Origin: a virus
Reading direction: 5' to 3' (one strand)
Length of the DNA: 64,000 nt
Virus record (IMG/VR): IMGVR_UViG_3300006916_000044
Coordinates: 1-64,000 of that record
Part shown: positions 1 through 64,000 of the stretch, in pieces
How positions within the stretch are numbered: position 1 is the stretch's first letter
Layout of the letters: every line of letters begins with the position of its first letter
Notes under the pieces: model-generated
The model's input: the letters and a program-made list of their open reading frames with translations, nothing else
What the model was told of the DNA's origin: nothing
Databases searched by the model: none
Made by a program: the position numbers and the translations under genes

Positions 1-2
1 AC

Positions 3-3000
3 AAACAACCATATCATGATAGAGATCCTAATACTACTTGGAATAGTGCAACAGATGGAGCAGGAAATCCAACACCATGTTGGAAAGCAGATCATGATGA
101 ATTTGTAATTCAAAGAAATTTATGGATGTCTGTTGATGCTTCAAGACAATCTAACTTTTTTATGTACCCTTCAGAACCTCAAAATGTAGGTAATGGTCAT
201 AGACCATTTCCATTACATTGTTTAGGAGCTATTACATCAGGTGATAAAACTCCACTTGATGGTACATTAAATACAGCACCTACTAGTTTAGTTGCAAATC
301 CACAACTTTTAACTCCTATAACAACATCAAATCCATATTTTGCATCAGGATATGGTGCATTAGATCAACATGGTTGGGGAACAAATGTTGCTATGCTTCC
401 ATTTACTGCTGCAACATTTCAAGCAGATTTAAATGAATTTGTTGATATACAAAGTTGTAATGATTCAGAATGTTTTTTATTTGTTGTAAAAGATCAACAT
501 GGAAATCCAGTAGAAGATCATCCTATTAAAATAAATACAGAAACAATTGGATATACTGATGAATACGGTTTATTAAGATGGTGTGTAAGAGATGCATCTA
601 TAAACACTCAACATATATTAGATTTATGTACATGTCTTACAACTACAGGTGGATGTAGTTCACAAAAAATAAATATGACAATTACTGATAGCCGATTTAC
701 AAATTGTGCTACAGTAAAACCATTTACTGCATGTACTGAACCAGAAGAAACACAATCTTCAGGTAATGATAAACAAGGTTGTACAGATCCTGCTGCAGAT
801 AATTATGATCCAAGTGCTACTGTTGATGATGGTTCTTGTACTTTTTGTAGTAACTTTAATGTTACAGGAACAGTTGTAGATGCTACTGAAAGTGGTGGCT
901 CATGTGCTAATGACGGTTCAATAACATTAGGTGTTGTTGGTGGAGTTGCTCCATATACTTATGCGTGGTTTGGACCAGGAGGTCCACATACTGGAGACAC
1001 TTTAACAGGTTTATGTGGTGGAGTTTATACTGTTTTAGTAACTGATTCATCTACACCACAACCATGTCAAGCACCTGCACAATTTACAGTAAATCAACCA
1101 CCTTCAATTATTTATGGTTGTACAAATACAGAAGCATGTAATTATGATGCTACAGCAACTAATGATGATGGTTCTTGTTTATTTAGCGGATGTACAAATA
1201 CATCTGCAGTTAATTATGATCCTGCTGCAACAGCAGATTGTAATTGTAATCCACCATCATCTCCTTTATACCAGAATGTTGTAAACTGGGATAGTTGTTG
1301 TACAGCATGTGTAGATGGATGTATGGATCCAAATGCTAACAACTATGATGCAGCAGCAACTTGTGATGATGGTAGTTGTACATATAATTATTCATGTATA
1401 CAAGTAGGTTCAAGTACAGGTTCTACTATTAATCCTTGTGAACAATCTGGACTCACGTATATGGGAACAATATCAATGGGTTGGATGAGTTTTTATACAT
1501 TTGATTGGCAAGCTCCTAATACTTCATATACAAATTTACCAATTAATAGTGTTTATTTTGCTAGTTCAATAGGTTCACCATTACCTGATCAATGTACAGA
1601 TGATGACGGTAATCCTATATGGAGAGCTACTTCTATAACTTTTAAATGGGGAAGTATTGATGGTACATCATGCGCATCTACACCTTGGCCACAAAGTTGG
1701 ACAAATGTTGGTTTAGTTCCTGATGTTGTAGGAGGTGATTCAAAAATATTTAATACACAATCATGGGATGATATAATTTATTTATTAAATCTTACAATAA
1801 CACAAGAAAATCAACAATATATAAATCCAAATACAGGTAATCCAATACAAACTTTTACAGGATTTGATTACAATAGTGTGTATCAGATTATGTTAGCTTC
1901 ACAAGGAACTGCTGCTCCAGGTAATTCTCAACCTTCAGCTAATTTACTTATTCCTGAATGTCCTAACTATATATTTCAACCTCAAGCTGGTAAAGCGGCT
2001 TGTGTATGTACTTCAAATGTTACTCCAACTTGTGAATGTCAACAAATGACAGATGGTTCAGGAACTTATGCTACAATAGATCAATGTCAACAAGATCCAA
2101 ATAGTTGTTGTTATACTGAATCTACTGTAAATTATGTTTGTGTTCCTGGTGGAATAACTAATAGTTGTTCAAATAAACAACTTATACCAACTAGTGCCCC
2201 TGTTTCTACTCAAACAAATCTAGGAGATAATTTAGCTCAAGAATGGACATCTGATCCTGTTAATTGGCCAATTGTTCCTGTACATAACTATAAATTTTAT
2301 GTAGATCAAGGAGGAGGAAATTGTCAAGCATTAACTGGTAATTCTGAATGGTTTATTAAAGAAATAAAATTAACACGTGTTGATACAGGAACTTTTGTAA
2401 GTATTGGAGATGTTCCAGTAGCAAACTCTTGGGCTATTTTACAAGGAGCATTAGCAGGTGCTGGTTATGATGGTACTACATATCCTGATTTATCAAATGC
2501 AGATTATATGACAGTTAAAACCACATTAGCTACATCAGAACCAGGTCAATGGACACTTGAAGTATTTGAGCAAATGTGTAATTGTACATCAGATGGTGGT
2601 TGTGATTGTATAGCAGATCCAAATGGAGATTATACTGATTATCAAACTTGTTTGACTACATGTTGTCAATCAACAACTAACCAATATGGGTGTACAGACA
2701 CAACTGCATATAATTATTATCCTCAAGCAAATATGGATGATGGATCATGTTTATATTGTGATGATATAGTTACTCCAATTGATAATGTTACAACTACAAC
2801 CGTTGATCCATCAAGTGGTGTAAATGATGGTATAATAGTTATTAATCTTTCTACTACAGTTCCAAATGGTATGGTTGTAAGAGTTGATCTTTATGATTCA
2901 TCTTATACATTAGTAGGTACTCAAGATATACCAACAGGTTCATCTGGTACTAATCCAGGTTTTGAAAATTTAGGTCAAGATAATTACACAGCAGTTGCAT

Positions 3001-4529
3001 GTTTAAGACATAATACAAGTTATACTAATGCAGATATTTGTTGTTCTCCTGCAATAAATATTACATTAGGAAATCCTAATCCAAATACAACATATGAATG
3101 TATACCAGGAAGTATAACACAAACTCTTTTTCCAGGTTCAAATACTACACTCTCATTAACTGATCCTGGACAACCTAAATATTACTTAAATAATGTTGCA
3201 ACATGGAATGCAAGTAACACACCTAATGGTTATTATACTGGTGTTGATATAAATGCAGCAAATGTTGCTTTTCTTGATGATTGGTCACAAGGAATTCTTA
3301 ATTATGCTGATACAGGTTCTATCTTAGGATCTAATGCTACAGCAAATACATCATTATCTGTTTCAACACCTTGGTTTTTTAATGGTGCACCTTTAGCTGA
3401 ACAAGCTGCTGGTTCAGGTGCATGTTTAACACAAATGCCAGATGGAACTAATGCTGCTATATTTTATTTAAATTACATTCAAATTAAAGATTCAAGTAAT
3501 AATGTTATAGCTGAAATGAATCAAACTAATAGTGTTGGCTATACAGATTTTACTGTATTGATTGGAGCTGCCCTTAATGATCCTAATTTAGTTAATGCTT
3601 CATGGTCTACTATAGCAGCAGCTTTTAGTAGAGGTTCTGCTTATACATATAGCACTAATTTTCAAGCATTTGGTTGTTCTTATGATTGTAGATGTGAAGA
3701 AAGTCCAACAGGAACATTTAATACTATAGAAGAATGTCAAAATTCTGGATGTTGTAATACTGGATGTACAGATTCACAAGCTGATAATTATAATCCTGGT
3801 GCTGGAATTGATATTGGAAATTGTATATATTGTACAAATTTTGAAGCTGTACTTTTAAATTTTCAAGGCCCTCCTGTACCAAATGGAAATAGTGGTAATT
3901 GGAATGGAGCAACAAATTTAAATATTCCTGGATATGTAGTAATAGCTACAGGTTCTGGTGGTAATCCTCAATCTTATGACACAACTTATTATTATGATGG
4001 TTATAATATGAATCAAGCAGTAGATGGTTTTAATTTATTTCCTGGTAGATATACAGTATGTGTTGAAGATGTATCTACAGGATGTAGAGATTGTATAAGT
4101 AATGTAAACGTTGGAGTTATACCTTTAGCTTGTCGTTCAGGAGCTTCTAATTGGTGGCCAATGACTACTTGGAGAAGTGATAATCTGATAAATTTCATTA
4201 ATGCTGGTAATCCAGATTTTGATAATGCAACTAATTTATATTCATATAGTAATAATATTAATATTCAATGGGGTATAAATGCTACTAATACAGGAGCAGA
4301 AGGAACTACGTTTTGGATTCTTAATTTAAATTCTTCAGTAACTTATACAATTAACGTTTATAATAATGCCACTGGGGCATTACATCAAACTGCATCTGGT
4401 GTAACTGGAGCTGGAGTTGGTATTGCAAATGCTGTACCAGGAACAACATATGATATTGAAATTATAAGAGAAAATGAAACGTGTAGTATAATTGGAATGC
4501 CTTATACATTTAGTCCTCCAGGATTTTGA
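3..4529 (+). CDS. Large Cys-rich repeat protein, putative virion adhesin/fibre (5'-truncated by the window edge)
   Basis: The frame is open from position 3 (KQPYHDRDPN...NLWM) into the 126..4529 ORF. It has six GC(T/M)(D/N)xxAxNY repeats, most ending DDGSC, an SprB-like segment (DGSITLGVVGGVAPYTYAW...LTGLCGGVYTVLVTDS) and an Ig/FN3-like C-terminus. Confidence 0.6.
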   Translation, partial: KQPYHDRDPNTTWNSATDGAGNPTPCWKADHDEFVIQRNLWMSVDASRQSNFFMYPSEPQNVGNGHRPFPLHCLGAITSGDKTPLDGTLNTAPTSLVANPQLLTPITTSNPYFASGYGALDQHGWGTNVAMLPFTAATFQADLNEFVDIQSCNDSECFLFVVKDQHGNPVEDHPIKINTETIGYTDEYGLLRWCVRDASINTQHILDLCTCLTTTGGCSSQKINMTITDSRFTNCATVKPFTACTEPEETQSSGNDKQGCTDPAADNYDPSATVDDGSCTFCSNFNVTGTVVDATESGGSCANDGSITLGVVGGVAPYTYAWFGPGGPHTGDTLTGLCGGVYTVLVTDSSTPQPCQAPAQFTVNQPPSIIYGCTNTEACNYDATATNDDGSCLFSGCTNTSAVNYDPAATADCNCNPPSSPLYQNVVNWDSCCTACVDGCMDPNANNYDAAATCDDGSCTYNYSCIQVGSSTGSTINPCEQSGLTYMGTISMGWMSFYTFDWQAPNTSYTNLPINSVYFASSIGSPLPDQCTDDDGNPIWRATSITFKWGSIDGTSCASTPWPQSWTNVGLVPDVVGGDSKIFNTQSWDDIIYLLNLTITQENQQYINPNTGNPIQTFTGFDYNSVYQIMLASQGTAAPGNSQPSANLLIPECPNYIFQPQAGKAACVCTSNVTPTCECQQMTDGSGTYATIDQCQQDPNSCCYTESTVNYVCVPGGITNSCSNKQLIPTSAPVSTQTNLGDNLAQEWTSDPVNWPIVPVHNYKFYVDQGGGNCQALTGNSEWFIKEIKLTRVDTGTFVSIGDVPVANSWAILQGALAGAGYDGTTYPDLSNADYMTVKTTLATSEPGQWTLEVFEQMCNCTSDGGCDCIADPNGDYTDYQTCLTTCCQSTTNQYGCTDTTAYNYYPQANMDDGSCLYCDDIVTPIDNVTTTTVDPSSGVNDGIIVINLSTTVPNGMVVRVDLYDSSYTLVGTQDIPTGSSGTNPGFENLGQDNYTAVACLRHNTSYTNADICCSPAINITLGNPNPNTTYECIPGSITQTLFPGSNTTLSLTDPGQPKYYLNNVATWNASNTPNGYYTGVDINAANVAFLDDWSQGILNYADTGSILGSNATANTSLSVSTPWFFNGAPLAEQAAGSGACLTQMPDGTNAAIFYLNYIQIKDSSNNVIAEMNQTNSVGYTDFTVLIGAALNDPNLVNASWSTIAAAFSRGSAYTYSTNFQAFGCSYDCRCEESPTGTFNTIEECQNSGCCNTGCTDSQADNYNPGAGIDIGNCIYCTNFEAVLLNFQGPPVPNGNSGNWNGATNLNIPGYVVIATGSGGNPQSYDTTYYYDGYNMNQAVDGFNLFPGRYTVCVEDVSTGCRDCISNVNVGVIPLACRSGASNWWPMTTWRSDNLINFINAGNPDFDNATNLYSYSNNINIQWGINATNTGAEGTTFWILNLNSSVTYTINVYNNATGALHQTASGVTGAGVGIANAVPGTTYDIEIIRENETCSIIGMPYTFSPPGF
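777..3830 (+). repeat. Dispersed ~21-aa GCTDxxAxNYDxxAxxDDGSC coding repeats (6 copies, starting at 777, 1116, 1188, 1317, 2688, 3762)
   Basis: Read directly from the translation. Confidence 0.9.
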
Positions 4530-4546
4530 TAAAATTAAAATAATTT

Positions 4547-4562
4547 GTATATTATTAATGTA
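4547..4562 (+). promoter_or_regulatory. Conserved intergenic motif copy 1 (GTATATTATTAATGTA), candidate phage late promoter
   Basis: Matches GTAWATTAWWWAYGTA, which also occurs at 7596, 22738 and 56209. Lies 10 nt before ATG 4573. Confidence 0.6.
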
Positions 4563-4572
4563 GAATAAAGAT

Positions 4573-5700
4573 ATGATACCAACTAATTCAAATAATTTAA
4601 CCAATTGTGATCCTATATCATCTAATTGTGTAATTTGGCAAGGGCCAGATTTACCTTGTGTAGAAATATGTACAGGAGATACAATTAGCACTGTAATTGC
4701 TGCATTATGTACAGAACTTCAATTACTTCAAACATTAATTGAAACCGGAGGTGGTTCATCATTTAATATAGCAAATATTGATCAGTCACAATTATCTGGA
4801 GGTCCTGCTACTAATTTAGAAGAGTTAATCCAGTTGATGATAAGCAATATTGTTTTAAATCAAGGAGGATCATCTAGTGGAAGTGGTAGTGGAACAACAG
4901 ATTGTGATGCTGTATTTAAATGTGCATTTACAGTACCTAGTTGTTTTCAAGAAATTACAGGTTCTGGAGCATCTGTTAGTTTAGAAGATTGGATAAACTA
5001 TATTACAGAATTTATGTGTAGTTCATCTACAGGTAGTGCAACTACAAATAATAATGTAACTCAATTAACAACAAGAGTTTCTGCATTAGAATCTCAACCA
5101 ACAGGTGAACCTAATCCAAGGATGTATTCTAGCGGAGTTGCTGCTAAAGGTCAATTGCTTCCTATAGAAACTGATGTACAAGCTTTAGATTCACAATTTA
5201 TAGCTTTAAGAAATACTACTGGTACAACTTCTAATATGTCATCTGGTGTAAATAATGAACCATCAGATTTAATAACTCCAGTAAGTAATGCAGGATATAG
5301 AAAAACATTAAAAACAAGTCCAACTACTGTTGGTGATACAACTTATAATGCTTGGTTAGCTATTGATGACTTAAGAAAAGCAGTAAAAGATATTCAAGAT
5401 AATTGTTGTGCAAATACACAAATAACTAGAATGGGAGGTATAAACTCATTATATGCACCAGGATCTTCATGTGCAACTGCATTAACTGCTGCTGCTACAG
5501 CAAGTAATTGTACAGATATTTGGAATGTTTCAGGTGTACAATTTGATACTACATGTAAAGCATATAACGGCCCTTATAATCCTGGACCAGCAAGTGAACT
5601 TGTTGATGGTCAATGGTATGCATTATGTTCAGGTGGACCAATGGCTCAGTATAAACAAGTAGCTCCACATTGGAGAAACCAAAAATCATCATGCTCTTAA
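4573..5700 (+). CDS. Cys-rich putative structural protein with coiled-coil segment
   Basis: 375-aa ORF with N-terminal CDPISSNCVIWQGPDLPC motif and heptad segment VTQLTTRVSALE, located in the structural block. Confidence 0.5.
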   Translation: MIPTNSNNLTNCDPISSNCVIWQGPDLPCVEICTGDTISTVIAALCTELQLLQTLIETGGGSSFNIANIDQSQLSGGPATNLEELIQLMISNIVLNQGGSSSGSGSGTTDCDAVFKCAFTVPSCFQEITGSGASVSLEDWINYITEFMCSSSTGSATTNNNVTQLTTRVSALESQPTGEPNPRMYSSGVAAKGQLLPIETDVQALDSQFIALRNTTGTTSNMSSGVNNEPSDLITPVSNAGYRKTLKTSPTTVGDTTYNAWLAIDDLRKAVKDIQDNCCANTQITRMGGINSLYAPGSSCATALTAAATASNCTDIWNVSGVQFDTTCKAYNGPYNPGPASELVDGQWYALCSGGPMAQYKQVAPHWRNQKSSCS

Positions 5701-5711
5701 AAATTTAAAAA

Positions 5712-6254
5712 ATGGCTTGTAATAATTGTAATAATACTTCAACTGATTGTAATCATTTAGCATGTGGATGTGCAGACACATCACAAACAATGCCATGTAC
5801 ATATACTGATTGTAGAAAAGGAGGTGCTGAATCTTGTGATGAAATAATGTGTGCAGCATGTATATCATATTGTCATACTACATTTGAAGCATCATTTGGA
5901 AATGATATATTACAAATTGCAAAAGGTGAAAGATTAGATAGAATATTACAAAGATTAGTTATATTTATGACTAATTCAGCATGTGTTAGTACAGCACCAC
6001 AAGTAGTTTCATTAGGAACTATAACTGCAAATAGCATTGTTGTAGAATGGTCAGGTGTTCCTGCAGGATCTACTGTAGATGTAGAATTTAAAATACCAAC
6101 ATCAGGTGGATGGACAACAGCGGTTAGTGGTTTAACAGATTCTACAACATCACACGAAATAACAAATTTAACAGCTAATACAGCATATCAATTTAGAGTT
6201 GTAAACGGATCATGTTCATCAGTTGTATTAACTGGAAGTACATTACCTGTATAA
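5712..6254 (+). CDS. Cys-rich protein with C-terminal fibronectin type III domain
   Basis: ITANSIVVEW...HEITNLTANTAYQFRV is a typical FN3 pattern. Confidence 0.75.
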   Translation: MACNNCNNTSTDCNHLACGCADTSQTMPCTYTDCRKGGAESCDEIMCAACISYCHTTFEASFGNDILQIAKGERLDRILQRLVIFMTNSACVSTAPQVVSLGTITANSIVVEWSGVPAGSTVDVEFKIPTSGGWTTAVSGLTDSTTSHEITNLTANTAYQFRVVNGSCSSVVLTGSTLPV

Positions 6255-6307
6255 TAATAAAACAAGAAAGTGAGGGTTTTATATTGGTTTTCCTAAACTT
6301 AATTGTC

Positions 6308-6341
6308 AGAGACCTGGGGTTAACACCGGGTCTCTTTTTTT
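6308..6341 (+). terminator. Rho-independent terminator
   Basis: Stem AGAGACCTGG / CCGGGTCTCT (one G-U pair), 8-nt loop, followed by a T tract, downstream of the 6254 stop. Confidence 0.85.
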
Positions 6342-6362
6342 ATATACATACAGAAATTTTTA

Positions 6363-6370
6363 TATATTTG
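6363..6370 (+). promoter_or_regulatory. Bacteroidota housekeeping sigma -7 element (TAnnTTTG)
   Basis: TATATTTG(CA) lies just after the terminator and 20 nt before ATG 6391. No clear -33 TTTG seen. Confidence 0.6.
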
Positions 6371-6390
6371 CAAATAAAAATTATTAATTT

Positions 6391-7572
6391 ATGGAATCAT
6401 TTATAGACAAAATTAAAGGATCTTTTAAGTGGAAAAAAACATCAGACTACTGTGCTGATAAACTAGGAGTAACCGTAGAAGATTATGAATTATTAAAATC
6501 TTGGGTTAAATCTTCAGAGTTATTAGAAAATAGTAACTCATCATATGAATACAATCTAGAAAAAGGTGAAGCAAAAATGGAGACAATAAGCTCTTCTGAA
6601 CCTAAATCACCTGAAGAAATAATTAATATATTAAATATAGATACTACACAATGGAAATTATCTAGTTATTGGAATAAACAAATGGGTGATCATTGGAGAG
6701 TATCAGCAATGGTTACAAGATTAAAAGATAATGAAGTTGATAATGTAGCTGAATTATTAAAAGGATTTAAGCCTAAAAAATTTAAACCCGTAAAAAGAAT
6801 TAAAACTCCAGGTAAAGTAAAAACAGCTGGAGTTTTGTCATTACAGGATATACATTTTGGTAAAGAAGGAAATGAAACTATTGATCAATGTTTTGAAGAA
6901 ACAATTATTGATTTAGTTGAAAGAGCTACAAATTCTCATCATTTAGAAAAAATATATTATGTAGTAGGAGGAGATCTTATAAACATGGATACATGGAGTG
7001 GTAGTACTACTAGTGGTACACCATTAGATAATTGTATGACTGCTACAGAAGCTTATAAACAAGCTTTTGATGCAATACAATGGAGCATAAACTATATAAA
7101 ACAATTTTGTGATATTTTACAAGTAGTATATATACCAGGTAATCATGATAGACTTTCTTCTTTTCATTTAGCACATGGTCTATCTAAATGTTTTGATGAT
7201 CCAAATATTGAATGGGATGTAGTTTATCTTGAGAGAAAAGTGTTTGTATATGGAGATAACTTTTTTGCATTTGAACATGGTGATGTAAATACTAAAAATT
7301 CTTTAATGTTATACTCTATGGAATATCCAAGAGAATGGGGTAAAACATTATTTAGAACTTTATATACAGGACATTATCATCATAAGAAAAAAATAGAATA
7401 TATAACTGCACATGAAAATACAGGTTTTATGTTAAAAATATTACCTAGTTTATCACGTACAGATTATTACCATTATCATAATAAATTTGTTGGATCAAGA
7501 AGATCTGGGGTATTATCTATACATAGTCCAACAAAAGGAGAAATATGTGAATTAACATATTCTCCAGAATAA
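6391..7572 (+). CDS. Calcineurin-like metallophosphoesterase
   Basis: All five motifs present: DIHFG, GGDL, PGNHD, EHGD, GHYHH. Confidence 0.9.
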   Translation: MESFIDKIKGSFKWKKTSDYCADKLGVTVEDYELLKSWVKSSELLENSNSSYEYNLEKGEAKMETISSSEPKSPEEIINILNIDTTQWKLSSYWNKQMGDHWRVSAMVTRLKDNEVDNVAELLKGFKPKKFKPVKRIKTPGKVKTAGVLSLQDIHFGKEGNETIDQCFEETIIDLVERATNSHHLEKIYYVVGGDLINMDTWSGSTTSGTPLDNCMTATEAYKQAFDAIQWSINYIKQFCDILQVVYIPGNHDRLSSFHLAHGLSKCFDDPNIEWDVVYLERKVFVYGDNFFAFEHGDVNTKNSLMLYSMEYPREWGKTLFRTLYTGHYHHKKKIEYITAHENTGFMLKILPSLSRTDYYHYHNKFVGSRRSGVLSIHSPTKGEICELTYSPE

Positions 7573-7595
7573 CTTTTATTTATCCTCATTTTTTT

Positions 7596-7611
7596 GTAAA
7601 TTATATACGTA
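7596..7611 (+). promoter_or_regulatory. Conserved intergenic motif copy 2 (GTAAATTATATACGTA)
   Basis: Same 16-bp consensus, 6 nt before ATG 7618, at the head of the tail operon. Confidence 0.6.
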
Positions 7612-7617
7612 AGAGAT

Positions 7618-8139
7618 ATGATTAGTAACTTTAAAAATCCTGATTTAAACAAACCTAGGTACAGAGAAAAGGTTTTAAGTTTATTAAATAGTGAAACATT
7701 TGAAAAATTTAAAGAAAAGTATCCAATGTATTCATCTGTTAATAACAGTAAATTAAATAAAGTTATAAAATCATTTAACGGTAAAATTTGGAATGGTGTT
7801 ATCAATAATAGAAATGGTATAGAATTACCTGAATCATTAGGATACCTTTTTATAGGATCATGCCCTCCAACAAAAAAAATTAACATAGATTATGCATTAT
7901 CAAAGCAATATGGTAAAGTAATACAAAACAAAAATTGGGAAACAAATGGAAACATTGGAAAAATATTTTACACTAATTATTCTCCTAGGTATAAATTTAA
8001 GACTAGAGAGTTATGGCAGTTTAATGCTGTAAGACAGTTTAAAAGAACTGTTGCATCAGTATATCCTACACAGTGGCAAAAATATATTTCTGTTCCTAAT
8101 AAGTTTAGAGTTGCTGATATGTATAAAAAAGATAAATAA
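7618..8139 (+). CDS. Basic HU/IHF-like protein
   Basis: Basic 173-aa ORF. VIKSFNGKIWNGVI...IELPESLGYLFI resembles the HU helix-strand pattern. Its position before the tail genes matches crAss-like IHF homologues. Confidence 0.5.
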   Translation: MISNFKNPDLNKPRYREKVLSLLNSETFEKFKEKYPMYSSVNNSKLNKVIKSFNGKIWNGVINNRNGIELPESLGYLFIGSCPPTKKINIDYALSKQYGKVIQNKNWETNGNIGKIFYTNYSPRYKFKTRELWQFNAVRQFKRTVASVYPTQWQKYISVPNKFRVADMYKKDK

Positions 8140-8141
8140 TT

Positions 8142-8813
8142 ATGACAACAATAGGTGAAGCAATATCTAGAATACGTGGTCAAATAAAAGCTGGCAGTCA
8201 AGATGCTTTTACAACAGACAGATATATTTATAGCTTAATTAAAAAATATGCTCAGATGTTTATGCGTAGGCAAGATAATGCTAATAAACTAATGAAGTTT
8301 AATAGTGTTTGGCAAGAGCTTAAATATGTTAGTTTAATTGAAGTAGATAAAATAGAAGCAAATTGTGTAGGATTAAGCAGTGGATGTACTATTAAAAGAA
8401 CAGAAAAAAAATTACCTACATTTATGCAAGGGTATTGGGGACCATTAATTAGAACAGTTAGTTCAATAGATGGTTCTGTTGAAGTACAACCAACTCAACC
8501 TGGTACATACACTTCAATGTCTAAAACAAAAACATTTAAATATAATAAAACAAAATACTTTTGGTTTTTAGATGGGTATTTATATTTACCTAATGTATCA
8601 TGGGATGCAATAAAGTTAGAAGGAGTATTTGAAGAAGATATAGCAAAATGGACATGTGATACAGATGATGACTGTGTACCAAGATATTTGCAAAACCTAT
8701 ATATACCTGAATTTTTATTTACAGAAATAGAAAATCAAATATTAAATACTGCTATGAACACTATGAAAGTTCCAGCAGAAGATGGTAATAATAATAAAAA
8801 TATAAATAGGTAA
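8142..8813 (+). CDS. Putative tail ring/tubular protein
   Basis: Size and synteny (IHF-like, ring, ring, stabilisation protein) as in crAss-like tail modules. TAATG coupling to the next gene. Confidence 0.55.
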   Translation: MTTIGEAISRIRGQIKAGSQDAFTTDRYIYSLIKKYAQMFMRRQDNANKLMKFNSVWQELKYVSLIEVDKIEANCVGLSSGCTIKRTEKKLPTFMQGYWGPLIRTVSSIDGSVEVQPTQPGTYTSMSKTKTFKYNKTKYFWFLDGYLYLPNVSWDAIKLEGVFEEDIAKWTCDTDDDCVPRYLQNLYIPEFLFTEIENQILNTAMNTMKVPAEDGNNNKNINR

Positions 8814-9715
8814 TGAGTGTATCACATAAATATAGAACGTTTGATGAATTATTAGAATCAGTTAAAGTAGACTTTAATACATATAATTTAGAGGGAATGA
8901 TAGAACCTCAACAATTAATTAAAGTTGCTATTAGAGTTAACTATGATCTTGGTTTACGTATTAACAGAACAAATAGTGCTGTAATAGATATAGAAAATAA
9001 TAAAGGACAATTACCATCAGATTTTCAAACATTAAACTTTGCTGCTATTTGTGGTAAATATAGAATTAATACAACTACTCCATCGGGCACTACTACAGAA
9101 ACACAACCTACTACTTATACTCCTGAGCCTGGTTATACAACTCCTTGTGAGGATGGTAAAACATGTAAAGATGTTTGTGTAGTAAAACCATGTAAAGATG
9201 ATAGCTCAAAAGATTACATTGTTGTACAAAGAGTAGGTCCAAGCACGTATAGAGAATTTCATACTTTTATTCCATTAAGAATTGCTGATACATCTGGTGC
9301 GTATTGTACAACAGAATGTCCTAATCTTGGTGTAAGTGCTGTAGATTTTGCTGAATTAAAAGATGGTTTTATTTTAACCAATTTTAAATCAGGTAAAATA
9401 TTTTTAAATTATCAAGCTACATTAGAGGATGAAGGTGGTAACCTTTTAACTTTAGATCATCCTTATTGTAATGAATATTATGAGTATGCATTAAAATCAC
9501 GAATATTAGAAAATATGATATTTGCTGGTGAAAATGTAGTTAATCAATCTCAATTGATTGAACAAAGATTACGTGCTGCTAGAAATAATGCTTTAGGTTT
9601 TGTTAATACTCCAAACTTTGAAGAGTATAGAAAAATATGGGAAGTTAATAGAAAAGCACAGTACAACAAATATTATGATATGTTTTCAAGTTTTGCTACA
9701 AATAGAAGAAGTTAA
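8813..9715 (+). CDS. Putative tail tubular/ring protein (P22 gp4-like position)
   Basis: 300 aa, immediately upstream of the stabilisation protein. DGFILTNFKSGKIFLNY...DEGGNLL motif resembles crAss-like tail tubular proteins. Confidence 0.55.
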   Translation: MSVSHKYRTFDELLESVKVDFNTYNLEGMIEPQQLIKVAIRVNYDLGLRINRTNSAVIDIENNKGQLPSDFQTLNFAAICGKYRINTTTPSGTTTETQPTTYTPEPGYTTPCEDGKTCKDVCVVKPCKDDSSKDYIVVQRVGPSTYREFHTFIPLRIADTSGAYCTTECPNLGVSAVDFAELKDGFILTNFKSGKIFLNYQATLEDEGGNLLTLDHPYCNEYYEYALKSRILENMIFAGENVVNQSQLIEQRLRAARNNALGFVNTPNFEEYRKIWEVNRKAQYNKYYDMFSSFATNRRS

Positions 9716-9717
9716 AA

Positions 9718-12700
9718 ATGGCTAAAAAGCAGCAAAAAAATACAGGTAAAAAAACAGCTCCATCTCAGAAGACTGATATGATAAACACTAACATGTTTAT
9801 CAAAGGTATGAATAAAGATACTGACTCAAGTTATTTTGATAAACAAAGCTGGTATCATGCCCGTAATTTAATAAATAATTCTATTGATGGAGATCTTGGT
9901 GTTGTTGGTAATGAGCCAGCAAATTTAAGATGTGCAGAAATTCCTTATACTATTATAGGAGGTATTCATTTATATGGAGATAAATGGGTTATATATTCTA
10001 CTAATGATACATTAAGTGAAATAGGTTTATTTGATGACAGCAAGTGTGAATACACAATGTTAGTAAATGATCCTTGTCTTAATTTCAATAAAGATAATTT
10101 AATTATAGGTGCAGCTAAAGAAAACTTTGATTGTACTTGGCAAGTATATTGGGATGATGGATTAAATCCTTCTAGAACATTAAACATTGATAATATACCA
10201 TATGTGCAAGTTGTTGATCCAAATACACCTGCAGGATCTTCATGTATAAATTATATAAATGTTGAACCATTACAATTAGATTGTGAAAAAATTAGATTAG
10301 CTCCATTAATTGATATACCATGCATTGAATTAGAAAAAGCAGATCAAGGAGGTTTATTAGAAAATGGTAGTTATCAAGTATATGCTGCATATTGTATAAA
10401 CGATAGACCTGTAACAGATTATTTAGGTATTTCTAATATTCAACCTATTTGGTCTAGAGAAGATACACAAGGTTCTTTAACAATAAAACTTTCTAATTTA
10501 GATACAGAATTTGAACAAATTAGTATTGTTGTTAGATCTAGAATAAAAGGTCAAGCTACTAATACAAAACTAGGAATTTATAGTACTCAAACTCAAACAA
10601 TAAATATTGATTATATAAATCCTGAACTTCCTAAATTATTATCTAGTGAACTACAAAGAAGAATTCCAACATATGAGAAATCTGATGGAATGTTTGTTGT
10701 TAATGATTATTTAATTAGGTCACAACCAACAGAACAATTTGATTTTAATTATCAACCTTTAGCTAATAATATTCAAACATATTGGACTTCTACAGCTTAT
10801 CCTTCTGCTTATTATAGAAATGGTGGTAACAAACCTACACTACTTAGAGATGAGCAATATGCTTTCTTTATAAGATTTGTATATAATACAGGAGAAAAAT
10901 CTAAATCATATCATATTCCTGGTAGAGCTCCAACAGCTGCTGATCAAGTTGCTGTAGCTGGTGCTGGAAATAATTTTGATAATTCACCATTATGGAGAGC
11001 AGGTAATACTGCTACACAAACTCCTGGTGATCCTTTTGTAGCTTCTTTGATAGGAACTACAACAGATGATGGAGGAACAATTACAAATGGTGGTCAAATG
11101 GGTTATTGGGAATCTACAGAAGTATATTCTCCAACTGATCCTGTAAGATGGGCTAATTTATGTGGTTTACCTATTAGACATCATAAAATACCTGATGAAA
11201 GCACTGGTTTTGTAGGAACATCATTATTAAATCCACTTTCTGAAACTATTAATATTCTTGGTGTTGCATTTAATAATATTGCACCACCTTTAGATAATGA
11301 TGGTAATGTAATACCAAACATTATTGGTTATGAAATATTAGTTGGTAGTAGAGCTGGTAATAGATCCATTCTAGCTAAAGGTATTATTAAAAACATGTTT
11401 AGGTTCAGAAGAACTCAAAGTGATGGAACTGCTCCAGGTAATGGAGCTACTAATGCTGCTTCACAATCAACTGGTACTGGATTAATGCCAAACTATCCTT
11501 ATAATGATGTAAGAACTGATCCTTATTTAGTTGGTAGAGATAGCAATAATCAAACACAATTACCTTGGTATGCTCAATTTGCAACACCACCAGAAAATAA
11601 CTGGCATAGAGGTAATATGCCACAAGCAGATGGAACAGGTTTAGCATTTGTTGATCCATTTGCACATACTTTTCATTCACCTGAATTAAATTTTTCTAAG
11701 TTATATTTAAATCCTACTGAAGTTAAAATTTATAAAGTTAATAGTGCTAATGTGGTAGGTAGATTTAAAAAATCTGAAGATCATCCAAAAGCAAAACTAT
11801 TAAAAAATAGAGCAGCAACAATTGCTGCATTAGTAGGTGTTGGTTATGCATTAAATGAAATGCGTGGTAAAAGAGATTATAAAATTGATACCATGCGTTC
11901 TAATTCTGTTGGTGAATTTGGAGCTTATGCTGTTGGATCAGGTACACACATGTCACCATTTATTGGTCCTGGTACAGCACAAGCTGCTGGTAACGTTGGT
12001 GTGTCAAGTGGTTCTCTTTGGATTGGAGCAGCAGCAGATTTAGCTTTTAATAGTGCTGTAGATATTGCTGCTATATTTGGTGCAGGTAAATTAGCAAGAA
12101 CAGTAGGTACACCTATTTACCAACAAGTTGAACTTGCATCTTCTGCACTTGCAGCAGGACACTTAGGACCAAGAAGAGAAGTTGTATATAACGGTAGTGA
12201 TTTTTCATCAGTACCATCAATTATGTCAATAGCTATTGGTATAATTTCATTTTTAAATTATGTTGCAGTAGGTGGTGATAAGATTATTGATTTAATTATG
12301 AATCTTATTGGCTTCCAAGATTATGCAATGAAGTATATATCACATGGATATTATAATCAAGAAATAGCTTATCAAGGTGTACAATTTAGAAATCAAATTC
12401 AAAGAGCTAGATATATTAAAAGTGCATTACAATCTTTTGATGGTGTAGATGTAATTCAAAATAATTTAAGACCATCAACTGTTGTATTTAGAACTGTAGA
12501 TAATTGGGTTTCATCAAGACCAGATGTAAATGGATTAATAGATGATACTAAATTTACAATAGGTTCACAATGTGCAGGTAATGGAACAAGTAGTATGAGC
12601 TGGTATAATCCAGGAGAAGAAGTTGAGTCAACTGCATTTGCAAACTACGGTGCTTTTAAAACTTTAATGGATAATCAATATGGTCAACTAGACAGTATTA

Positions 12701-15700
12701 TTCAACTTACTACACAAAATTGTTATTATTTTAGAGATCAACAAAATATAGATACAGATGGAAATTTAATTCCAATTACACCAATAGATAGTTTTAGTAC
12801 AGATACAGTATATGCAGGTGATTCTTATGTAACAAGATATACTGAAAAAACAATAATGCCATTTTTCTTTACTTTTTTAAAAGAAGGAAGAGATGGTATT
12901 CCATTTGATTATTCTAAATATGCAAACGTACCTTTTCCTAGATTTTGGATGAATACGGAAAAATTCCGTATGGATCAATTTGTAAGACCAATAACAACTT
13001 TAAGTTTTAATTGGAGTAATACTGAGGCATTACCTTCTGGGTATTATAATATGGATTGTCCAGAAAATGGAGGATATTGTGGTGCAACTCAATCTATAGC
13101 ATTTGGTGAAGGCGCATTAGCAGGATCAATTTTGCAAGATGGAACTACAAGTAATAATAATAGTACTGTAACTAATAATGGTACTGGTCTTCCTGGTGCT
13201 CCAGCACTTGGTGGTGGTCCTGCATTTACAGATTTAGCAGATCCATGGAATCAAGCAAATAATAATGCAGCATGGAATAATAGATTTTTAGTTGTAAATG
13301 TGGGTACTAATCTTGACGAAGTTCCTTATACTATAAGTATGAATTCTAATAATACAGAATGGACAATTTTAGGAGCAACTAGCGATACTGTAACATTTAC
13401 CCCTGATCCAAGTATAGCAACTATTTCAAATCCAGTTACAGTAAATCCAATGTTTGATTTAACAATATCTGATCATGGATATGCTGTTCCTTTGAATGCT
13501 GGAAATAATCCACAACCTAATCCAAGCGGATGTCCTGCAATTGGTTTTGTAGAATTTGTTGCAGAAGATTGTGATTTACCATTTGTACCTTCTACATTTT
13601 CTGGTGAAGGTACAGTAACTAATTCAAGATATTTATTTGATTGGTCAACTGGTCTTATTGTTGGAATGACAAATTTAGCTCCAGGTTCATATGCTTCTGA
13701 TAGTACAGCTGTGGTTCCTGGTCAAAATCCTGGTGATCCAATTAATGTTAATGATATAATTAATAATTTTTCTCAATTTAATTTTTCTAGTGATCCAGTT
13801 AGTGGTCAAATATCAAATTGTGGTAGTGGTTGTGGTACATCTACTTTACCAACTAATGCATTTCAAGTAGTAAATGGAGCTAACACATCAGGAGATGTTC
13901 AAGCTGGAGGTCCAGGTAATATTGATACAATAGTTGATGATGCTCAAAGTGCTGGAGAAAATTCTGGTTTTGCTGCAGGTAATACACAAATAAACAACTC
14001 TAATGCTACAGGAGGTTTATTTGTAATTAAAACAGGATTCATGTATACTCACAATTGTGGTATAAATGATTTTTGGGTTGAGTCATCAATGAATCTTGCA
14101 TTTAGAGATTATGAAGATGTACCAAGAAAACAACATTATGATGATGAAAATTATACAGACCTTGTAGAATTATTTCATACTAAAATTGTAAACTTTGATA
14201 ATTATTATTTTTATGATAGATCAACATCAGTAGATAAATTCTGGGGTTCATCTTGGGGACATATTCAAGAAAGTTATTATGATCCTATTGTTGCTGAGAC
14301 ATGTTTTATTAAATATCCTAAAAGATTATTATATTCAATTCCAGCTACCGGATTTAAAGATAAAGCACAATTACAAAGTAAGAATGATGCTAAACAAGAT
14401 TTTTGGAGAGTTTATTTAACTGAAAATTTTAGAGATTTTAAAGATAAAGTAACTACTATTAAACCAATAAATGAAACGGGTGCGTTAATATTTTTCCCAA
14501 CAATGTCTCCTAAATTGTTTCAAGGACAAGATAGATTACAATTATCTAATACAAAACTTACAATTGGTGACGGAGGATTATTTAGTCAAGCTTTTCAAAA
14601 TATAACAAACTCAGATATATCACATGAATATGGATCTTCAGAAAGTGCAAGAAGTGTTTTAAATACACCATCTGGTATTTATTTTGTTTCACAAGCACAA
14701 GGTAAAATATTTAATTATAAACCTGGTGGAGGATTAACACCTATATCTGATATAGGCATGAAGTGGTGGATGAATAAATTTTTACCATCAAAACTGTTAG
14801 AATACTTCCCTTTAATAGAAGATTGTCCTCAAGCAGTAGACAACCCTGTAAATGGTGCAGGTGTACAAACTGTATATGATCCAAATAATGATATAGTATA
14901 TTTCTGTAAAAAAGATTACTTACCATTACCACAGTATCAAGGTAATGAATGTATCCAATATATTCCTTGTGAAGGATTTGTTTATAATGCTACATTATGT
15001 GAAGGATTAGATCAAGTTCCTTCATGCCCTGATGGATACACATTAATACAAGATCCAGTAACAGGACAAAATGTATGCCAGTTAATGTATACTACACCAC
15101 CAATTCTTACACAAACAATAGATTATAATTATGGTGCTGCAATTGGTATAGGTACAGCTGCTGGACTTGCTCCTATAGGTAATAGTAGATTTGGTAGAGA
15201 TTGGCCAATTGTTATTGATAATGTTGCAGTTGATGGAATGCCCTTTGATCAAGCTGATCCTAGTACATGGCATTATATAACCGATAATGGAAATAATACT
15301 TTTTGGAGAAATTCTCCAGCTAATAATATGAATGGTATTGTTAACAGATTAATGCGTGGTGCTAATAATACTCCTGCAGGTCCATTTGCAACAGTAGAAT
15401 TTCAAATTAATATTCCTATTAGTAAAGTTGTACATCTTTTAGCAGCAGCAGATAATGGATTTTCAATTGATATAGATACTGGTGGAGGTTATACTACATT
15501 TGTAAATCCTGTTGATGCTACTTTATTTGGAGCTGTTACTAATGGAGGTGGTATATGGAACCCTCAAGCAGTTGCAGGTGGAAACTTTGCTTGGTTAAGT
15601 GGTGATCAACAAGAAGCATCTCAATATTCTAAAGCTTGGATATATAAATTAGAGCTACCTCAAGGATGTACAAAATTTAGAATGACAGGTACTAATGCTG

Positions 15701-17988
15701 GTTTATTAGCATCTCTTGCTGGTCTTGCTGCTGCAGTTATTGATGTTGAAGATTGGAATGATATACAAAACGCTACTTCATGGGAAGAATTACCTAAAAT
15801 ATGGGATTCAGAAAATTTTGATTTTATAGTACCAAATAGTTTAGAAGGTTTTACATGTAGTGAAGGATTCCAACAATTTACAGATGGTACTGATGGTAGT
15901 ACAGAAGCTTGTCCAGTATGTAGAGAAGAAGTTATAAGATATGATTGTGAATGTGAAGTTGATCAAACATCTGGAATACCAGGAGTTTTATTTGGCATAT
16001 GTCCAGTTGGTACAGATGGTGATGTTGGTAGTTCATATTGTCAATATGAAGCATATGAAGATGTAACACTATTAGATCAAACATTCCCAATAGAAGTACA
16101 AAACGAAAACTATTTTAAAGATATTTCATGGACATTAAGTTATGATCCAAAAGCAAAAGCTTGGTTATCATTCCATGATTGGCATCCTGAATTAGCATTT
16201 AATAGCATAAGACATTTTTTAACTTCAAAAACAGAAACAACTGATGTACCACAATGTCCTCCAGGTTATACTTGGAACGGTCAAGAATGTTGTTTGCAAT
16301 TAAATCATGAAGAATTAGCAGAAGTAACTGTAGATGAATTCATATCTCAATTAGAATTTGTTGATGCTACTGTAAATACTTGGGGTGAAACAGTTGATGT
16401 TGCTATTGTAATTGATGATTCAGGATCTACAACTCCAACACCAATGCCATCTCAATTAGCATTTGTTGAAGAATTTATAAATGGTATGACTCCAGGTATG
16501 TCTACTGGTGCAAATGTAGTAAGAATTAGTCATGGTAGATGGTCTACTAATAATGCTGTTGTACAAGCAATGACAAATGTTGCTGCTACAGCAATAACAA
16601 GTTTAGGTTTACCAGTAGGTGCTGGTGGTGGTACAATTCCTTATCCAGGTACTGGAGGTGGTACAAATTATAATCAAGCAGTTGCACTAGCTAATACTTT
16701 ATTAACAGGTAGTACTGCAGATAAAAGAATTGTATTATTTATAACTGATGCTACTCAAAATTCTCCAGCAAATCCAAATGATTTTACAAATGCAACTCAA
16801 TGTATTGCGGTATTTGCTAATGATGATGCAGTAGAATTAGCATGTAATAATTATGATGGTAACTTAAATACAATGATAACAGCAACTGGTTTAGCTGCTC
16901 CTCATAATGTTGCTACATGTGTTCCAACAGGTAATACTCCTCGTAATATGTATCATGTAGGTGGTCAAATACCTTCAGGTCAACCAGGATCTTTTGATTC
17001 AGTTGCAAATAATATTGTAAATGATTTAACAAATTGTAATTGTCCATCTGGTACAGTATTAGATACTAGTCCTGCAAATAATCCTTGTGAACCTGCACCA
17101 GCACCAGCTCCTAATTGCATTAGTTGCTCATGTCCAAGCGGATATACAATGATAGGTGATTGTAATAATTCAAATGAACCTCCTGTATGTAGAAAAATGA
17201 ATTGTGAATGTGAGTCACCATATTTTAATAATGATGAGACACTAACAACAACTGGTCAATGTGATGATATATATTTATACTATAATGAATTAACAGGTAT
17301 AGGAGATCCATCATATGTAAATAATGATCCATTATTCTGTCAATATGAATATATAGATTGTGTTCCTGCTAATTATGAAAACGGGTATTTCTGGAAACAT
17401 AATGTAAGAACAGATTTATTTAATAATTACTATGATAAAAATTATCCATGGGAAGTAGATATTATAGAACAAACTGGCCAAACAGTTACAACTCTTAGAA
17501 GTGTTGAATATCAAATGGAAGCATATTTATATCAGAATGAAGGTAAAGATAGATTCCATGATTTAGATTACAATTTTGATGAAGCTGTTATTTATAACTC
17601 TGAACAAGTATCAGGATTATTAGAATTAGTTTTAGAACCTAAAAATAATGTTCAGTTATCAATGTTATATCCTATTGTTGGACCAAACAGTATACAAACA
17701 TTATTTAGTAAAGTAGAACAAAAATATAGATTTAATCAATTTTTTGATGTAACAAATGATAGAGGTGAGTTTAGTGCTGCTACAAATACAATTTGGCAAA
17801 CAGATTGGGATGGATATGTTAGAACATTGAATCCAGCTAATTTAGATTATAATAAACCTCAACATCAAAGAAAAAAGTTTAGACATTACTTTAATCATGT
17901 ATTATTAAGAAAATCTGATGAAGCTGCTACAACAAGAAAAATGTTATTAAAATTAGAAAATACTAAATTAAATATATCTTTTAGATAA
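9718..17988 (+). CDS. Tail stabilisation/muzzle protein (P22 gp10-like) with inserted lectin-like and VWA domains
   Basis: FIKGMNKD start, LLRDEQYAFFIRF, GDSYVTRY, ISDIGMKWW and SWTLSYDP..WLSFHDWHP resemble crAss-like stabilisation proteins. VWA MIDAS motif DDSGS at ~16414. Confidence 0.75.
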   Translation: MAKKQQKNTGKKTAPSQKTDMINTNMFIKGMNKDTDSSYFDKQSWYHARNLINNSIDGDLGVVGNEPANLRCAEIPYTIIGGIHLYGDKWVIYSTNDTLSEIGLFDDSKCEYTMLVNDPCLNFNKDNLIIGAAKENFDCTWQVYWDDGLNPSRTLNIDNIPYVQVVDPNTPAGSSCINYINVEPLQLDCEKIRLAPLIDIPCIELEKADQGGLLENGSYQVYAAYCINDRPVTDYLGISNIQPIWSREDTQGSLTIKLSNLDTEFEQISIVVRSRIKGQATNTKLGIYSTQTQTINIDYINPELPKLLSSELQRRIPTYEKSDGMFVVNDYLIRSQPTEQFDFNYQPLANNIQTYWTSTAYPSAYYRNGGNKPTLLRDEQYAFFIRFVYNTGEKSKSYHIPGRAPTAADQVAVAGAGNNFDNSPLWRAGNTATQTPGDPFVASLIGTTTDDGGTITNGGQMGYWESTEVYSPTDPVRWANLCGLPIRHHKIPDESTGFVGTSLLNPLSETINILGVAFNNIAPPLDNDGNVIPNIIGYEILVGSRAGNRSILAKGIIKNMFRFRRTQSDGTAPGNGATNAASQSTGTGLMPNYPYNDVRTDPYLVGRDSNNQTQLPWYAQFATPPENNWHRGNMPQADGTGLAFVDPFAHTFHSPELNFSKLYLNPTEVKIYKVNSANVVGRFKKSEDHPKAKLLKNRAATIAALVGVGYALNEMRGKRDYKIDTMRSNSVGEFGAYAVGSGTHMSPFIGPGTAQAAGNVGVSSGSLWIGAAADLAFNSAVDIAAIFGAGKLARTVGTPIYQQVELASSALAAGHLGPRREVVYNGSDFSSVPSIMSIAIGIISFLNYVAVGGDKIIDLIMNLIGFQDYAMKYISHGYYNQEIAYQGVQFRNQIQRARYIKSALQSFDGVDVIQNNLRPSTVVFRTVDNWVSSRPDVNGLIDDTKFTIGSQCAGNGTSSMSWYNPGEEVESTAFANYGAFKTLMDNQYGQLDSIIQLTTQNCYYFRDQQNIDTDGNLIPITPIDSFSTDTVYAGDSYVTRYTEKTIMPFFFTFLKEGRDGIPFDYSKYANVPFPRFWMNTEKFRMDQFVRPITTLSFNWSNTEALPSGYYNMDCPENGGYCGATQSIAFGEGALAGSILQDGTTSNNNSTVTNNGTGLPGAPALGGGPAFTDLADPWNQANNNAAWNNRFLVVNVGTNLDEVPYTISMNSNNTEWTILGATSDTVTFTPDPSIATISNPVTVNPMFDLTISDHGYAVPLNAGNNPQPNPSGCPAIGFVEFVAEDCDLPFVPSTFSGEGTVTNSRYLFDWSTGLIVGMTNLAPGSYASDSTAVVPGQNPGDPINVNDIINNFSQFNFSSDPVSGQISNCGSGCGTSTLPTNAFQVVNGANTSGDVQAGGPGNIDTIVDDAQSAGENSGFAAGNTQINNSNATGGLFVIKTGFMYTHNCGINDFWVESSMNLAFRDYEDVPRKQHYDDENYTDLVELFHTKIVNFDNYYFYDRSTSVDKFWGSSWGHIQESYYDPIVAETCFIKYPKRLLYSIPATGFKDKAQLQSKNDAKQDFWRVYLTENFRDFKDKVTTIKPINETGALIFFPTMSPKLFQGQDRLQLSNTKLTIGDGGLFSQAFQNITNSDISHEYGSSESARSVLNTPSGIYFVSQAQGKIFNYKPGGGLTPISDIGMKWWMNKFLPSKLLEYFPLIEDCPQAVDNPVNGAGVQTVYDPNNDIVYFCKKDYLPLPQYQGNECIQYIPCEGFVYNATLCEGLDQVPSCPDGYTLIQDPVTGQNVCQLMYTTPPILTQTIDYNYGAAIGIGTAAGLAPIGNSRFGRDWPIVIDNVAVDGMPFDQADPSTWHYITDNGNNTFWRNSPANNMNGIVNRLMRGANNTPAGPFATVEFQINIPISKVVHLLAAADNGFSIDIDTGGGYTTFVNPVDATLFGAVTNGGGIWNPQAVAGGNFAWLSGDQQEASQYSKAWIYKLELPQGCTKFRMTGTNAGLLASLAGLAAAVIDVEDWNDIQNATSWEELPKIWDSENFDFIVPNSLEGFTCSEGFQQFTDGTDGSTEACPVCREEVIRYDCECEVDQTSGIPGVLFGICPVGTDGDVGSSYCQYEAYEDVTLLDQTFPIEVQNENYFKDISWTLSYDPKAKAWLSFHDWHPELAFNSIRHFLTSKTETTDVPQCPPGYTWNGQECCLQLNHEELAEVTVDEFISQLEFVDATVNTWGETVDVAIVIDDSGSTTPTPMPSQLAFVEEFINGMTPGMSTGANVVRISHGRWSTNNAVVQAMTNVAATAITSLGLPVGAGGGTIPYPGTGGGTNYNQAVALANTLLTGSTADKRIVLFITDATQNSPANPNDFTNATQCIAVFANDDAVELACNNYDGNLNTMITATGLAAPHNVATCVPTGNTPRNMYHVGGQIPSGQPGSFDSVANNIVNDLTNCNCPSGTVLDTSPANNPCEPAPAPAPNCISCSCPSGYTMIGDCNNSNEPPVCRKMNCECESPYFNNDETLTTTGQCDDIYLYYNELTGIGDPSYVNNDPLFCQYEYIDCVPANYENGYFWKHNVRTDLFNNYYDKNYPWEVDIIEQTGQTVTTLRSVEYQMEAYLYQNEGKDRFHDLDYNFDEAVIYNSEQVSGLLELVLEPKNNVQLSMLYPIVGPNSIQTLFSKVEQKYRFNQFFDVTNDRGEFSAATNTIWQTDWDGYVRTLNPANLDYNKPQHQRKKFRHYFNHVLLRKSDEAATTRKMLLKLENTKLNISFR

Positions 17989-20900
17989 TGAAATATAGCA
18001 AAGACGGATATAAAAGAAATAGTAAGGATAGAAATAATCCTTTTAATATAATACCATCAGGTAATATAACTATGAAAGGTGTAGACTTTCCTGTATTTGG
18101 TATGGATAACTTAGGTTATAGTAAAATTATGATGCCAGGTACTAATTATATATTTCCTGGTAGTTCTGTTTTTGAAGTTCCATTAGCAAGAGTTGGTATA
18201 GAATTACCAATATATCAAAATAAAGGAGAAGTTAATCTAGCTGAAAAATATAAATATATACCATCACAATTCTTTACTGTACCAGAAGGAGAGTTTACAT
18301 ATGATTGGACAAATAGAGATGGCACAAAAGAAACTAGAACCGGTGTTTATAATCCACAATGGTTTGAAGCAGGTTTTGAAGATTCAGATGCTTATTATGC
18401 TTTAAGTGATGATGAAAAAATTAATTTTGCTAATAATCCATATATAGATCAATACTCTGGTGATATGCTTCATCCTCTATTGTGGGATGAAGAAAATTTA
18501 GAAAAAGAAAATAAAAAAAGATTTCTTCATGGATTATATCAAAAAATGTATACTAAACAAGATGACGGTAGTTACATTTTAAATCCAGAATATGAAACTG
18601 CACTAGGTGATGCTAGGTATCTTACTACAACAGATGTTCCTTATGCAGATATTCCAGATGAAGGAGTATTTTCTAGTACATTAGCTGCTGATCCAAATAA
18701 TGAAATGTGGTATAAAGAGTTAAAACCAGAGCTTTATACTGAAGGTAAAACAATGACAGGATACGCATGGGATGAAGATAGTCAAGAATATGTATATACA
18801 CCAGATATGACATATAAAGATTTTCTAAAACAGTACAAATACATTAAAGATATGCCTGGAATGGAAGGTATTTCTAGAAGAGATTATAAAAAAAGATTAC
18901 AACAAGGAGATATATATTGGCCTCAACTTCAAAGTCCAACGCAAATAGCTCAATTTGATCAGCAATATAAATCAATAATGAATCCAATTAAAAAGGAGGA
19001 TATAGAATTACAAAAAGAATTTTTTGATAATGCTATAAGTGGAGATTTATATAAACAAAAATTAATTGATCAGGGTTATGAAAATGTTGATGAAATCATA
19101 AACATGAGAAAAAATGCTTTAGCTAATTCTAATGTAATGTATGATCAAGACTCTTCATCTTATTTAGATGAAGCTTATGATCGTGATCCTAATTTAATTC
19201 AAAAAATTCTTGATAAAGTATCTTTCTTAAATGATCAGTATAAAGAGTCAGGTATAGATTATGATTATAAAGATGTGTTTTTTGCAAATCCTTATTATAC
19301 AAGAATAGGTGAAGAAAGAACAGATGCAGATTATGATTATGATAGCATAAAAGCAAGAAATAATGCTGAACCAAATATATATACTGATGATCAATGGGGA
19401 GCTATAATACAATCACAATATGGCCATACAGATGTTCCAGCATTTAGAAATCTGAGTAAACAAATAATGCAAGGTGAAACAGGTAGTAGAACTTATACAT
19501 CAGGATCAAGACAAGGAGATGTTGTATTAGATCCAAGACAAATTCAAGGTTTAAATATAGATATGGGCTTTGAAGGAACTTCCCCTCAATTAAAACAACA
19601 ATTACAAAATGTATTAGCTCATGAGTTAGGTCATCAAATGGGTTCTAGTAGAAATGATATAGATTATAATTTAAATGAAAATGATTATAATTATATACAA
19701 GACAGAATGAATGTTTCTGATGATGCAAGTTCTCATGATCAATCTGTATATGAAAGAAAAGCAGATTTAGAAGCTTTAAGATATGATATGTATAGAACTA
19801 TTGGATATGATTATAGTAAAGATGTTTTAACTCCTGAAGTACTTGAACAATATAAACAATACATTAAAGATAATCCTAGTCCAAATTTACCAACTGAAAG
19901 AATGTTTCAGTTTTTTAATGATGAAGATATTATAGATATTAATAATACTGTAGCACAAAATTATGAAATAGGTGATGACATTTCTGATAATCTTAATTTA
20001 TATTTTGATTTACCTTTAACACAAGCTAAATATGGAACAGAAGATTTTGATGGAAAATTATCTAAATTACAAGATAAAATTAATGTTTATTTAAATGACC
20101 CAAGTGGAAGAGCAAAAGCTTTTTCTGACAGTGATGAAGAATTAACAAACATTGATAATTTAAGACATGCAATGGCAGGTAGATATACTGCTGAAGAACT
20201 TCAAAATTTAGTAAAAGCAATTCCTTATGGAATTGGTAATATCTTAGATACTACAGGTGTTGACAAATTATTTGGATTTTTAGGTTCTAATGCACTTGGT
20301 GTAGGTCATGAACTTAGTACATTAGTTAAAGATGAAAGACCTTTTTTAGCAGCTCTTCAAGAAAGTGGAGAAGATGTTTTTAATAATTTTGTTGGATCAA
20401 TAGTTGGTTCAACAGACGTAAGTTCTGAAAAAAAAGATAATATACTACGTTATCTTTCAGATAATAATCTTTTACCTGATGGATATGTACAAACTGATCC
20501 AGATTTTTCAGAAAATGTATATTGGAAAAATGAAGATGGTTCTATAAAAAAACCTAATTTTAAAAGTTATAAAGATGGTGGTGAAAATGATGAAGACACT
20601 CTAGCTTATTCTAGACTTTTAAAAAGATTTATACCAAGTGCTGCTGTTCTTGCAAAAAATCCTTTACTAACATTTGCAGCATCAATGCTTTATCCTAAAG
20701 GTGCAGGAAAAGGTTCAACTTTACAAACGCCTTCTTTAGAACAACAATATCAAAATTATTTAAATACTACTACTCCTGAAGAAAGAGTAAAAAATGAATT
20801 ACAATATGAACTAATGACAGGTAGACCTTTTTATTTTAATCCTATACCAATATCAAATATTAAAGAACACGGAGGTGAACATAGTGGTTTTGATTGGAAA

Positions 20901-22709
20901 GGTTATTTTAAAGGAGAGCAAGGTTTTATTCCTGATTATGGAGGGAAGTCTACAACACAAACATATCTAGATAATAAAGACGATGTACAAAAAGGACTTG
21001 ATTATGTATCTATGACAGGTATACCAGTAGTAAGTCAATTTGCTGGATATGGTAGTGCAGGTATTGATTTTGGTGATGCAGCTATGGCATATGCACAAGG
21101 TGATTATGATACCGCAAAAAAAGAATTTGCTAAAGGAACTACAGGAGCTGTAATATCTACAATTCCAGGTGGAAAAACTGTAGCTGGATTAACAAAAGCT
21201 GGTTTACAAGCAACTGGTAAAAATTTAGCTAAAGGTACAATAAAAGGTGGAGTAAAAAGTACAATCAAAAATGCAATAAATGAAACTGATGATACACCTT
21301 TATATGCTGAAAATCTTGAAGAACCAATTTATGGAGGTATGCTTCCAGAAACTACGGTAACACCAAAAACAAAATATGGTACAGAGTTGCCTATAGCACA
21401 AACAGGTACTTTTAAAACTTTAGCACAAAAAGGATTAAATGCATATAACAAATATATATTTAACAAATCTAAAGATGCTTTTGGTATATCAGGACGTATG
21501 CTAATGGATGATCTTACACTTCCTGTTGCAAATAGTGCTAATTTAATGTTACATAGATCATTAGATAATACTTATATTCCTAATTTATCTGGCTCAGACT
21601 TAGATAATTATCATAAATTAATAACTCAATATACTATAAATTCTGAACCATTTAAGTTTTCTTCATTTCCAGAAAATCAAGAAGTAAGTTTTCCTATGGA
21701 ACCTTCTTTTATGAATACAGATGGAACTCCTCTTTACACTTTTGATAATAGATTTGCAAGAGAATTAGATAATATTATTAATTCAAATAAAGTTATATTT
21801 AAAGGTGATCAAAATAAACCTCTTACATTAGTAAGAGAGTTTGAAGGATTTACTGATGTTCCTGTTGGCAAAGATTTTTATTTTACTAAAGATTATTATG
21901 GAGATATGAATAAACTTAATTCATATATAGATGCATTAAAATCTGGAAAAACTTTTAATCTTGGTGATATATCTTCATGGTCTGTAGGTGCTAATACAGG
22001 TTTAAATAGGTTTGGAAGTAATAGATTTATTATTGAAAATTTTCCATTAAGTCAAAATGCATTAATAAATAAATATGACTCACCATTATTTTCAAAAAAT
22101 CAAAAAGGTATATTCCGTGAAAGAGAATTATTATTGCCATCAACAACACAATTTAAAGTAAAAGATATACAATTTAATGTACCAAGAAAACCTTATCATT
22201 ATACTAAAGATGATGCTGGTAAAATTACAGACTTTAGTCCACATTATGGTGCTGATATTATATTAGATGTACAAAACAACACTAAAAATATTAAATTCAA
22301 AAAGGAAGGTGGACAAACAAAATATAAAAAATCTGTATTTAATAAAAATAAAATGTCTTTATCTGATCCTAGCAGATTAATAAATCAAATGCTAAAACAA
22401 GGCATATTTAAATCTGAGTTTAAAATGGGAGGTGAACAAAAATTAAGTAATGGATATACAATTAAAAAAGAATTTGATAATACAAATAATATACCTTTTA
22501 TATCATATACAAACGAACCTGATATAGAGGGGAGAGTTTATTATGAATCTGATGATGATGCTCAAATAAATGTTATTGATATAGAAACAAAATTAAATCA
22601 AATAAGATCTAAACATGAAAGAACTAAAAAAATAATTCTTAAACGTAGAGAAGGTAAAGTTTTATCTAATACAGAAAAACAGCATTTAAACTCATTAGGG
22701 TTATTGTAG
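17988..22709 (+). CDS. Polyvalent cargo/ejection protein: zincin + Wnt/lipocone-like + pre-toxin-like + ADP-ribosyltransferase domains
   Basis: Motifs HELGH..E; DNLRH..HE..DVFNNFVG; LDYVSMTGIP..AYAQGDY; LVR..SSWS..RERELLLP. First gene after the muzzle gene, where crAss-like cargo genes lie. Confidence 0.65.
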   Translation: MKYSKDGYKRNSKDRNNPFNIIPSGNITMKGVDFPVFGMDNLGYSKIMMPGTNYIFPGSSVFEVPLARVGIELPIYQNKGEVNLAEKYKYIPSQFFTVPEGEFTYDWTNRDGTKETRTGVYNPQWFEAGFEDSDAYYALSDDEKINFANNPYIDQYSGDMLHPLLWDEENLEKENKKRFLHGLYQKMYTKQDDGSYILNPEYETALGDARYLTTTDVPYADIPDEGVFSSTLAADPNNEMWYKELKPELYTEGKTMTGYAWDEDSQEYVYTPDMTYKDFLKQYKYIKDMPGMEGISRRDYKKRLQQGDIYWPQLQSPTQIAQFDQQYKSIMNPIKKEDIELQKEFFDNAISGDLYKQKLIDQGYENVDEIINMRKNALANSNVMYDQDSSSYLDEAYDRDPNLIQKILDKVSFLNDQYKESGIDYDYKDVFFANPYYTRIGEERTDADYDYDSIKARNNAEPNIYTDDQWGAIIQSQYGHTDVPAFRNLSKQIMQGETGSRTYTSGSRQGDVVLDPRQIQGLNIDMGFEGTSPQLKQQLQNVLAHELGHQMGSSRNDIDYNLNENDYNYIQDRMNVSDDASSHDQSVYERKADLEALRYDMYRTIGYDYSKDVLTPEVLEQYKQYIKDNPSPNLPTERMFQFFNDEDIIDINNTVAQNYEIGDDISDNLNLYFDLPLTQAKYGTEDFDGKLSKLQDKINVYLNDPSGRAKAFSDSDEELTNIDNLRHAMAGRYTAEELQNLVKAIPYGIGNILDTTGVDKLFGFLGSNALGVGHELSTLVKDERPFLAALQESGEDVFNNFVGSIVGSTDVSSEKKDNILRYLSDNNLLPDGYVQTDPDFSENVYWKNEDGSIKKPNFKSYKDGGENDEDTLAYSRLLKRFIPSAAVLAKNPLLTFAASMLYPKGAGKGSTLQTPSLEQQYQNYLNTTTPEERVKNELQYELMTGRPFYFNPIPISNIKEHGGEHSGFDWKGYFKGEQGFIPDYGGKSTTQTYLDNKDDVQKGLDYVSMTGIPVVSQFAGYGSAGIDFGDAAMAYAQGDYDTAKKEFAKGTTGAVISTIPGGKTVAGLTKAGLQATGKNLAKGTIKGGVKSTIKNAINETDDTPLYAENLEEPIYGGMLPETTVTPKTKYGTELPIAQTGTFKTLAQKGLNAYNKYIFNKSKDAFGISGRMLMDDLTLPVANSANLMLHRSLDNTYIPNLSGSDLDNYHKLITQYTINSEPFKFSSFPENQEVSFPMEPSFMNTDGTPLYTFDNRFARELDNIINSNKVIFKGDQNKPLTLVREFEGFTDVPVGKDFYFTKDYYGDMNKLNSYIDALKSGKTFNLGDISSWSVGANTGLNRFGSNRFIIENFPLSQNALINKYDSPLFSKNQKGIFRERELLLPSTTQFKVKDIQFNVPRKPYHYTKDDAGKITDFSPHYGADIILDVQNNTKNIKFKKEGGQTKYKKSVFNKNKMSLSDPSRLINQMLKQGIFKSEFKMGGEQKLSNGYTIKKEFDNTNNIPFISYTNEPDIEGRVYYESDDDAQINVIDIETKLNQIRSKHERTKKIILKRREGKVLSNTEKQHLNSLGLL

Positions 22710-22737
22710 TAAAATTAGTTAAATTGGTTAATTTTTA

Positions 22738-22753
22738 GTATATTAATAATGTA
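22738..22753 (+). promoter_or_regulatory. Conserved intergenic motif copy 3 (GTATATTAATAATGTA)
   Basis: Same 16-bp consensus, upstream of ATG 22776. Confidence 0.6.
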
Positions 22754-22775
22754 ACATGTTGTATATAGACAAATT

Positions 22776-25715
22776 ATGAAAAATAAAAGAAGAAATAAAA
22801 ATATTCAAACTTCAGAAGTTTATTCAATGCTTCCTGAATATCAATATGTTACAGGCATGCCAAGATATAAAAATGGTGCAGAGTATTTTAGTTATGATGA
22901 TTACATGACTGATTCAGTATTAGCACAAGTTGGAACAGAAACACAACTTCCACCAAATTTAATTAAATATAACACAAACTCAGAAAATCCTGGTAATACA
23001 CTTTTTGGAACTAAAGTAGAATATGGTGTACCAGAATTTTTACAAAAAAGTAGTCCATTATCTTCTCTTCTAACTGGAATAGGTAAGTTTCAAAATACAG
23101 GACAAAGATTTAAAAATGCATTTAGAAATATAAATCCTAAAACAGGTAACCCTTATAGCAAAATGGATTTTGCTAGAAATACACTTACTAATACTACAGA
23201 TGAAAATGTTTTAATTAATATGCCTAATCTTATCAGTGCTTATGATAAAAAAGGAAATATTATAGATGAAAAAAATACTGCTGAAAATTTATTTATAAAA
23301 CAAAATAAAGCTAAAAGTGATTATTTTAATACATTAGCAAAACAACATTCAGAAACATATGTTGATAATGAAGGAAATCCGTTATTAAGTCAACAAACAA
23401 TGGATGAATTTGGAAATGTTACTTATACTAATCCAGATGGAAATAGAACAGTTGGTGATAAAGCACAAGAACATCTTAAAGATACAAATACACAAAGAAT
23501 AAAATATAATGATGACTTTACAGAAGTAACAGAATTTACAAGATATGATGATGATGGAAACAAACAAATAGAAACATATGATCCAGATAAAAGATATAAG
23601 GAAATGTCATATACAGATACATTTAATATTCAAGATGAATTGAATCTTGGTACTGGATCAATATTAGGATCAGAAGGTTCCCAATATCTTAAAGGTGGAG
23701 GAGATTTTCCAAGAAATAATCTTGCTGCATTTATATACGGTGGAGAAGAAATGCCTCAAGCACAATTTGGGTTTAAAGGAAACTATAAACCGTATACACT
23801 AAGAGATGCTAATCTTACTGTAGGAACTAAAACAATAGCTCCATTAAATAGAATAACAAAGAATTTACCATATGGTACTGTAGACAAAGGTATTCAACAA
23901 GGATATGGATTTAATCTTAATATACCTCTTGTCTCAGGTCAATTTCTTAAAACACCAACATCACAATTAACAGGTAATATAAATTTAGGTAATACTGCAT
24001 ATAGAACACCTGGTAGTAATAGATATGCTACAAAGTATGTAGATTCAGATATGCAAATTATGCAGGATAATGCTCCATCACATTTACATAATGTAGAGTC
24101 TGCATATGGTGCATACCAAGATTATTCTGCTCCTTATATGACTAATGTGGGTACACGTGTTGGTATTGGTGGTGACTATACATATTCACCTTCAGGACTT
24201 GGTAGAGGTACTGCTCTTGATTTAGGTGCTGATTTTGGATTAAATTACAGTAGAGGTGAACTTGGTTCTGATTTTGCATATGTAGATAAATTTGATAATT
24301 TCCATGGTTTACCAAATGACGCAGCTATAAATATTTTTGAAACGGTAACACCTAGTCCTACATCTATGATGGGTCTTGATGCTGGAGTATATGCAGGTTT
24401 AAGAAATCAACGTATAGGACTTTCAGGTGGTTTATATGGTAATATTGGTGGATTAAGAACAACAAATCCAGGAATGCGTTTAGGAGTTAAAGGTAACATA
24501 CCATTATATAGAGGAAAAGGAAACATGCGTGGATTCAATGTTTCAGCTACTCCAGATGTAAGTTATGATTTTCAATCAGGTGCACCTAGATTTAATTTTG
24601 GAATTAGTGCAGGACTTAGAGATGGTGGAGAAAATTTACAAAAATATCAAGGTGATGTAGGCCCAAGTGAAACAAGTGAAAAAACATATACATTTAATGG
24701 TCAACAAGTTAGCAAAGAAGAGTTTGATAGACTGTCTAAAGAAGCACAAAATGAACTTAACGCTGGTACACCTGATTGGGCTAAACAAGGATCATTTGGA
24801 GAAACATTTAAACCTTATACCTTTGCAGATAATAATGAAATTACTTCATCTGATATAGACGAAATTACAGTTTCAGGTGCAAATAATGAAGAAGTTAGTT
24901 CAACAGTAAATCCTGTTATGACTACTCCTTCTATGGATGAAATTGCTGGTGGTACTCCATTAGATTTAAATTTAGGAACTCCAGATTATATGAATCCTCT
25001 TGGGATAAATCAAGAAGTACCAACTAATCCTAATCAAATTACTACATATGAAGTAAGTAATGAAGGTACACCTACTGATAATACTAATATACCAGTTGTA
25101 GAACCACAAAGTCCAGCTGCTCCTTTAACAATGGACTTTGGTTTAAAAGATCTTACTGATGAACAAAAAGCTAATATGACTGATGCAGAAATAAGAGCTT
25201 ATGAAAGAAATGATAGAGCAACTGAAATATATAATGAAGTAAGTGCAGGAATAAATACCGGTGCTACTGGAACAGCTAAACAATTACTACAAGAAGGATC
25301 TAAAGTAATTACAGATGCAGCTGATATTATTAATCCTATTCTTGAAGAAGGCAACCGGGTGGTAAATGAATTAGAAACAAAAAATGAACAAGATGAAGTT
25401 AGTGACTTTATGAATCCTATTGAAGCAAGTAGAGGTGATAAAGGTGATTTTGATGTTAACACAGGAGTATATAGAGCTACAAGTTTAGGATATGGTGATG
25501 GACCTAGAGGTCAAATTGCACAAATGGGTGCTGAAACAAATGGTATGCCTGAACCAGATTATAAAAGTTTGCAAAGATTTTTAAATCAAGCTGTGGTTGC
25601 ATATAATCCTCAAACGTTAATGATGCAAGCAAAACATGGTGATGAAATTATTGATGCAGATATGAAACTAATAAAAGATTTAATGGCAGCAGGTGCTGAT
25701 TTTGAAATTATATAA
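22776..25715 (+). CDS. Putative cargo/ejection protein with central beta-barrel-like segment
   Basis: 979 aa. Recurring xxG(G/A/T)E motifs, Gly/aromatic amphipathic strands at ~23760-24630, and position in the cargo block. Confidence 0.5.
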   Translation: MKNKRRNKNIQTSEVYSMLPEYQYVTGMPRYKNGAEYFSYDDYMTDSVLAQVGTETQLPPNLIKYNTNSENPGNTLFGTKVEYGVPEFLQKSSPLSSLLTGIGKFQNTGQRFKNAFRNINPKTGNPYSKMDFARNTLTNTTDENVLINMPNLISAYDKKGNIIDEKNTAENLFIKQNKAKSDYFNTLAKQHSETYVDNEGNPLLSQQTMDEFGNVTYTNPDGNRTVGDKAQEHLKDTNTQRIKYNDDFTEVTEFTRYDDDGNKQIETYDPDKRYKEMSYTDTFNIQDELNLGTGSILGSEGSQYLKGGGDFPRNNLAAFIYGGEEMPQAQFGFKGNYKPYTLRDANLTVGTKTIAPLNRITKNLPYGTVDKGIQQGYGFNLNIPLVSGQFLKTPTSQLTGNINLGNTAYRTPGSNRYATKYVDSDMQIMQDNAPSHLHNVESAYGAYQDYSAPYMTNVGTRVGIGGDYTYSPSGLGRGTALDLGADFGLNYSRGELGSDFAYVDKFDNFHGLPNDAAINIFETVTPSPTSMMGLDAGVYAGLRNQRIGLSGGLYGNIGGLRTTNPGMRLGVKGNIPLYRGKGNMRGFNVSATPDVSYDFQSGAPRFNFGISAGLRDGGENLQKYQGDVGPSETSEKTYTFNGQQVSKEEFDRLSKEAQNELNAGTPDWAKQGSFGETFKPYTFADNNEITSSDIDEITVSGANNEEVSSTVNPVMTTPSMDEIAGGTPLDLNLGTPDYMNPLGINQEVPTNPNQITTYEVSNEGTPTDNTNIPVVEPQSPAAPLTMDFGLKDLTDEQKANMTDAEIRAYERNDRATEIYNEVSAGINTGATGTAKQLLQEGSKVITDAADIINPILEEGNRVVNELETKNEQDEVSDFMNPIEASRGDKGDFDVNTGVYRATSLGYGDGPRGQIAQMGAETNGMPEPDYKSLQRFLNQAVVAYNPQTLMMQAKHGDEIIDADMKLIKDLMAAGADFEII

Positions 25716-25717
25716 TT

Positions 25718-28700
25718 ATGAAAATTAAATTAAAAAATATACCAGAAGGATTTGAAATAAAAAACGGTAGGCTAATTAAAAAAATGGCTGAAGGTGGTAC
25801 CGTAAATAATACTTTACAACCTGTACCACGTGATGAAGCTAATGTTGAAGCAGAAAAAAATGAAACTGTTTTAACTGATGCAGATCAAGATGGTTTTTAT
25901 GAATTATATAATATTGGTGGTAAAAGACATTCACAAGGTGGTACACCATTAAACTTACCAGAACAATCTTTTATTTATTCTGACACAAGAAAAATGAAGT
26001 TCACAAAAGAAGAACTTAAAGAACTTGGTGTATCAGCATCTAAAAGATTAACTCCTGCAGCAGTTAGTAAAAAATTTCCTATTAACAAATATATGGAAAT
26101 TCTTAAAGATCCTAGCTCAGACGACATTGCAATTCAAAGTGCTGAGGCTATGATAAAAAAGAACAAAATAAAACTTTCACAAATTGCTTTTATGCAAGAA
26201 AGAAAAAAAGATTTTGAAGAAGGTTTACCATTAGCTGCATATCCATATCTATTAGAAAATGGTATAGATCCAAAAGAGTTTGAAATGAAGATTGAACAAG
26301 CAAAACAATCTGAACAAAAAATGGCTCAAGGTATGCAAGAAGGTATGCCACCACAAGGACAACCATCACCTCAAGAAATGGAACAAATGGCCATGGCTAT
26401 GCAACAGCAAAATCAAGGTATGCCTCCTCAAGGTATGATGCCTCCAATGCCTCAAATGGATATGGCTATGGGTGGTATGGAATTACGTGATTTTATATAT
26501 GGTAAAGAAGGTAAAGAAGTACCTACTAACAAAGGATTTCAAGCATTACCACCAGCAGTACAAAAAAATATTATTGATAATATGCAAAATGGTGGACAAC
26601 CGTCAATTATACCTGCAGAAATGATGGAGCAGTATAATGCATGGAGGACAAAAAATAGATTAAAAGACATACCTGAAATACAGATGATGTTTTTAAATAC
26701 TATGAATAACCAGGCTCCTATAATGCCAGGTCATTCTACTATGTTTAAACCTATTGGACCTATGCCAGATGGTTTAAAAGAAATGAAATCAGGAACATTA
26801 CCTGGTTGGAAAGAAACATTAAAAGGTTTTATTCCTGATGATTATGATTATGTAGTAGATGATCCAATGCAAGGAATGAAGGATTTTATAAATTATATAA
26901 ATCCATTTGAAAAAGGTGGTGAGTTTAAACCACACATGATGTTTGATCCTAAAACAGGAAAAGGATACATGGCTAATAAAATGGAAGATCATTTACGTAT
27001 GGCTGACATGGGTTATCTTCATGAAGATGAAATGAAGAAAGCTGGTAAAAAAATGCAAAAAGCTTCTTATGGTGGACCAAAAGGAGAAGCAGCTTATTTA
27101 GAAAGAAGAGATGCTGCTATAAAAAAAGCTATGGCTGAAGAAGCTCAAATGGGTACAGAAACACAACAACTTACTGCTGAGCAACAACAAATGCAAGCAT
27201 TAGTTGATGCACAACAACAATTAGCTCAACAAAGGCAAATGATTATGATGGCTTATCAGCAAAATCCTGAACAGTTTTCTAGTCCTGAAGCTCAAGCCAG
27301 TCTTGAAGAAAGATTAATGTTGTTAGATCAAAACTTAAATCAAGTACAACAACAATTAAAAGTATTGCAAGAAAAAGAATTTTTGCAAGAAACAATAATT
27401 CCTTTATCTGAGTTTGTAGGAGAAACAAATACTCCAGCAAGTTTAAATAATCAAAATTATGATTTTTTTAATCCTAAGTTATTAACGGCAAGTAATGGAA
27501 AAGAGCTACCAACTTATCAAGAAGGAAATGGTGAAGATTCTTTTTCTTATGAAAGCACTGATGATTCTGGTTATCCAATATCATTAAATCCTTATTTTAG
27601 AACATCCCCAACTAGAAGATATATAGATGGTCAAGATAATCCTAATTATGATGCAGAGTTTGAAAGTAATATAGATAAAGGTATAGATGTTCATCAAAAC
27701 TTTTATGATATTATGATGCAAGATAACTTTAAAGGAGTTAGAGATGCGTGGATAAAAGCATATAAAGATTTAGATGATCCTAATAAAATAACAGGTAAAT
27801 CAGATAAAGAGTTATATAAAGCATTTAACGATATGAATATATTGTTTAATGCAGCATTTACAGCTGGTGTAGGTTTTAAAGATGCTGATATTAAAGAACA
27901 ATTAAAAAGAAATGCAGAAAAATTAGGAATGGAAGTTCCTAGTGAAGAACAAATTAAAATGTATCAAGGTATGTATAATGCCTTAGCTACTGTAAAAGAA
28001 ACTGGTACTGATGAGCAAAAGAATTTACTAAAACAAGTTAATGTAAATTATAGTGATAACACTGGTGGTGCTTATGAAATTGTACCAGGTAGTGGTAAAT
28101 TTGTTTCTAAAATTGATGGTAAAGTTGGTGATAACACAAGTCAACAATTTGTTTCTGTAACTGATGCTGAAAGAGAAGAAACAACTGTAGTTGAATATGC
28201 TTGTGATGAAAAAACCAAAAAAGCAAAGATACAAGAGTGTATGGAAAAAGGTCTTCCTTTTGAAGAAGCAACTTGTGAATGCGGTAAAGAACCAGTCATA
28301 ACACCAGCAGGAGAAATTCCACCATATTTAACGTTTCCAGGTGATGACATGAAAGTGGGTGCTTTAGCGGCACTTACAATGCAGAGAGATAAAAAATATG
28401 GAAGAATGCAAAACTATGATCCTCTTATGAGAGATCCTGGTTATGTAGATGATAGAGCTGCTGTAGCTGCTCAAACTGCTTTAGCTAATCAAGCTATGGC
28501 TGTTTCTAGAGATCCTTCTATGGTACAAGGTGCTGCGCAAGATCAAATAGATAAAATTCAAGCTAATAGATATGCAACAAACACTAAAATATTTGACAAC
28601 ACTCAAGCTTATAATGTTGCAGAAATAAATAAAGCTAGGCAAATGAATGATCAATTTATGTCAGATTATATGGATATGGTTAATACTGTAGATCAAGAAT

Positions 28701-29176
28701 ATGATAATGTAAAAGCACAAGATATGATGAATCTTGTTGATGCAGAAATAACTAGAATGGATAATGCTGATAAATTGTATGAACTTAATTTAAGAAATCC
28801 AAATTATTATTTTGATCCTCAGCAACATAGAACTATATTTCAAAACCCTGAAGCACTAGAAGCATTTAGAGGTAATCCTAATATGCAACCTGTAACATTA
28901 GAAGACGCAATTGCATCTTGTAAAAAATCAGGAGTACCAGAAAATCAACTTGTAAACTGTGCTAAATTAAAAATGGAATCTGTAAATAATCCATCAAATG
29001 TTGATTATACAAGAGATGAATTAGCAAATAATAATATTGAAGATAATAATCAAAATGATGATAACACAACAACTGGTAAATATGGAGGATCATTTAAATA
29101 TGGAGGAGCAGTTAGAGAACAAGATTTAATAAACAGTAGAATTAAATTAAGAAATTGGATAATGGGTAATAAATAA
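25718..29176 (+). CDS. Putative cargo/ejection protein (Met/Gln/Pro-rich linkers)
   Basis: 1152 aa. N-terminal NVEAEKNETV..GGKRHSQGG..FIYSD module, low-complexity MQ/P stretches, repeated xxGG motifs. Confidence 0.55.
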   Translation: MKIKLKNIPEGFEIKNGRLIKKMAEGGTVNNTLQPVPRDEANVEAEKNETVLTDADQDGFYELYNIGGKRHSQGGTPLNLPEQSFIYSDTRKMKFTKEELKELGVSASKRLTPAAVSKKFPINKYMEILKDPSSDDIAIQSAEAMIKKNKIKLSQIAFMQERKKDFEEGLPLAAYPYLLENGIDPKEFEMKIEQAKQSEQKMAQGMQEGMPPQGQPSPQEMEQMAMAMQQQNQGMPPQGMMPPMPQMDMAMGGMELRDFIYGKEGKEVPTNKGFQALPPAVQKNIIDNMQNGGQPSIIPAEMMEQYNAWRTKNRLKDIPEIQMMFLNTMNNQAPIMPGHSTMFKPIGPMPDGLKEMKSGTLPGWKETLKGFIPDDYDYVVDDPMQGMKDFINYINPFEKGGEFKPHMMFDPKTGKGYMANKMEDHLRMADMGYLHEDEMKKAGKKMQKASYGGPKGEAAYLERRDAAIKKAMAEEAQMGTETQQLTAEQQQMQALVDAQQQLAQQRQMIMMAYQQNPEQFSSPEAQASLEERLMLLDQNLNQVQQQLKVLQEKEFLQETIIPLSEFVGETNTPASLNNQNYDFFNPKLLTASNGKELPTYQEGNGEDSFSYESTDDSGYPISLNPYFRTSPTRRYIDGQDNPNYDAEFESNIDKGIDVHQNFYDIMMQDNFKGVRDAWIKAYKDLDDPNKITGKSDKELYKAFNDMNILFNAAFTAGVGFKDADIKEQLKRNAEKLGMEVPSEEQIKMYQGMYNALATVKETGTDEQKNLLKQVNVNYSDNTGGAYEIVPGSGKFVSKIDGKVGDNTSQQFVSVTDAEREETTVVEYACDEKTKKAKIQECMEKGLPFEEATCECGKEPVITPAGEIPPYLTFPGDDMKVGALAALTMQRDKKYGRMQNYDPLMRDPGYVDDRAAVAAQTALANQAMAVSRDPSMVQGAAQDQIDKIQANRYATNTKIFDNTQAYNVAEINKARQMNDQFMSDYMDMVNTVDQEYDNVKAQDMMNLVDAEITRMDNADKLYELNLRNPNYYFDPQQHRTIFQNPEALEAFRGNPNMQPVTLEDAIASCKKSGVPENQLVNCAKLKMESVNNPSNVDYTRDELANNNIEDNNQNDDNTTTGKYGGSFKYGGAVREQDLINSRIKLRNWIMGNK

Positions 29177-29235
29177 ACTTTAAGAGTTTAATTTATTATA
29201 CATTAAAACTTATAAAATTTTAGTATTTTTGTAAT

Positions 29236-32200
29236 ATGGCAACATACCTACCAAACGTAAAAGATTATGTACCTCAAATGAAGGCTTACACGCCTGATTT
29301 TAAGTTTTTATCAGATTCATTAGATTCTAGACAAGACAGGTATAATAAAACAACCAAACAATTAAATAATTTGTATGGTGATGTTGTATATGCAGATCTT
29401 TCAAGATCAGATAATCAAGAAGTTAGAGATAATTATGCAAAAAGACTTGCACCTAAAATACAACAAATATCAGGATTAGATTTTTCATTAGCACAAAATG
29501 TGCAAGCTGCAAAAGGATTGTTTAAACCATTTTATGAAGACGAACATATTGTAAGAGATATTGTATATACAAAAACTTACAAAGATCAAATGGCTTTAGC
29601 TAATAGTTATAAAAAATCACCAGTTGATAAAGAACGTCAAAGATATTGGGAAGATGGTGTACAGTATATGAATTATATGATGGATGATTTTCAAAATAAA
29701 TCTAGATCAGAATCAATGTCTGTACCTTTACCTGAGTATTATGAAAATCCTAATCTGTATGAAAAAGCTATGGAAGTTTTAAATACAGGTGGTCCTGATG
29801 GAAAAGGTTTTAAATCAATTGAAACATATGTTGATCAAACAGGTCAATTTATTGTAACACAAGAAAACGGTGTAGCATTATTAAGTAAACCTACGGGAAG
29901 AACAATAGCTAATCCTAATTTTGATCCTAATCAAAAAGAATCTGCTTCTAATCCTAAAATGATTGAAGAAACATACAATCCTGCCGCTAATCTTATAAAT
30001 CAAAGTATAACTGATGATCCTACTGTAGTTCAAGGTTATCAAATAATGGCTTACAATGATGCAAGAAAGTTTTATGAAGAAGAAGCAAAAAAATCAGGCA
30101 TACCTGTTGATCAACTTAAAAGACAATGGGTTAAAACACAAATAGCACAATTTGAAAAGGAAACTCAACAAACACTTGATAAAGAAAATACAGAATTAAA
30201 TAAAACTAATCAAGAACTTGCAAGTTGGGATGCATATGTAAAAGAAGCACCACTTATTAAAGATTCAGAAGAATATCAAAAGTGGTTTATTGCAATGACA
30301 AAAGGTCAAACAATTCAACAAGGTATTGATAAATTAGAACAAAAAAGAAAAAATATTTTAAATAATCCTGATGTAGAAGATTTAGATGCATATATGAATA
30401 GTGGTTATGCAGCGTTTATTTCAAACAGATTAGGTAAAGATATTTTTGCAGCAGCAAGAGATTATGCTGATCTTACATCACAACATTCATTTGAAGAAAG
30501 TAAAATATACGTTGAAAAACTTAGAGCAAGAAATAATGAAAATCTTGCAAGACTTAAAAGATCATGGAAACTTAATGATGAAATTCAAAAAGCAATAGCA
30601 GAACAAGATGCTGCTACTGTTTTTCCTACTCCTATTGGTGGAGATGCAAGAGAAAATATTGTTGATTATGGTAGCAGAACTGAAGCAAATGCAAACGGTG
30701 AACTAAAAGCTCATAAAGATATTAATAGAAGAATGATTCAAACCATTACTGCATTCTATATGGCTATGGGTGATGATTTAAATACTGAAACAAATTTAAA
30801 TAATATGGCTAACTATACTGTTACGCCTACTAATAAAACTACTGGAGAAGTAAAAACATCAGGTATATTTATTCCTAATTTAAATTCTAATAAGTTACAA
30901 TTTTATAGATGGGAAGATGCAGGGCAAGTATTACTTGATAATCCTGATTTATTAGAATACCACTATAATAGAGTTGTTCAAATAACACAAGATCCAGATA
31001 TGGCAGCTTCATATAAAAAGAGTGCCAATGAAGGTTTAAGAAATACTATAAGTGGGATGATTAGTGATGTTGATTTAAGAACTAGTAAATTAGGTCAAGT
31101 TAAAGACATGCAAGCTAGAGTATATAAAAATGTTATTGAAACTTTGGATTTAAGCAGAATACCAGTTGGTTTATTAGATCTTAATTTACAAGATTTAAAA
31201 ATTGATTTCTTTGATGAAAATGGTTATTTTAAAACAGATACTGAAATATTTGATGGTGTATATACTGGTATAGCTAAAGAATATTTAAAAGGTACTAATG
31301 CAAATATAGATAATGCAAGTGTTGCAAATTTAGCTAATCAATTAAAACAAGTTTTACCTTTAGAATTACCCTCTACTAAAGAACTTACTGATCAATTTTA
31401 TGATAAGAAAAATAGAAATTGGATAACTAAAGAGCAAGATCCACGTTCACCTGCTACTACTGATATGTTAGTACAATTTTCAAATGGTAATGCTACTAAT
31501 GTACAAGGTATTATGCAAGGATATTATGCTGGTTTACTTCAACCTGTGGCTGATGTATTAGGTATAAGAAATGCAGGAGGCTTGTTGAGTCAATTTTATG
31601 GTGAGCCAGACAATGAAAATGAATCTATAAAATTAGCACCAGAGTTTCAAAAAGTAATTAATCTAATGAAAGCTGAGATGTCAAAAGTAATGGATAGTGA
31701 AACTGCTATTCCTTTTGAAACTACATTTGATTTTAATTCATTTTATTATGGTAATCCAACTGAAGGTGATATAGCTATAGCTCCTGTTATTCCTTTTAGA
31801 TATGATGCAGGTACTAAAGATAGAATAGTAAACAAAGAATTAGATAAATTTTTTGGTGCTATTGATAACATGCCAGATAATCAAGTATTTATGACTGAAG
31901 GTGATGCTGGTGCAGCATTTAGTATGGAGTATAGTGAAAATGATAGAAGAACTGCAGAACTTGTTTTAGAAGCTATTAGAGCTGATAGAAACTATAAACC
32001 AGGTGGTGGAGCTGAATCAAGCGGTACACCTGGTTATAGAATAGAATATAGTTCTGTTGGTGGTGGTGAAGAAGCAGGTGGAAAATATGCAATGTATAAA
32101 TTTATATTAGATCCAGATTATGCAAAAAAAATTGCTAGTAATATAGATGTTAATTTTGGAGATGGTTCTACAAAAATTAAAGATCAAACTATTACAGTTT

Positions 32201-32601
32201 TTCTTAATAAAGATTTATTTACTAATGTAGATTTTGATCCAGAAGCACAATATAGATCATATGTAAAAACTTTAATTCTTGATCCAACAAATCAAGGTAC
32301 AGCTTCATTATTAGTTCCTAATGGTGGCCAAGTTAATTTTGAAATGAATCAAGGTATTGTATATGCTAAAACGGCAAGATATAGATATGATGTAAATACA
32401 GGTAATATGGTATTGGATGATTTTATTACAACACCTATGATTGATAATACTACGGGTGCTCCATATTCTGATCAAGGTATTGATAAAGTATATAATCAAC
32501 TACAAGAACAATTACAACAGTTTGCAACAGAAAACTTACAAGCACAAAAAAATCATAAACTAACTCAAGGTTCTGCTGATGAATCTGAAAATGAAGAATA
32601 A
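29236..32601 (+). CDS. Putative cargo/ejection protein, largely helical
   Basis: 1121 aa with coiled-coil character, directly upstream of the RNAP polyprotein. Confidence 0.5.
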   Translation: MATYLPNVKDYVPQMKAYTPDFKFLSDSLDSRQDRYNKTTKQLNNLYGDVVYADLSRSDNQEVRDNYAKRLAPKIQQISGLDFSLAQNVQAAKGLFKPFYEDEHIVRDIVYTKTYKDQMALANSYKKSPVDKERQRYWEDGVQYMNYMMDDFQNKSRSESMSVPLPEYYENPNLYEKAMEVLNTGGPDGKGFKSIETYVDQTGQFIVTQENGVALLSKPTGRTIANPNFDPNQKESASNPKMIEETYNPAANLINQSITDDPTVVQGYQIMAYNDARKFYEEEAKKSGIPVDQLKRQWVKTQIAQFEKETQQTLDKENTELNKTNQELASWDAYVKEAPLIKDSEEYQKWFIAMTKGQTIQQGIDKLEQKRKNILNNPDVEDLDAYMNSGYAAFISNRLGKDIFAAARDYADLTSQHSFEESKIYVEKLRARNNENLARLKRSWKLNDEIQKAIAEQDAATVFPTPIGGDARENIVDYGSRTEANANGELKAHKDINRRMIQTITAFYMAMGDDLNTETNLNNMANYTVTPTNKTTGEVKTSGIFIPNLNSNKLQFYRWEDAGQVLLDNPDLLEYHYNRVVQITQDPDMAASYKKSANEGLRNTISGMISDVDLRTSKLGQVKDMQARVYKNVIETLDLSRIPVGLLDLNLQDLKIDFFDENGYFKTDTEIFDGVYTGIAKEYLKGTNANIDNASVANLANQLKQVLPLELPSTKELTDQFYDKKNRNWITKEQDPRSPATTDMLVQFSNGNATNVQGIMQGYYAGLLQPVADVLGIRNAGGLLSQFYGEPDNENESIKLAPEFQKVINLMKAEMSKVMDSETAIPFETTFDFNSFYYGNPTEGDIAIAPVIPFRYDAGTKDRIVNKELDKFFGAIDNMPDNQVFMTEGDAGAAFSMEYSENDRRTAELVLEAIRADRNYKPGGGAESSGTPGYRIEYSSVGGGEEAGGKYAMYKFILDPDYAKKIASNIDVNFGDGSTKIKDQTITVFLNKDLFTNVDFDPEAQYRSYVKTLILDPTNQGTASLLVPNGGQVNFEMNQGIVYAKTARYRYDVNTGNMVLDDFITTPMIDNTTGAPYSDQGIDKVYNQLQEQLQQFATENLQAQKNHKLTQGSADESENEE

Positions 32602-32603
32602 AG

Positions 32604-35600
32604 ATGGCTGAAGATATTTCAAATCTAAACATAAACTTTAATCCTCAAGTAAATAATCAACCAACTGAACCAAAAACAGTTAGTACTGAAGATGTTAATG
32701 AGGGTATAATTGAAAGTCCTAATTTTTCAATAAAAACTCCAACAGGTAAATTTACTCCAACAGATATACCTGCTGTAGATGTAGATTTTAATGCTATTAG
32801 AAATGAGTTATTTATACCAAATTCAGGAGAACCTATTCGTACAAGTATTGATCCTACTGTTATTAAAAATGCAGAAGTATTAGCAAATACATTAAATTAC
32901 AATCCTGTTGTTATGGATTATCCATATAATATGGATCCAAACTCAGCATTATTTAAATTAGATAAACCGCAAGATGATAGTTTAGCAAATACTATATTAA
33001 ATTTTGAAGATGTTACAACACCTTCTGTTGCTGACCCTGTTTCTTTACAACCATTAAAGTTTGATAAAAAAGCAACAAACTATGATAGATATAATGCTCC
33101 TGGCTTTAAACATTTATTTAATAAGATAGGTTTTCATCCATATGTAGATAATGAAACTGTATATAATGCAAACTCTACATGGTGGGATGAAAATGCTAGA
33201 ATGAGAGGACAATGGGGTAGAATATTTAGTACTGGGTTTATGAGTACCTATGATGCTATAGGTGATGCATTTGCTGGTAATTATTTAACAGGAGATCGTG
33301 ATGGAGCTGAAGTATTTGAAGATGCTATGAGAATTGCTAACTCTTCTAAGAGTGGTATAGGTGCATTTACAAATAATCTTATGCTTAATTCAGGATATAC
33401 TTTTGGTATTCTTGCAAATATTGCTGTAGAAGAACTTGCGCTTGCAGGTCTTGAAGCTGTAACACTTGGAGGTGCTACTCCTATTGTTGCTTCTAGAACT
33501 GCTTATAATATAGTTAGATTAGGTAAAGCAGCAGATAATGTTTTAGATGTAGGAAAAAATACCGCTAATACAGTTAAGTTACTTGATAAATTAAAAGACG
33601 CTAATTCAGCAAGAGATTATTGGAGAGCTGGTGGTAGATGGGCTTTAAATATATTTACACCTCAAACATATAGAGCTATAAAAGATGTTTCAACTGCACG
33701 TGAAGGTGCAAAAGCTTTATCATTAATGGCTAAAACTGCTAAGACAGCAGGTGGTTTTTACAGAGATGCAAGATCAGTTAACTTAGCTATAGCAGAAAGT
33801 AAATTAGAAGGAGGTCTTGTACAAAATAAACTATATAATGATCTATATCATGATTATGTAGCTAAGTATGGAGAAAGACCTACTGGTACAGCATTAGAAG
33901 AAATAAATGATAAAGCTGCTGAAGCTGCATTTACTACATTAGCATGGAACTTTCCTGTTATTTTCTTTTCTAATCAATTTGTATTAGGTACTGCCTTTAG
34001 AGGATTTAGAGGAGTATCAAGCATTTTAAGTAAATCAGCTGGCTCATTAGGTAATAGAGTAATGAGAAAGTCTGCTAAAAGACTTGCAAAAGAAACAACA
34101 GAAGGTGCTGCAAAAGAACCATTTAAGTTATTAAGTAAAAATAGATTTAAAAGAATTTTTGAAAGAGGTATATACGGTAATTTATCTCAAGCAGGTGCTA
34201 GCTTATTAAGATATTCTTCAGCGAATCTGGCTGAAGGTTTTCAAGAAATAGCTCAAGAAGCTATTGCTGTAGGTGCAGAAGATTACTATAAAAATCTTTA
34301 TAATGATCCAGCAATGGGTGGTCTTGATGCACAAATGGCATCTATATATTCAGGTATAAGTTCACAAATGAGCGGTCAAGGATTTGAAGTATTTATGTCT
34401 GGATTTTTGATGGGTGGTTTAGTTCAAGGACCACAAAAATTAGTATTTAATGGATTACCTAATTTATATACTAGATTTTCATCTCCTGAAGATTTTGCAA
34501 AACAAAAAGAAAATGAAGAAACCTATATAAAAGAAGCTGTAAATACATTAAATAAAATGTATGCAGATCCTATGATGTATTTTGATGCAAACAAAATGAA
34601 TGCAATGTTTCAAAAAGAAGCAAGTCAAGATATGTTTGATTCTACATTTGATGGAGACATAAGATCATTTATGGATAAAAAAGCTGCTTTAGTATTTAAT
34701 CATTTATATACTGCTGCTGAATTAGGTAAACTTAATGATTTTGCATCATTATTTGAAGACATGCTTAAGTTAGATGATGCTATGTTAGCAGAAGCTATGC
34801 CTGATCAAACAGCAGAAGATATAAAATCAGGTAAAACAAGAGAAAGAATTCAAGATATGATTACTAAAGCTGATGATATGCGTAAAGCATATGATAAGCT
34901 TAATGAAGAAATTATTAATCCTTTTGACCCATCAACATTTAAAAAAGGCACAAGAGATTATAATGAAGAAGCAATTAAGTATGCAGCTTTTGATCATGCT
35001 AAAAAAATGGCAATGTTTGCCAGATCTCAATTTGAAAATGCTACAGTTAGAATTGCATCAATGTATTCTGAACTAAGTACAGATCCTATTATTAAAAAAA
35101 TGGCAGCTAATGATATTGATGTGCTTACTGATTTACAAGCATTAATATCTGAAATTAATTTACTAAAAGATGAAATAGAATTAGCTACTGCAGAAACAAC
35201 AACTACTGAAGAAGTTGTAGATGAAAAAACAGGTGAAACAATTATAAAAGAAACTACTGCAAAACCTGAGTTAAGTGCAGATGAGCAAATTGCATTAGAA
35301 CAAAAAACAAAAAAATTAATTGCATTACAAAATGTATTTAATGTATTAACTGATCCAGCTAATGTAAAAGAAAGAGAAGTTTTTTCAGATGCTGAATTAG
35401 AAAAAATAGAAGACTTAACTGAACGTGCAAAAGAAAAAACATCACGTGATAATAGATTAAAGTTAATTGATAAACTAAGGGAAGATATTCTAAGTACAGG
35501 AGTTAGAGATAAATCTCAAGAAATAAAAGAAGTTATTGTTAATGCATTTTCTAACTCTAATTTAATGAACTCACTTGGTGAATTTGATATAGCTAATCGT

Positions 35601-38600
35601 GATAAATTTAAAACTGTACTTGAAGAATATTTAAATGTTCTTGCTGAACAATTAGGTGACACAATACAATCAGATAAAATTGATCAATATGTAGATGCAA
35701 TTTTAGATTCAAAAAGTCTTACACAAAGACAACAAATTTTAAGTAGAGCAGTAAGAACAATTTTAGCTCCAGAAAATCTTGACAAACTTGCAGAAAGAAT
35801 TGAGCCAAGATTTAAAAGAATGTTTCTTGATAACAAAAACAAAGTTGAAGCAAGATTAAGAAAATACCTTGATGTAACTAAAACCAATATTTGGTTAAAT
35901 GAATTATCTGGTATGGGTGTTTATCCTGATCATACTGAATTAATTCAATATTTAGAAAACAACGGCCCTATTCCTCAAACATATTATACAGAAGAAGGTT
36001 TATTAACAGAAGAATCAGCACAATGGGAAAAAGCTAATTATGTTATATCTGCTCAAGAAAATTTAACTAAAAAAGAAACACCACAAGAGACAGCTCAATC
36101 TGAAGATAGTGCTGATATAGAAGATAATATTGACTATGAAGAAAACTTTCTTCAAGAAGATACTGAAGATGTAGAAGGAGTTGATGTAGAAATACCAAGT
36201 AATCAAGGTGATTTATATTTAAAAGGTAAATGGATTAAATATGTAGAAACACAATCAGCAAACAATAAAAAATATTTAGAGTTTTCTGATTGGGTTAAAA
36301 GTAAATTATCTAAACAAGATAGATTACAAGCTGCTGCTATTGAAGATATATATCAACAAGTATATTCTCCATTACTTCTTAAAAATCCAAAACTAGGTTC
36401 TTTTTATACATGGTTAGGTACTCAAGTTGATAATGAAAAAATTCAAGATATTCTTACATTTAGAAATGTGTCTCTTTATAGTTTATTACCAGAGACTAAA
36501 AGTTCAACTATCAAAGTTGCAAATGAAGATGTAATTGATAAAGAAACAGGTAAAAAAGTAAAAGTATATTATCATACTGATGAAAAAGGTAACCGTATAG
36601 ATAATGAAGCATTTCTTACAAAAAAAGAAGCTGTTGAAACAAAAAAGAAAAAAGTTAATGAGAAGAAAAAGAAAAAACCAAATGAATTTACTTATGGAAA
36701 GTTTAATGGTGTAGATAATCCAAAATTAGCTAAAGGTACATTACTAATTAAAAATAATGTTTTGTATGTAGTAAAGTCTACTGATACTATGATTGCTGAT
36801 AAAGGTAACTTATATATTAGAGAGCTATCAAAAGAATCTAGTAAAGATAATAATAACAATATATACTTAACTGTTGAACAAGCAAATGATTATGAAATAG
36901 CATCAAACAAAGATATTAACTATGTAAAAAATACTTCTAAATTAAAAATAGAAGAAGCAACTAAAGTTAATCCAACTTATGATAGATCAATTACTAACAG
37001 AGCAGAACAAATAGAAGCTGGTGTAAATAAACAACAAAATCTTCTTAGAAATCTTACTTCAGATGTAATAGGTGGTTTAAAGTTACGTATATCTTTAGGA
37101 CCTAATCAATCAAACATAAATATACCATTTGAAGATAAAGAAGCTTTTCAATTTGGTACTCAAAATGAAAATCCAAAAATAAAAAAGAATGCTCAACTGT
37201 TATCTGTAGAAATATATGATGCTAATGGTAGTTATGGTTATTTTCAAGGACCTGAAACTTTACTTTTGGCTGATGCTCAAGGTAACCCTATGTCTCCTTT
37301 TCAATTAACTGAAAATAATTTAGCTGAGTATTTTGATATTCCAAAAAATATGTCAACTGCTGATGCACTTAACTATGTTCAATTAAGTTATGCAGAAGCT
37401 TACAAAATTTATGATACATTTAAACCTTTATTATCTACTCAAAGTTTAGTAGAAGTTAATTTAAGTGATTTTCCTGAATTAATGGTAACACTTTCTGAAG
37501 GATCATTAACTAGAAGTAAATCAAATCCTTTAATTACATTTGATTCTCTTGATACAATGTTTGTTGGAGATGATACTTCAGTTACTGTAGATGGTGAAAA
37601 GCCTTTCTTTATAATGGATTATAGTAGAAGGTATACCAGACCTAAGAACAAGAAAGAAAAAATGAAAGTTCAAGGTGTGCCTATTACTAATATTGATCAG
37701 TCATCAAAATTCTTTAATGCTATGATGGCCGAAGTTGATGCTATGGAAGAAAATTATGATGTTCTTAACAGAATGGGTAAGTATATTGCTTATGTAAAAC
37801 TTCCTAATGGTAAAGGTGCTTTTGTAGGTTTAACAGCTCCAGTATATAGTCCAGAAAACTTTAATACATTATTAACAGAAATTCAAGAAAAAGCTTCTGA
37901 TCTTTTAGCTAATAATGTAAATGCAGATGGTACAGTTAAAAGTAAAACTGCAGCTAAAACTATAAATGAAAAAATACAAAATGAAATATATTTAGCTGCT
38001 GAACCAGGTATATATGTTGAATTAAGTCTTGCTAATGATGGATCATTACGTGTTAAATATACTAACATGAATGAAACTAGAAATAGTAAGAAAAGAACAG
38101 CGCAAGGTTTTATCTCTAATGAAGAGTTAATGACATTTAAAGATGTTCAAGAAGTAATAAATAAATTAAATGCTTTTATACAACCTATATATCCAAAAGG
38201 ATTTAAACTAGATTCTATTAAAACATCTATACAAAAAGGTGAAACAGATATTGCTATCTTTGGCACATTAGAAACTCAGTTTACTCCAGAAATAAAAAAT
38301 AATTTTAAATTACAACTAAGAGTAAATCCAAATGTTATTAGTATTGATCAAGTATTAAGAAATGCTTTTAATACTAATATACCTGAGTCAACTGAAACAA
38401 TAGATAATTCTACACCTGTAGTAGAACCAACTGCTGAAGAAAAAGAAGATATAATATTAAATGATTATGAAAATGTTGACGCTAACTACCTTTTAGAAAT
38501 TGTAAGAAAATCACAGCAAGGTAAAGAGTTAACAGACTTTGAACAATCTGTTTTAGATAATACACCTGCAGAAATGATAGCTGGTTTATCAATACAGGTA

Positions 38601-41600
38601 CAAAATGAAAGTACTACTGATATAAGTAATGCAGAAGTTCTTTTAGATCAAAACTATCAAGGAATTAGTTTTAAAGCTGAAGAAGATTTAAAAACATTTG
38701 TTGATAGATATTATGAATCAAGGTATCAACAAATAAAAACAAGTCAGCCTGAATTAACTGATTCAGATATTATTGATATTGTAAATGCTGAAATGAAGGA
38801 TATTGAAACAAATGCTAATAATCCTTTACATTCAGGTTATCTTACATTAAAAAGAATACAGGAAGATGCAGAAGGTAAAGCTTTTAAAATTACAGAAAAT
38901 TTTGATGGCTATGATATTGAAGACATTAATACTTTTACTGATTGGGTTCGTGACAATATAAATACTGATGTCATAAGTTTATCAGTTGATAATCTTCAAA
39001 ACAACATGATTAATGGTCAAATGATTGCAGGTCAATTTTTGATACATACTCATAATTTAGGTTTGTCTGGAGAAATTTCTGTAGGTACTAATAATCCTTT
39101 TAAATATCATGAAGCATTTCACGCTGTGTTTAGAATGTTCTTAACAGAAACAGAAATAAAAAGATATTTAAAATCTGCAAAGAAAGATGTTCTTGCAAAA
39201 CTAAGACGTGAAGGTAAATCATTAACTGATGAATTAGCATCATTTAGAAAATCACATGGTATATATGCTAAACTATCTAGAAAAGAATTAGAAGAAAGAT
39301 ATTTAGAAGAGTTTATGGCAGATGAGTTTGAGGCATTTAAAATGAAACAAAAAACAAATGCAAGCTCTGAAACTAAAAGTTTATTCCAAAAGATTTTAGA
39401 TTTTATTAAAGAGTTACTAGGTTTCCCAACATATAAACTAAACAGATTATACAGAGACATAAACAATGGTAAATACAAACGTGCAGGAGTACAGGAAAAT
39501 AGATTTACTACTGCTGCATCTTCTACACCTTCTGTTGCATATAAGTCTCTTACTTTAGGTACTAAAAAAATTAAAACAGTAACTAATACGGGTGAAAAAT
39601 TTAAAACTATAATAAACTTTATGCCTAGTAATGATCAACATATTATTGTATCATCTGCTGCTAATTTGTTTATTATGAGAAAAAACAATGCAAAAGGTGA
39701 TGTTAATACTGCTGAAATGTTAGATGGTGTTATAAATGATATTATTGAAAACTATAACTCAGAAAGACAGTTCTATAAGGACAAAGGTTTTATGTGGTAT
39801 AAAGACAATATGTTAAAGATCCGTAATTATTATGACTCATTAACACGTCAAAAAAATGATTTAAAAGAACTTGTTAGATTAAGATTAGATGAAGTAAGTA
39901 ATGCTATTTTATTAAATCAAGAAGAATTAGATCAAGAAGAAGCAGATTTAGGAGATATTACAGTTGATCAGTGGGATAAAACTTCTGAAATGATTGGTGG
40001 TTTTGAAAGTGCACCAAAATTAATTAGAGAGTTATTTGCTACAGTTAGTATTGATAACCAAGATATGTTTGGTAACAAGATTATAGGAGAAAACAAAAAT
40101 GAACCTATTAGAGTTGGTGTTAACTATAGTAAAGTATATGATTCAATTTTAAAAGCTGTTGCTAATGAACCAAGTGCTAAAAAAAGAATGAAAAAACTTT
40201 GGGTATGGTCACAAGGTAGCAATGTAGAAACAAGAGCAGTTGTTGTAGAAATGTTTAAACAACTAGGATTATTAAAAGCTGCTCAAGATGGAACATTATT
40301 TGATCCAGCTCAACCATTTCCAAGTTTAGAAAGTGAAACAGGTATAAGATCTACATTGTATAACATGATTAACAATCAGTTTGAAAATTATACCGTTCCT
40401 TATTTAATTCAATTAGTTGATAAAAATACAGGAGTTGTACAAATATTTGAAGCTAATAAAGCTGACGATGCTCATAATACTTTAGTTCAATGGGCAGAAA
40501 GCTTTAATAGAAAATATTCAGAAATAAGAATAGTTGGTAGTAAAGAAAATAAAGCTGCAAGAGATGCTATAAATAGATTATCTGGATTTTTAAATATGCC
40601 ATCTATTCCTGAAAAAATGGATATTATAAATGAATCAATGGTAATATCTGATTTAATTTTTGATACAACAGGTATGAAGTTTGATTCTAACTATATTTTG
40701 TTTAGTCTTTACAATAGATTAATTGATTTAAATATAGAAATTCCTGAGTCACAAAAATTACTATTTGATATGAATCAATTTGCTGATCCTATTTCAGCAG
40801 AAGAATTATCTGAAATTGTACAAGCATTAAACTCAGGTGAAAATTTATTTTTAGATAATCAAGAATTAGATACCGAAGATGTTGATGAAGCTACAGATGA
40901 TACTCAACAATATTATGAAGGTGGTGTTAAAGGTAGATTAAGAAAAATATCTTTAAACAATGCTTATTTTGATGAAACAGTTGGTGCATCTACATTTATA
41001 AATGAAGAAGGCAATAGAATTTACGGACATCAAAGACCTACATTTCATCTTGTTGAATTAGCAAGAATGACTACAGAAGAAAATTATGTAGAGAATAGAA
41101 TTGCAGAAGATCCATTTTTAGAAGATAACTTTTTGTTAACTGATGAAAAGTTTAAATCAATGCAAGAAAAAGGCCAGATTAAAATTATGCGTATGTCTGG
41201 TCAAAAAGTTGGTGTAGCAAATTTAACAGCAGAAGGTATTGTAAAAGAAAATAAAGGTTATAATAAAGCAAATAGACAAGGTACAAAGTACGGTTCTTTT
41301 ACACCTCAACAATTTATTGTAACATTAGTAAATAATTATACTGCTGGATATAATAGAGTAAATCCTGATAAATCACTTAAAGGTAGTTACATTGATCCAG
41401 TAACTAAAGAACCAGTTGATTTTGCTATTTCTCCTAATCTTATACGTGTTATTGAAGCTAGTAATACAGGTGACTTTGCTATGCTTCCTGTACATAAAAT
41501 GATTGAGTTTGATGCAGATGGGACGGTTAATCTTACTGATCAAGGATATAAAGCATTTGAAAATATTATTAAAAGAGATGCTAAGGCTATTCAAAAAGAA

Positions 41601-44600
41601 TTAGACCCAGAGACTGAAACACAAGATGATATTATTGGAGGTAATACAAACAGTAAGGGACAAAGAACTAATTCTGGTAGATTATTTGAATTATCACATA
41701 ATGGTAAAAAATTATTATCACCATTAAAAACTAGAATAAGAAATGTAAGGACATATAAAAATCCTGGATTAGGTGAAGATGTACAAAAAGCTTTACGTTC
41801 TGGTAAACAATCAGTACATTTATTACCTTTAGACAAAACAGATGATGTAGGTTTTACAGAAGGTGCTGAAGGTTTAATTGATGTAACAGTAGTAGAATCA
41901 CAACCTATTTCATTGTTAATGAAAAATGAAGGGTTAATTAATATTGAAAATTTATCAAGTGATCAAGTAGAAAAATTAATTGATGACTTTGGTCCATATA
42001 TAACTACAGAAAAACAAAATAAAAAACAACATGCATTTACTTTATTTCAAGGTACTGATGCAGAACAAGTTTATTATACTTATGGTTTTCAAGTTGCTGA
42101 ATTCTTTAGAGGTAAAGTTTCTTTAGTAAAAATTAGTTTTACAGATCCTGTTTCAGAAAAATCAGATGTAAAAATTCAAACAGATAAAACAGGTCAAGAA
42201 ACTATAGATATTCTTGAAGTTGATTCTACACCTGCTGAAATATTTGAACAATTAATAAATGATGGAGCATCATTTGAAGAAGCATTTAAAGCTGTAGACG
42301 GTAAGCAAATTATAGAAAAAAGACTGTTTGATGAAGCAAACGAATTTATAGCATTGTTAAATGACTTTAAAGCTATAGGTAAAATATCACCTGATATTAG
42401 ATCAGGGTTAGGTATAATTGAAGATAGTGGAAGTGGTACAATTGTTAATGATATAGATATAGAGTTAACAGAAGAAATGATGGAGTTGTATAATTTAGAA
42501 TTTGATGATTTAAAATACAATCTTACTCAAATATTTTTAAATGATTATATAAATACTATTGCAGTTAATGATGCATTATTAGGAGATCAACGTTTATCAT
42601 TAAAAAATGCAATTGATGCTATTAAACGTGCAAAAATGCAAAATGCAGCTGGTTCTAATGTGTATTCTGATATTATAGATCCAGCACTTGGTATAGAGCA
42701 AACTACTGAAGACATAGACATGCTTTTATATAAAGATAGTTTATATGAAAAAGAGTTTGAAAATATACGTAGTGAAGATAAGCAATTAGATTCAGATCCT
42801 GGTGAAAGAGGTGATGGTCAAATGTTAATTACACAAAAAGCAAATAGACATTTTTTACATGGTCTTGGAGAGTTAACACCACAAGTTGCAGCTGTGTTAG
42901 ATAAAATTGAAGCAGGTAAAGAAGTAGAAATAAATGAAGAGTTTTTTGGAACATTAACAGCTGAATCATATAAGCAAATGAATGCTATTATGAATTCACA
43001 AAAGCTTGTATATGGTGATGGTAAAGTTTATCTAAAAATGTCTGCATTTGTTTTAACACCATTACTTACTTCTAGAATGGATGAAAACGGAAACTTTACT
43101 ATTCCTATTCCTGGAAGAGAAAGATTACATAATTTAAGAGTTAAGTTAGAAAAATGGGAACAAGATAATAATGCTATTGCAATTGCAGTTCCTGCTTCTG
43201 CATCTAAGATGATGAAGTCTAACATGTTAGGTAACACTGAAACTTTTAATAATTCTAGTATTAGTGAAGATAATATAACAAAGCTTAATGCTAAATACAT
43301 GCGTAAGCAAATGGTTGTTCCTTCTAATAAAATAGAAATTGTTGATCCACGTCAAATAAAAAATCTAATTACATCTGAACAAGATTTAAATGCTAAAGTA
43401 ATTTGGGATGGTGTTGAGTTTTCAGTAGGTGATGTTGTTGATTTATACCATCAAGCTCAAAATAATAAACTAGCAGTTAATTGGTTTGCAAAAAGAAATT
43501 TAGTATTTAATTTTGATGAAATATTAAATGATTACTTAAATCCACAAACAGCACAAAAAATAAATATTAACTTAAATGCATTTTTAAAATTTGCTATAGC
43601 TGGATTAACATCTTCACAAGCTAAAAGTGATATGTTATCATACTTTGAAATGAATGAAGATGGTACAGGTGAACCTAAATTTAACTTAAACAACCAACTA
43701 ACAAGAAAAAAATTCCAACAATTGTTCTTTACATTCTTAGGAAAAGGAACTATTTCTGCTAGACAACCTGGTATAAGTGCTGCTCTTGTTTCTGATGATG
43801 GTATGTTATTTCCAAAAAAAGTCAAAAGAGTAGATGAAAACGGTGTACCATTAGAATGGGAAGTAATAAGACAAGCAAAATGGGAACAATTAGAAACACA
43901 AGGTGTAGCAGCAAAGTTATCTAATATTGGTTCTTTAAGTGGTTTACCTGAAGGGCTGCAAGTTGGAGATTACTTTTTTGATAGACTTAGATCTGATGTT
44001 ATGATGTATAATGAAGATGGTACTGAGTCAGGAGTAGTTTATACTGAATCTGTCATGCCTCCTCATTTTAAATCTATATTAGAAAATTTACCTGCAGATG
44101 CGGTTATTCCTGATGTATTAGCAATGGCGTATGGTATTAGAATTCCATCTCAAGATAAACACTCTGCTGTAAATATAAAATTTGTAGATTTCTTACCTGT
44201 ATACTACGGATCATCTGCAATGTTTGCTAGAGAGTTAGTTGAATTATCTGGAGCTGACTTTGATATTGATAAAATTTATATGCAAATAAAATCTTTCTTT
44301 GTTGACAAAGGAAAGTTTGTAGAATTTGGTAAAGCAAAAACAGAAAAAGAAAAATACAATCATTATTTAACATGGGCTCTTAATCAAGCTAAACAAAAAG
44401 GTACACCAATTAGAGAATCTATTGATATATATTTAACTTCTAATCCTGATTTAGAATTTAATTTAAATGAGTGGTCTAATATGACACCAGAAGAAATAAA
44501 TATATTAAATGAATCTGAAATTATTGCTAGAATAGGTATGGAAAACATTGGTTTACCAGTTAGTGAAGAGCAGTATAATGCATATAAAGAAAAATATAAA

Positions 44601-47600
44601 GAAAGAGAGCCTTATTCTGATGCTAATGATAATAAAATATTAGATTATAAATTTATTTTACAAGGTAATCCTGGTATGATTAAACCAAGAAATGGTAGAG
44701 AACTAGGTGTAGCTCAAGAACCTGCAAACTTAAAACCATTAACTGATTCAAATGCTGCAGAAGTCTTAGGAGCTGAAAATGCTGGTGTATGGGATTATAT
44801 AAAAGCTAATTTACCACAACTAGCTGAAATTGTATCTGAAGAAGATATTGATATAGATAATCTTAGAGGAAAGCTTTTAGCATTTAAAGCTAATAAAGAA
44901 GGTGCTAAAAATATTGGTTCGTCAGTATCACCAAATTTAGTTATTAATATAGCTAAAGAATTTGGAGTATCTGTAAGAACACTAAAAGATAAAAACGGAA
45001 GAGATATAATTCCTGCTTTAACTATTGATGGTATTCAGTACAGAGATTTTGTTGATTATACAATTGATCCTGAAACAGGCAAACAAGACAATCAAGCTTA
45101 TAGAACTCAATATGTTATTTCTGCTTTAATTACTGCAATGACAGATAATGCTAAAGAAAGATTAGCTGATAAACTTGGTTTAAATAAAACTGCTCTTGCA
45201 ATGGTAACTATGATGACTGGTATGGGAGTTGATATTAAAACTTCTATTTTACTAATGAATCAACCGGTCATTAGAGAAAATTTCTTTAAAGCTATAAATA
45301 AAGAAGATCCTACAGATCCAGGTATTAGAAAGTTGTTAGAAAGAAAAGCTATAGGTATTATTGAATTTATGAAAAACAATAATATTAAAACACCTAAAGT
45401 AGCAATAACAAGAGCTTTATTAGAAGAAAAAGCAAATAATCCATATGAAGTATATGATTTATCTACATTAGATGTAGAAGATATAAATGAAGAAGTTAGA
45501 TTTGCTTTAGCTGAAGAATTACTTACTATTAAAGAATTTTTAGTTGTATATGATCAACAAGAAACGTTAAGAGATGTTACTACTTTGTTAAATTTACAAA
45601 AAACATTTGGTGAAGATTTAATTGATGCAGAGAGAACGCAACAAGCAGCTGAAAATTTAGGTTTTTTAATGAGTGATAAAGAATGGGCTAGTAGTGCAAA
45701 AAATCCTAATACTATTCCTTTTGACTTTAGACCTGTATTTATGTCTAAATATAATACTAAACCTTCTTTACATGTAGACTATTATACAATATTTAGAGAA
45801 TCATATGATTATTTATTCCCTAAATTATTCTTAGAAGCTTCACAAGATTTTAAATATTTAAAAACTCTTATGTTAGACAATATGGTTAACATGATGGAGA
45901 AAAAAGATCAAGAGGAGTTAACTAATAATATAACTACATATTTAAATACATTAGCATATATGAATTCATATGTTAATGTTTCTGAAAATGAGCAAGAAGG
46001 TTCAGGTAAACAAACTACACAAGATACTTTAAATAATGCCCTTATATATAATGGTGATCATTACGGTAATCCTGATAACCAAAATCTTCATATAACTGAA
46101 GTATTTAAAAGATTAATAGCAAATAAAAAATCATACAACTATTTCTTAGATGATTTTTTACATTTAAGAACTGCATTAAATGAAGATAATTATACTGGTA
46201 TAGATAAAATTGTAGCAAATAATTTTACAAAATTAAGTGATTCAGATGTACAAAACATACAAAATTCATTTTTAGATTTGTATAGTGATCCTAATACACA
46301 TATAGATTCTGTTTCTCTAATTCATTATTTATTAGTTAAAGATGGTTTTAATAAAAATAACCGTGGAACTTTTATTGATTTAATTCCTGTAGAACTTAAA
46401 AAACAAATATTAAATTCAATAGATGCAGTACAAACTTTATTTAATTCTAATAAGCAAACAGATGCAGCATTTAATAGAGTATTTGGATTAACTAAACAAG
46501 AGTTAGCTAATTATTTAGTTTTTAATTACCTTCAGTCAACATCAGCTCAATACCATGTTTTAAATGTAGATGTAGACAAAAAAGGTAAATTAGGAAATAC
46601 TCCTGTTACTGAAATTAAAACAGAAGAAATTATAGACGTAGAAATTAGACCTAATGTAATCACAATATTAGGATATGAACCTAAAGGATCTACAATAGTT
46701 GATAATGATACTGAGTCATCAGCTTTATCAATGACAGCACCTAAACAATTTAAATATAAAAATAAAACATACTTTAGTGTTGATCATGCATATCAGGTTA
46801 ATAAAACAGGTACATTTAATCAAGCTGCTGATAAAGATTATAGAAAAAAAGCTAAACAAGATAAAATTGGTGGATATACTAGAAAAACAAAAGGAAGAGA
46901 AAATTTAAATTTATTAACTTTACTTGTTAAATATGCTTTTCAAACTAATTTAAATAAAAATATAGGTGGAAATTCATTAGCAAGTTATGGTGATATTTTA
47001 ACAGATGCTACAGATTTTGTTACAGTAGATATGAAAGAAGATTTATCAGTTGCATATATAAAAGGATTAAAGCAAGCACAATCTCAAATTGTAAAAGTTA
47101 AAAATAACAAAGGAGAAGAAATATATAAAAATAAAACAAACATTCAACTTGATAAAAAGAAACAAGTTGATGCAGCTAAAGAACCATTTGTAATTGATTT
47201 AGATAAAGGTGTTGCAACTATAAAAATGTATGCAGGATTACCAACTTTCTTTAATGATAAAGTTAAAACAGTAAAAGGACAATTTAGCAAAAATCAAAAT
47301 AGTGATGATGTTAAATCTATTCTTAGAGATAATCTAAAAACATTAGGAAGAAAAGGTATTAGATCTCAATATGTTAACATTAGATATGGTAATCAACCTA
47401 ATCAATTTGTTAAAAAGACTCAGTTATATTTACCTTTAGTAATGAGAAAAACATTATCAGACGGAAAAACTGTACTTTTACTTTTAAATAAATATCAGCA
47501 AGATGGTAAATATCAATCAACTTCTGATTTAAATCAATTATTAGAGGAAGGACAAACTCAAGTTGTAGGTAATTATGCTGAATACACAATCATAGAAGAA

Positions 47601-48050
47601 GGTCCTCAAGGGTCTAAAGATCAAAATCCTAATGGATTTTTATTTGGTGATAGACCATCTGAACAACAAATAAATAAATTTGAGGAAGATAAAAGAGATG
47701 CTTTTGCTATTGATATGGAAGGTGCAGAGTTATTAGATGATATTGATGTAGAAGAACCAGTGGATGACGTAGAGGATATTGATTATGGTGATCCAGAAGA
47801 TGTTGATATTGAAACTGATGACGATGTTAACCCAGCAGATGTTTTAATGGCTTTACAATCTACACAAGATGATATTGTAAATGAATTAAAGTTAAGTAAT
47901 GATGCATTAGTTGAATCATTTTATGATAGCTTAACACCAGAAGAGCAAGAAAAACTTGGATCTAAAGATGAAGTAATGAAACCTTATTTATCATATCCAA
48001 TAGATCCTAATGAATATATAGAAAACCTTAAAAAATGTTATCTTAAATAA
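32604..48050 (+). CDS. Virion-packaged DNA-dependent RNA polymerase polyprotein (crAss-like, phi14:2 gp66-type) with zincin and NADAR-like domains
   Basis: Catalytic DxDxD as SGADFDIDK (~44256-44270), preceded by GIRIPSQDKHS. HEAFH..EEFMADEF zincin at ~39108. SVDHAYQ at ~46776. Confidence 0.9.
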   Translation: MAEDISNLNINFNPQVNNQPTEPKTVSTEDVNEGIIESPNFSIKTPTGKFTPTDIPAVDVDFNAIRNELFIPNSGEPIRTSIDPTVIKNAEVLANTLNYNPVVMDYPYNMDPNSALFKLDKPQDDSLANTILNFEDVTTPSVADPVSLQPLKFDKKATNYDRYNAPGFKHLFNKIGFHPYVDNETVYNANSTWWDENARMRGQWGRIFSTGFMSTYDAIGDAFAGNYLTGDRDGAEVFEDAMRIANSSKSGIGAFTNNLMLNSGYTFGILANIAVEELALAGLEAVTLGGATPIVASRTAYNIVRLGKAADNVLDVGKNTANTVKLLDKLKDANSARDYWRAGGRWALNIFTPQTYRAIKDVSTAREGAKALSLMAKTAKTAGGFYRDARSVNLAIAESKLEGGLVQNKLYNDLYHDYVAKYGERPTGTALEEINDKAAEAAFTTLAWNFPVIFFSNQFVLGTAFRGFRGVSSILSKSAGSLGNRVMRKSAKRLAKETTEGAAKEPFKLLSKNRFKRIFERGIYGNLSQAGASLLRYSSANLAEGFQEIAQEAIAVGAEDYYKNLYNDPAMGGLDAQMASIYSGISSQMSGQGFEVFMSGFLMGGLVQGPQKLVFNGLPNLYTRFSSPEDFAKQKENEETYIKEAVNTLNKMYADPMMYFDANKMNAMFQKEASQDMFDSTFDGDIRSFMDKKAALVFNHLYTAAELGKLNDFASLFEDMLKLDDAMLAEAMPDQTAEDIKSGKTRERIQDMITKADDMRKAYDKLNEEIINPFDPSTFKKGTRDYNEEAIKYAAFDHAKKMAMFARSQFENATVRIASMYSELSTDPIIKKMAANDIDVLTDLQALISEINLLKDEIELATAETTTTEEVVDEKTGETIIKETTAKPELSADEQIALEQKTKKLIALQNVFNVLTDPANVKEREVFSDAELEKIEDLTERAKEKTSRDNRLKLIDKLREDILSTGVRDKSQEIKEVIVNAFSNSNLMNSLGEFDIANRDKFKTVLEEYLNVLAEQLGDTIQSDKIDQYVDAILDSKSLTQRQQILSRAVRTILAPENLDKLAERIEPRFKRMFLDNKNKVEARLRKYLDVTKTNIWLNELSGMGVYPDHTELIQYLENNGPIPQTYYTEEGLLTEESAQWEKANYVISAQENLTKKETPQETAQSEDSADIEDNIDYEENFLQEDTEDVEGVDVEIPSNQGDLYLKGKWIKYVETQSANNKKYLEFSDWVKSKLSKQDRLQAAAIEDIYQQVYSPLLLKNPKLGSFYTWLGTQVDNEKIQDILTFRNVSLYSLLPETKSSTIKVANEDVIDKETGKKVKVYYHTDEKGNRIDNEAFLTKKEAVETKKKKVNEKKKKKPNEFTYGKFNGVDNPKLAKGTLLIKNNVLYVVKSTDTMIADKGNLYIRELSKESSKDNNNNIYLTVEQANDYEIASNKDINYVKNTSKLKIEEATKVNPTYDRSITNRAEQIEAGVNKQQNLLRNLTSDVIGGLKLRISLGPNQSNINIPFEDKEAFQFGTQNENPKIKKNAQLLSVEIYDANGSYGYFQGPETLLLADAQGNPMSPFQLTENNLAEYFDIPKNMSTADALNYVQLSYAEAYKIYDTFKPLLSTQSLVEVNLSDFPELMVTLSEGSLTRSKSNPLITFDSLDTMFVGDDTSVTVDGEKPFFIMDYSRRYTRPKNKKEKMKVQGVPITNIDQSSKFFNAMMAEVDAMEENYDVLNRMGKYIAYVKLPNGKGAFVGLTAPVYSPENFNTLLTEIQEKASDLLANNVNADGTVKSKTAAKTINEKIQNEIYLAAEPGIYVELSLANDGSLRVKYTNMNETRNSKKRTAQGFISNEELMTFKDVQEVINKLNAFIQPIYPKGFKLDSIKTSIQKGETDIAIFGTLETQFTPEIKNNFKLQLRVNPNVISIDQVLRNAFNTNIPESTETIDNSTPVVEPTAEEKEDIILNDYENVDANYLLEIVRKSQQGKELTDFEQSVLDNTPAEMIAGLSIQVQNESTTDISNAEVLLDQNYQGISFKAEEDLKTFVDRYYESRYQQIKTSQPELTDSDIIDIVNAEMKDIETNANNPLHSGYLTLKRIQEDAEGKAFKITENFDGYDIEDINTFTDWVRDNINTDVISLSVDNLQNNMINGQMIAGQFLIHTHNLGLSGEISVGTNNPFKYHEAFHAVFRMFLTETEIKRYLKSAKKDVLAKLRREGKSLTDELASFRKSHGIYAKLSRKELEERYLEEFMADEFEAFKMKQKTNASSETKSLFQKILDFIKELLGFPTYKLNRLYRDINNGKYKRAGVQENRFTTAASSTPSVAYKSLTLGTKKIKTVTNTGEKFKTIINFMPSNDQHIIVSSAANLFIMRKNNAKGDVNTAEMLDGVINDIIENYNSERQFYKDKGFMWYKDNMLKIRNYYDSLTRQKNDLKELVRLRLDEVSNAILLNQEELDQEEADLGDITVDQWDKTSEMIGGFESAPKLIRELFATVSIDNQDMFGNKIIGENKNEPIRVGVNYSKVYDSILKAVANEPSAKKRMKKLWVWSQGSNVETRAVVVEMFKQLGLLKAAQDGTLFDPAQPFPSLESETGIRSTLYNMINNQFENYTVPYLIQLVDKNTGVVQIFEANKADDAHNTLVQWAESFNRKYSEIRIVGSKENKAARDAINRLSGFLNMPSIPEKMDIINESMVISDLIFDTTGMKFDSNYILFSLYNRLIDLNIEIPESQKLLFDMNQFADPISAEELSEIVQALNSGENLFLDNQELDTEDVDEATDDTQQYYEGGVKGRLRKISLNNAYFDETVGASTFINEEGNRIYGHQRPTFHLVELARMTTEENYVENRIAEDPFLEDNFLLTDEKFKSMQEKGQIKIMRMSGQKVGVANLTAEGIVKENKGYNKANRQGTKYGSFTPQQFIVTLVNNYTAGYNRVNPDKSLKGSYIDPVTKEPVDFAISPNLIRVIEASNTGDFAMLPVHKMIEFDADGTVNLTDQGYKAFENIIKRDAKAIQKELDPETETQDDIIGGNTNSKGQRTNSGRLFELSHNGKKLLSPLKTRIRNVRTYKNPGLGEDVQKALRSGKQSVHLLPLDKTDDVGFTEGAEGLIDVTVVESQPISLLMKNEGLINIENLSSDQVEKLIDDFGPYITTEKQNKKQHAFTLFQGTDAEQVYYTYGFQVAEFFRGKVSLVKISFTDPVSEKSDVKIQTDKTGQETIDILEVDSTPAEIFEQLINDGASFEEAFKAVDGKQIIEKRLFDEANEFIALLNDFKAIGKISPDIRSGLGIIEDSGSGTIVNDIDIELTEEMMELYNLEFDDLKYNLTQIFLNDYINTIAVNDALLGDQRLSLKNAIDAIKRAKMQNAAGSNVYSDIIDPALGIEQTTEDIDMLLYKDSLYEKEFENIRSEDKQLDSDPGERGDGQMLITQKANRHFLHGLGELTPQVAAVLDKIEAGKEVEINEEFFGTLTAESYKQMNAIMNSQKLVYGDGKVYLKMSAFVLTPLLTSRMDENGNFTIPIPGRERLHNLRVKLEKWEQDNNAIAIAVPASASKMMKSNMLGNTETFNNSSISEDNITKLNAKYMRKQMVVPSNKIEIVDPRQIKNLITSEQDLNAKVIWDGVEFSVGDVVDLYHQAQNNKLAVNWFAKRNLVFNFDEILNDYLNPQTAQKININLNAFLKFAIAGLTSSQAKSDMLSYFEMNEDGTGEPKFNLNNQLTRKKFQQLFFTFLGKGTISARQPGISAALVSDDGMLFPKKVKRVDENGVPLEWEVIRQAKWEQLETQGVAAKLSNIGSLSGLPEGLQVGDYFFDRLRSDVMMYNEDGTESGVVYTESVMPPHFKSILENLPADAVIPDVLAMAYGIRIPSQDKHSAVNIKFVDFLPVYYGSSAMFARELVELSGADFDIDKIYMQIKSFFVDKGKFVEFGKAKTEKEKYNHYLTWALNQAKQKGTPIRESIDIYLTSNPDLEFNLNEWSNMTPEEINILNESEIIARIGMENIGLPVSEEQYNAYKEKYKEREPYSDANDNKILDYKFILQGNPGMIKPRNGRELGVAQEPANLKPLTDSNAAEVLGAENAGVWDYIKANLPQLAEIVSEEDIDIDNLRGKLLAFKANKEGAKNIGSSVSPNLVINIAKEFGVSVRTLKDKNGRDIIPALTIDGIQYRDFVDYTIDPETGKQDNQAYRTQYVISALITAMTDNAKERLADKLGLNKTALAMVTMMTGMGVDIKTSILLMNQPVIRENFFKAINKEDPTDPGIRKLLERKAIGIIEFMKNNNIKTPKVAITRALLEEKANNPYEVYDLSTLDVEDINEEVRFALAEELLTIKEFLVVYDQQETLRDVTTLLNLQKTFGEDLIDAERTQQAAENLGFLMSDKEWASSAKNPNTIPFDFRPVFMSKYNTKPSLHVDYYTIFRESYDYLFPKLFLEASQDFKYLKTLMLDNMVNMMEKKDQEELTNNITTYLNTLAYMNSYVNVSENEQEGSGKQTTQDTLNNALIYNGDHYGNPDNQNLHITEVFKRLIANKKSYNYFLDDFLHLRTALNEDNYTGIDKIVANNFTKLSDSDVQNIQNSFLDLYSDPNTHIDSVSLIHYLLVKDGFNKNNRGTFIDLIPVELKKQILNSIDAVQTLFNSNKQTDAAFNRVFGLTKQELANYLVFNYLQSTSAQYHVLNVDVDKKGKLGNTPVTEIKTEEIIDVEIRPNVITILGYEPKGSTIVDNDTESSALSMTAPKQFKYKNKTYFSVDHAYQVNKTGTFNQAADKDYRKKAKQDKIGGYTRKTKGRENLNLLTLLVKYAFQTNLNKNIGGNSLASYGDILTDATDFVTVDMKEDLSVAYIKGLKQAQSQIVKVKNNKGEEIYKNKTNIQLDKKKQVDAAKEPFVIDLDKGVATIKMYAGLPTFFNDKVKTVKGQFSKNQNSDDVKSILRDNLKTLGRKGIRSQYVNIRYGNQPNQFVKKTQLYLPLVMRKTLSDGKTVLLLLNKYQQDGKYQSTSDLNQLLEEGQTQVVGNYAEYTIIEEGPQGSKDQNPNGFLFGDRPSEQQINKFEEDKRDAFAIDMEGAELLDDIDVEEPVDDVEDIDYGDPEDVDIETDDDVNPADVLMALQSTQDDIVNELKLSNDALVESFYDSLTPEEQEKLGSKDEVMKPYLSYPIDPNEYIENLKKCYLK

Positions 48051-48058
48051 AAAGACCT

Positions 48059-51000
48059 ATGGCTACTTGTTACAATAAAAATACAACTGAATACAAAGCA
48101 TTGCTTGGAGAGTATGTTAGTTCATATACTGTAGATTCTATTATATCTGATTATCAAAAAATAGAAAAAACAGATGCTATTCCTAGTGTTATAGATGCTA
48201 AAAATATGATCAAAGCACAAGCTTTGTTAACAAAAGCTAAAGCTAAAAATGAAGGTAAAGTATTATTAAGAAATTTACAGTCAAAAGGTTTTATTAAAAA
48301 AATAGGTAATGATTATTTTATTATAGAAACTAATAAAAGTTTAGTAAGAGATACACATAAACGTATTAGAGATTACTTAACGTTTAACGGTTTTAAACAA
48401 AATTCAATAATATTTAAAGGAACAAAAAAAGCACATATGTTTAGAGCTGTTGTAAATGATACAGTTTTTAATGGCAACACATATATATCAAAAGATTCTG
48501 CTAAGTCTTTACCAGTGTTAGAGCATTTAACTAAAATGTTTCCGCAAGTAAAATATACTGTACTAGAGGCATCTCAAGCAAAAACAATATATGATGCTAT
48601 TCCTTATTACAGAAAAAGAAATGTGCCTTGGAATAAAGTTAATTCATTCTTTTATAATGGTACAGCTGTTTTAATAAAAGGTAGAGTTACTAATGCAACA
48701 GCTATTGAAGAAATGTTACATCCTTTTGTAGATGCATTATATCTAGATAACAGAGCATTATTTGATAATTTACTAGTAGAAGGATTAGAGTTAGATAGTG
48801 AGTTAGCAGAAGAAATAGCTGGTGTATATGATCCTGCATTAGGCTTTCAATCAAAAGATACAGCATTAGAATTTGTAACACAGCTTTTATCAAAACATTT
48901 TAATAAAGAAAGTGGCAAACCTAAAATAGGATTTTTACGTGCTGTTAGAGAATTTTTAAATTGGTTTGCAGATGTTGTAAAATCTTTATATAGCGCATTA
49001 ACAGGTAAAAAACTTACAGTTAAAGATTTAAATTCTAACATGACTCTTACTGATGTAGTTAAAATGTTAAATACAGAAAGTTTGTCATTTGAATTAAATC
49101 CTACAGCATTAGAAGAATTAAGATATTCATTAGCACCAGAACAAAAAACTATATTAGATACAATAAAAAATCAAGCTGCTACAACTGTACAAACACAAAT
49201 TGTTGATCAACTTTTTCATCAAGCATATAGTTCAAAAACTGAAATAGATCAACTTGCTACATCTAGAGTAAAAAAAGAAGATGGTCAATTTATTAATGTT
49301 GATACAGCAGAAGTATTACCAAATATAGAAAATTCTATTCTTGGTGTAGAAAATCATCCTTTAGAAAGTTTAATTTTTGATGAAAGTACAACTGCCATTT
49401 TTAATGGTTTATCAATAGGCGCTCCTTTTGATTCTGAAAAAATAGATTCACAATTTGAAGAAGTATATAAAATGATGTTAGCAAGAATGGAAGGTATGAG
49501 AGATGACCGTTCTGTATTTCTTCCTAATGTTATTGTATCAGATCCTGCAACAGGTTTGACTCAAAGAATAGATTTGTTAAGAGTAGATCCTTTTGGAAAT
49601 ATGCAAATTATAAATTTTGCTAATACAGGATCAATTTCAAAAAATGAATATAATACCACAAATTTTGATTTAGGAGCTAATAGTATACTAGTTAAGAAAA
49701 ATATTCAAACCACCGTAACAGCAAAAATGTTTACAGGTTTGCAAATGGCTTTAACCAAAAGAATATTAGAAAATCTTGGGTTTATGGTTGATGAAGGAAC
49801 TATGACTATAAACTTAGATAGAACAAAAGATGGATTTTTAGATGGTACAATATTACATGCAGCTTCAGAAAATCAATACATAGTTGATCAAATTATTCCT
49901 TTAGATATAGCTGAAGAAAATAAAATGGTAGTTGATCAAATTATGGATCAAATGAGGAATCCAGAAGCAGTAGAAGATTGGGATTCTGATGAATATGCAG
50001 AAGATGTGCTAGACTTTGCATCAGAAGAAAATAGACCTTTATACGATTCATTATTTAAAGCTTTAAAAAACTATAGAGAAGGCTTAATTACAAAAGAACA
50101 AGCAATAAAAAATGCTAGAAGTGTAATATCAATGGATAAAGGTAGAGCTGCAATATTACGTTCTATTAGTATGTCTAGATCTATGATTGAAAATAGTTTT
50201 TTAAATCCAGAAACTATTGATAAAGTATATATTGATTTAGTTAGAGAAAGTATTGATCAAATAGATGAGTTTTTAGATTATGTAGCTGATCCAGATAATT
50301 TTAGTAAACCTGATTACATAAAGAAAGTTTTAGCTTGGCAAAAATTTGTTGAATCATATAGAGGATTAACAAATATTACAGTTAGTGATGGTTTAACAAA
50401 GAACCAACTTATTTATATTAATAAACTAAAAGATAAATTAAATCAGATTGTTGGTATTGTAAGTCCAGATGGTACAACAGTACAAAGAGGATCAATTGAT
50501 CTTGCAATAGAAAATTATGTTAGACAACTAGTGATTGATCAGTCTAGTAGAGATTTTACTCCAGCTGAATTAGATGAACTATTAACAACAGCTAGAGATA
50601 TAGGTTATGTAGAATATCAAACGGGTGATATGGCTACATCAAGAGATACTCTTCTTGCATTAATGGACAAAATATTTAAAAGAGATAGACAAAGAGTATT
50701 AGATAAAATACAAGCAAGAGCTCCTAGAATTAAAAGAGCTGCAATGAAACTTGCAAAATTAACTGGCTCAGAAAGAATTGATTATTCATTTATGATTGAG
50801 TATGATGAAGATGGTGTACCTACTGGTAGATATGTAAAGAAAACTTCTAGTGCTTTCTATGCTGAGTTAAATAGATTAAAGCAACCTCTTATAAATGAAG
50901 ATGGTAGTTGGAAAGAATTTATTGATATTGATAATATTGAAGAAGCAACACAAGAGCAAATAAACTACAATAGAAAATTAATGGCAGACCGTGATGCTTA

Positions 51001-53599
51001 TTTTGCTTTTAAAAGAGCAGAAAACAGAGGAGATGACGGTTACTCAGATGGAGATAATTTTAAATATACTGATGAGTTTAAAAGAGCTAGAAGCAGATTT
51101 GAAATATTTGTAATAAATGCAAATGGTGGTGGTTTTTGGACTAAAAAATCTACTGTAAGTAATAAAGCATATTTAAGATATTTAGCTAAGTATTACAATA
51201 CGTTTGGAGAAGAAGCTAAAATAGCAAAACCAATAACAGATATAAACGGAAACTTTACTGGTCAAGTTTATTATGTAAAAAATGCATCTTATGTTAAACC
51301 AGAATACAAAGAAATAAATTATAGTAATCCTAACTGGGTTAATGATAAATGGTCAAAGTTACAAAATCCTACTACTGAATTAGAAAAGGCACAGAGTGAA
51401 TACTATAACATGTACATTGATGTTTTTGAAAATGAGTTAGTAAACTTACTACCAGAAAATATTAGTATGGTTGGTAAACTACCAACTATAGAAGGTAGAC
51501 CAACTAGCAAACTTAAAGATAAACCAGATTCAGTAGGTTCTATATTTTCTAAAATGTCTACAAAGGTTAGAAATTATTTTTCTCCTAGTACTGTAATTAA
51601 AAGAGCTGTTAGAGATGAGCATGGTAATATTATAACAGATTCATTACCATTATACTATGTTGGCAGTGTTGTTCAAGAAAAAGATATTCAAGAAGCATAT
51701 AACGCCTTAGATCAAATAACAATTTTATATAATAAAGCTACAACAGCTAAAGAAAAAGATAAGTATAGAAAACAACTTTCTGCTCAAAGAGGAAAAATAA
51801 AATCTCTTGAGTCAAAACCAACAGCAAGAACTTTAAATTTAGATTTGACTGAATCTTTAATTAAATTTTCAGCAATGGCTGAGAATTATGAAGTAATGAG
51901 TCAATCAGAAGATACTTTTCATGCTATGATTAAAGTTATTGAAAATAGACAGTATACTAATTCAAAAGGTGATGTTATTATTCAAGATGAAGAAGGTAAA
52001 GAGGTTGGAAAAAAAGGAAAAGTTAAAGGTAACTTAGAAGCTAACATGACTAAGCGTGCTAAGAAGTGGATGAAGATGGTTTATTATGATAATGATAATG
52101 ACACAAAAACATTTTTTGATAAAGTATCTAAAGGTTTAATATCTGCAACATCTCTTGCATATGTAGGATTTAACATTTTTGGTAACCTAAACAACTATGT
52201 TTTTGGTAGAGTATCAAATGCAATTGAAACAGCTGGTGGTAGATTTTTCTCAACAAAAGCTATGATGAAAACTACAGCTAGATTTCAACGTGCTATGTTT
52301 GATAATCTTGCTGGAGCAACAAAAGCTGCTACACAAAAATATAGACGATATGAAGATGACCAACAAAAAGGTAAGTGGAATGCAACTGTAATGTATTTTA
52401 GAATGCTAGACAGTAAACAAGACATGCGTGAAAGTCAATATAAAAGTGAAAACACAAGTGTTAGATCAGCTGCTAAAGATATGTTTACTGAAGGAGGATC
52501 AGATAATGTAATTAGATTTGCAAGATCAGCTTGGGATAAATTTCATGAATTTGGTTATATCATACAGGATGCGGGTGAATATAATGTACAAACTAAAATA
52601 GGTAATGCAATTCTTGAGTCTACTACTATGAAGAATAGTAAGACAGGAGAAACAATGTCATTGTGGGATGCTTTAAGCTGGGATAACAAAGCTTTAACTA
52701 TGAAGGTTAAAGAAGGTTTTGATAAGGTTATATTTTATAATCAAACTAAAGAAAGAAATTGGGATGATAATGCCCGTTATGATTTAAGAAACTACATAAG
52801 AGAGGTAAATAAACAAGTACATGGTAACTATGCCTATGAAGATAGAATGGTAATGCAGTCTACAGCGGTAGGGCAGCTAGCAGCACAGTTCCATAAATGG
52901 GTTGCTCCTGCAATTAAAGCTAGATTTAGACCAGAATACTTTGATGAAAATCTAGGATGGATGGAAGGAAGGTATTTAACTTTTTGGAATTTCTTAGGGT
53001 ATGCGTATAAAAATCTTGGAGACATAGGTAAGATAGCTAATAACTACAAAGAGTTTAATGGTGAGAAAGGCCAAATGAAACTACAGAATGTTTATAGAAC
53101 AATGGGTGAGATTGGTATTATTATGACAACTGTATTGCTTAAGATGTTATTGTCAGAGATGTTGGGAGATGATGATGATGAAGAAAGAGGTGGTAGTACA
53201 AGACGGAATGTTGATGATAGTGATTCAGTTTTAAGAAAAAGGTTGCGTAATGTATTTTTATATCAGTTAGATAGAACACATAAAGATTTAGTAACTTTTA
53301 TGCCTATACCTGGAACAGGTGGTCTAACTCAATTATACCAACTGTTTAAGTCTCCAATAGCTTCTACAAGAACTTTAGGAGAACTTGGAGAAGCATTAGA
53401 GTATACAGTAGGTACTAGTTTAGCATATGTCTTTATGGATGATGAAAGTTTTATGGAGTCTAAATGGGTATATCAAAGACCTAAAGCTAGAAAAGGTGTG
53501 TTAAAACTTGGTAAACAATGGGGTGATGCTCTACCTATTCTATATACAATTAATAGATGGAAGTCTTATGATAATGTAACTGACTTCTTTATCAAGTAA
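48059..53599 (+). CDS. Large cargo protein with degenerate zincin-like and PD-(D/E)xK-like domains
   Basis: 1846 aa. IEEMLHP; RIDLLRVDPFGNMQIINFAN; C-terminal VHGNY..QFHKW..EGRY region as in crAss-like large ejection proteins. Confidence 0.6.
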   Translation: MATCYNKNTTEYKALLGEYVSSYTVDSIISDYQKIEKTDAIPSVIDAKNMIKAQALLTKAKAKNEGKVLLRNLQSKGFIKKIGNDYFIIETNKSLVRDTHKRIRDYLTFNGFKQNSIIFKGTKKAHMFRAVVNDTVFNGNTYISKDSAKSLPVLEHLTKMFPQVKYTVLEASQAKTIYDAIPYYRKRNVPWNKVNSFFYNGTAVLIKGRVTNATAIEEMLHPFVDALYLDNRALFDNLLVEGLELDSELAEEIAGVYDPALGFQSKDTALEFVTQLLSKHFNKESGKPKIGFLRAVREFLNWFADVVKSLYSALTGKKLTVKDLNSNMTLTDVVKMLNTESLSFELNPTALEELRYSLAPEQKTILDTIKNQAATTVQTQIVDQLFHQAYSSKTEIDQLATSRVKKEDGQFINVDTAEVLPNIENSILGVENHPLESLIFDESTTAIFNGLSIGAPFDSEKIDSQFEEVYKMMLARMEGMRDDRSVFLPNVIVSDPATGLTQRIDLLRVDPFGNMQIINFANTGSISKNEYNTTNFDLGANSILVKKNIQTTVTAKMFTGLQMALTKRILENLGFMVDEGTMTINLDRTKDGFLDGTILHAASENQYIVDQIIPLDIAEENKMVVDQIMDQMRNPEAVEDWDSDEYAEDVLDFASEENRPLYDSLFKALKNYREGLITKEQAIKNARSVISMDKGRAAILRSISMSRSMIENSFLNPETIDKVYIDLVRESIDQIDEFLDYVADPDNFSKPDYIKKVLAWQKFVESYRGLTNITVSDGLTKNQLIYINKLKDKLNQIVGIVSPDGTTVQRGSIDLAIENYVRQLVIDQSSRDFTPAELDELLTTARDIGYVEYQTGDMATSRDTLLALMDKIFKRDRQRVLDKIQARAPRIKRAAMKLAKLTGSERIDYSFMIEYDEDGVPTGRYVKKTSSAFYAELNRLKQPLINEDGSWKEFIDIDNIEEATQEQINYNRKLMADRDAYFAFKRAENRGDDGYSDGDNFKYTDEFKRARSRFEIFVINANGGGFWTKKSTVSNKAYLRYLAKYYNTFGEEAKIAKPITDINGNFTGQVYYVKNASYVKPEYKEINYSNPNWVNDKWSKLQNPTTELEKAQSEYYNMYIDVFENELVNLLPENISMVGKLPTIEGRPTSKLKDKPDSVGSIFSKMSTKVRNYFSPSTVIKRAVRDEHGNIITDSLPLYYVGSVVQEKDIQEAYNALDQITILYNKATTAKEKDKYRKQLSAQRGKIKSLESKPTARTLNLDLTESLIKFSAMAENYEVMSQSEDTFHAMIKVIENRQYTNSKGDVIIQDEEGKEVGKKGKVKGNLEANMTKRAKKWMKMVYYDNDNDTKTFFDKVSKGLISATSLAYVGFNIFGNLNNYVFGRVSNAIETAGGRFFSTKAMMKTTARFQRAMFDNLAGATKAATQKYRRYEDDQQKGKWNATVMYFRMLDSKQDMRESQYKSENTSVRSAAKDMFTEGGSDNVIRFARSAWDKFHEFGYIIQDAGEYNVQTKIGNAILESTTMKNSKTGETMSLWDALSWDNKALTMKVKEGFDKVIFYNQTKERNWDDNARYDLRNYIREVNKQVHGNYAYEDRMVMQSTAVGQLAAQFHKWVAPAIKARFRPEYFDENLGWMEGRYLTFWNFLGYAYKNLGDIGKIANNYKEFNGEKGQMKLQNVYRTMGEIGIIMTTVLLKMLLSEMLGDDDDEERGGSTRRNVDDSDSVLRKRLRNVFLYQLDRTHKDLVTFMPIPGTGGLTQLYQLFKSPIASTRTLGELGEALEYTVGTSLAYVFMDDESFMESKWVYQRPKARKGVLKLGKQWGDALPILYTINRWKSYDNVTDFFIK

Positions 53600-53725
53600 T
53601 TATTTAGAAGTTTTAAGTATTAGTGCTTTTAGTTTTTCTTTAAGCCATTCATGATCTGGATGCTTAACTGTAGCTAAAAGTTTAAATGATATTTCTTTTG
53701 CTGTTTTATTTATTATTTTTTCCAT
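53600..53725 (-). CDS. Small hypothetical protein (41 aa, MEKIINKTAKEISFKLLATVKHPDHEWLKEKLKALILKTSK)
   Basis: Translated by hand; not in the ORF track. Its start overlaps the thioesterase 3' end and its stop abuts the convergent stop at 53599. Confidence 0.55.
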   Translation of the reverse strand: MEKIINKTAKEISFKLLATVKHPDHEWLKEKLKALILKTSK

Positions 53726-54104
53726 TGTATTTATCTTTTACTTTATGACTAATTGGTATTGGCTCTCCTTGCTCATCTATTCTAACAAATGTCATGTTAG
53801 TTGATAGAACAACAGCTTGTCTACCGTTATATACATTATGTGATCTAGCTTCTAAACCAAGTTTAATACTTGTTTCTCCTACTTTATGTACTTTACCGTA
53901 TATTTTAATAAGCTGACCTTCTTTTGTTGGTCTTTTAAATATACATTTATCTATAGAGACAGTCACCATTCTAGGTGTGTCACAACATTGAGCTGCAAAA
54001 GCAGCAGCGCTTGCATCTAACCAAGCTAATAATTTTCCTCCAAAAAGATTTCCGTGAAATCCTAAATCTGATTTTTTTACTGGATGTGTATTTAATAAAT
54101 CCAT
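53706..54104 (-). CDS. Hotdog-fold acyl-CoA thioesterase (YciA-like)
   Basis: DLGFHGNLFGGKLLAWLD..VTVSID..G.TS..TFVRIDEQGEP signature. Confidence 0.9.
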   Translation of the reverse strand: MDLLNTHPVKKSDLGFHGNLFGGKLLAWLDASAAAFAAQCCDTPRMVTVSIDKCIFKRPTKEGQLIKIYGKVHKVGETSIKLGLEARSHNVYNGRQAVVLSTNMTFVRIDEQGEPIPISHKVKDKYNGKNNK

Positions 54105-54120
54105 TCTTAATGTTTAGTTA

Positions 54121-54190
54121 ACATAAACTGAGGTTACATTACGTATCTTATTTATATGAAACGTATAGATGTAACCCCAGTTGTTTATGT
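54121..54190 (-). repeat. Long imperfect inverted repeat (RNA hairpin) between nrdJ and the thioesterase gene
   Basis: Arms ACATAAA-CTGAGGTTACAT-TACGT and ACGTA-ATGTAACCCCAG-TTTATGT. The central mismatch becomes a G-U pair in the - strand transcript. Confidence 0.75.
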
Positions 54191-54222
54191 ATTGATTATG
54201 ATTATTGTTTTTGCATTAGGTA

Positions 54223-56082
54223 CTATGTGATTTCACATGCGCCACCAGCACAAGCAAGTTCACCTTTTAGATCAGTATTATCATCAAGTTCTACAACTTT
54301 TGTAAGATCAACAGAAGTTACTGAGCTTATTAGCTCATTGTATTCTTTTTCTGTTATATCTTCAAATGGAGCTTGAGTATAAGTACCTCCATCATATGGT
54401 AATACAGATAAACCATTGTAATGGTCTCTGTTTTCCCACATCCATTCACCAGCTTGTTCCCATTCATCTTCTTTAAGAGACACTGTAGCAGAAACATTAT
54501 GAGTATTAGATCCTTTTCTATGACCAGGTTTAACCCATTCTGTAGCTATTTTCTTTATTCTCTCTAGTAGATCAAATGGTGATTCAGTTCTAAGTGTTGA
54601 TCCTTCTGGTGCTTTTTGAGGAATACTAATGATTGCAGTATCATGACCACGGAATACACAGTCTTCAATAAGCTCAGGATGATGTACAGAAAGATATGTG
54701 TATATAGCTTCATTCTTACCAACTCTTATTCTTCTTAAATAGTAATCATTATGCCAAGCATGAATACCAGAAGAAGTTCCAAGAGTTAAAGATGTAGTAC
54801 CCGCAGGTTTTACAGTAGTGCATCTTGCTGAAGAGTTAATACCTAATAGTCTAGCAATAAATTCATTTTCTTTTTTTACTATTTTTGCTGCCTCAGTAAG
54901 ATTTAGAGAAGACACTTTACCACTTGCTATTCCTGTCATAGATACACCAATAAGAGCATCTTTTTCAGTTGTTTCTTTCCATATCTGTCTAAGATAGTGG
55001 AAGTTAGTATAGCTAGCTTGAAGTGTTCCAATAAATGCTGCAGCTTTAACTCTTTCATTTAAATCTTCTTGAGACTCAACGTTTGATACATTTACTTCAC
55101 ATAAATTGCAAAATTGAAAAGGACGTAGTGCTATCTCACAACATGGGTTTGTACCCCAATCTTTATCATTATTAAAGTATATACCAGGTTCACCAGCACC
55201 AGACAATTCAACACGTTTCCATAAATCCATAAAGAAAGATTTAGTAATCTTATGTCTCATTAATACAGCTGAGTTGTTAGCTCTACCACGTTGTGGATTT
55301 AGTTCCCACCATGGTCCAGACTTACAACCAATCATTTGATCATCATCTGCACTAAATAAACTAATAAGAGCAGCACGTCTAATACCACCAGCAAGAACAG
55401 CATCAGCTATATAACAAATCATATCATGTACTTCAAGTGTAGATAGTTTATCACCATCTTCTTTAGCGCTTAGTAAACCTTCTAACTTTAATAAACATTC
55501 TTTAAGTGGTTGAGGACCAGGAGCTTTACCACCAGATGTAACTAGTCTAGCACCTTTAGGTCTAATGTCTGAAAAGTCAAATTCTATTTTAGATGATCTT
55601 GTTCCAAAATAAGATTTAACTAAAACTTTAATAGAATCAGCCCAACCTTCAATAGAGTCACCAATTAAGTATCTTTTTGATCTTTTTTTAAACGGTTTAT
55701 TTATAGAAGGAAGCTTGTCTACATGATGTTTCTGTACTGAATAACCAACGCCTGTACCACCTAAAAGTAAAAACATTGTTTCATTAAAAGCATCTAATGC
55801 ATTAATAGGTAAATAAGCACAGTTATATACACGGTTAGGACTAACCTCAATTGGCTTACCGCCAAATTGCATAGATCTCATAGAAGGTAAAATCTTCTTA
55901 TCATATACAAATTTATATACATCCTCTATTTCACCTTTAAGGCCAGGATATTTTTTTATATGCATGTTTTTGTTACGAGTGACTAGTTCTTCCCAAGTCT
56001 CTCTTCTATTGTGTTCAGGTAAGTATTTTGCATACTTCATATGAACAGTAATTTCACTTAAAATTTTGTTACTTAGATTCAT
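54223..56082 (-). CDS. nrdJ: Class II (adenosylcobalamin-dependent) ribonucleotide reductase
   Basis: VYNCAY, GGIRRAALI, TNPCCEI, VKPAGT and C-terminal CAGGAC. No small-subunit gene adjacent. Confidence 0.9.
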   Translation of the reverse strand: MNLSNKILSEITVHMKYAKYLPEHNRRETWEELVTRNKNMHIKKYPGLKGEIEDVYKFVYDKKILPSMRSMQFGGKPIEVSPNRVYNCAYLPINALDAFNETMFLLLGGTGVGYSVQKHHVDKLPSINKPFKKRSKRYLIGDSIEGWADSIKVLVKSYFGTRSSKIEFDFSDIRPKGARLVTSGGKAPGPQPLKECLLKLEGLLSAKEDGDKLSTLEVHDMICYIADAVLAGGIRRAALISLFSADDDQMIGCKSGPWWELNPQRGRANNSAVLMRHKITKSFFMDLWKRVELSGAGEPGIYFNNDKDWGTNPCCEIALRPFQFCNLCEVNVSNVESQEDLNERVKAAAFIGTLQASYTNFHYLRQIWKETTEKDALIGVSMTGIASGKVSSLNLTEAAKIVKKENEFIARLLGINSSARCTTVKPAGTTSLTLGTSSGIHAWHNDYYLRRIRVGKNEAIYTYLSVHHPELIEDCVFRGHDTAIISIPQKAPEGSTLRTESPFDLLERIKKIATEWVKPGHRKGSNTHNVSATVSLKEDEWEQAGEWMWENRDHYNGLSVLPYDGGTYTQAPFEDITEKEYNELISSVTSVDLTKVVELDDNTDLKGELACAGGACEIT

Positions 56083-56208
56083 TTTTTTTTAATTTTTACT
56101 TACGTTAATATTAGGTGGGATAAATAAGATAAGAAAATACAATTTACTTTCTTAGTTTTTTTATATAAAATTGATGCAATCATGATTTTTTTATTTTGTT
56201 TTTTTTCA

Positions 56209-56224
56209 GTATATTATATATGTA
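56209..56224 (+). promoter_or_regulatory. Conserved intergenic motif copy 4 (GTATATTATATATGTA)
   Basis: Same consensus, in the divergent intergenic region before ATG 56250. Confidence 0.6.
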
Positions 56225-56249
56225 ACTGATAATTTAAGAGTGCAAAAGT

Positions 56250-56558
56250 ATGGATTCTCAACAAGATATAATAGTAATGGGGCTAAGAATTGATAATATG
56301 GAAAAAAAATTAGATGAAATTGATAAAAAATTAGATTCTTTAACTATCAAATTATTAGATCCAGATAATGGTTTTGTTACCAGGGTAAATAAGAATACAT
56401 CCTTTAGAGATAAAATGGGTGAGTTTTTACCGTATTATGAGGATACTATTTCAGAAATGGAATCTTTAAAGAAATGGAAAAACAATGTTACTAAAGCACT
56501 TTGGGTAATTTTTACTGCAGTTATTGGTTGCATAGTTAAACTAATGTTCTTTGCATAA
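56250..56558 (+). CDS. Coiled-coil protein with C-terminal transmembrane helix (holin/XhlA-like architecture)
   Basis: Heptads IDNMEKKLDEIDKKLD; hydrophobic ALWVIFTAVIGCIVKLMFFA end. Confidence 0.55.
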   Translation: MDSQQDIIVMGLRIDNMEKKLDEIDKKLDSLTIKLLDPDNGFVTRVNKNTSFRDKMGEFLPYYEDTISEMESLKKWKNNVTKALWVIFTAVIGCIVKLMFFA

Positions 56559-57130
56559 TGGCACGTTCTAACACAGGAAATAAAGGATTTAATCAACAGT
56601 TAGTTACTGTTACACCAAACACGTGGACAGATTTATTACCACGTGATACTAATGAAAGACGTATAAACCAAAACTTAAGAGGACTTACAATAAACAAATT
56701 AATAATTCAAAATACAGGTACAGATGATATAACTGTATCAGTTAAATTTATATCTAGAGATCCACAAAGCCCGCATGATGAATATGAAGGAGAAGTAATT
56801 TCTGACAAAATTATATCAGGTTCACATAGAAGAGGTAGCAACGGTACTACTACAGCAAATAATTTAATAAATTTTAGTAAGCCTATGGGCCGTGGTGTAG
56901 AAGGTTATGGTTTTGGTGGTCATGATGCAAACACAATTGCTGATTGGAATGGTTTAACATATACAGGAGTATTAGAAATGGATTTTGTAAATTATCAATT
57001 GCAATTTCCAAACATGCAGTCTGTTCAATTTAAAGCTAATGTAGGAAGTGGTTTTATTGCAACTTTAATTATGAATGACAACCAAATAAAAATGAAACAA
57101 ACAGTAGGTGGTAATGGTATAAAAATGTAA
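56558..57130 (+). CDS. Hypothetical beta-rich protein
   Basis: 190-aa ORF, TAATG-coupled to the upstream gene. Confidence 0.5.
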   Translation: MARSNTGNKGFNQQLVTVTPNTWTDLLPRDTNERRINQNLRGLTINKLIIQNTGTDDITVSVKFISRDPQSPHDEYEGEVISDKIISGSHRRGSNGTTTANNLINFSKPMGRGVEGYGFGGHDANTIADWNGLTYTGVLEMDFVNYQLQFPNMQSVQFKANVGSGFIATLIMNDNQIKMKQTVGGNGIKM

Positions 57131-57134
57131 TAAA

Positions 57135-57416
57135 ATGGCAAAAGAATTAAATGAAGATACTAGTTTTAAAATAAGTCTAAAAACATTAGGAGGAATAGCG
57201 GTTTTAATTTTTACTCTTGTTGGTATGTGGTTTACTTTACAAGCTGATATTGCTGAAGCAAAAGAGTTACCAGCTCCACCAGATCCAGAAGTTACACGTA
57301 TGGAATTTGACATGAAAGATCAAATGATACGTAGCACAATTATGACTACACAAGAAGATGTTAAAGAAATAAAAGAGTCTCTTGAAAAAATAGAAGATAA
57401 ATTATATAATAGATAA
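57135..57416 (+). CDS. Single-pass membrane protein with C-terminal coiled coil
   Basis: TM segment LGGIAVLIFTLVGMWFTL, Pro linker, then heptads VKEIKESLEKIEDKL. Confidence 0.7.
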   Translation: MAKELNEDTSFKISLKTLGGIAVLIFTLVGMWFTLQADIAEAKELPAPPDPEVTRMEFDMKDQMIRSTIMTTQEDVKEIKESLEKIEDKLYNR

Positions 57417-57417
57417 A

Positions 57418-57543
57418 ATGAGAAAGAAACCAACAATACAATTTAAAGGTAACAAACGAACCAAAAGACCTGGGGTACACAGCAAAAATGCTAGTAAAGG
57501 TCAAAATGGTTATAAAAACAAATACCGTGGGCAAGGTAGATAA
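57418..57543 (+). CDS. Small basic protein ending YRGQGR (41 aa)
   Basis: Translated by hand: MRKKPTIQFKGNKRTKRPGVHSKNASKGQNGYKNKYRGQGR. ATG follows the previous stop by 1 nt. Absent from the ORF track. Confidence 0.7.
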   Translation: MRKKPTIQFKGNKRTKRPGVHSKNASKGQNGYKNKYRGQGR

Positions 57544-57895
57544 TAATATAAATACTGTATGGAAAATTTTTCTAACATACTTACTGTTGTTATTTTGCTT
57601 GCTTGTCTCATCGGATGCTTATTCTCAGATAACAGTGAAACATTTTAATGCAGGATGGAATAGTGCTAATGATGTAGAATGGTTCTCCAAATTAAAAGAG
57701 TGTGATAAAAGTTCTCTTTTAATAGATAAAGATGACAATCAAAAAAAATATCAAATAGCTGTTGTACCAACTATTATAATATTTAAAGATGATGAAGAGG
57801 TAAAACGTTTTCAAGCAGATCTAAGTTTTAAAATGGTTGCCACTAGAAAAGAAATACAGGATTTTATAGATGAATTAATAATGAGTGATTTTTAA
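57527..57895 (+). CDS. Exported thioredoxin-fold protein lacking CxxC (start uncertain: ATG 57488 or GTG 57527)
   Basis: Signal peptide ..LLVSSDAYS/Q. FNAGWNSAN replaces FxAxWCxxC. cis-Pro motif YQIAVVPTIIIFKDDEEVKRF. Confidence 0.75.
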   Translation: MGKVDNNINTVWKIFLTYLLLLFCLLVSSDAYSQITVKHFNAGWNSANDVEWFSKLKECDKSSLLIDKDDNQKKYQIAVVPTIIIFKDDEEVKRFQADLSFKMVATRKEIQDFIDELIMSDF

Positions 57896-57896
57896 A

Positions 57897-60359
57897 ATGA
57901 AAAAATTTTTATTTATAGTATTTGCAATGATTGCACAAATAGCTGTGTCTCAAAACTCATATGTAGTTATAGAAGCACAGTATGATTCATGGGGACCTGC
58001 AGAATCTCAATTTTATATTACAGATGCTCAAGGTGATACCGTATATCATCATCAACCTACAGTGCAAAGTGAATATTTATTAGATACTTTATTTATAAAT
58101 GCACAACCTCTTACTGCTATTCTTTTAGATCAATATGGAGACGGATGGCAAGATACAGGCATGCAAGGTTATTTTAGAACATGGAATAACTGTCAAGATA
58201 CAATAGTAGAATTTATATCTTCACCTACAAATTACTTTGCTACAGAAATAATAAACTTTAATTTGGGTCCATGTCAACCAAACGGACCTCCACCTCCACC
58301 ATGTTTACCTGCAGTAGTTATAATTAATTTAGATCAGTATCAATCAGAAACGTCTTGGGAGATTACTGATACTTTAGGTTTTGTAGTAGCATCAGGTAGT
58401 GGTTATGGTTCACAACCAGATTATGGAACTGTTGTTGTTCCTGTATGTTTACCACAAACGGTATTAAATTTTACAATATTTGATTCTTATGGGGACGGTT
58501 TAAATGGTTCACTTTGGCAAGGTCAAGATGGATCTTATTTTGTTAAACAATGTGGTGATACATTAGTATATGGTACAGATCCAGCTTTTGGAACAGATAG
58601 TACACACGTATTTGCTATTGATACATGTCCTCCTATATATGGATGTACGGATGATGATTATGTAGAGTGGAACCCGTTTGCAGATACTGATGATGGTAGC
58701 TGTCAAACATTAAAAGTTTTTGGATGTATTGACTCAACAGCATTTAACTATGATTCTACTGCAAATACAATGGACCTTGTTCCACAATGTGAATTTACGT
58801 TAGTGTTGCATGATCTTATGGGTAATGGTTGGGTAGGATCACACTTATCTTTAGAATTACCTGACACTTCTTTCTCTTTTACGCATACTGGAGGTTTTAA
58901 TGATGAATATCAATTTACTATAGATGCACCAGATCCTGCCGTGTTTAGATTTCATATATCTCCACAGGCAACACTAACTACTATAGAATGTGGGTTTACG
59001 CTTATGAATCCAGAAGGTGATACATTAGTTAGTGTTCAACCTCCATTTATACAACCTTTGTTTCCATATTCTTTTATTACTAATTGTGGTAATACATGTA
59101 TAGAAAAAGTTTTTGGTTGTACGGATAGTCTTGCTTTAAATTATTATGATGAAGCTAATACAGATGACAGTTCTTGTTATTATGTGGCAGGGTGTATGAA
59201 TCCGCTGTATTTAGAATATGATACAACTGCTGATTTTGATGATGGATCATGTGTAACTTTAGTTGTTGCAGGATGTATGGATTCAACAGCACTTAATTAT
59301 GATCCGTTAGCAAACGTAGAAATACCAGGGTCATGTATAGCAATAGTAGAAGGATGTATGAATCCTTTAGCATTTAATTATAATCCTAATGCTAACGTTG
59401 ATGACTCAACATGTATACCTGTTATAGATGGTTGTACAAATCCTATAGCACTTAATTATGATTCAACCGCTAATACAGACGATGGCTCTTGTGTATTACC
59501 AATACCAGGGTGTACAGATCCTAATGCACTTAACTATAATCCACAAGCAAATGTAGATGACTCAAGTTGTATAGATATAGTTTATGGTTGTACAGATGCA
59601 TCAATGTTTAACTTTGATCCTTTAGCCAATGTAGATAATGGATCATGTATACCTTTTGTTTTTGGTTGTACAGATTCTACTATGTTTAATTTTAACCCAT
59701 TAGCAAATACAGATGACAATAATTGCATTCCTTTTATTTATGGTTGTACTGATCCAGTTGCGCTCAACTACAATCCGTCAGCTAACACAGAAGATTTTAG
59801 CTGTATTGATTATATTTACGGTTGTACTGATAGCACTGCCATTAACTATGATCCGTTGGCTAATACTGACAATGGTTCTTGCATTGAAGCAATCCCAGGT
59901 TGCATGGATCAGACGGCATGGAATTACGAGTCTTACTATAATGTTAATGATTCTCTTTCTTGCCTGTACGATGCTGGTTGTATCACTGGCCCTGGAAATC
60001 CTTATTGGTTAAATGATGGATGTTATGCTTGGGTAATTGATGTAGATGATTATTGTTGTGAGAATGCATGGGACGCATCATGTCAAACAATGTATGATTA
60101 TTGTGAGTTAGGATGGCCAACAAATTTAAATGATATGTCAGTTATAGGAATTGTAGTTTATCCAAATCCAACATCCGGTATATTAAGAATTGAAACTAGA
60201 TTAAATATAGAAGTTCTAGTAATTGATATGCAAGGTAAAATAATTATAGAAGAAGAAAACATAAATACAATAGATCTATCAACTTATTCAAAAGGAATTT
60301 ATAACTTAAAGATAACAACTGATGGAAAATCATTTATTAATAAAATTATAAAACATTAA
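57897..60359 (+). CDS. Secreted Cys-repeat protein with T9SS type A C-terminal sorting domain
   Basis: Signal peptide MKKFLFIVFAMIAQIAVS/Q. DxYGDG beta-sandwich domains. 13 GCxD/N repeats. CTD VYPNPTSG..IDMQGK..IDLSTYSKGIYNLKI..KIIKH. Confidence 0.88.
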   Translation: MKKFLFIVFAMIAQIAVSQNSYVVIEAQYDSWGPAESQFYITDAQGDTVYHHQPTVQSEYLLDTLFINAQPLTAILLDQYGDGWQDTGMQGYFRTWNNCQDTIVEFISSPTNYFATEIINFNLGPCQPNGPPPPPCLPAVVIINLDQYQSETSWEITDTLGFVVASGSGYGSQPDYGTVVVPVCLPQTVLNFTIFDSYGDGLNGSLWQGQDGSYFVKQCGDTLVYGTDPAFGTDSTHVFAIDTCPPIYGCTDDDYVEWNPFADTDDGSCQTLKVFGCIDSTAFNYDSTANTMDLVPQCEFTLVLHDLMGNGWVGSHLSLELPDTSFSFTHTGGFNDEYQFTIDAPDPAVFRFHISPQATLTTIECGFTLMNPEGDTLVSVQPPFIQPLFPYSFITNCGNTCIEKVFGCTDSLALNYYDEANTDDSSCYYVAGCMNPLYLEYDTTADFDDGSCVTLVVAGCMDSTALNYDPLANVEIPGSCIAIVEGCMNPLAFNYNPNANVDDSTCIPVIDGCTNPIALNYDSTANTDDGSCVLPIPGCTDPNALNYNPQANVDDSSCIDIVYGCTDASMFNFDPLANVDNGSCIPFVFGCTDSTMFNFNPLANTDDNNCIPFIYGCTDPVALNYNPSANTEDFSCIDYIYGCTDSTAINYDPLANTDNGSCIEAIPGCMDQTAWNYESYYNVNDSLSCLYDAGCITGPGNPYWLNDGCYAWVIDVDDYCCENAWDASCQTMYDYCELGWPTNLNDMSVIGIVVYPNPTSGILRIETRLNIEVLVIDMQGKIIIEEENINTIDLSTYSKGIYNLKITTDGKSFINKIIKH
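59115..59963 (+). repeat. Tandem array of 11 ~26-aa GC(T/M)(D/N)xxAxNY..A..D..SC repeats
   Basis: Counted in the translation; ~78-bp periodicity with degenerate DNA sequence. Confidence 0.9.
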
Positions 60360-60362
60360 ATT

Positions 60363-60722
60363 ATGAAGACTAACAACGGAAGAGATAACATCTTAAACGA
60401 TATTAACTCTGCAACAACAGAAGCTATATCACCAAGTGGTACTGTATATATAGGAGCAACAGGAGAAAAATATGAAGCTATTAATGGAACTTTTTTTGCA
60501 TTTACAGCTCTTGAAAATGCTACAATAGATGCAAGCAGGTCTACAACAAACATACTTACTAAAGGTGCTAGTACAGGAGATCCTCTTATTAAAAATGTTA
60601 CAGCTGACATGACTATACCTGCTGGTGTAACAATATATGGAAACTTTTTAAGTATTGAATTAACTGCTGGTAAAGGTATAGCTTATTATAAAGATATGAC
60701 AACAGCTAAAGCAAGTTTCTAA
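60363..60722 (+). CDS. Small beta-rich putative structural protein
   Basis: 119 aa, TIPAGVTIYGNF..IELTAGKGIAY. Confidence 0.5.
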   Translation: MKTNNGRDNILNDINSATTEAISPSGTVYIGATGEKYEAINGTFFAFTALENATIDASRSTTNILTKGASTGDPLIKNVTADMTIPAGVTIYGNFLSIELTAGKGIAYYKDMTTAKASF

Positions 60723-60723
60723 A

Positions 60724-61518
60724 ATGAATATTCTAGGTTTAGGTTTAGGTATACACAAAGGTTCTACTGGTACTGCTAGTAGCGTATTAACTCCTGCAGA
60801 AATTGCAGGTGGTGCTGATATTTGGTTTGATGCTACTCAAAGAGAAAATGTTACAGAAAATGGTGGTAGAGTTACTAGTGTAAGAAATTCTGGAAATCAA
60901 AGCAGCCAACCTAATCCTGGTGTAGTAGATTGGGTTTTAAACTATATAGGTACAGAAGCAGCTTATGAGCAGACTGGTGGACAAAACAATTTACCATTTT
61001 TAAAATTTACTGGTAGTGAGTCTTTTCAAATAGAACAGACTGATAATCTTGGCACTGCTGCAAATGTGAATTATGGTACAGAATATACAATTATGATAAT
61101 TCAAGATGTTGGAGGAACAGGAACAACAAGAGGAGTAACAGGTGCAAGAAACCCTAATGGATTTGTGTGTAGGTTTAATAATTCTGATGTTTTAATACAG
61201 TCAGTATATAATAGTTCTTCATTAGCAAGTGATTCAATTCTTCCAACAGGAGGTCAAGGTTTTGGTATTATTACATGTAATACAAGTGATACAAATAATA
61301 CAAATAGTGTTAGGTTTAATGCACAGTCTAATGCTCCTGCTACTGTAAGTGGAACTCCTGTAAGTACAAGTAATATTTTTGTAGGTAAAGGAAATAATAC
61401 TACTCAATTTTATGAAGGTAATATATATGAGTGGGCATTATTTAAGTCATCTTTATCTAGTGCTGATTTAGATTTATTAGATGCTTATGTTCAAGACAAA
61501 TATAATTTTACATATTAA
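60724..61518 (+). CDS. Concanavalin A/LamG-like virion decoration or fibre-tip protein
   Basis: N-terminal LGLGLG; IWFDA..GGRVTSVRN..; FYEGNIYEWALFKSSLS..YVQDKY. Confidence 0.6.
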   Translation: MNILGLGLGIHKGSTGTASSVLTPAEIAGGADIWFDATQRENVTENGGRVTSVRNSGNQSSQPNPGVVDWVLNYIGTEAAYEQTGGQNNLPFLKFTGSESFQIEQTDNLGTAANVNYGTEYTIMIIQDVGGTGTTRGVTGARNPNGFVCRFNNSDVLIQSVYNSSSLASDSILPTGGQGFGIITCNTSDTNNTNSVRFNAQSNAPATVSGTPVSTSNIFVGKGNNTTQFYEGNIYEWALFKSSLSSADLDLLDAYVQDKYNFTY

Positions 61519-61519
61519 G

Positions 61520-62569
61520 ATGAAATATTTATTATTCATATTAGCTTTTTTTAGTTGCATGTCAGCAAACGGTCAGGTATTTAAAGATTTTTTTAAGTAC
61601 TCTACTTTATATTCATCAGTTAACGGTGGTAATTCAATATCAGACCAGACAGTATACGATGTTGCTACAGGTACTTTATTAAATGATGTTATAGAAACAC
61701 CATACAATTATACGTTAACGTTTGGGATTAGAAAGATTCAGAGATTTCAATACGAACCACAGTTACCATTTAAAGATGGTACAGAGACATCATTTAACGA
61801 TGCAGCTACTATAGGGAGAGTTAAGAAAGGTTTTGAGTATTTATTTGAGGTTGATTATGCGAGGCAACAGGGAATAGAGTTTATAAATCAAAATCACTTT
61901 TTACGATACAACACAACAAGATGGTTAGCACGTGTAGAATATTTACAAGACGGTTTTGCAGATATAAAATATTTTCAAGGTTCACAAAGATTAAGGATTA
62001 ATTCAAAGGGTAAACTCTCTTTTAACGTGGGGGCATGTCAGAGAATTTCAGAGCCCTATGGATTCAATCCGCTTGAACAATGGATGCTACCTAATGGATC
62101 ATTACACTATACACAATTGGCCCTAGATCAAGGTTACAATGTAATCTTTGACGGAGAAGGCGGTACAGAATATACTGATCCATCAGGCGCTACCGTTGCA
62201 ACAAGTAAAGAAGTGTGGGAAGCAGTAGTGGTTCCAGAAATGCTAGTTGACTATGTTGCTGCTGAGAGAAACAAATTACCTGCTCAATGGGTTCATTCTC
62301 TTATTATAGGTTTTGATTATTATAAGTATACTAAAGATATATGGATTCATGCTTGGGGTAATGTACTACCTTATCACTATAATGACGGAGGCACATATTC
62401 ATATCATAACTTTAATGATGGAGAACAATGGTATGACTATTCTGGCGGTATGATTTTTGGTTATAAAGTAACAAGAAATCTTGGTGCGTTTGTAGAAGGT
62501 AAGTATAATAAATACTGGGACAGAGAATGGTATGATTTCAAATTTGGTATTAACTATAAAGTGTTTTAA
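61520..62569 (+). CDS. Outer-membrane beta-barrel protein
   Basis: Signal peptide MKYLLFILAFFSCMSANG/Q, alternating aromatic strands, C-terminal beta-signal FKFGINYKVF. Confidence 0.75.
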   Translation: MKYLLFILAFFSCMSANGQVFKDFFKYSTLYSSVNGGNSISDQTVYDVATGTLLNDVIETPYNYTLTFGIRKIQRFQYEPQLPFKDGTETSFNDAATIGRVKKGFEYLFEVDYARQQGIEFINQNHFLRYNTTRWLARVEYLQDGFADIKYFQGSQRLRINSKGKLSFNVGACQRISEPYGFNPLEQWMLPNGSLHYTQLALDQGYNVIFDGEGGTEYTDPSGATVATSKEVWEAVVVPEMLVDYVAAERNKLPAQWVHSLIIGFDYYKYTKDIWIHAWGNVLPYHYNDGGTYSYHNFNDGEQWYDYSGGMIFGYKVTRNLGAFVEGKYNKYWDREWYDFKFGINYKVF

Positions 62570-62571
62570 TT

Positions 62572-62709
62572 ATGGCTAAGAAGAAAAAAACAAAGAGTAA
62601 AAAAGATGCATGTTATCACAAAGCTAAAGCTAAGTACAGAGTATTTCCTAGTGCTTATGCTAGCGGATATATTGCTAAATGTAGAAAACGTAGAGGTAAG
62701 ATAAAGTAA
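62572..62709 (+). CDS. Small Lys-rich protein, DACY..PSAYASG..CR motif (DUF5872-like N-terminal half, 45 aa)
   Basis: Translated by hand: MAKKKKTKSKKDACYHKAKAKYRVFPSAYASGYIAKCRKRRGKIK. TAATG-coupled to 62709. Confidence 0.75.
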   Translation: MAKKKKTKSKKDACYHKAKAKYRVFPSAYASGYIAKCRKRRGKIK

Positions 62710-62981
62710 TGGCAGTTAGAAAAACAAAAGCAGGAGCTAATCTTAAACGTTGGTTTAAAGAGAAGTGGAAAGACGAAAAGGGTAATCCTTGTGGTTCTTC
62801 TAAAAATAAGAAGACTAAAAAGTGTAGACCTACTAAACGTGTTAGTAAGGAAACACCTAGAACATGGGGCTCTTTATCTAAATCACAAAAAGCTAAAGCT
62901 GTTGCTGAGAAAAAGAAAGTGGGGATGGGCCGTAGAACTAGTTCTATCAGAAAAGGTAAGAAAAAATCTAAAAAGAAGTAA
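62709..62981 (+). CDS. Lys-rich protein, LKRWFKEKW..CRPTKRVS motif (DUF5872-like)
   Basis: Motif recognition. Confidence 0.7.
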   Translation: MAVRKTKAGANLKRWFKEKWKDEKGNPCGSSKNKKTKKCRPTKRVSKETPRTWGSLSKSQKAKAVAEKKKVGMGRRTSSIRKGKKKSKKK

Positions 62982-62983
62982 TT

Positions 62984-63247
62984 ATGGCAAGTAAAAAGAA
63001 AGGTGCAATGAAAGGCTGTTCTATTAAGAATGGTTGCAAAAGTAAAAAAGGTGGACTTACTGCTAAGGGCCGTAGAATGATTAATAAAAAAACTGGCTCT
63101 AAACTTAAAGCTCCACAACCAGGAGGAGGTAAACGTAAGAAATCATACTGCGCTAGATCAGCCGGTCAGATGAAAATGCATAACGTTAACTGTAGTAAGA
63201 CTCCAGATAAAAGAATTTGTAAAGCAAGAAGACGTTGGAAATGTTAA
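62984..63247 (+). CDS. Lys/Arg/Cys-rich small protein (GGLTAKGR..SYCARS..RRRWKC; DUF6321-like)
   Basis: Motif recognition. Confidence 0.65.
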   Translation: MASKKKGAMKGCSIKNGCKSKKGGLTAKGRRMINKKTGSKLKAPQPGGGKRKKSYCARSAGQMKMHNVNCSKTPDKRICKARRRWKC

Positions 63248-63248
63248 G

Positions 63249-63434
63249 ATGGCAAAGAAAAAATTAGACATAAAAAAAGCTATAAAAAAGCCTGGCTCAC
63301 TAACAGCTGCAGCCAAGCGTAAAGGTATGACTATAGCACAATACTGTAAGAACCCGCCTAGTAAAAAGGCCGGTTATAGATGTAGATTTGCTAAGACACT
63401 TAAAAAGATTAGTAAAAAACGTAAAAAGAAATAA
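63249..63434 (+). CDS. Lys-rich small protein (IKKAIKKPGSL..FAKTLKK)
   Basis: 61-aa ORF tightly packed with its neighbours. Confidence 0.65.
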   Translation: MAKKKLDIKKAIKKPGSLTAAAKRKGMTIAQYCKNPPSKKAGYRCRFAKTLKKISKKRKKK

Positions 63435-63436
63435 TA

Positions 63437-63886
63437 ATGCCTGTAACAACAAACCCTGTATATGCTTTTAGTACTAGATTAAGTACAACTAGAACATGGC
63501 TCCCTATTGATGGGATTGGTGCGTCCGGAACTCCAACAACTGGAGAGGATAGTGCAAAGTTTGCTACTCTTACTGTTACTAACTCAGGCTATTTAGCTAA
63601 TGATAGAGCTACTCCAATAATCTTTCATATTGCAATCTGGAAGAGATCTTTGCTTGCAGCTAATAATACTACTTTAATGGGGGCAGCAAATCAAATGGTA
63701 TTTATTAGAACTAAAGTAAGTCTAACAGGTAATAATGATGTGTTTGAATTAAAAGACTTATATATAGATAAGTTTGTTCCTAATGATTCAACACCTGAAG
63801 ATGAACCTTTAGTTTGTATTTGGATAGAAGCTACATCAGGATCTGGTGAAGCAAACGCATCATTAGATGTATGTTTAACAAGATAG
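63437..63886 (+). CDS. Hypothetical beta-rich protein
   Basis: 149-aa ORF in the operon. Confidence 0.55.
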   Translation: MPVTTNPVYAFSTRLSTTRTWLPIDGIGASGTPTTGEDSAKFATLTVTNSGYLANDRATPIIFHIAIWKRSLLAANNTTLMGAANQMVFIRTKVSLTGNNDVFELKDLYIDKFVPNDSTPEDEPLVCIWIEATSGSGEANASLDVCLTR

Positions 63887-63888
63887 TT

Positions 63889-64000
63889 ATGTGGAAATTA
63901 TTTAAAGATGAAAATGATATAAATGAAAAAGCCATAGTTGGCTTTGCTTCTTTTGTGCTAATGGTAATATTTGCAATATGTGATTTAATTACTGGATGGT
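63889..64000 (+). CDS. Membrane protein, possibly holin (3'-truncated)
   Basis: Translated by hand: MWKLFKDENDINEKAIVGFASFVLMVIFAICDLITGW; open to the window end. Confidence 0.55.
   Translation, partial: MWKLFKDENDINEKAIVGFASFVLMVIFAICDLITGW

Follow-up and report, generated by a model that had tools for sequence, protein, structure and literature searches.

A recurrent short tag at module joints of three predicted cargo proteins in a marine crAss-like phage

Introduction

Crassviruses outnumber all other phages in the human gut and are also common in the sea. In some other tailed phages, proteins carried inside the head are processed at short sites that end in glutamate; the T4 prohead protease cuts IPI–III at L/I-x-E, while inner body proteins and polymerase subunits of phiKZ are cut at S/A/G-x-E. 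Like the proteins described here, for which this is predicted, these internal head proteins are packaged and injected, and they carry their site near the N-terminus behind a leader. Short conserved peptides also occur at the seams of exchanged cassettes in polymorphic toxins, and in Rhs proteins the border motif is also a self-cleavage site. VENN in CdiA and DPxGL in Rhs were reportedly described as such motifs by Zhang et al. in 2012.

The closest structural reference is crAss001, for which cryo-EM resolved residues 214–245 and 425–552 of the cargo protein gp45 (C1), with 12 copies per resolved piece, read by the authors as a single chain bridging tail and capsid (Bayfield et al. 2023, PMC10172136). 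The same study proposed partial unfolding of cargo during extrusion and reported gp46, gp47, gp49 and gp50 among the virion proteins (PMC10172136). How several megadaltons of protein are packed and ejected is a question raised by this structure. A second reference is the polyvalent proteins, giant phage polypeptides in which unrelated effector domains are joined in series, with a zincin-like metallopeptidase (MPTase) as hub domain (Iyer, Burroughs, Anand, de Souza, Aravind 2017, PMC5512222). Autoproteolysis has been proposed both for polyvalent proteins, with release by the zincin (PMC5512222), and for fused crAss polymerase polyproteins (bioRxiv 10.1101/2020.03.07.982082). The polyvalent-protein work describes no conserved joint peptide, and the word ‘linker’ is absent from its text, whereas the three proteins analyzed here have tags at their joints.

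Results

We analyzed a 64,000-nucleotide stretch of viral DNA (IMGVR_UViG_3300006916_000044:1-64000), termed the window, on which all features discussed lie on the plus strand. Pfam placed the ring 2, ring 1 and muzzle genes at 8142–17988, with the muzzle protein gene at 9718–17988. Directly 3′ of it begins gene A (17988–22709; 1,573 aa), encoding a modular cargo or polyvalent protein, followed by the modular cargo protein genes B (22776–25715; 979 aa) and C (25718–29176; 1,152 aa), then gene D and a 5,148-aa DFDID protein. This order matches that of crAss001 gp43–gp47, with the ring and muzzle genes before A, B and C and the polymerase cargo genes after them, and it places the three where crAss001 has its cargo genes; like A, gp45 is encoded directly behind the muzzle gene. 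The three proteins are probably packed into the particle and injected by this marine crAss-like phage. None of them had a Pfam domain above threshold, and tblastn with A against cultured phages gave no match; hence, no cultured close relative is available.

A sequence-only reading of the window had proposed that a K/Q-x-G-(G/T/A)-E motif divides A, B and C into modules. All 21 strings on which it was based are present in the translations at the nucleotide positions it gave. The recurrence of the motif was, therefore, upheld but its consensus was not, as it fits only 8–9 of the 21 strings, the others being looser x-G-G forms of a longer conserved unit. The strict pattern [KQ].G[GTA]E occurs four, three and one times in A, B and C (eight in total), compared to 0.15, 0.13 and 0.25 expected from 300 shuffles per protein. 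The other 23 open reading frames of the window (~17,800 aa) together hold two, with shuffle expectations summing to ~1.3, which bears out a higher frequency in cargo than in non-cargo proteins. In G001, a complete relative of 114.8 kb, the orthologues of A and B contain three strict motifs each and all other open reading frames together contain two.

In its full form, the tag reads hydrophobic-[K/R]-Y-G-G-x-L-P-x-A-Q-x-G-[T/G]-E, often with one half alone, as in [A/Y]-[K/Q]-x-G-[G/T/A]-E. A profile built from 195 unique sites, drawn from 95 non-redundant homologues, comprises L(−6), P(−5), x, A/Y(−3), K/Q(−2), x, G(0), G/T/K(+1), E/Q(+2) and a hydrophobic residue at +3, where 52% of sites have L, I, F or V. 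Double tags are common (for example, GTELPIAQTG, GGEEMPQAQFG, GKELPTYQEG and GIELPIYQNKGE). Automated motif discovery performed poorly, with an EM motif search collapsing onto a Q/M/P-rich low-complexity region and an iterated HMM drifting to one subtype. Codons at the tags vary between sites, indicating conservation at the protein rather than the DNA level, and a DNA-level recombination signal was rejected on these grounds. Two other candidate functions were likewise rejected: internal starts with Shine–Dalgarno-like sequences, since GGAGG is missing from G-T-E forms and a Met does not follow consistently; and a sortase signal of the LPXTG type, whose spacing does not match. We found no published description of a junction tag of this kind.

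In A, the tags delimit modules M1 (residues 1–74), M2 (~82–674), M3 (~686–858) and M4 (~867–956), a middle region, M5 (~1141–1435) and a conserved C-terminal module after 1483. The tag GIELPIYQNKGE (aa 70–81; 18195–18230) closes the conserved N-terminal M1, and 52 homologue alignments end at residue ~74. LPLTQAKYGTE (aa 675–685; 20010–20042) lies at the joint between the zincin module and M3, with 22 alignments ending at ~685, and KSYKDGGE (aa 859–866; 20562–20585) at the M3/M4 joint, with 19 ends at ~861. NIKEHGGE (aa 957–964; 20856–20879) closes M4, with homologue P0029 matching residues 861–963, and the double tag TKYGTELPIAQTG (aa 1128–1140; 21369–21407) opens a C-terminal part common to P0006–P0008. 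Further downstream are KFKKEGGQ (aa 1436–1443; 22293–22316) and EFKMGGE (aa 1477–1483; 22416–22436), the latter 5′ of the conserved C-terminal module and with both glycines invariant across 23 aligned homologues.

Protein B carries tags near both ends and at two internal positions. RYKNGAE (aa 30–36; 22863–22883) and LAQVGTE (aa 49–55; 22920–22940) are followed by the double tag FIYGGEEMPQAQFG (aa 319–332; 23730–23771), GLRDGGE (aa 613–619; 24612–24632), IAQMGAE (aa 914–920; 25515–25535) and MQAKHGDE (aa 950–957; 25623–25646), with the C-terminus 22 residues further on. Tag and flank conservation showed no contrast among five B orthologues, because the flanks are equally conserved at this identity level (55–74%).

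In C, an N-terminal leader precedes the tag KKMAEGG (aa 21–27; 25778–25798), of which G26 and G27 are shared by at least 90% of 76 homologues, and a conserved domain (28–205), a layout resembling crAss001 gp45. MAMGGME and IYGKEGKE (aa 249–267; 26462–26518) lie behind a Q/M/P-rich stretch and NMQNGGQ (aa 288–294; 26579–26599) in a loop behind helix 279–290. FEKGGE (aa 397–402; 26906–26923) opens and KASYGG (aa 448–453; 27059–27076) closes a small module (402–446), with 22 alignment ends at ~398 and 15 at ~447. EAQMGTE (aa 475–481; 27140–27160), with 19 ends at ~478, opens the large C-terminal part, which contains the double tag ASNGKELPTYQEGNGE (aa 591–606; 27488–27535) and GKYGGSFKYGG (aa 1120–1130; 29075–29107), 5′ of a 22-residue C-terminal helix.

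The proposed division into modules held up in the homologue alignments, where modules are exchanged, lost or relocated between relatives precisely at tags. Across 95 non-redundant proteins and alignments of at least 45% identity, 57 of 615 internal clusters of alignment ends fell no more than five residues from a strict tag, compared to 10.6 ± 3.1 under random placement (maximum 22 in 2,000 trials). The heaviest break points in the three proteins lie at tags (A 74, 685 and 861 and C 398, 447 and 478) or near them, C 240 being 11 and C 305 being 13 residues off. When restricted to A, B and C with equal weight per end cluster, the test was not significant (P 0.08–0.5); weak alignments contribute many single ends. 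Among embedded copies of M3, surveyed in 250 cluster representatives, 68 of 111 have a [YFM..]-[KQ..]-x-GG tag after them (random windows, 15%) and 47 of 120 have [AVY]-Q-x-G before them (random windows, 12%), while stand-alone copies of 173–204 aa have no tag. G001, sharing 90% nucleotide identity in this comparison, lacks M3 through an in-frame tag-to-tag deletion with KSYKDGGE as one partner; its seam lies inside the tag (QAK|YGTE and SYK|DGGE giving QAK|DGGE), at the Lys codon with TAAA in common.

Structure prediction agreed with this placement for C. In an AlphaFold model from a 76-sequence alignment (mean pLDDT 71), seven of the eight tags listed for C in the sequence-only reading fall in predicted linkers with pLDDT < 50, segments that make up 23% of the chain (binomial P ~2 × 10⁻⁴); NMQNGGQ (pLDDT ~70) is the sole exception. 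The mosaic alignment may contribute in part to the low pLDDT at these tags. A model of A residues 640–1573 from a 23-row mosaic alignment was unusable (mean pLDDT 35), so that the placement of tags in linkers of A is drawn from module borders only. Six homologues with Pfam domains had one of 14 tag sites within a domain (1.8 expected), a comparison without power at 13% domain coverage. Searching the whole C model against the PDB with Foldseek yielded no match at E ≤ 0.001, and a PDB profile search with the C alignment returned only poly-Q proteins through the Q/M/P-rich stretch.

The sequence-only reading had also placed the motifs of A between recognizable enzyme domains. Their location at module borders was corroborated, while the only enzyme domain recognized was the probable zincin in M2. 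Its H545, E546, H549 and E589 (HExxH and a Glu further along the chain) show almost no variation across 11 homologues, although matches to Pfam Matrixin, Reprolysin and Zincin_1 remain below threshold (E 0.03–0.15). A suggested ADP-ribosyltransferase at 21405–22307 was unsupported by Pfam or PDB sequence searches. In all aligned homologues, a tag directly follows the zincin. The module itself is optional and found in a minority of A homologues (in full in P0004, P0005 and P0018, with weak 25–30% matches in seven others). A zincin is also fused to the RNA polymerase cargo, as in the KP06_gp45 annotation. A predicted complex of the zincin module (A 84–680, 11-row alignment) with a 35-residue linker around YKDGGE scored 0.00, which weighs neither way. 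Homologues sharing modules with A carry ART-PolyVal, SLT, LysM, YkuD and kinase-like domains. These homologues thus combine at least two unrelated effector or enzymatic domains in one polypeptide, as polyvalent proteins do; in A itself, the zincin alone is recognizable.

Tags of related form are present in crAss001 gp45, as A-[F/Y/E/D]-G-G at residues 208, 262, 331, 372, 426 and 561 and near the ends at 19 and 827. Ends of tblastn matches to gp45 (222, 254/264, 329/342, 369–372 and 422–427) show that its homologous pieces are bounded by tags, and the cryo-EM-resolved pieces sit between them; the tags are not mentioned in the structural study (PMC10172136). As in B and C, a short basic N-terminal leader precedes a G-G tag, and gp45 is likewise large and mostly unmodelled, with its place in the virion, bound to the portal and tail barrel, established, whereas that of A, B and C is predicted. 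The two forms differ in that marine tags have A-Q/K before and Glu after the glycines, whereas those of gp45 are hydrophobic-x-G-G; in gut crassviruses, the position behind G-G is variable. Three tagged cargo genes are present here and one in crAss001. Sequence similarity to gp45 was not significant for A, B or C (C 1–220 in BLASTP: E 0.047, in a low-complexity stretch), and a profile of the C N-terminal domain gave no domain-level match, its sole hit being a stretch of 16 residues, G-[KR]-[RK]-H-S-x-G-G, in p-crAssphage gp47.

We re-analyzed published peptide-mass lists from a crAss001 virion gel, in which bands 1–9 were assigned cleanly and bands 10–13 were left out. The portal (12 copies, 93 kDa) was clear in band 5, and gp45 (12 copies, 91 kDa) was not convincing in any band from 77 to >300 kDa. 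Bands 5 and 6 gave three to four weak gp45 mass matches; gp45 may co-migrate with the abundant gp22 and gp26.

Discussion

A, B and C are very probably virion cargo (ejection) proteins of the kind represented by crAss001 C1 (gp45) and polyvalent proteins, composed of independently folding modules whose joints each have a tag within a flexible linker, with further tags close to both termini, and with modules added, removed and moved by in-frame tag-to-tag joins. Such joints would explain the fast diversification of cargo proteins. The tag gives exact borders for dozens of uncharacterized injected modules, aiding their folding and functional assignment, and predicts where cargo chains are flexible, cut or bound. 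A joint peptide shared between marine and gut phages also offers a concrete handle on how megadaltons of cargo are packed and ejected.

Tentatively, and at somewhat less than even confidence, we read the tag as a recognition site where the chain is cut and modules are released as separate proteins. Cutting would be placed after or during ejection rather than in head maturation, with a particle-borne protease as candidate enzyme, either the zincin fused to RNA polymerase cargo or a module not yet recognized, and would let wall-acting, membrane-acting and cytoplasm-acting modules separate. Indirect support comes from tag conservation far beyond the needs of a plain flexible linker and from the intact zincin next to a tag in A and on RNA polymerase cargo. 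By analogy, G-x-E followed by a hydrophobic residue resembles the T4 and phiKZ head protease sites, and the hydrophobic residue would suit a zincin. The lack of a convincing gp45 signal in the crAss001 gel is a weak hint in the same direction. Several observations count against cutting: the zincin is optional in A homologues, gp45 was read as a single chain, and no cleavage products of cargo have been seen anywhere. Furthermore, the seam of the fused 5,148-aa polymerase cargo, proposed by others as a cut site, has no tag; a zincin cutting there, therefore, does not use this one. The variable residue after G-G in gut crassviruses indicates that Glu, conserved in the T4 and phiKZ sites, is not a universal P1 residue here. 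Also in contrast to those systems, no prohead protease gene was found in G001. Its head module comprises terminase, portal, a 438-aa acidic scaffold-like protein encoded between the portal and capsid genes, and the capsid protein; Peptidase_S77 is absent, PHROGs and Pfam assigned head-module proteins only as terminase, capsid protein and structural proteins, and the capsid and scaffold-like proteins lack the tag. If cutting does occur, tailed phages lacking a head protease would have a polyprotein strategy that is not known to have been described for them.

A broader version, rather unlikely, treats the tags as the address code of a dedicated Crassvirales processing system, in which an injected protease or self-cleaving G-G/G-x-E chemistry would cut every joint during entry, one gene would deliver separate effectors to periplasm, membranes and cytoplasm, and new effectors would be plugged in by flanking tags. 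If true, a tailed phage would possess a viral effector polyprotein system.

Only slightly less likely than cutting is that the tag stays in the chain uncut as a recognized joint. It would either bind a conserved partner, with a virion component, DNA, a host chaperone and an envelope component as candidates, or act as a defined start and stop point of unfolding, so that every module could be stored, pass through the portal, tail barrel and muzzle, and refold independently of the others. The break points, C linkers, M3 flanks and indel are the same positional evidence as for cutting, and the lack of a detectable head protease in G001 as well as the partial unfolding and single gp45 chain across tail and capsid proposed for crAss001 fit this reading. 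Moreover, the portal-bound domain of gp45 is modelled from residue 425 onward, and this residue is the Ala of A-F-G-G; one or more tags are, therefore, partly ordered. A mere hinge, however, requires no conserved sequence, and polymerase cargo also needs threading yet has no tags. The symmetric crAss001 maps resolve 214–245, 425–552 and one unassigned 14-residue helix but not the tags, and there is, therefore, no sign of tags docked on the 12-fold portal or rings.

It is improbable that the tag serves solely as an evolutionary coupler without a biochemical partner, whereby any in-frame tag-to-tag join is viable and uniform joints speed cargo diversification, comparable to the conserved motifs bordering variable toxin tips. 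The tag-to-tag indel between near-identical genomes, wide module shuffling between conserved N- and C-terminal modules, and tagless stand-alone modules are in keeping with this idea. However, with variable codons and few shared bases (TAAA at the seam), the tag provides almost no homology for recombination. Selection for evolvability is weak and would not preserve A/Y, K/Q, G, G/T, E and L-P-x-A-Q across marine and gut crassviruses alike, and tags also occur near chain ends, where nothing joins. Polymorphic toxins share with this locus a short peptide at the seam of exchanged cassettes but have one seam before the C-terminal tip and a linked immunity gene, whereas here there are many seams per chain in predicted virion proteins and no immunity gene.

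Highly improbable is the general capsid-loading tag of the sequence-only reading, a packaging signal bringing each cassette into the procapsid: although tags behind the short basic leader of B, C and gp45 recall the T4 capsid-targeting sequence, one signal per chain would suffice where 6–10 are present, crAss001 gp46, gp47, gp49 and gp50 have none, and the largest predicted cargo proteins (the 5,148-aa RNA polymerase fusion, a 1,846-aa protein and the 1,121-aa protein D) are tagless, the giant polymerase in particular arguing against such a code.

A junction tag marks module borders in three predicted cargo proteins

In the three large predicted modular cargo proteins of this uncultured crAss-like phage, A (1573 aa, 17988-22709), B (979 aa, 22776-25715) and C (1152 aa, 25718-29176), a short conserved junction peptide, here termed tag, marks module borders, as is well supported by four independent lines of evidence. 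All 21 strings from which the sequence-only reading had derived a recurring motif were located in the translations where it had placed them. The strict form, [KQ]-x-G-[GTA]-E, occurs four times in A, three times in B and once in C, with ~0.5 predicted in total by shuffles. These eight occurrences compare with two in the remaining ~17,800 residues of the window. In the complete relative genome G001, three strict tags each are present in the A and B orthologues and two in all remaining ORFs together. The recurrence thus stood, but the form first proposed was too narrow: 195 unique sites from 95 non-redundant homologues yielded the consensus L(-6) P(-5) x A/Y(-3) K/Q(-2) x G G/T/K E/Q hydrophobic. 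Tags are frequently doubled (GTELPIAQTG, GGEEMPQAQFG, GKELPTYQEG, GIELPIYQNKGE), so that the complete unit comprises ~15 residues, and their codons vary from site to site, placing conservation at the protein rather than the DNA level.

Parts of A, B and C recur in homologues and terminate at tags. In A, residues 1-74 are present in ~60 proteins at 54-84% identity with differing downstream parts. Residues 685-865 directly adjoin this N-terminal module in P0009-P0012 and are missing from P0004, which aligns to A 1-686 and 857-1573, while 861-963 are present in P0029, 70-681 at residues 1588-2198 of P0005, and 1127-1573 in P0006-P0008. Alignment break points lie at ~240, 305, 398, 447 and 478 in C and at 56, 290, 330 and 770 in B, where 290 and 770 are away from any strict tag. 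Counted over the 95 non-redundant proteins after clustering of ends, 57 of 615 internal alignment-end clusters fell ≤5 residues from a strict tag, versus 10.6 +/- 3.1 for random placement. G001 lacks window positions 19994-20569, which encode module M3 of A (~686-858), and its A orthologue reads ...QAK-DGGE..., with QAK/YGTE joined in frame to SYK/DGGE at the Lys codon. This tag-to-tag deletion and the homologue pieces ending at tags support the proposed domain swapping at the motif. With a conserved C-terminal module in the A family, located after FKMGGE with its invariant G-G, the architecture of A is a constant N-terminal module, variable cassettes and a constant C-terminal module.

M3 was further sampled (A 690-860) as 250 cluster representatives from a library of 1.8 billion proteins. 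Of 111 embedded copies, 68 had a [YFM..]-[KQ..]-x-G-G tag in the 40 residues downstream (random windows, 15%), and 47 of 120 had [AVY]-Q-x-G ahead of them (random windows, 12%), whereas stand-alone copies (173-204 residues) terminate in ...Y-K or ...Y-R-E without a glycine tag. The tag is therefore part of the joint and not of the module fold. The stand-alone 173-204-aa proteins P0208, P0219, P0222, P0238 and P0245 are made up solely of M3 and a basic leader that begins with MAFxLRS.

The AlphaFold model of C (mean pLDDT 71, 76 homologues) contains confident modules split by segments of pLDDT <50. These segments make up 23% of the chain and include seven of the eight listed C tags; the eighth is located in a loop. 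Most listed tags of C thus fall in predicted flexible linkers.

Genomic context and cassette content

A is encoded directly after the muzzle gene (2756 aa, 9718-17988) and is followed by B and then C; upstream are tail ring protein 2 (8142-8813) and ring protein 1 (8813-9715), these three structural genes being assigned by Pfam. Downstream of C follow, in order, D (1121 aa), a 5148-aa protein (32604-48050) and an 1846-aa protein. The order around A, B and C matches that of Bacteroides phage crAss001, comprising muzzle gp44, cargo C1 gp45, C2 gp46, polymerase-associated gp47, gp49 and gp50 (PMC10172136). Pfam and PHROG searches of A, B, C and D gave zero matches. The window covers the initial 64 kb of its source record, which is 91 kb long with a completeness of ~79%. 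Comparison to G001 (complete, 114,846 bp, ~90% nucleotide identity to the window) revealed ~24 kb (G001 11508-35413) that is absent from the record; the genes there encode terminase, portal, a scaffold-like protein, capsid and a 1646-aa protein, so that this phage's own head module lies outside the record.

Homologues sharing A modules contain ART-PolyVal, SLT, LysM, YkuD, PG_binding_1 and kinase-like domains, suggesting that the A family belongs to the 'polyvalent proteins' described by Iyer et al. (PMC5512222). Within A itself, the putative zincin residues H545, E546, H549 and E589 are nearly invariant in 11 homologues, all with a tag directly after the zincin module; searches of A against Pfam metallopeptidases gave sub-threshold matches only. 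An ADP-ribosyltransferase and a Wnt-like domain, both previously suggested for A, were not confirmed by sequence searches.

Comparison to gut crassviruses

Like A, B and C, crAss001 gp45 combines G-G-type tags at module borders with a gene position after the muzzle. It carries A-[F/Y/E/D]-G-G at 208, 262, 331, 372, 426 and 561, with G-G also near each end; these tags are absent from crAss001 gp46, gp47, gp49 and gp50. Matches of gp45 in other crassviruses (tblastn) begin or end at tags, as in those covering 264-329 and 222-342 and those starting at 369-372 and 422-427. The two pieces resolved by cryo-EM (PMC10172136), one in the tail barrel (214-245) and one at the portal (425-552), fall between tags, with residue 425 being the Ala of A-F-G-G. 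Significant sequence similarity of A, B or C to gp45 was not found; they are, therefore, of the same kind and position, with family membership unproven. As a lead from a match below sequence significance, C 28-205 may represent a portal-binding domain. The tag is not described in the crAss001 structure paper (PMC10172136), the polyvalent-protein paper (PMC5512222) or the phi14:2 preprint (bioRxiv 10.1101/2020.03.07.982082), and literature searches revealed no further paper on it.

Cleavage site or uncut joint

The modular, cassette-swapping part of the original interpretation is well supported for A, B and C. For the role of the tag itself, we tentatively place a putative cleavage site first, at less than even confidence. 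Tag conservation far exceeds the requirement of a flexible linker, the G-x-E-hydrophobic form is reminiscent of sites cut by known phage proteases, and A and the polymerase cargo each carry a predicted zincin. Proteolytic processing has also been proposed, without data, for polyvalent proteins (PMC5512222) and in the phi14:2 polymerase preprint (bioRxiv 10.1101/2020.03.07.982082). Speaking against cleavage, no head protease gene was recognized in the complete G001 genome, where a 438-aa protein whose gene separates those for portal and major capsid protein (L006:18152-19465, minus strand) is acidic, Glu/Lys-rich, probably helical and likely a scaffold, with no family match. The zincin of A is optional among homologues, and conservation of the tag Glu does not extend to gut phages. 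The 5148-aa protein is a fusion of a gp47-like part (zincin motif HEAFH at aa 2169) and a polymerase part (crass-type motif DFDID at aa 3885), and its seam (near aa 2300-2350), placed by alignment with the zincin at the C-terminus of crAss001 gp47, has no junction tag. Lastly, the crAss001 authors read gp45 as a single chain bridging tail and capsid (PMC10172136). That the tag is a recognized joint that remains uncut is only slightly less probable than cleavage; an evolutionary coupler without a partner appears unlikely. A general capsid-loading code, as offered by the sequence-only reading, is highly improbable because the largest cargo proteins are tagless.

With regard to cleavage, we reanalyzed published peptide-mass lists covering bands 1-9 of a crAss001 virion gel (Shkoporov 2018, supplementary file 14). 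Clean assignments were obtained for gp44, gp34 and gp40 (bands 1-2), gp47 and gp50 (band 3), gp49 and gp44 (band 4), gp20 (band 5), gp26 and gp22 (band 6), gp22 and gp25 (band 7), gp25 (band 8) and gp23 (band 9). gp45 was not convincingly detected in any band from 77 to >300 kDa, while the equally abundant portal was; a few weak gp45 mass matches were present in bands 5 and 6. This non-detection is at most a weak hint of cutting. Masses in the two top bands (>300 kDa) match muzzle gp44 with gp34, gp40 and gp35, which suggests an SDS-resistant tail complex and agrees with the disulfide bonds that the structure paper lists for crAss001 (PMC10172136).

Additional features of C

Residues 402-446 of C (26921-27055) form a small module, PHMMFDPKTGKGY...GYLHE, modeled as two beta-hairpins and helices (pLDDT 82-91). 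It shares 74% identity over 35 residues with a hypothetical protein of the Methylophilales myophage Melnitz (Kyanoviridae; L004:2152-3540), where the counterpart has no flanking G-G tags. Between the conserved N-terminal domain and the next tag lies a Q/M/P/G-rich low-complexity stretch (aa 195-250; 26300-26470) that is kept in composition, not sequence, in 76 homologues and attracts false poly-Q matches in PDB searches. The stretch N-I-G-G-K-R-H-S-Q-G-G (aa 65-80; 25910-25960) resembles N-G-R-K-H-S-Q-G-G of p-crAssphage gp47 (L012:3107-5680) and also E-G-G-S-H-E-E of crAss001 gp45, within the domain bound to the portal.

What the first reader, a model, noticed from the sequence alone, without database searches (positions are those of the whole stretch)
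57135..62569. Candidate phage-encoded host-envelope remodelling system: T9SS substrate + outer-membrane barrel + Cys-less thioredoxin + membrane anchor
Seen in sequence: one operon of an apparently lytic crAss-like phage encodes a single-pass membrane coiled-coil protein (57135), a thioredoxin fold with a signal peptide (57527), a signal-peptide protein with an intact T9SS type A CTD (57897) and a beta-barrel with a terminal-Phe beta-signal (61520). Established: Sec, BAM and T9SS carry such proteins to the Bacteroidota surface, and virion proteins normally do not carry these signals. Inference: the infected cell is made to display phage-encoded surface proteins. Possible roles are superinfection exclusion or receptor masking, adhesion to particles or neighbouring cells, or anti-grazing. 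I do not know of a described system with this composition.
Basis: partly seen in the sequence, partly recalled or inferred. Interest (0 to 1): 0.9.

Follow-up and report, generated by a model that had tools for sequence, protein, structure and literature searches.

The report
Phage envelope module beside lysis genes
An uncultured marine crAss-like phage carries four conserved genes whose products are addressed to the inner membrane, the periplasm, the outer membrane and (through the host's type IX secretion system) the cell surface; in related phages this set lies inside the lysis gene cassette, so it probably acts on the host envelope at the end of infection in a way that has not been described.

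Summary
All four ORFs are present, with the stated signals. The type-A T9SS C-terminal domain passes both curated HMM cut-offs and superposes on a solved cargo CTD. The thioredoxin fold has lost its CGPC loop. The last protein models as a roughly 14-stranded outer-membrane barrel of no known family. The set is not a chimera or a host moron. Of 57 well-flanked related viral loci, all have the barrel, the TM coiled-coil protein and the Trx-like protein, and 53 also have the cargo, in three cyclic rotations of one gene order. The barrel family occurs only on viral or mis-binned contigs.

In relatives the module abuts an endolysin (M15, Amidase_2 or DUF5675) and the holin. A typical order is TM protein, cargo, barrel, TM coiled-coil, Trx-like, endolysin, holin. 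In this window a holin lies 2.3 kb downstream and an XhlA-like protein 0.6 kb upstream.

My best reading (0.45) is a late, lysis-linked device that spans the envelope, with spanin-like logic plus a surface cargo. Pure surface display for exclusion or receptor masking remains a live rival. No function has been shown.

The scan noted this module before on other genomes; I reached the lysis link independently. Novelty: a new variant of a known kind. Interest: 0.7.

The parts
56250..56558 (+). XhlA-like protein: N-terminal coiled coil and a C-terminal TM segment. It heads the gene run that contains the module and is preceded by the promoter-like motif at 56208-56224.
   Evidence: phrog_1193 'hemolysin' (XhlA type), E 2.8e-5. 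The motif AGTATATTA-N4-TGTA is also found at 22737, with 0.02 expected by chance.
57135..57416 (+). TMcc: a 93-aa type II inner-membrane protein. It has an N-terminal TM segment (about aa 17-35), a Pro-rich linker and a roughly 40-aa amphipathic helix. The architecture is i-spanin-like.
   Evidence: Sequence. 57-96% identical in relatives. Found on at least 493 IMG/VR contigs and in at least 8000 protein clusters. No Pfam or PHROG family.
57488..57895 (+). Exported thioredoxin-fold protein without CxxC. Alternative starts are at 57506 and 57527. It has a signal peptide ending AYS|Q and an invariant C-terminal Phe.
   Evidence: weak Trx HMM hits. (profile against PDB thioredoxins, 2.1e-7, CGPC loop deleted). 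(39/39 without CxxC; 39/39 end in Phe).
57897..60359 (+). T9SS type-A cargo, 820 aa. It has a signal peptide (VS|Q), three beta-sandwich domains, 13 Cys repeats of 26 aa, a Cys-rich helical domain and a C-terminal sorting domain (aa 754-818).
   Evidence: PF18962 in 23/30 orthologues; AF2; 8glk_D, 7pq4; repeats; 41 Cys.
60363..60722 (+). Small protein without an export signal, lying between cargo and barrel. Its relatives sit just upstream of the barrel in many loci.
   Evidence: No family hit.
60724..61518 (+). LamG / concanavalin-like protein without an export signal. LamG-like genes recur next to the module in relatives.
   Evidence: phrog_10356 'virion structural protein', 5.4e-4. Relatives hit PF13385 Laminin_G_3.
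61520..62569 (+). Outer-membrane beta-barrel, 349 aa. Signal peptide ending ANG|Q, about 14 strands, a helical insertion at aa 184-251, and the C-terminal sequence ...NYKVF.
   Evidence: fold. (phage-only family: 3449 clusters at 90% identity, 286 at 50%). (no Pfam family in 29 members). (not PorP/SprF).
63871..64000 (+). Start of a 77-aa TM protein ('TM77') that runs to genome position 64104. In relatives it directly precedes the cargo or follows the module. The holin (phrog_3427) lies at genome 64866-65258, outside the window.
   Evidence: TM77. (holin, E 4.1e-32).

Best explanation
The four genes form one conserved, phage-specific envelope module that belongs to the late/lysis gene set.

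During late infection the products are placed in advance in the four layers of a Bacteroidota envelope. TMcc goes to the inner membrane with its coiled coil in the periplasm. The Cys-less thioredoxin-fold protein goes to the periplasm. The barrel enters the outer membrane through Sec and BAM. The Cys-repeat protein reaches the cell surface or medium through Sec and the host T9SS.

I think the most likely job of the core trio (barrel, TMcc, Trx-like) is the envelope step of lysis that spanins perform in other Gram-negative phages. It would link the inner and outer membranes and break or open the outer membrane once holin and endolysin have acted. The T9SS cargo would be a surface-exposed, fast-evolving accessory of the same device, for example one that binds surface glycans or receptors at release.

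Shown: the targeting signals, the folds, the conservation as a unit, restriction to phages, and adjacency to endolysin and holin.

Inferred: late expression, physical assembly, any role in outer-membrane disruption, and the role of the cargo.
For: Unit:
- Of 57 loci with at least 6 kb on both sides of TMcc, all have the trio and 53 have all four genes.
- The orders seen are three cyclic rotations of one order (36, 12 and 5 loci), so every pairwise adjacency occurs somewhere.
- Loci seeded by the barrel and loci seeded by TMcc agree.

Lysis context:
- Of 118 non-duplicate loci, 55 have a peptidoglycan hydrolase or DUF5675 within 3 kb of the module. The gap is 11 bp or less in 22 of them; the median gap is 365 bp.
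- Example L090: TM77 > cargo > barrel > TMcc > Trx > endolysin (phrog_894, 1e-35) > holin (phrog_3427, 5e-27), with abutting ORFs.
- Different lineages keep the slot but swap the enzyme. These include Peptidase_M15_3 (L055, directly upstream of TMcc), Amidase_2 (L039, phrog_822 4e-52; L053 with PG_binding_1) and DUF5675. DUF5675 is proposed as a C82-like lysin in bioRxiv 10.64898/2026.04.11.717860.

This window:
- All credible membrane or secreted ORFs of the 91-kb contig cluster at 56.2-65.3 kb together with the holin.
- The run starts with an XhlA-like gene behind a motif shared with a giant virion gene.

Architecture:
- TMcc has i-spanin topology.
- Cultured phages with the same holin family carry a similar TM plus coiled-coil protein next to endolysin and holin: Nonlabens phage P12024L gp13 and Vibrio phage 1.238.A gp24.

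Conservation and distribution:
- Identity to the window protein is at core-gene level: median 75% for TMcc, 55% for the barrel, 54% for the Trx-like protein and 46% for the cargo.
- The barrel family has no cellular members.
Against: - No expression, localisation or lysis data exist.
- A spanin-type role does not explain the T9SS cargo, which is present in 53 of 57 loci, or the Trx-like protein.
- A beta-barrel as the outer-membrane partner of a spanin-like system has no precedent. No lipoprotein o-spanin is present.
- No spanin family matches TMcc.
- In the window's own lineage, no endolysin of seven common families is found anywhere in four complete genomes. The adjacency argument therefore rests on the holin, TM77 and relatives.
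- Late structural and tail-fibre-like genes also flank the module, so adjacency may reflect a shared late region only.
- At least one cultured Flavobacteriia phage (P12024L) lyses without a barrel or Trx-like homologue.
Confidence: 0.45

Rival explanations
1. Surface display without a role in lysis. The infected cell exports the Cys-repeat protein through T9SS. The barrel acts as its dedicated outer-membrane anchor or shuttle, in a PorP/SprF- or PorV-like role. The Cys-less Trx fold acts as a periplasmic holdase for the cargo, which has 41 Cys. TMcc acts as an inner-membrane tether. The purpose would be receptor masking so that progeny are not lost on debris, superinfection exclusion, or adhesion.
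For: - All signals are intact and conserved.
- The cargo is modular and is the most variable member, as expected for a surface-interaction protein.
- Its Cys repeats recur in the phage's own large virion proteins and in cyanophage structural proteins, so the module is suited to the extracellular milieu.
- Cargo-barrel adjacency recalls pairs of host T9SS cargo with PorP/SprF (own knowledge).
- Phage-encoded T9SS cargo and phage outer-membrane proteins have been reported (PMC7468147; bioRxiv 10.64898/2026.10.24.761521).
- T9SS and gliding surface proteins are known phage receptors in Flavobacterium (own knowledge).
Against: - The trio persists without a recognisable cargo in 4 of 57 loci.
- The barrel shows no profile similarity to PorP/SprF (hhalign probability 12%, signal peptide only). 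It matches PorV no better than unrelated barrels.
- Exclusion genes are usually early, whereas this set sits with late and lysis genes.
- The tight linkage to endolysin and holin is left unexplained.
Confidence: 0.27
2. Lysis-timing control. TMcc and the periplasmic Trx-like protein, with the barrel and cargo as envelope sensors, would act as an antiholin or lysis-inhibition system like T4 RI/RIII. It would sense envelope state or superinfection and delay or trigger the holin.
For: - Position next to the holin and endolysin.
- Periplasmic and membrane-anchored regulators are common in lysis cassettes (own knowledge).
- An XhlA-like protein and a second small TM protein (TM77) accompany the set.
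Against: - No similarity to known antiholins.
- A 349-aa outer-membrane barrel and an 820-aa secreted protein are heavy machinery for timing.
- Conservation of the barrel is higher than expected for a dispensable regulator.
Confidence: 0.1
3. Virion or assembly proteins. The CTD would be only an Ig-like fold on a fibre protein, the 'signal peptides' would not be used, and the set would belong to the neighbouring tail-fibre genes.
For: - The module lies on the structural-gene strand next to LamG-like and giant Cys-repeat proteins.
- Cys repeats are shared with virion proteins.
Against: - Three different proteins keep Sec-type signal peptides with the Bacteroidetes [ASG]-Q site in 32-47 orthologues each.
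- A transmembrane beta-barrel with a terminal Phe is not a virion fold.
- The CTD is 31% identical to a genuine translocon-bound CTD.
- The virion-like neighbours lack such signals.
Confidence: 0.05
4. Artefact or recent host capture: a chimeric assembly, or a moron taken from a Bacteroidota host.
For: T9SS CTDs and outer-membrane barrels are typical host genes.
Against: - G+C content matches the rest of the window.
- Depth is even across 52-64 kb in three independent runs, for example 143-165x in X1, with near-identical tiling contigs.
- The same synteny appears in more than 100 viral contigs from many samples.
- The only 'genome' hits are MAG contigs of incongruent taxonomy, including Woesearchaeota, Nitrosopelagicus and Rickettsiales, which indicates mis-binned phage.
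- The Atlas clusters are 100% viral.
Confidence: 0.01

Closest known systems
Two-component spanins (lambda Rz/Rz1 type)
   Same: An inner-membrane protein with an N-terminal TM segment and a periplasmic coiled coil is paired with an outer-membrane protein. The genes are encoded next to the endolysin and holin, and the products accumulate in the envelope before lysis.
   Different: The outer-membrane partner here is a 349-aa beta-barrel with a signal-peptidase-I site, not a small lipoprotein. The periplasmic part of TMcc is only about 58 aa. A periplasmic Trx-fold protein and a T9SS cargo are additional members. There is no sequence or family match to spanins.
Phage-encoded T9SS type-A cargo of 'Cryophage' (Bellas et al. 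2020, PMC7468147) and T9SS sorting-domain ORFs on gut crAss-like contigs (de Jonge et al. 2019, PMC6949934)
   Same: Phage genes with a signal peptide and a T9SS C-terminal sorting domain, which vary between phage variants.
   Different: Those were enzymes or BACON proteins noted singly in flexible islands or near head genes. Here the cargo is one member of a conserved four-gene set with a phage-only barrel, TMcc and Trx-like protein, linked to lysis genes.
Phage-encoded outer-membrane proteins (lambda Lom/Bor; OMPs of huge phages, bioRxiv 10.64898/2026.10.24.761521; cyanophage Phage_OMP PF24653)
   Same: A phage gene for a Sec- and BAM-targeted beta-barrel, implying that the infected cell's outer membrane is modified.
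   Different: Those outer-membrane proteins usually have host homologues (OmpA, OmpX, TonB-dependent receptors). This barrel family has no cellular member and no Pfam family. It is fixed in a trio with inner-membrane and periplasmic partners.
T9SS cargo with a dedicated PorP/SprF-like barrel (SprB/SprF of Flavobacterium johnsoniae; own knowledge)
   Same: A large repeat-rich T9SS cargo is encoded next to a barrel gene of about 300-350 aa.
   Different: That pairing concerns type-B CTDs, whereas this CTD is type A. The barrel shows no profile similarity to PorP/SprF taken from four Bacteroidota MAGs.
PBSX-type lysis module XhlA/XhlB/XlyA (own knowledge)
   Same: A coiled-coil membrane protein accompanies the holin and amidase. 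An XhlA-like gene heads the run in this window.
   Different: That system comes from a Gram-positive host and has no outer-membrane or secreted components.

Membership tests
T9SS type-A cargo (TIGR04183 / PF18962) | HMM match above the curated cut-off, located at the extreme C-terminus | tested here: met
   PF18962 51.3 bits (cut-off 27). TIGR04183 47.1 bits (cut-off 23). Residues 754-820 of 820. 23 of 30 orthologues match.
T9SS type-A cargo (TIGR04183 / PF18962) | N-terminal Sec signal peptide | tested here: met
   MKKFLFIVFAMIAQIAVS|Q. 32/32 orthologues have a hydrophobic N-terminus followed by [ASG]-Q. This was my own script, not SignalP.
T9SS type-A cargo (TIGR04183 / PF18962) | CTD beta-sandwich fold like that of solved cargo CTDs | tested here: met
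   8glk_D (NucA CTD in the translocon): TM 0.84, rmsd 1.3 A, 31% identity. 7pq4 (RgpB CTD): TM 0.60.
T9SS type-A cargo (TIGR04183 / PF18962) | Host possesses a T9SS and the protein is actually secreted by it | not testable with these tools
   The host is uncultured. Four Bacteroidota MAGs that hold related phage contigs carry 5-6 or more PorP/SprF genes each, but binning does not prove the host.
Outer-membrane beta-barrel (BAM substrate) | Signal peptide, closed antiparallel barrel and a C-terminal aromatic beta-signal | tested here: met
   AF2 pLDDT 81, about 14 strands. Best matches are all outer-membrane barrels: TamA Z 11.2 (rmsd 3.6, 185 aligned), BamA and Omp33. Terminal Phe in 39/47; signal peptide in 47/47.
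PorP/SprF (PF11751) | Sequence or profile similarity to the family | tested here: not met
   No Pfam hit in 29 members. hhalign against 9 PorP/SprF sequences from Bacteroidota MAGs gives probability 12%, with only the signal peptide aligned.
PorV / FadL-like T9SS shuttle | Specific structural similarity to PorV | tested here: inconclusive
   6h3i_F Z 8.3 (rmsd 5.7, 177 aligned), at rank 19 among unrelated barrels.
Thioredoxin | Thioredoxin fold with the cis-Pro loop | tested here: met
   Profile of 28 orthologues against the PDB: 2vim_A 2.1e-7 and about 60 further thioredoxins. 'vvPT' aligns with the cis-Pro motif.
Thioredoxin | Catalytic CxxC motif | tested here: not met
   The CGPC loop is replaced by a 5-residue deletion; the sequence reads F-N-A-G-W-N-S-A-N. 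39/39 orthologues lack CxxC. It therefore has the fold but is not a redox enzyme.
Two-component spanin | i-spanin: N-in TM segment plus a periplasmic coiled coil, encoded beside the endolysin or holin | tested here: met
   TMcc topology read from sequence. In relatives it lies one gene from the endolysin, for example L090, L085 and L055. In this window the holin is 2.3 kb beyond the barrel.
Two-component spanin | o-spanin: a small outer-membrane lipoprotein with a lipobox, overlapping or adjacent to the i-spanin gene | tested here: not met
   No such ORF is present. The adjacent outer-membrane protein is a barrel with a conserved [ASG]-Q signal-peptidase-I site. A lipobox-like VSC occurs in only some orthologues.
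Two-component spanin | Match to a known spanin family | tested here: not met
   TMcc has no Pfam, PHROG or NCBIfam hit. The only hit in any locus is a weak Rz-like one (phrog_739, 5.9e-5), on a different 99-aa protein in L053.
Phage exclusion OMPs and lipoproteins (Lom, Bor, Llp, Cor) | Homology to one of these families | tested here: not met
   No Pfam or PHROG hit for any of the four proteins beyond the CTD and Trx. No match in 50,697 GenBank phage records for the barrel or TMcc.

The most novel reading that the evidence does not exclude
The barrel, TMcc and the Cys-less Trx-fold protein would form a previously unknown, beta-barrel-based machine that spans the envelope and replaces spanins in abundant marine Bacteroidota phages. 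It would be functionally coupled to a protein that the phage sends to the cell surface through the host's T9SS. This would be a new class of phage lysis and egress device that exploits a host secretion system.
Probability: 0.25. Interest if true: 0.85.

Novelty: new variant of a known kind. Interest (0 to 1): 0.7.

Why it matters
How phages of Bacteroidota breach the outer membrane is essentially unknown. Canonical spanins are rarely found in them, and none is recognisable here.

This module is conserved, phage-specific and very abundant in ocean metagenomes: TMcc occurs in at least 8000 protein clusters and on at least 493 IMG/VR contigs. Its function therefore bears on carbon turnover by marine Flavobacteriia phages.

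If the trio is a lysis device, it defines a new solution to the outer-membrane step. If instead it is a display system, it is the first conserved case of a lytic phage using T9SS with its own outer-membrane and periplasmic helpers.

Either way it gives a concrete four-gene unit that can be expressed in Flavobacterium johnsoniae. It also gives positional support for DUF5675 as an endolysin.

Tried and rejected
- Complex prediction on barrel + TMcc periplasmic part + mature Trx-like protein returned no verdict (score 0.00, controls not run). It is not evidence either way.
- The look-up of sequencing runs listed no RNA holder, so nothing can be said on expression.
- Sigma-70 promoter and intrinsic-terminator scans of 53.5-64 kb were not above the shuffled controls.
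- The promoter-like motif shared by 22737 and 56208 is not conserved in relatives (5 sites in 1.6 Mb).
- The barrel has no Pfam family in 29 members, no PDB sequence relative, no GenBank phage match and no PorP/SprF profile similarity.
- TMcc has no GenBank phage match.
- The endolysin of the window lineage was sought with seven families (PF18925, PF01510, PF08291, phrog_894, PF00959, PF01464, PF13539) in G000 and four complete relatives. None was found.
- The first genome-contig scan with the wide alignment failed for lack of conserved columns. It was repeated with a narrower alignment.
- Three small signal-peptide proteins that replace the cargo in cargo-less loci showed no CTD by Pfam.
- Whole-cargo Foldseek gave only generic beta-sandwich (C2/ferlin, LamG) matches for the N-terminal domains. 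No enzyme domain was found.


Full report
**What is there**

The window is the first 64 kb of a 91,370-bp linear IMG/VR contig estimated to be 79% complete. It is crAss-like: the 2756-aa ORF at 9718-17988 matches the crassvirus muzzle protein (PF25731, E 1.2e-28). No integrase is detectable, and G+C content is uniform at 26-35%.

On the + strand, the following genes run after the giant virion and cargo genes and a short inverted RNR/thioesterase pair:
- an XhlA-like coiled-coil/TM protein (56250-56558; phrog_1193, 2.8e-5);
- an unknown 190-aa protein;
- TMcc (57135-57416);
- the Trx-like protein (57488-57895);
- the T9SS cargo (57897-60359);
- two non-exported proteins (60363-60722, and the LamG-like 60724-61518);
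- the barrel (61520-62569);
- three small basic proteins;
- an unknown protein;
- a 77-aa TM protein (63871-64104).

Beyond the window end lies a holin at 64866-65258 (phrog_3427, 4.1e-32). In the whole contig, every credible membrane or secreted ORF lies between 56.2 and 65.3 kb.

**Check of the four proteins**

Cargo:
- The C-terminal sorting domain passes both curated thresholds: PF18962 51.3 bits against 27, and TIGR04183 47.1 bits against 23.
- In the AF2 model (pLDDT 74) it superposes on the NucA CTD bound in the F. johnsoniae type 9 translocon (8glk_D: TM 0.84, rmsd 1.3 A, 31% identity) and on the RgpB CTD.
- The rest is three beta-sandwich domains, 13 Cys repeats of 26 aa and a Cys-rich helical domain, with 41 Cys in all. 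No enzyme domain was found.

Trx-like protein:
- A profile of 28 orthologues hits about 60 PDB thioredoxins (best 2vim_A, 2.1e-7).
- The alignment shows a 5-residue deletion where CGPC should be and keeps the cis-Pro 'vPT'.
- None of 39 orthologues has CxxC, and all 39 end in Phe.

Barrel:
- The AF2 model (pLDDT 81, pTM 0.75) has about 14 strands and a helical insertion.
- Foldseek and VIA-align return only outer-membrane barrels: TamA Z 11.2, BamA, Omp33, LpxR, OMPLA, and PorV Z 8.3 at rank 19.
- No Pfam family matches any of 29 members.
- A profile comparison with PorP/SprF proteins taken from four Bacteroidota MAGs aligns only the signal peptide (probability 12%).

Signal peptides:
- A signal-peptide-like N-terminus followed by [ASG]-Q, the Bacteroidetes Q-rule, is conserved in 47/47 barrels, 32/39 Trx-like proteins and 32/32 cargos.
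- The barrel ends in Phe in 39/47 orthologues.

TMcc:
- It has one N-terminal TM segment, a Pro-rich linker and a roughly 40-residue helix with 3-4 hydrophobic spacing.

**Not an artefact and not a host gene**

- Near-identical contigs from at least three independent studies tile 52-64 kb. Depth is the same in the module and in the flanking phage genes, for example 143-165x in run X1.
- The barrel family comprises 3449 clusters at 90% identity and 286 at 50%.
- It is absent from 50,697 GenBank phage records.
- Among one genome for each of 185,579 prokaryote species, it is found only on 12 MAG contigs of mutually incongruent taxonomy, including Woesearchaeota, Nitrosopelagicus, Rickettsiales and Flavobacteriales. 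This indicates mis-binned phage DNA.
- The ESM Atlas clusters are 100% viral.

**Co-occurrence**

- In 42 IMG/VR loci seeded with the barrel and 80 seeded with TMcc (out of at least 493 matching contigs), the genes travel together. Trx-like is in 78/80, the barrel in 74/80 and the cargo in 61/80. The gaps are mostly at contig ends.
- Of 57 loci with at least 6 kb on both sides of TMcc, all have the trio and 53 have all four genes.
- The gene orders are three cyclic rotations of one order: barrel>TMcc>Trx>cargo in 36 loci, cargo>barrel>TMcc>Trx in 12, and TMcc>Trx>cargo>barrel (as in this window) in 5.
- Even barrels only 33-36% identical keep TMcc, and where the contig reaches that far also the Trx-like gene, adjacent (L055, L056).
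- In four loci the trio lacks a recognisable cargo. In three of them another signal-peptide protein fills the slot.
- Median identity to the window proteins is 75% for TMcc, 55% for the barrel, 54% for the Trx-like protein and 46% for the cargo. The TMcc family alone exceeds 8000 clusters at 90% identity.

- In relatives the module is part of the lysis cassette. Of 118 non-duplicate loci, 55 have a peptidoglycan hydrolase or DUF5675 within 3 kb of the module. The gap is 11 bp or less in 22 of them, and the median is 365 bp.
- In L090 the abutting ORFs read TM77, cargo, barrel, TMcc, Trx-like, endolysin (phrog_894, 1.1e-35), holin (phrog_3427, 4.9e-27).
- Different lineages keep the slot and swap the enzyme:
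  - Peptidase_M15_3 directly upstream of TMcc in L055 (1.8e-19);
  - Amidase_2 in L039 (phrog_822, 3.8e-52);
  - PG_binding_1 plus Amidase_2 in L053;
  - DUF5675 directly after the cargo in about 20 loci. A 2026 preprint proposes DUF5675 as a C82-like lysin (10.64898/2026.04.11.717860).
- Cultured phages that share this holin family have the same endolysin-holin pair flanked by a TM plus coiled-coil protein of about 90-110 aa with TMcc-like architecture. Examples are Nonlabens phage P12024L gp13 and Vibrio phage 1.238.A gp24. They have no barrel, Trx-like protein or cargo.
- In the window's own lineage the holin, TM77 and the XhlA-like gene flank the module. However, no endolysin of seven common families is found in G000 or in four complete relatives of 114-123 kb. 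This remains unexplained.
- The run containing the module starts behind a motif, AGTATATTA-N4-TGTAAC at 56208, that also precedes the giant virion gene at 22776. Two matches were found against 0.02 expected, which hints at shared late transcription in this phage. The motif is not conserved in relatives.

**Interpretation**

Shown: four conserved, phage-specific proteins carry targeting signals for four envelope layers of a Bacteroidota cell. They are inherited as a unit and are genetically embedded with the endolysin and holin.

Inferred: they are made late and pre-positioned in the envelope.

- I give 0.45 to the reading that the trio (inner-membrane coiled coil, periplasmic Trx fold, outer-membrane barrel) carries out or assists the outer-membrane step of lysis by spanin-like logic, with the T9SS cargo as a surface accessory.
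- I give 0.27 to the main rival: a pure surface-display system for receptor masking or exclusion, with the barrel as anchor and the Trx fold as holdase for the Cys-rich cargo. It explains the cargo better but explains the lysis linkage and the cargo-less trios worse.
- Lysis-timing control (0.10), virion roles (0.05) and artefact (0.01) follow.
- The complex prediction gave no verdict and is not used.

**Comparison with what is known**

- Phage-borne T9SS cargo has been noted in 'Cryophage' (PMC7468147) and on gut crAss-like contigs (PMC6949934).
- Phage-borne outer-membrane proteins and a sortase-based display route have been noted in huge phages (10.64898/2026.10.24.761521).
- None of these describes this trio, its union with a T9SS cargo, or its place in a lysis cassette.
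- It fails two defining spanin features: there is no lipoprotein o-spanin and no family match. It is therefore not a spanin, although it may work like one.

This scan noted the same module earlier on other genomes. One follow-up and one first-reader note also link it to lysis genes. I reached that link independently, and the notes agree with it. I rate it a new variant of a known kind, with interest 0.7.

Noticed in passing
window 62709-63434: Three consecutive small Lys/Arg-rich, Cys-bearing proteins (90, 87 and 61 aa) follow the barrel. They are up to 97% identical in relatives, more conserved than most neighbours. They may be DNA-binding or internal virion proteins.
   Followed up: partly
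window 3-4529 and 58641-59975: The 26-aa Cys repeat GC[TM]D..A.NY.P.A..DDGSC occurs 13 times in the cargo and 6 times in the 1508-aa ORF at the window start. It also occurs in a cyanophage S-CAM3 virion structural protein and in a NIOZ-UU157 muzzle protein. It appears to be a widespread extracellular module of marine phages with no Pfam family.
   Followed up: partly
G000 and complete relatives G001-G004 (whole genomes): No endolysin of seven common families (DUF5675, Amidase_2, M15_3, phrog_894, Phage_lysozyme, SLT, M15_4) is found in the window lineage, although the holin is kept. The wall-degrading enzyme of this lineage is unidentified.
   Followed up: partly
window 22737-22753 and 56208-56224; genome 65865: The promoter-like motif AGTATATTA-N3/4-TGTA(AC) lies about 40 nt upstream of gene 22776, of the XhlA-like gene 56250 and of gene 65883. 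Two matches were found in the window against 0.02 expected. The motif is not conserved in relatives.
   Followed up: partly
L023:12884-13351, L013, L015, L016, L020, L024-L026, L029-L031, L036, L038, L045, L046, L049 and others: DUF5675 (PF18925, phrog_1501 'unknown') occupies the exact slot that Amidase_2 or M15 endolysins occupy in sister lineages. This is positional support for its proposed lysin function.
   Followed up: partly
L142 (Nonlabens phage P12024L gp13) and L141 (Vibrio phage 1.238.A gp24): Cultured marine phages with the same holin family carry an unannotated protein of 88-113 aa, with an N-terminal TM segment and a coiled coil, next to the endolysin and holin. The architecture matches TMcc, but BLAST finds no similarity.
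   Followed up: partly
window 62547 joined to 57134 in run X3: A contig in one metagenome joins the barrel end directly to the TMcc start through 28 other letters. This indicates a co-occurring strain with the commoner gene order barrel>TMcc.
   Followed up: no
window 56558-57130, 60363-60722, 63437-63886; genome 66179-66595: Several small proteins without signals and with no family hit are scattered through the region. Relatives of 60363 and 66179 recur, sometimes in two copies, next to the module in other loci.
   Followed up: no
window 57488-57895 and 39 orthologues: The exported Trx-like protein ends in an invariant Phe (...IDELIMSKF), which is unusual for a soluble periplasmic protein. 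It might dock into a partner such as the barrel or a PDZ protease.
   Followed up: no
window 53706-56082 (- strand): A ribonucleotide reductase (phrog_367, 1e-131) and a thioesterase-like ORF are inverted between the giant cargo genes and the module. The RNR recruits very deep reads from other organisms in the metagenomes.
   Followed up: no

Follow-up and report, generated by a model that had tools for sequence, protein, structure and literature searches.

A marine phage gene predicted to encode a stalked cargo protein of the host type IX secretion system

The gene described here, at positions 57897 to 60359 of the window (the whole stretch of DNA analysed, i.e. the first 64,000 nucleotides of virus record IMGVR_UViG_3300006916_000044), encodes a protein which ends in a genuine type A C-terminal sorting domain (CTD) of type IX secretion systems (T9SS), chance resemblance being excluded. 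The gene probably provides a phage-made cargo of the host T9SS, acting at the cell surface and free of enzymatic function, which would work with partners encoded in the same module and carry an exchangeable tag matched to the host. The observed part consists of features of sequence and predicted fold, as well as their conservation across phages, and from these we infer the export pathway.

The gene and its viral context

The ORF is intact and encodes 820 aa on the + strand, from an ATG at 57897 to the stop codon, which is included in the coordinates; an upstream GTG at 57885 is an alternative start that would add four residues. The source is a virus record of 91,370 bases (~91 kb), the contig being truncated at its 5' end. 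The giant virion-protein ORFs of the record match Flavobacterium and Cellulophaga phages, which indicates a Bacteroidota host. Moreover, a 2756-aa ORF shares 23-26% identity with structural proteins of a crAss-like gut phage and of Cellulophaga phages, and the DNA polymerases of the record and of phi14:2 have 34% identity, while none of the Crassvirales hallmarks (capsid, portal, terminase and virion RNAP genes) was seen on the truncated contig. The protein under study had no match in PHROG at E values up to 0.01 and no named relative above 0.9 in the protein atlas, and in tblastn against GenBank phages its Cys repeat alone gave matches. A promoter and terminator scan, of a design not intended for Bacteroidota or phage polymerases, was uninformative (38 sites versus 39 expected). 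The features of the gene and of its conserved neighbours are as follows:

57135..57416, + strand: 93-aa protein with an N-terminal transmembrane helix and a coiled-coil tail; adjoins the target gene in nearly all loci (56-96% identity)
57488..57895, + strand: secreted Cys-less thioredoxin-fold-like protein; conserved, ending 1 nt before the target ATG
57897..57953, + strand: Sec/SPI signal peptide, aa 1-19, with predicted cleavage between AVS and Q (sequence features; model helix 2-16)
57954..58277, + strand: head domain D1, aa 20-127, beta-sandwich with DQYGDGW (pLDDT 75-90)
58302..58631, + strand: head domain D2, aa 136-245, with DSYGDGL; the best-conserved part of the protein, with many invariant columns
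58641..58790, + strand: two Cys repeats, aa 249-298, linking D2 and D3 (repeat HMM i-E 2.5e-14 and 5.9e-13)
58785..59090, + strand: head domain D3, aa 297-398, PLAT/C2/CBM-like sandwich with DLMGNGW (core model pLDDT 83)
59115..59975, + strand: stalk of 11 tandem 26-aa repeats (GC.D..A.NY.P.AN.DDGSC), two Cys each
59970..60122, + strand: helical Cys-rich CC module, aa 692-742 (model helices 708-737)
60150..60359, + strand: type A T9SS C-terminal sorting domain, aa 752-820, and stop codon (HMMs, model and fold matches)
61481..62569, likely start 61520, + strand: secreted protein of ~350 aa, candidate outer-membrane beta-barrel; conserved

Export signals at both ends of the protein

The N-terminus, MKKFLFIVFAMIAQIAVS followed by QNS, displays a basic n-region and then a hydrophobic h-region, with small residues at -3/-1 and Gln at +1, the signal peptide being judged from these sequence features (n-, h- and c-regions and the AVS-Q junction). 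Gln at +1 is expected for Bacteroidota SPI substrates (PMC5837995), and in all 33 distinct N-termini of phage orthologues the h-region is followed by a small residue and then Q, which bears out the Sec signal proposed in the preliminary description.

The same signal weighs against a structural role in the tail or head of the virion, where the CTD would merely serve as an Ig-like tip. Ig-like domains are common on virions, and the Cys repeat occurs both ~6 times in a signal-less 1467-aa ORF at 126-4529 and in a protein of Synechococcus phage S-CAM3 annotated as virion structural. However, the Sec signal is cleavable in every orthologue, so that the protein would be removed from the cytoplasm, where virions assemble; furthermore, the neighbouring genes also encode exported proteins, and there was no PHROG structural match by which the protein would class as a virion protein. 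A virion fibre is thus very unlikely.

At the other end, residues 752-820 contain all the motifs that had been taken as T9SS hallmarks on first inspection (YPNP, DMQGK, IDLS..KGIY.LKI and a terminal KIIKH). The profile search which had been proposed as a check gave matches above the curated cut-offs with both PF18962 (E 1.4e-13, 51.3 bits against a cut-off of 27, profile positions 1-74 of 75) and TIGR04183 (E 1.7e-12, 47.1 bits against a cut-off of 23, positions 1-72 of 72). In the AlphaFold model, residues 752-819 form a seven-strand sandwich (pLDDT ~84), which matches the CTDs of NucA, FspA and RemA bound in the F. johnsoniae T9SS, as well as those of RgpB and mirolase. The comparison with the bound NucA CTD (8glk_D) gave a Foldseek probability of 1.0, TM 0.79, rmsd 1.9 A, 31% identity and a VIA Z of 10.1, while Z was 8.9 to 5ag9 and 8.7 to 8qb1. 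Type A CTDs are defined by their position at the extreme C-terminus and by a 3+4 seven-strand Ig-like sandwich (PMC11285876), and the domain has both, occupying residues 752-820 of 820. Moreover, PNPT, G780, G800, Y802 and K819 are invariant in 19 divergent homologues. As regards type B, NCBIfam returned type A-related matches only, TIGR04131 not being among them.

The SprA_N and PorP_SprF (PF11751) profiles had no match across all 91,370 bases of the record. This extends to the full record the earlier statement that T9SS machinery genes are lacking, and a pair formed by a type B cargo and its carrier is not found either. With a CTD and a Sec signal encoded on a phage contig without T9SS genes, export would therefore depend on the host translocon, as had been proposed.

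A non-enzymatic head-on-stalk passenger

The models support a non-enzymatic protein in which three predicted beta-sandwich heads are mounted on a long repeat stalk. The architecture outlined from the sequence holds in its elements, i.e. a DxYGDG-like motif in each of the three N-terminal domains, a Cys-repeat stalk and a penultimate CC module carrying DYCCENAWDASC. D1 and D2 are paralogues (hhalign probability 98.4%, E 7e-15), and D1 is variable or missing in some orthologues. D2 is an Ig/macroglobulin-like sandwich with fold-search Z of up to 6.2 only, and the best matches of D3, a PLAT domain (1lox) and a CBM (2xhh), both with Z 6.7, are equally generic. The ferlin and laminin matches obtained by Foldseek with the whole model were discarded as multi-domain noise (rmsd >20 A). 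Two models and four fold searches revealed no catalytic fold.

The 26-aa two-Cys repeat is present in 13 copies, its Cys, Gly and Asn columns being invariant across orthologues, and the stalk is modelled at a pLDDT of no more than 55-75. The CC module is nearly invariant in phage and distant homologues. Furthermore, the protein contains 17 D(S/T)(A/I/L/V/M/T) sequons, versus 4.2 +/- 1.9 expected, most of them within the Cys repeat. A stalked surface protein fits all this, whereas the term adhesin used in the preliminary description is to be taken as putative, the heads matching only generic sandwiches (Z <8) in domain-level searches.

Two exchangeable C-terminal tails

Not all members of the family end in a CTD: of 34 distinct orthologue tails, 19 lack a recognisable one, and PF18962 matches nothing in four near-complete relatives, so that canonical T9SS export is not universal in the family. 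In five other relatives (94-100% complete), exactly one gene matches PF18962, and it is the orthologue of the gene studied here. The CTD-less orthologues end in a tail of ~40 aa (..ITDLLGR..KN..LFYIYDDGTVEKK..), covered by no Pfam or NCBIfam model, which is also the terminus of many secreted proteins in small marine Flavobacteriales. Of 401 genomes, 133 have it, each on dozens of proteins with a signal peptide. It was not called a truncated CTD: hhalign aligned it to the type A CTD in the expected register, with a probability of 7%, which is not significant.

On the tree of the protein core, the two tails have been swapped at least five times, a natural domain swap which suggests that they are functionally interchangeable. 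CTDs can be incompatible between species (PMC11285876), which offers a reason for the swapping. If the tails are interchangeable, the short one may be a minimal T9SS signal or the signal of a parallel route; a possible reading is that streamlined marine Flavobacteriales use it as a C-terminal signal, so far undescribed, for sorting or anchoring.

These tails also bear on the proposal that the protein could saturate or block the host T9SS, stopping the export of the phage receptor or of other cargo. Such a decoy would be consistent with a genuine CTD, and T9SS and gliding mutants of F. psychrophilum are phage-resistant (PMC9804748), which implies that T9SS-dependent receptors exist. However, the tag alone would suffice for a plug, yet a 730-aa passenger is strongly conserved, and this conservation of several domains indicates that the mature protein matters; in addition, more than half of the orthologue tails are devoid of a CTD, and the four near-complete relatives show no PF18962 match. 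Since a small genome already has 36-67 type A cargos to export, one more is unlikely to saturate the system. The proposal thus finds no support and is quite unlikely, and a cargo whose mature part acts at the surface is preferred.

A conserved four-gene module

The orthologues lie within a conserved four-gene module of envelope-targeted proteins, found on at least 43 viral contigs with 31-95% core identity, and the GC3 of the gene (0.15) is in line with the phage background (0.12 +/- 0.04); both observations go against the recent capture for which the preliminary description had proposed a test. The protein and its neighbours co-diverge only weakly (rho 0.35, p 0.055).

The 93-aa protein matches no known family. 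The thioredoxin-like protein gives sub-threshold signals only (PF00085, E 0.013; TIGR01068, E 5e-4 and 20 bits against a cut-off of 96.8), and 30 of its 33 orthologues show a signal peptide with Q as the +1 residue. The barrel candidate lies either directly downstream of the target gene or directly upstream of the 93-aa gene; it has a signal peptide with Q, and 23 of 36 orthologues end in ..GINY.IF. Comparison with Pfam, NCBIfam, PHROG and PDB sequences gave no match, the only leads being OmpG, autotransporter and Phage_OMP clusters of the protein atlas, at 0.93-0.94. A gene with a weak XhlA-like match (phrog_1193, E 2.8e-5; below the Pfam threshold) is located directly upstream.

Type B CTD cargos pair with an adjoining PorP/SprF carrier, as in SprB/SprF. 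The present module resembles this pair in that the cargo gene adjoins the gene of a probable outer-membrane barrel, which raises the alternative that the protein is not a T9SS cargo in practice: it would be periplasmic, or fixed to the outer membrane by the barrel encoded alongside, to which the CTD would dock instead of SprA/PorV. The co-conservation of the barrel candidate in nearly all loci, with either type of tail, and the exchangeability of the tail would agree with this. Nevertheless, the CTD is of type A and not type B, both by HMM and by fold, and the barrel candidate matches neither PorP/SprF, PorV nor any other T9SS family; moreover, both tails are abundant C-terminal domains of host proteins which have no phage partner. 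Docking to the barrel is therefore considered rather unlikely.

The module could also act late on the envelope and assist lysis or egress: the 93-aa protein would resemble a holin or i-spanin, the barrel would sit in the outer membrane, and envelope breakdown or virion release would be aided by the fibre. The XhlA-like gene would fit this role, as would an endolysin (PG_binding_1 and Amidase_2) encoded immediately after the module in one locus (L049). However, this endolysin has no homologue in the other loci and no Amidase_2 was found in the record, the XhlA match is below threshold, and no feature of the fibre suggests activity on membrane or wall, which makes a lysis accessory unlikely.

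Cellular counterparts

The reading as a T9SS cargo agrees with the chromosomes of Flavobacteriales, where D1/D2, D3, the Cys repeat and the CTD are each found in cargo proteins, alongside proteases, MAM and SprB repeats. Counterparts of D3, which are weaker, occur in 52 of 401 Flavobacteriales genomes, and the genomes sharing these modules have SprA. Three chromosomal cargos (L061, L062 and L063) share with the phage protein a signal peptide with Q at +1, a D1/D2-type sandwich and a type A CTD, but differ from it in their further domains, enzymatic or not (Trypsin_2, Peptidase_S8, MAM, SprB repeats, Omp28).

The complete D2-repeat-D3 core was found among the 401 genomes on a phage-like contig only. 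A scan of genome contigs gave four loci, in MAGs which bear the labels Parvibaculum, Rickettsiales, Flavobacteriales and Nitrosopelagicus; they were rejected as cellular homologues, since all carry the phage module, and are read as mis-binned phage contigs. Two homologues with the full architecture (P0016 and P0113) lie on contigs of 277-301 kb, which may or may not be cellular.

Relation to known systems

Established type A cargos, such as NucA, FspA and RemA of F. johnsoniae (PDB 8GLK, 8GLJ and 8GL6) and RgpB of P. gingivalis, likewise combine a Sec signal with a C-terminal seven-strand sandwich of ~70 aa. The present protein differs from Flavobacteriia type A cargo in being phage-encoded, in its new combination of passenger domains (unmodelled beta-sandwiches, 26-aa Cys repeat and helical Cys module) and in that its secretion by the T9SS is predicted.

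Phage-borne T9SS tags have already been reported (Bellas 2020, PMC7468147; de Jonge 2019, PMC6949934). The 'Cryophage' genes of Bellas et al. also encode type A sorting domains, with presumed hijacking of the host T9SS, but they are variable island genes with endoglucanase, GH39 or PA14 passengers from freshwater cryoconite phage, whereas here a conserved enzyme-free fibre belongs to a fixed four-gene envelope module of marine phages. The crAss-like contigs of de Jonge et al., also from Bacteroidota phages, carry annotated T9SS sorting domains, one of them on a repeat-rich (BACON) ORF; unlike the present case, these are gut phages with BACON repeats, and signal peptides, module context and tail exchange lay outside that analysis.

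Proposed mechanism and significance

When a marine Flavobacteriales host is infected, Sec would export the pre-protein and signal peptidase I would cleave it before Gln20. Folding would then take place in the periplasm, probably with one disulfide in each of the 13 repeats and possibly with O-glycosylation at the D(S/T)x sites. Host SprA/PorV would recognise the seven-strand type A CTD and carry the protein across the outer membrane, with removal of the CTD, the C-terminal tag thus behaving as an exchangeable cassette matched to the host. The inner-membrane coiled-coil protein, the periplasmic thioredoxin-fold protein and the candidate outer-membrane barrel are its probable partners.

Infected cells probably display the phage protein on their surface. 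Since it has no recognisable enzyme fold, the mature protein most likely binds or covers something there, either for adhesion or for receptor masking, as in superinfection exclusion or to protect progeny. Bacteroidota cells are coated with T9SS cargo, some of it adhesins which serve as phage receptors. T5 Llp and Cor of phi80/HK022 are small phage lipoproteins which mask receptors, their target receptor being known; the likeness is one of function only, without homology, in that a phage-made protein would be sent to the outer surface of the host during infection.

The occurrence of two tails on one passenger means that their comparison could show the minimal requirements for T9SS recognition, or expose a second sorting route. 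If the proposed mechanism is true, abundant ocean phages would alter the surface of the flavobacteria which they infect, with possible effects on particle attachment, superinfection and carbon turnover in blooms.

The phage and its fibre gene

The window covers bases 1-64000 of an IMG/VR virus record that is 91,370 bases long and 79% complete by CheckV. The record encodes a DNA polymerase of family A along with a primase, a helicase, exonucleases and a ribonucleotide reductase. It also has a row of giant ORFs (the largest of 5148 aa), one of which is similar to structural virion proteins from the Cellulophaga phages phi17:2 and phi4:1, from Flavobacterium phages and from a crAss-like gut phage. 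Across the whole window, codons have extremely little GC at the third position (0.06-0.25 per ORF, mean 0.12), which fits very AT-rich, streamlined hosts. A 4HBT-family thioesterase gene (53706-54104, minus strand) adjoins the gene for ribonucleotide reductase, on the opposite strand.

The fibre is encoded by a single intact ORF of 820 codons (57897-60359, plus strand). It was modelled with AlphaFold2 from 41 homologues, with a mean pLDDT of 68.5 and values of 75-90 within the domains.

Layout of the fibre (residues; sandwich domains, linker and helical module from the AlphaFold2 model)
1-19, classical signal peptide: MKK, hydrophobic core, AVS followed by Q
20-127, D1, sandwich domain
between D1 and D2, Pro-rich linker
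136-245, D2, sandwich domain
249-298, two 26-residue Cys repeats at the D2/D3 junction
297-398, D3, sandwich domain
407-693, eleven further Cys repeats
692-742, helical CC module with five Cys
752-820, C-terminal sandwich of seven strands

Profile comparison by hhalign identified D1 and D2 as paralogues (probability 98.4%) and D3 as distinct from both, while each of the 13 repeats carries two invariant Cys in addition to Gly/Asn/Asp positions. In fold searches D2 resembles domains of the Ig or macroglobulin kind (Z up to 6.2), and D3 those of the PLAT/C2 kind or else a Ca-dependent CBM (Z 6.7), both within the range of common arrangements; no enzyme fold was found in the fibre with two models and four fold searches. 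The triplet D(S/T)(A/I/L/V/M/T), the O-glycosylation sequon of Bacteroidota, occurs 17 times, vs 4.2 +/- 1.9 in shuffles. Gln at +1 follows the Bacteroidota "Q-rule" (PMC5837995), previously seen in Porphyromonas phage genes (PMC10367356).

The type IX secretion tag

The preliminary description had read this gene as encoding a type IX secretion system (T9SS) substrate, an observation that is confirmed. The fibre's tag is real: its C-terminus scores 51.3 bits against PF18962 (cut-off 27) and 47.1 bits against the type A model TIGR04183 (cut-off 23), in both cases covering the whole model and reaching the C-terminus. The closest PDB sequence match of the fibre is the 75-residue NucA C-terminal sorting domain (CTD) chain of entry 8GLK, on which the modelled CTD superimposes with a TM of 0.79, an rmsd of 1.9 A and a Z of 10.1, followed by the CTDs of RgpB, FspA, RemA and mirolase (Z 8.3-8.9). 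Its seven strands agree with the published description of CTDs as 3+4 sandwiches (PMC11285876).

Within the record, PF18962 matches the fibre gene only, and neither SprA_N nor PorP_SprF has a match anywhere in the 91,370 bases; the SprA model does recover full SprA genes in Flavobacteriales genomes. The earlier interpretation that export would depend on the host translocon was right.

T9SS-tagged phage genes had already been reported at annotation level, and the fibre is a further example: Bellas et al. (2020, PMC7468147) described type A sorting domains on genes of a "Cryophage", which they presumed to exploit the T9SS of the host, and De Jonge et al. (2019, PMC6949934) pointed out crAss-like contigs with ORFs that carry a T9SS sorting domain. 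In the searchable literature, neither an experimental test of such phage genes nor a description of this fibre family or of its gene module was found.

A four-gene module

Relatives of the fibre are encoded on 43 IMG/VR contigs, in nearly all of which the gene lies in the same four-part module.

Parts of the module
protein of 93 aa that has a coiled coil and, at its N-terminus, a TM helix
secreted protein of about 117 aa with a weak, sub-threshold thioredoxin-fold signal, lacking CxxC
the fibre
secreted protein of about 350 aa, usually with an aromatic last residue, a candidate outer-membrane barrel

Near-complete phage genomes with the module measure about 66, 95 and 110-120 kb. Core identity of the fibre spans 31 to 95% across relatives and follows that of the module neighbours only loosely. 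Within a stable module, the fibre is thus the mosaic member and the one that evolves fast. This conservation, and a GC3 of 0.15 vs 0.12 +/- 0.04 in the larger ORFs of the phage, contradict the recent capture raised earlier. The module also occurs on four contigs (L047-L050) from species-representative MAGs labelled Parvibaculum, Rickettsiales, Flavobacteriales and Nitrosopelagicus; since these labels are incompatible yet the module is the same, the contigs are probably mis-binned phages, and one of them, at 120 kb, has the size of the complete phage.

Several further features accompany the module.
Window 56250-56558, plus strand: 102-aa protein just upstream that has a TM helix at its C-terminus and a weak match to an XhlA/hemolysin-like PHROG (E 2.8e-5), possibly holin-associated
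Window 62709-62981 and 62984-63247, plus strand: two small and highly basic proteins, DUF5872 (54 bits) and DUF6321 (62 bits), kept near the module in many related phages
L049:12720-13601: endolysin (PG_binding_1 and Amidase_2) immediately after the module, with queuosine-pathway-like genes and a CxxC thioredoxin further downstream

No endolysin of the latter type was found in the window's record. In 15 of 32 distinct barrel-candidate orthologues and in three fibre orthologues (examples among module proteins: L006:9935-12412, L028:3123-4187, L011:1433-2524), the plain signal peptide is replaced by a lipobox-like Cys and then ..PKKCC(A/G/S)Q. These may be lipoprotein variants in which two additional Cys immediately precede the conserved Gln.

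Homologues and probable function

Of the 401 Flavobacteriales genomes sampled, 219 match the D2-repeat-D3 profile, in most cases through D2 or the Cys repeat; the matches often lie on contigs of megabase size, in ORFs of 700-6900 aa. Weaker D3 counterparts occur in 52 of the 401. In three chromosomal examples, a D1/D2-type domain and a type A CTD, together with a signal peptide that has Q at +1, are joined with Trypsin_2, Peptidase_S8, PPC, MAM, SprB repeats or Omp28. The full core was found solely on a phage-like contig of one genome (G001), and longer homologues with the entire architecture sit on 277-301 kb contigs. The fibre is put together from host parts.

Among GenBank phages, none matches the fibre by tblastn beyond the Cys repeat, which also turns up in a protein of Synechococcus phage S-CAM3 that is annotated as virion structural. 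About six copies, together with a weak Hoc-like match, lie in an ORF without a signal peptide (window 126-4529, plus strand), which is open at the contig 5' end and at least 1467 aa long. Being common to virion and secreted proteins, the repeat looks like a general extracellular spacer.

The absence of any detected enzyme, the generic sandwich heads, the excess of O-glycosylation triplets and Gln at +1 favour a host-exported, disulfide-stapled and possibly glycosylated fibre that would present binding heads on the infected-cell surface. The stalked surface protein proposed initially is plausible, with adhesion and receptor masking as its two plausible but putative uses. The suggestion that the fibre might also saturate or block the host T9SS is weak and found no support: a mere plug would hardly need a passenger this conserved, host genomes already process 36-67 type A cargos, and many orthologues lack a CTD.

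An exchangeable tail

Among the distinct orthologue tails, which begin after the CC module, 15 are canonical CTDs with a length of 83-86 aa; the other 19 are of 49-57 aa, lack YPNP and follow the consensus ..GPLPKR..LIMITDLLGRP..KN..LFYIYDDGTVEKKLIK. PF18962 has no match anywhere in four near-complete phages of this short-tail class. On the maximum-likelihood tree of the core, tail type changes at least 5 times (bootstrap range 5-6), one change splitting the well-supported sisters L011 and L026.

Short-tail examples
L010:12137-12283 and other class-2 (short-tail) orthologues: C-terminal domain of about 40 aa (ITDLLGR..KN..LFYIYDDGTVEKK)
L065:1150-1620, L066:493-1629 and L067:1495-2511: cellular examples of this domain

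The short-tail profile matches 133 of the 401 Flavobacteriales genomes at 60-72 bits, almost all of them of 0.8-2.3 Mb, with 30-60 first-look candidates per positive genome; at the loci examined, it belongs to signal-peptide proteins (LRR proteins, for example) and stops one residue short of their stop codon. Type A CTDs coexist with it in the same genomes, and SprA was detected in three of five short-tail genomes checked. It has no match in Pfam or NCBIfam at E up to 1, and hhalign aligns it, without significance, with the final strands of the type A CTD. The short tail was not invented by the phages. Since a foreign CTD can fail in the T9SS of another species (PMC11285876), it is a reasonable reading that tails are swapped to suit the host, and this exchange, along with the unmodelled host tail, is what most deserves to be followed.
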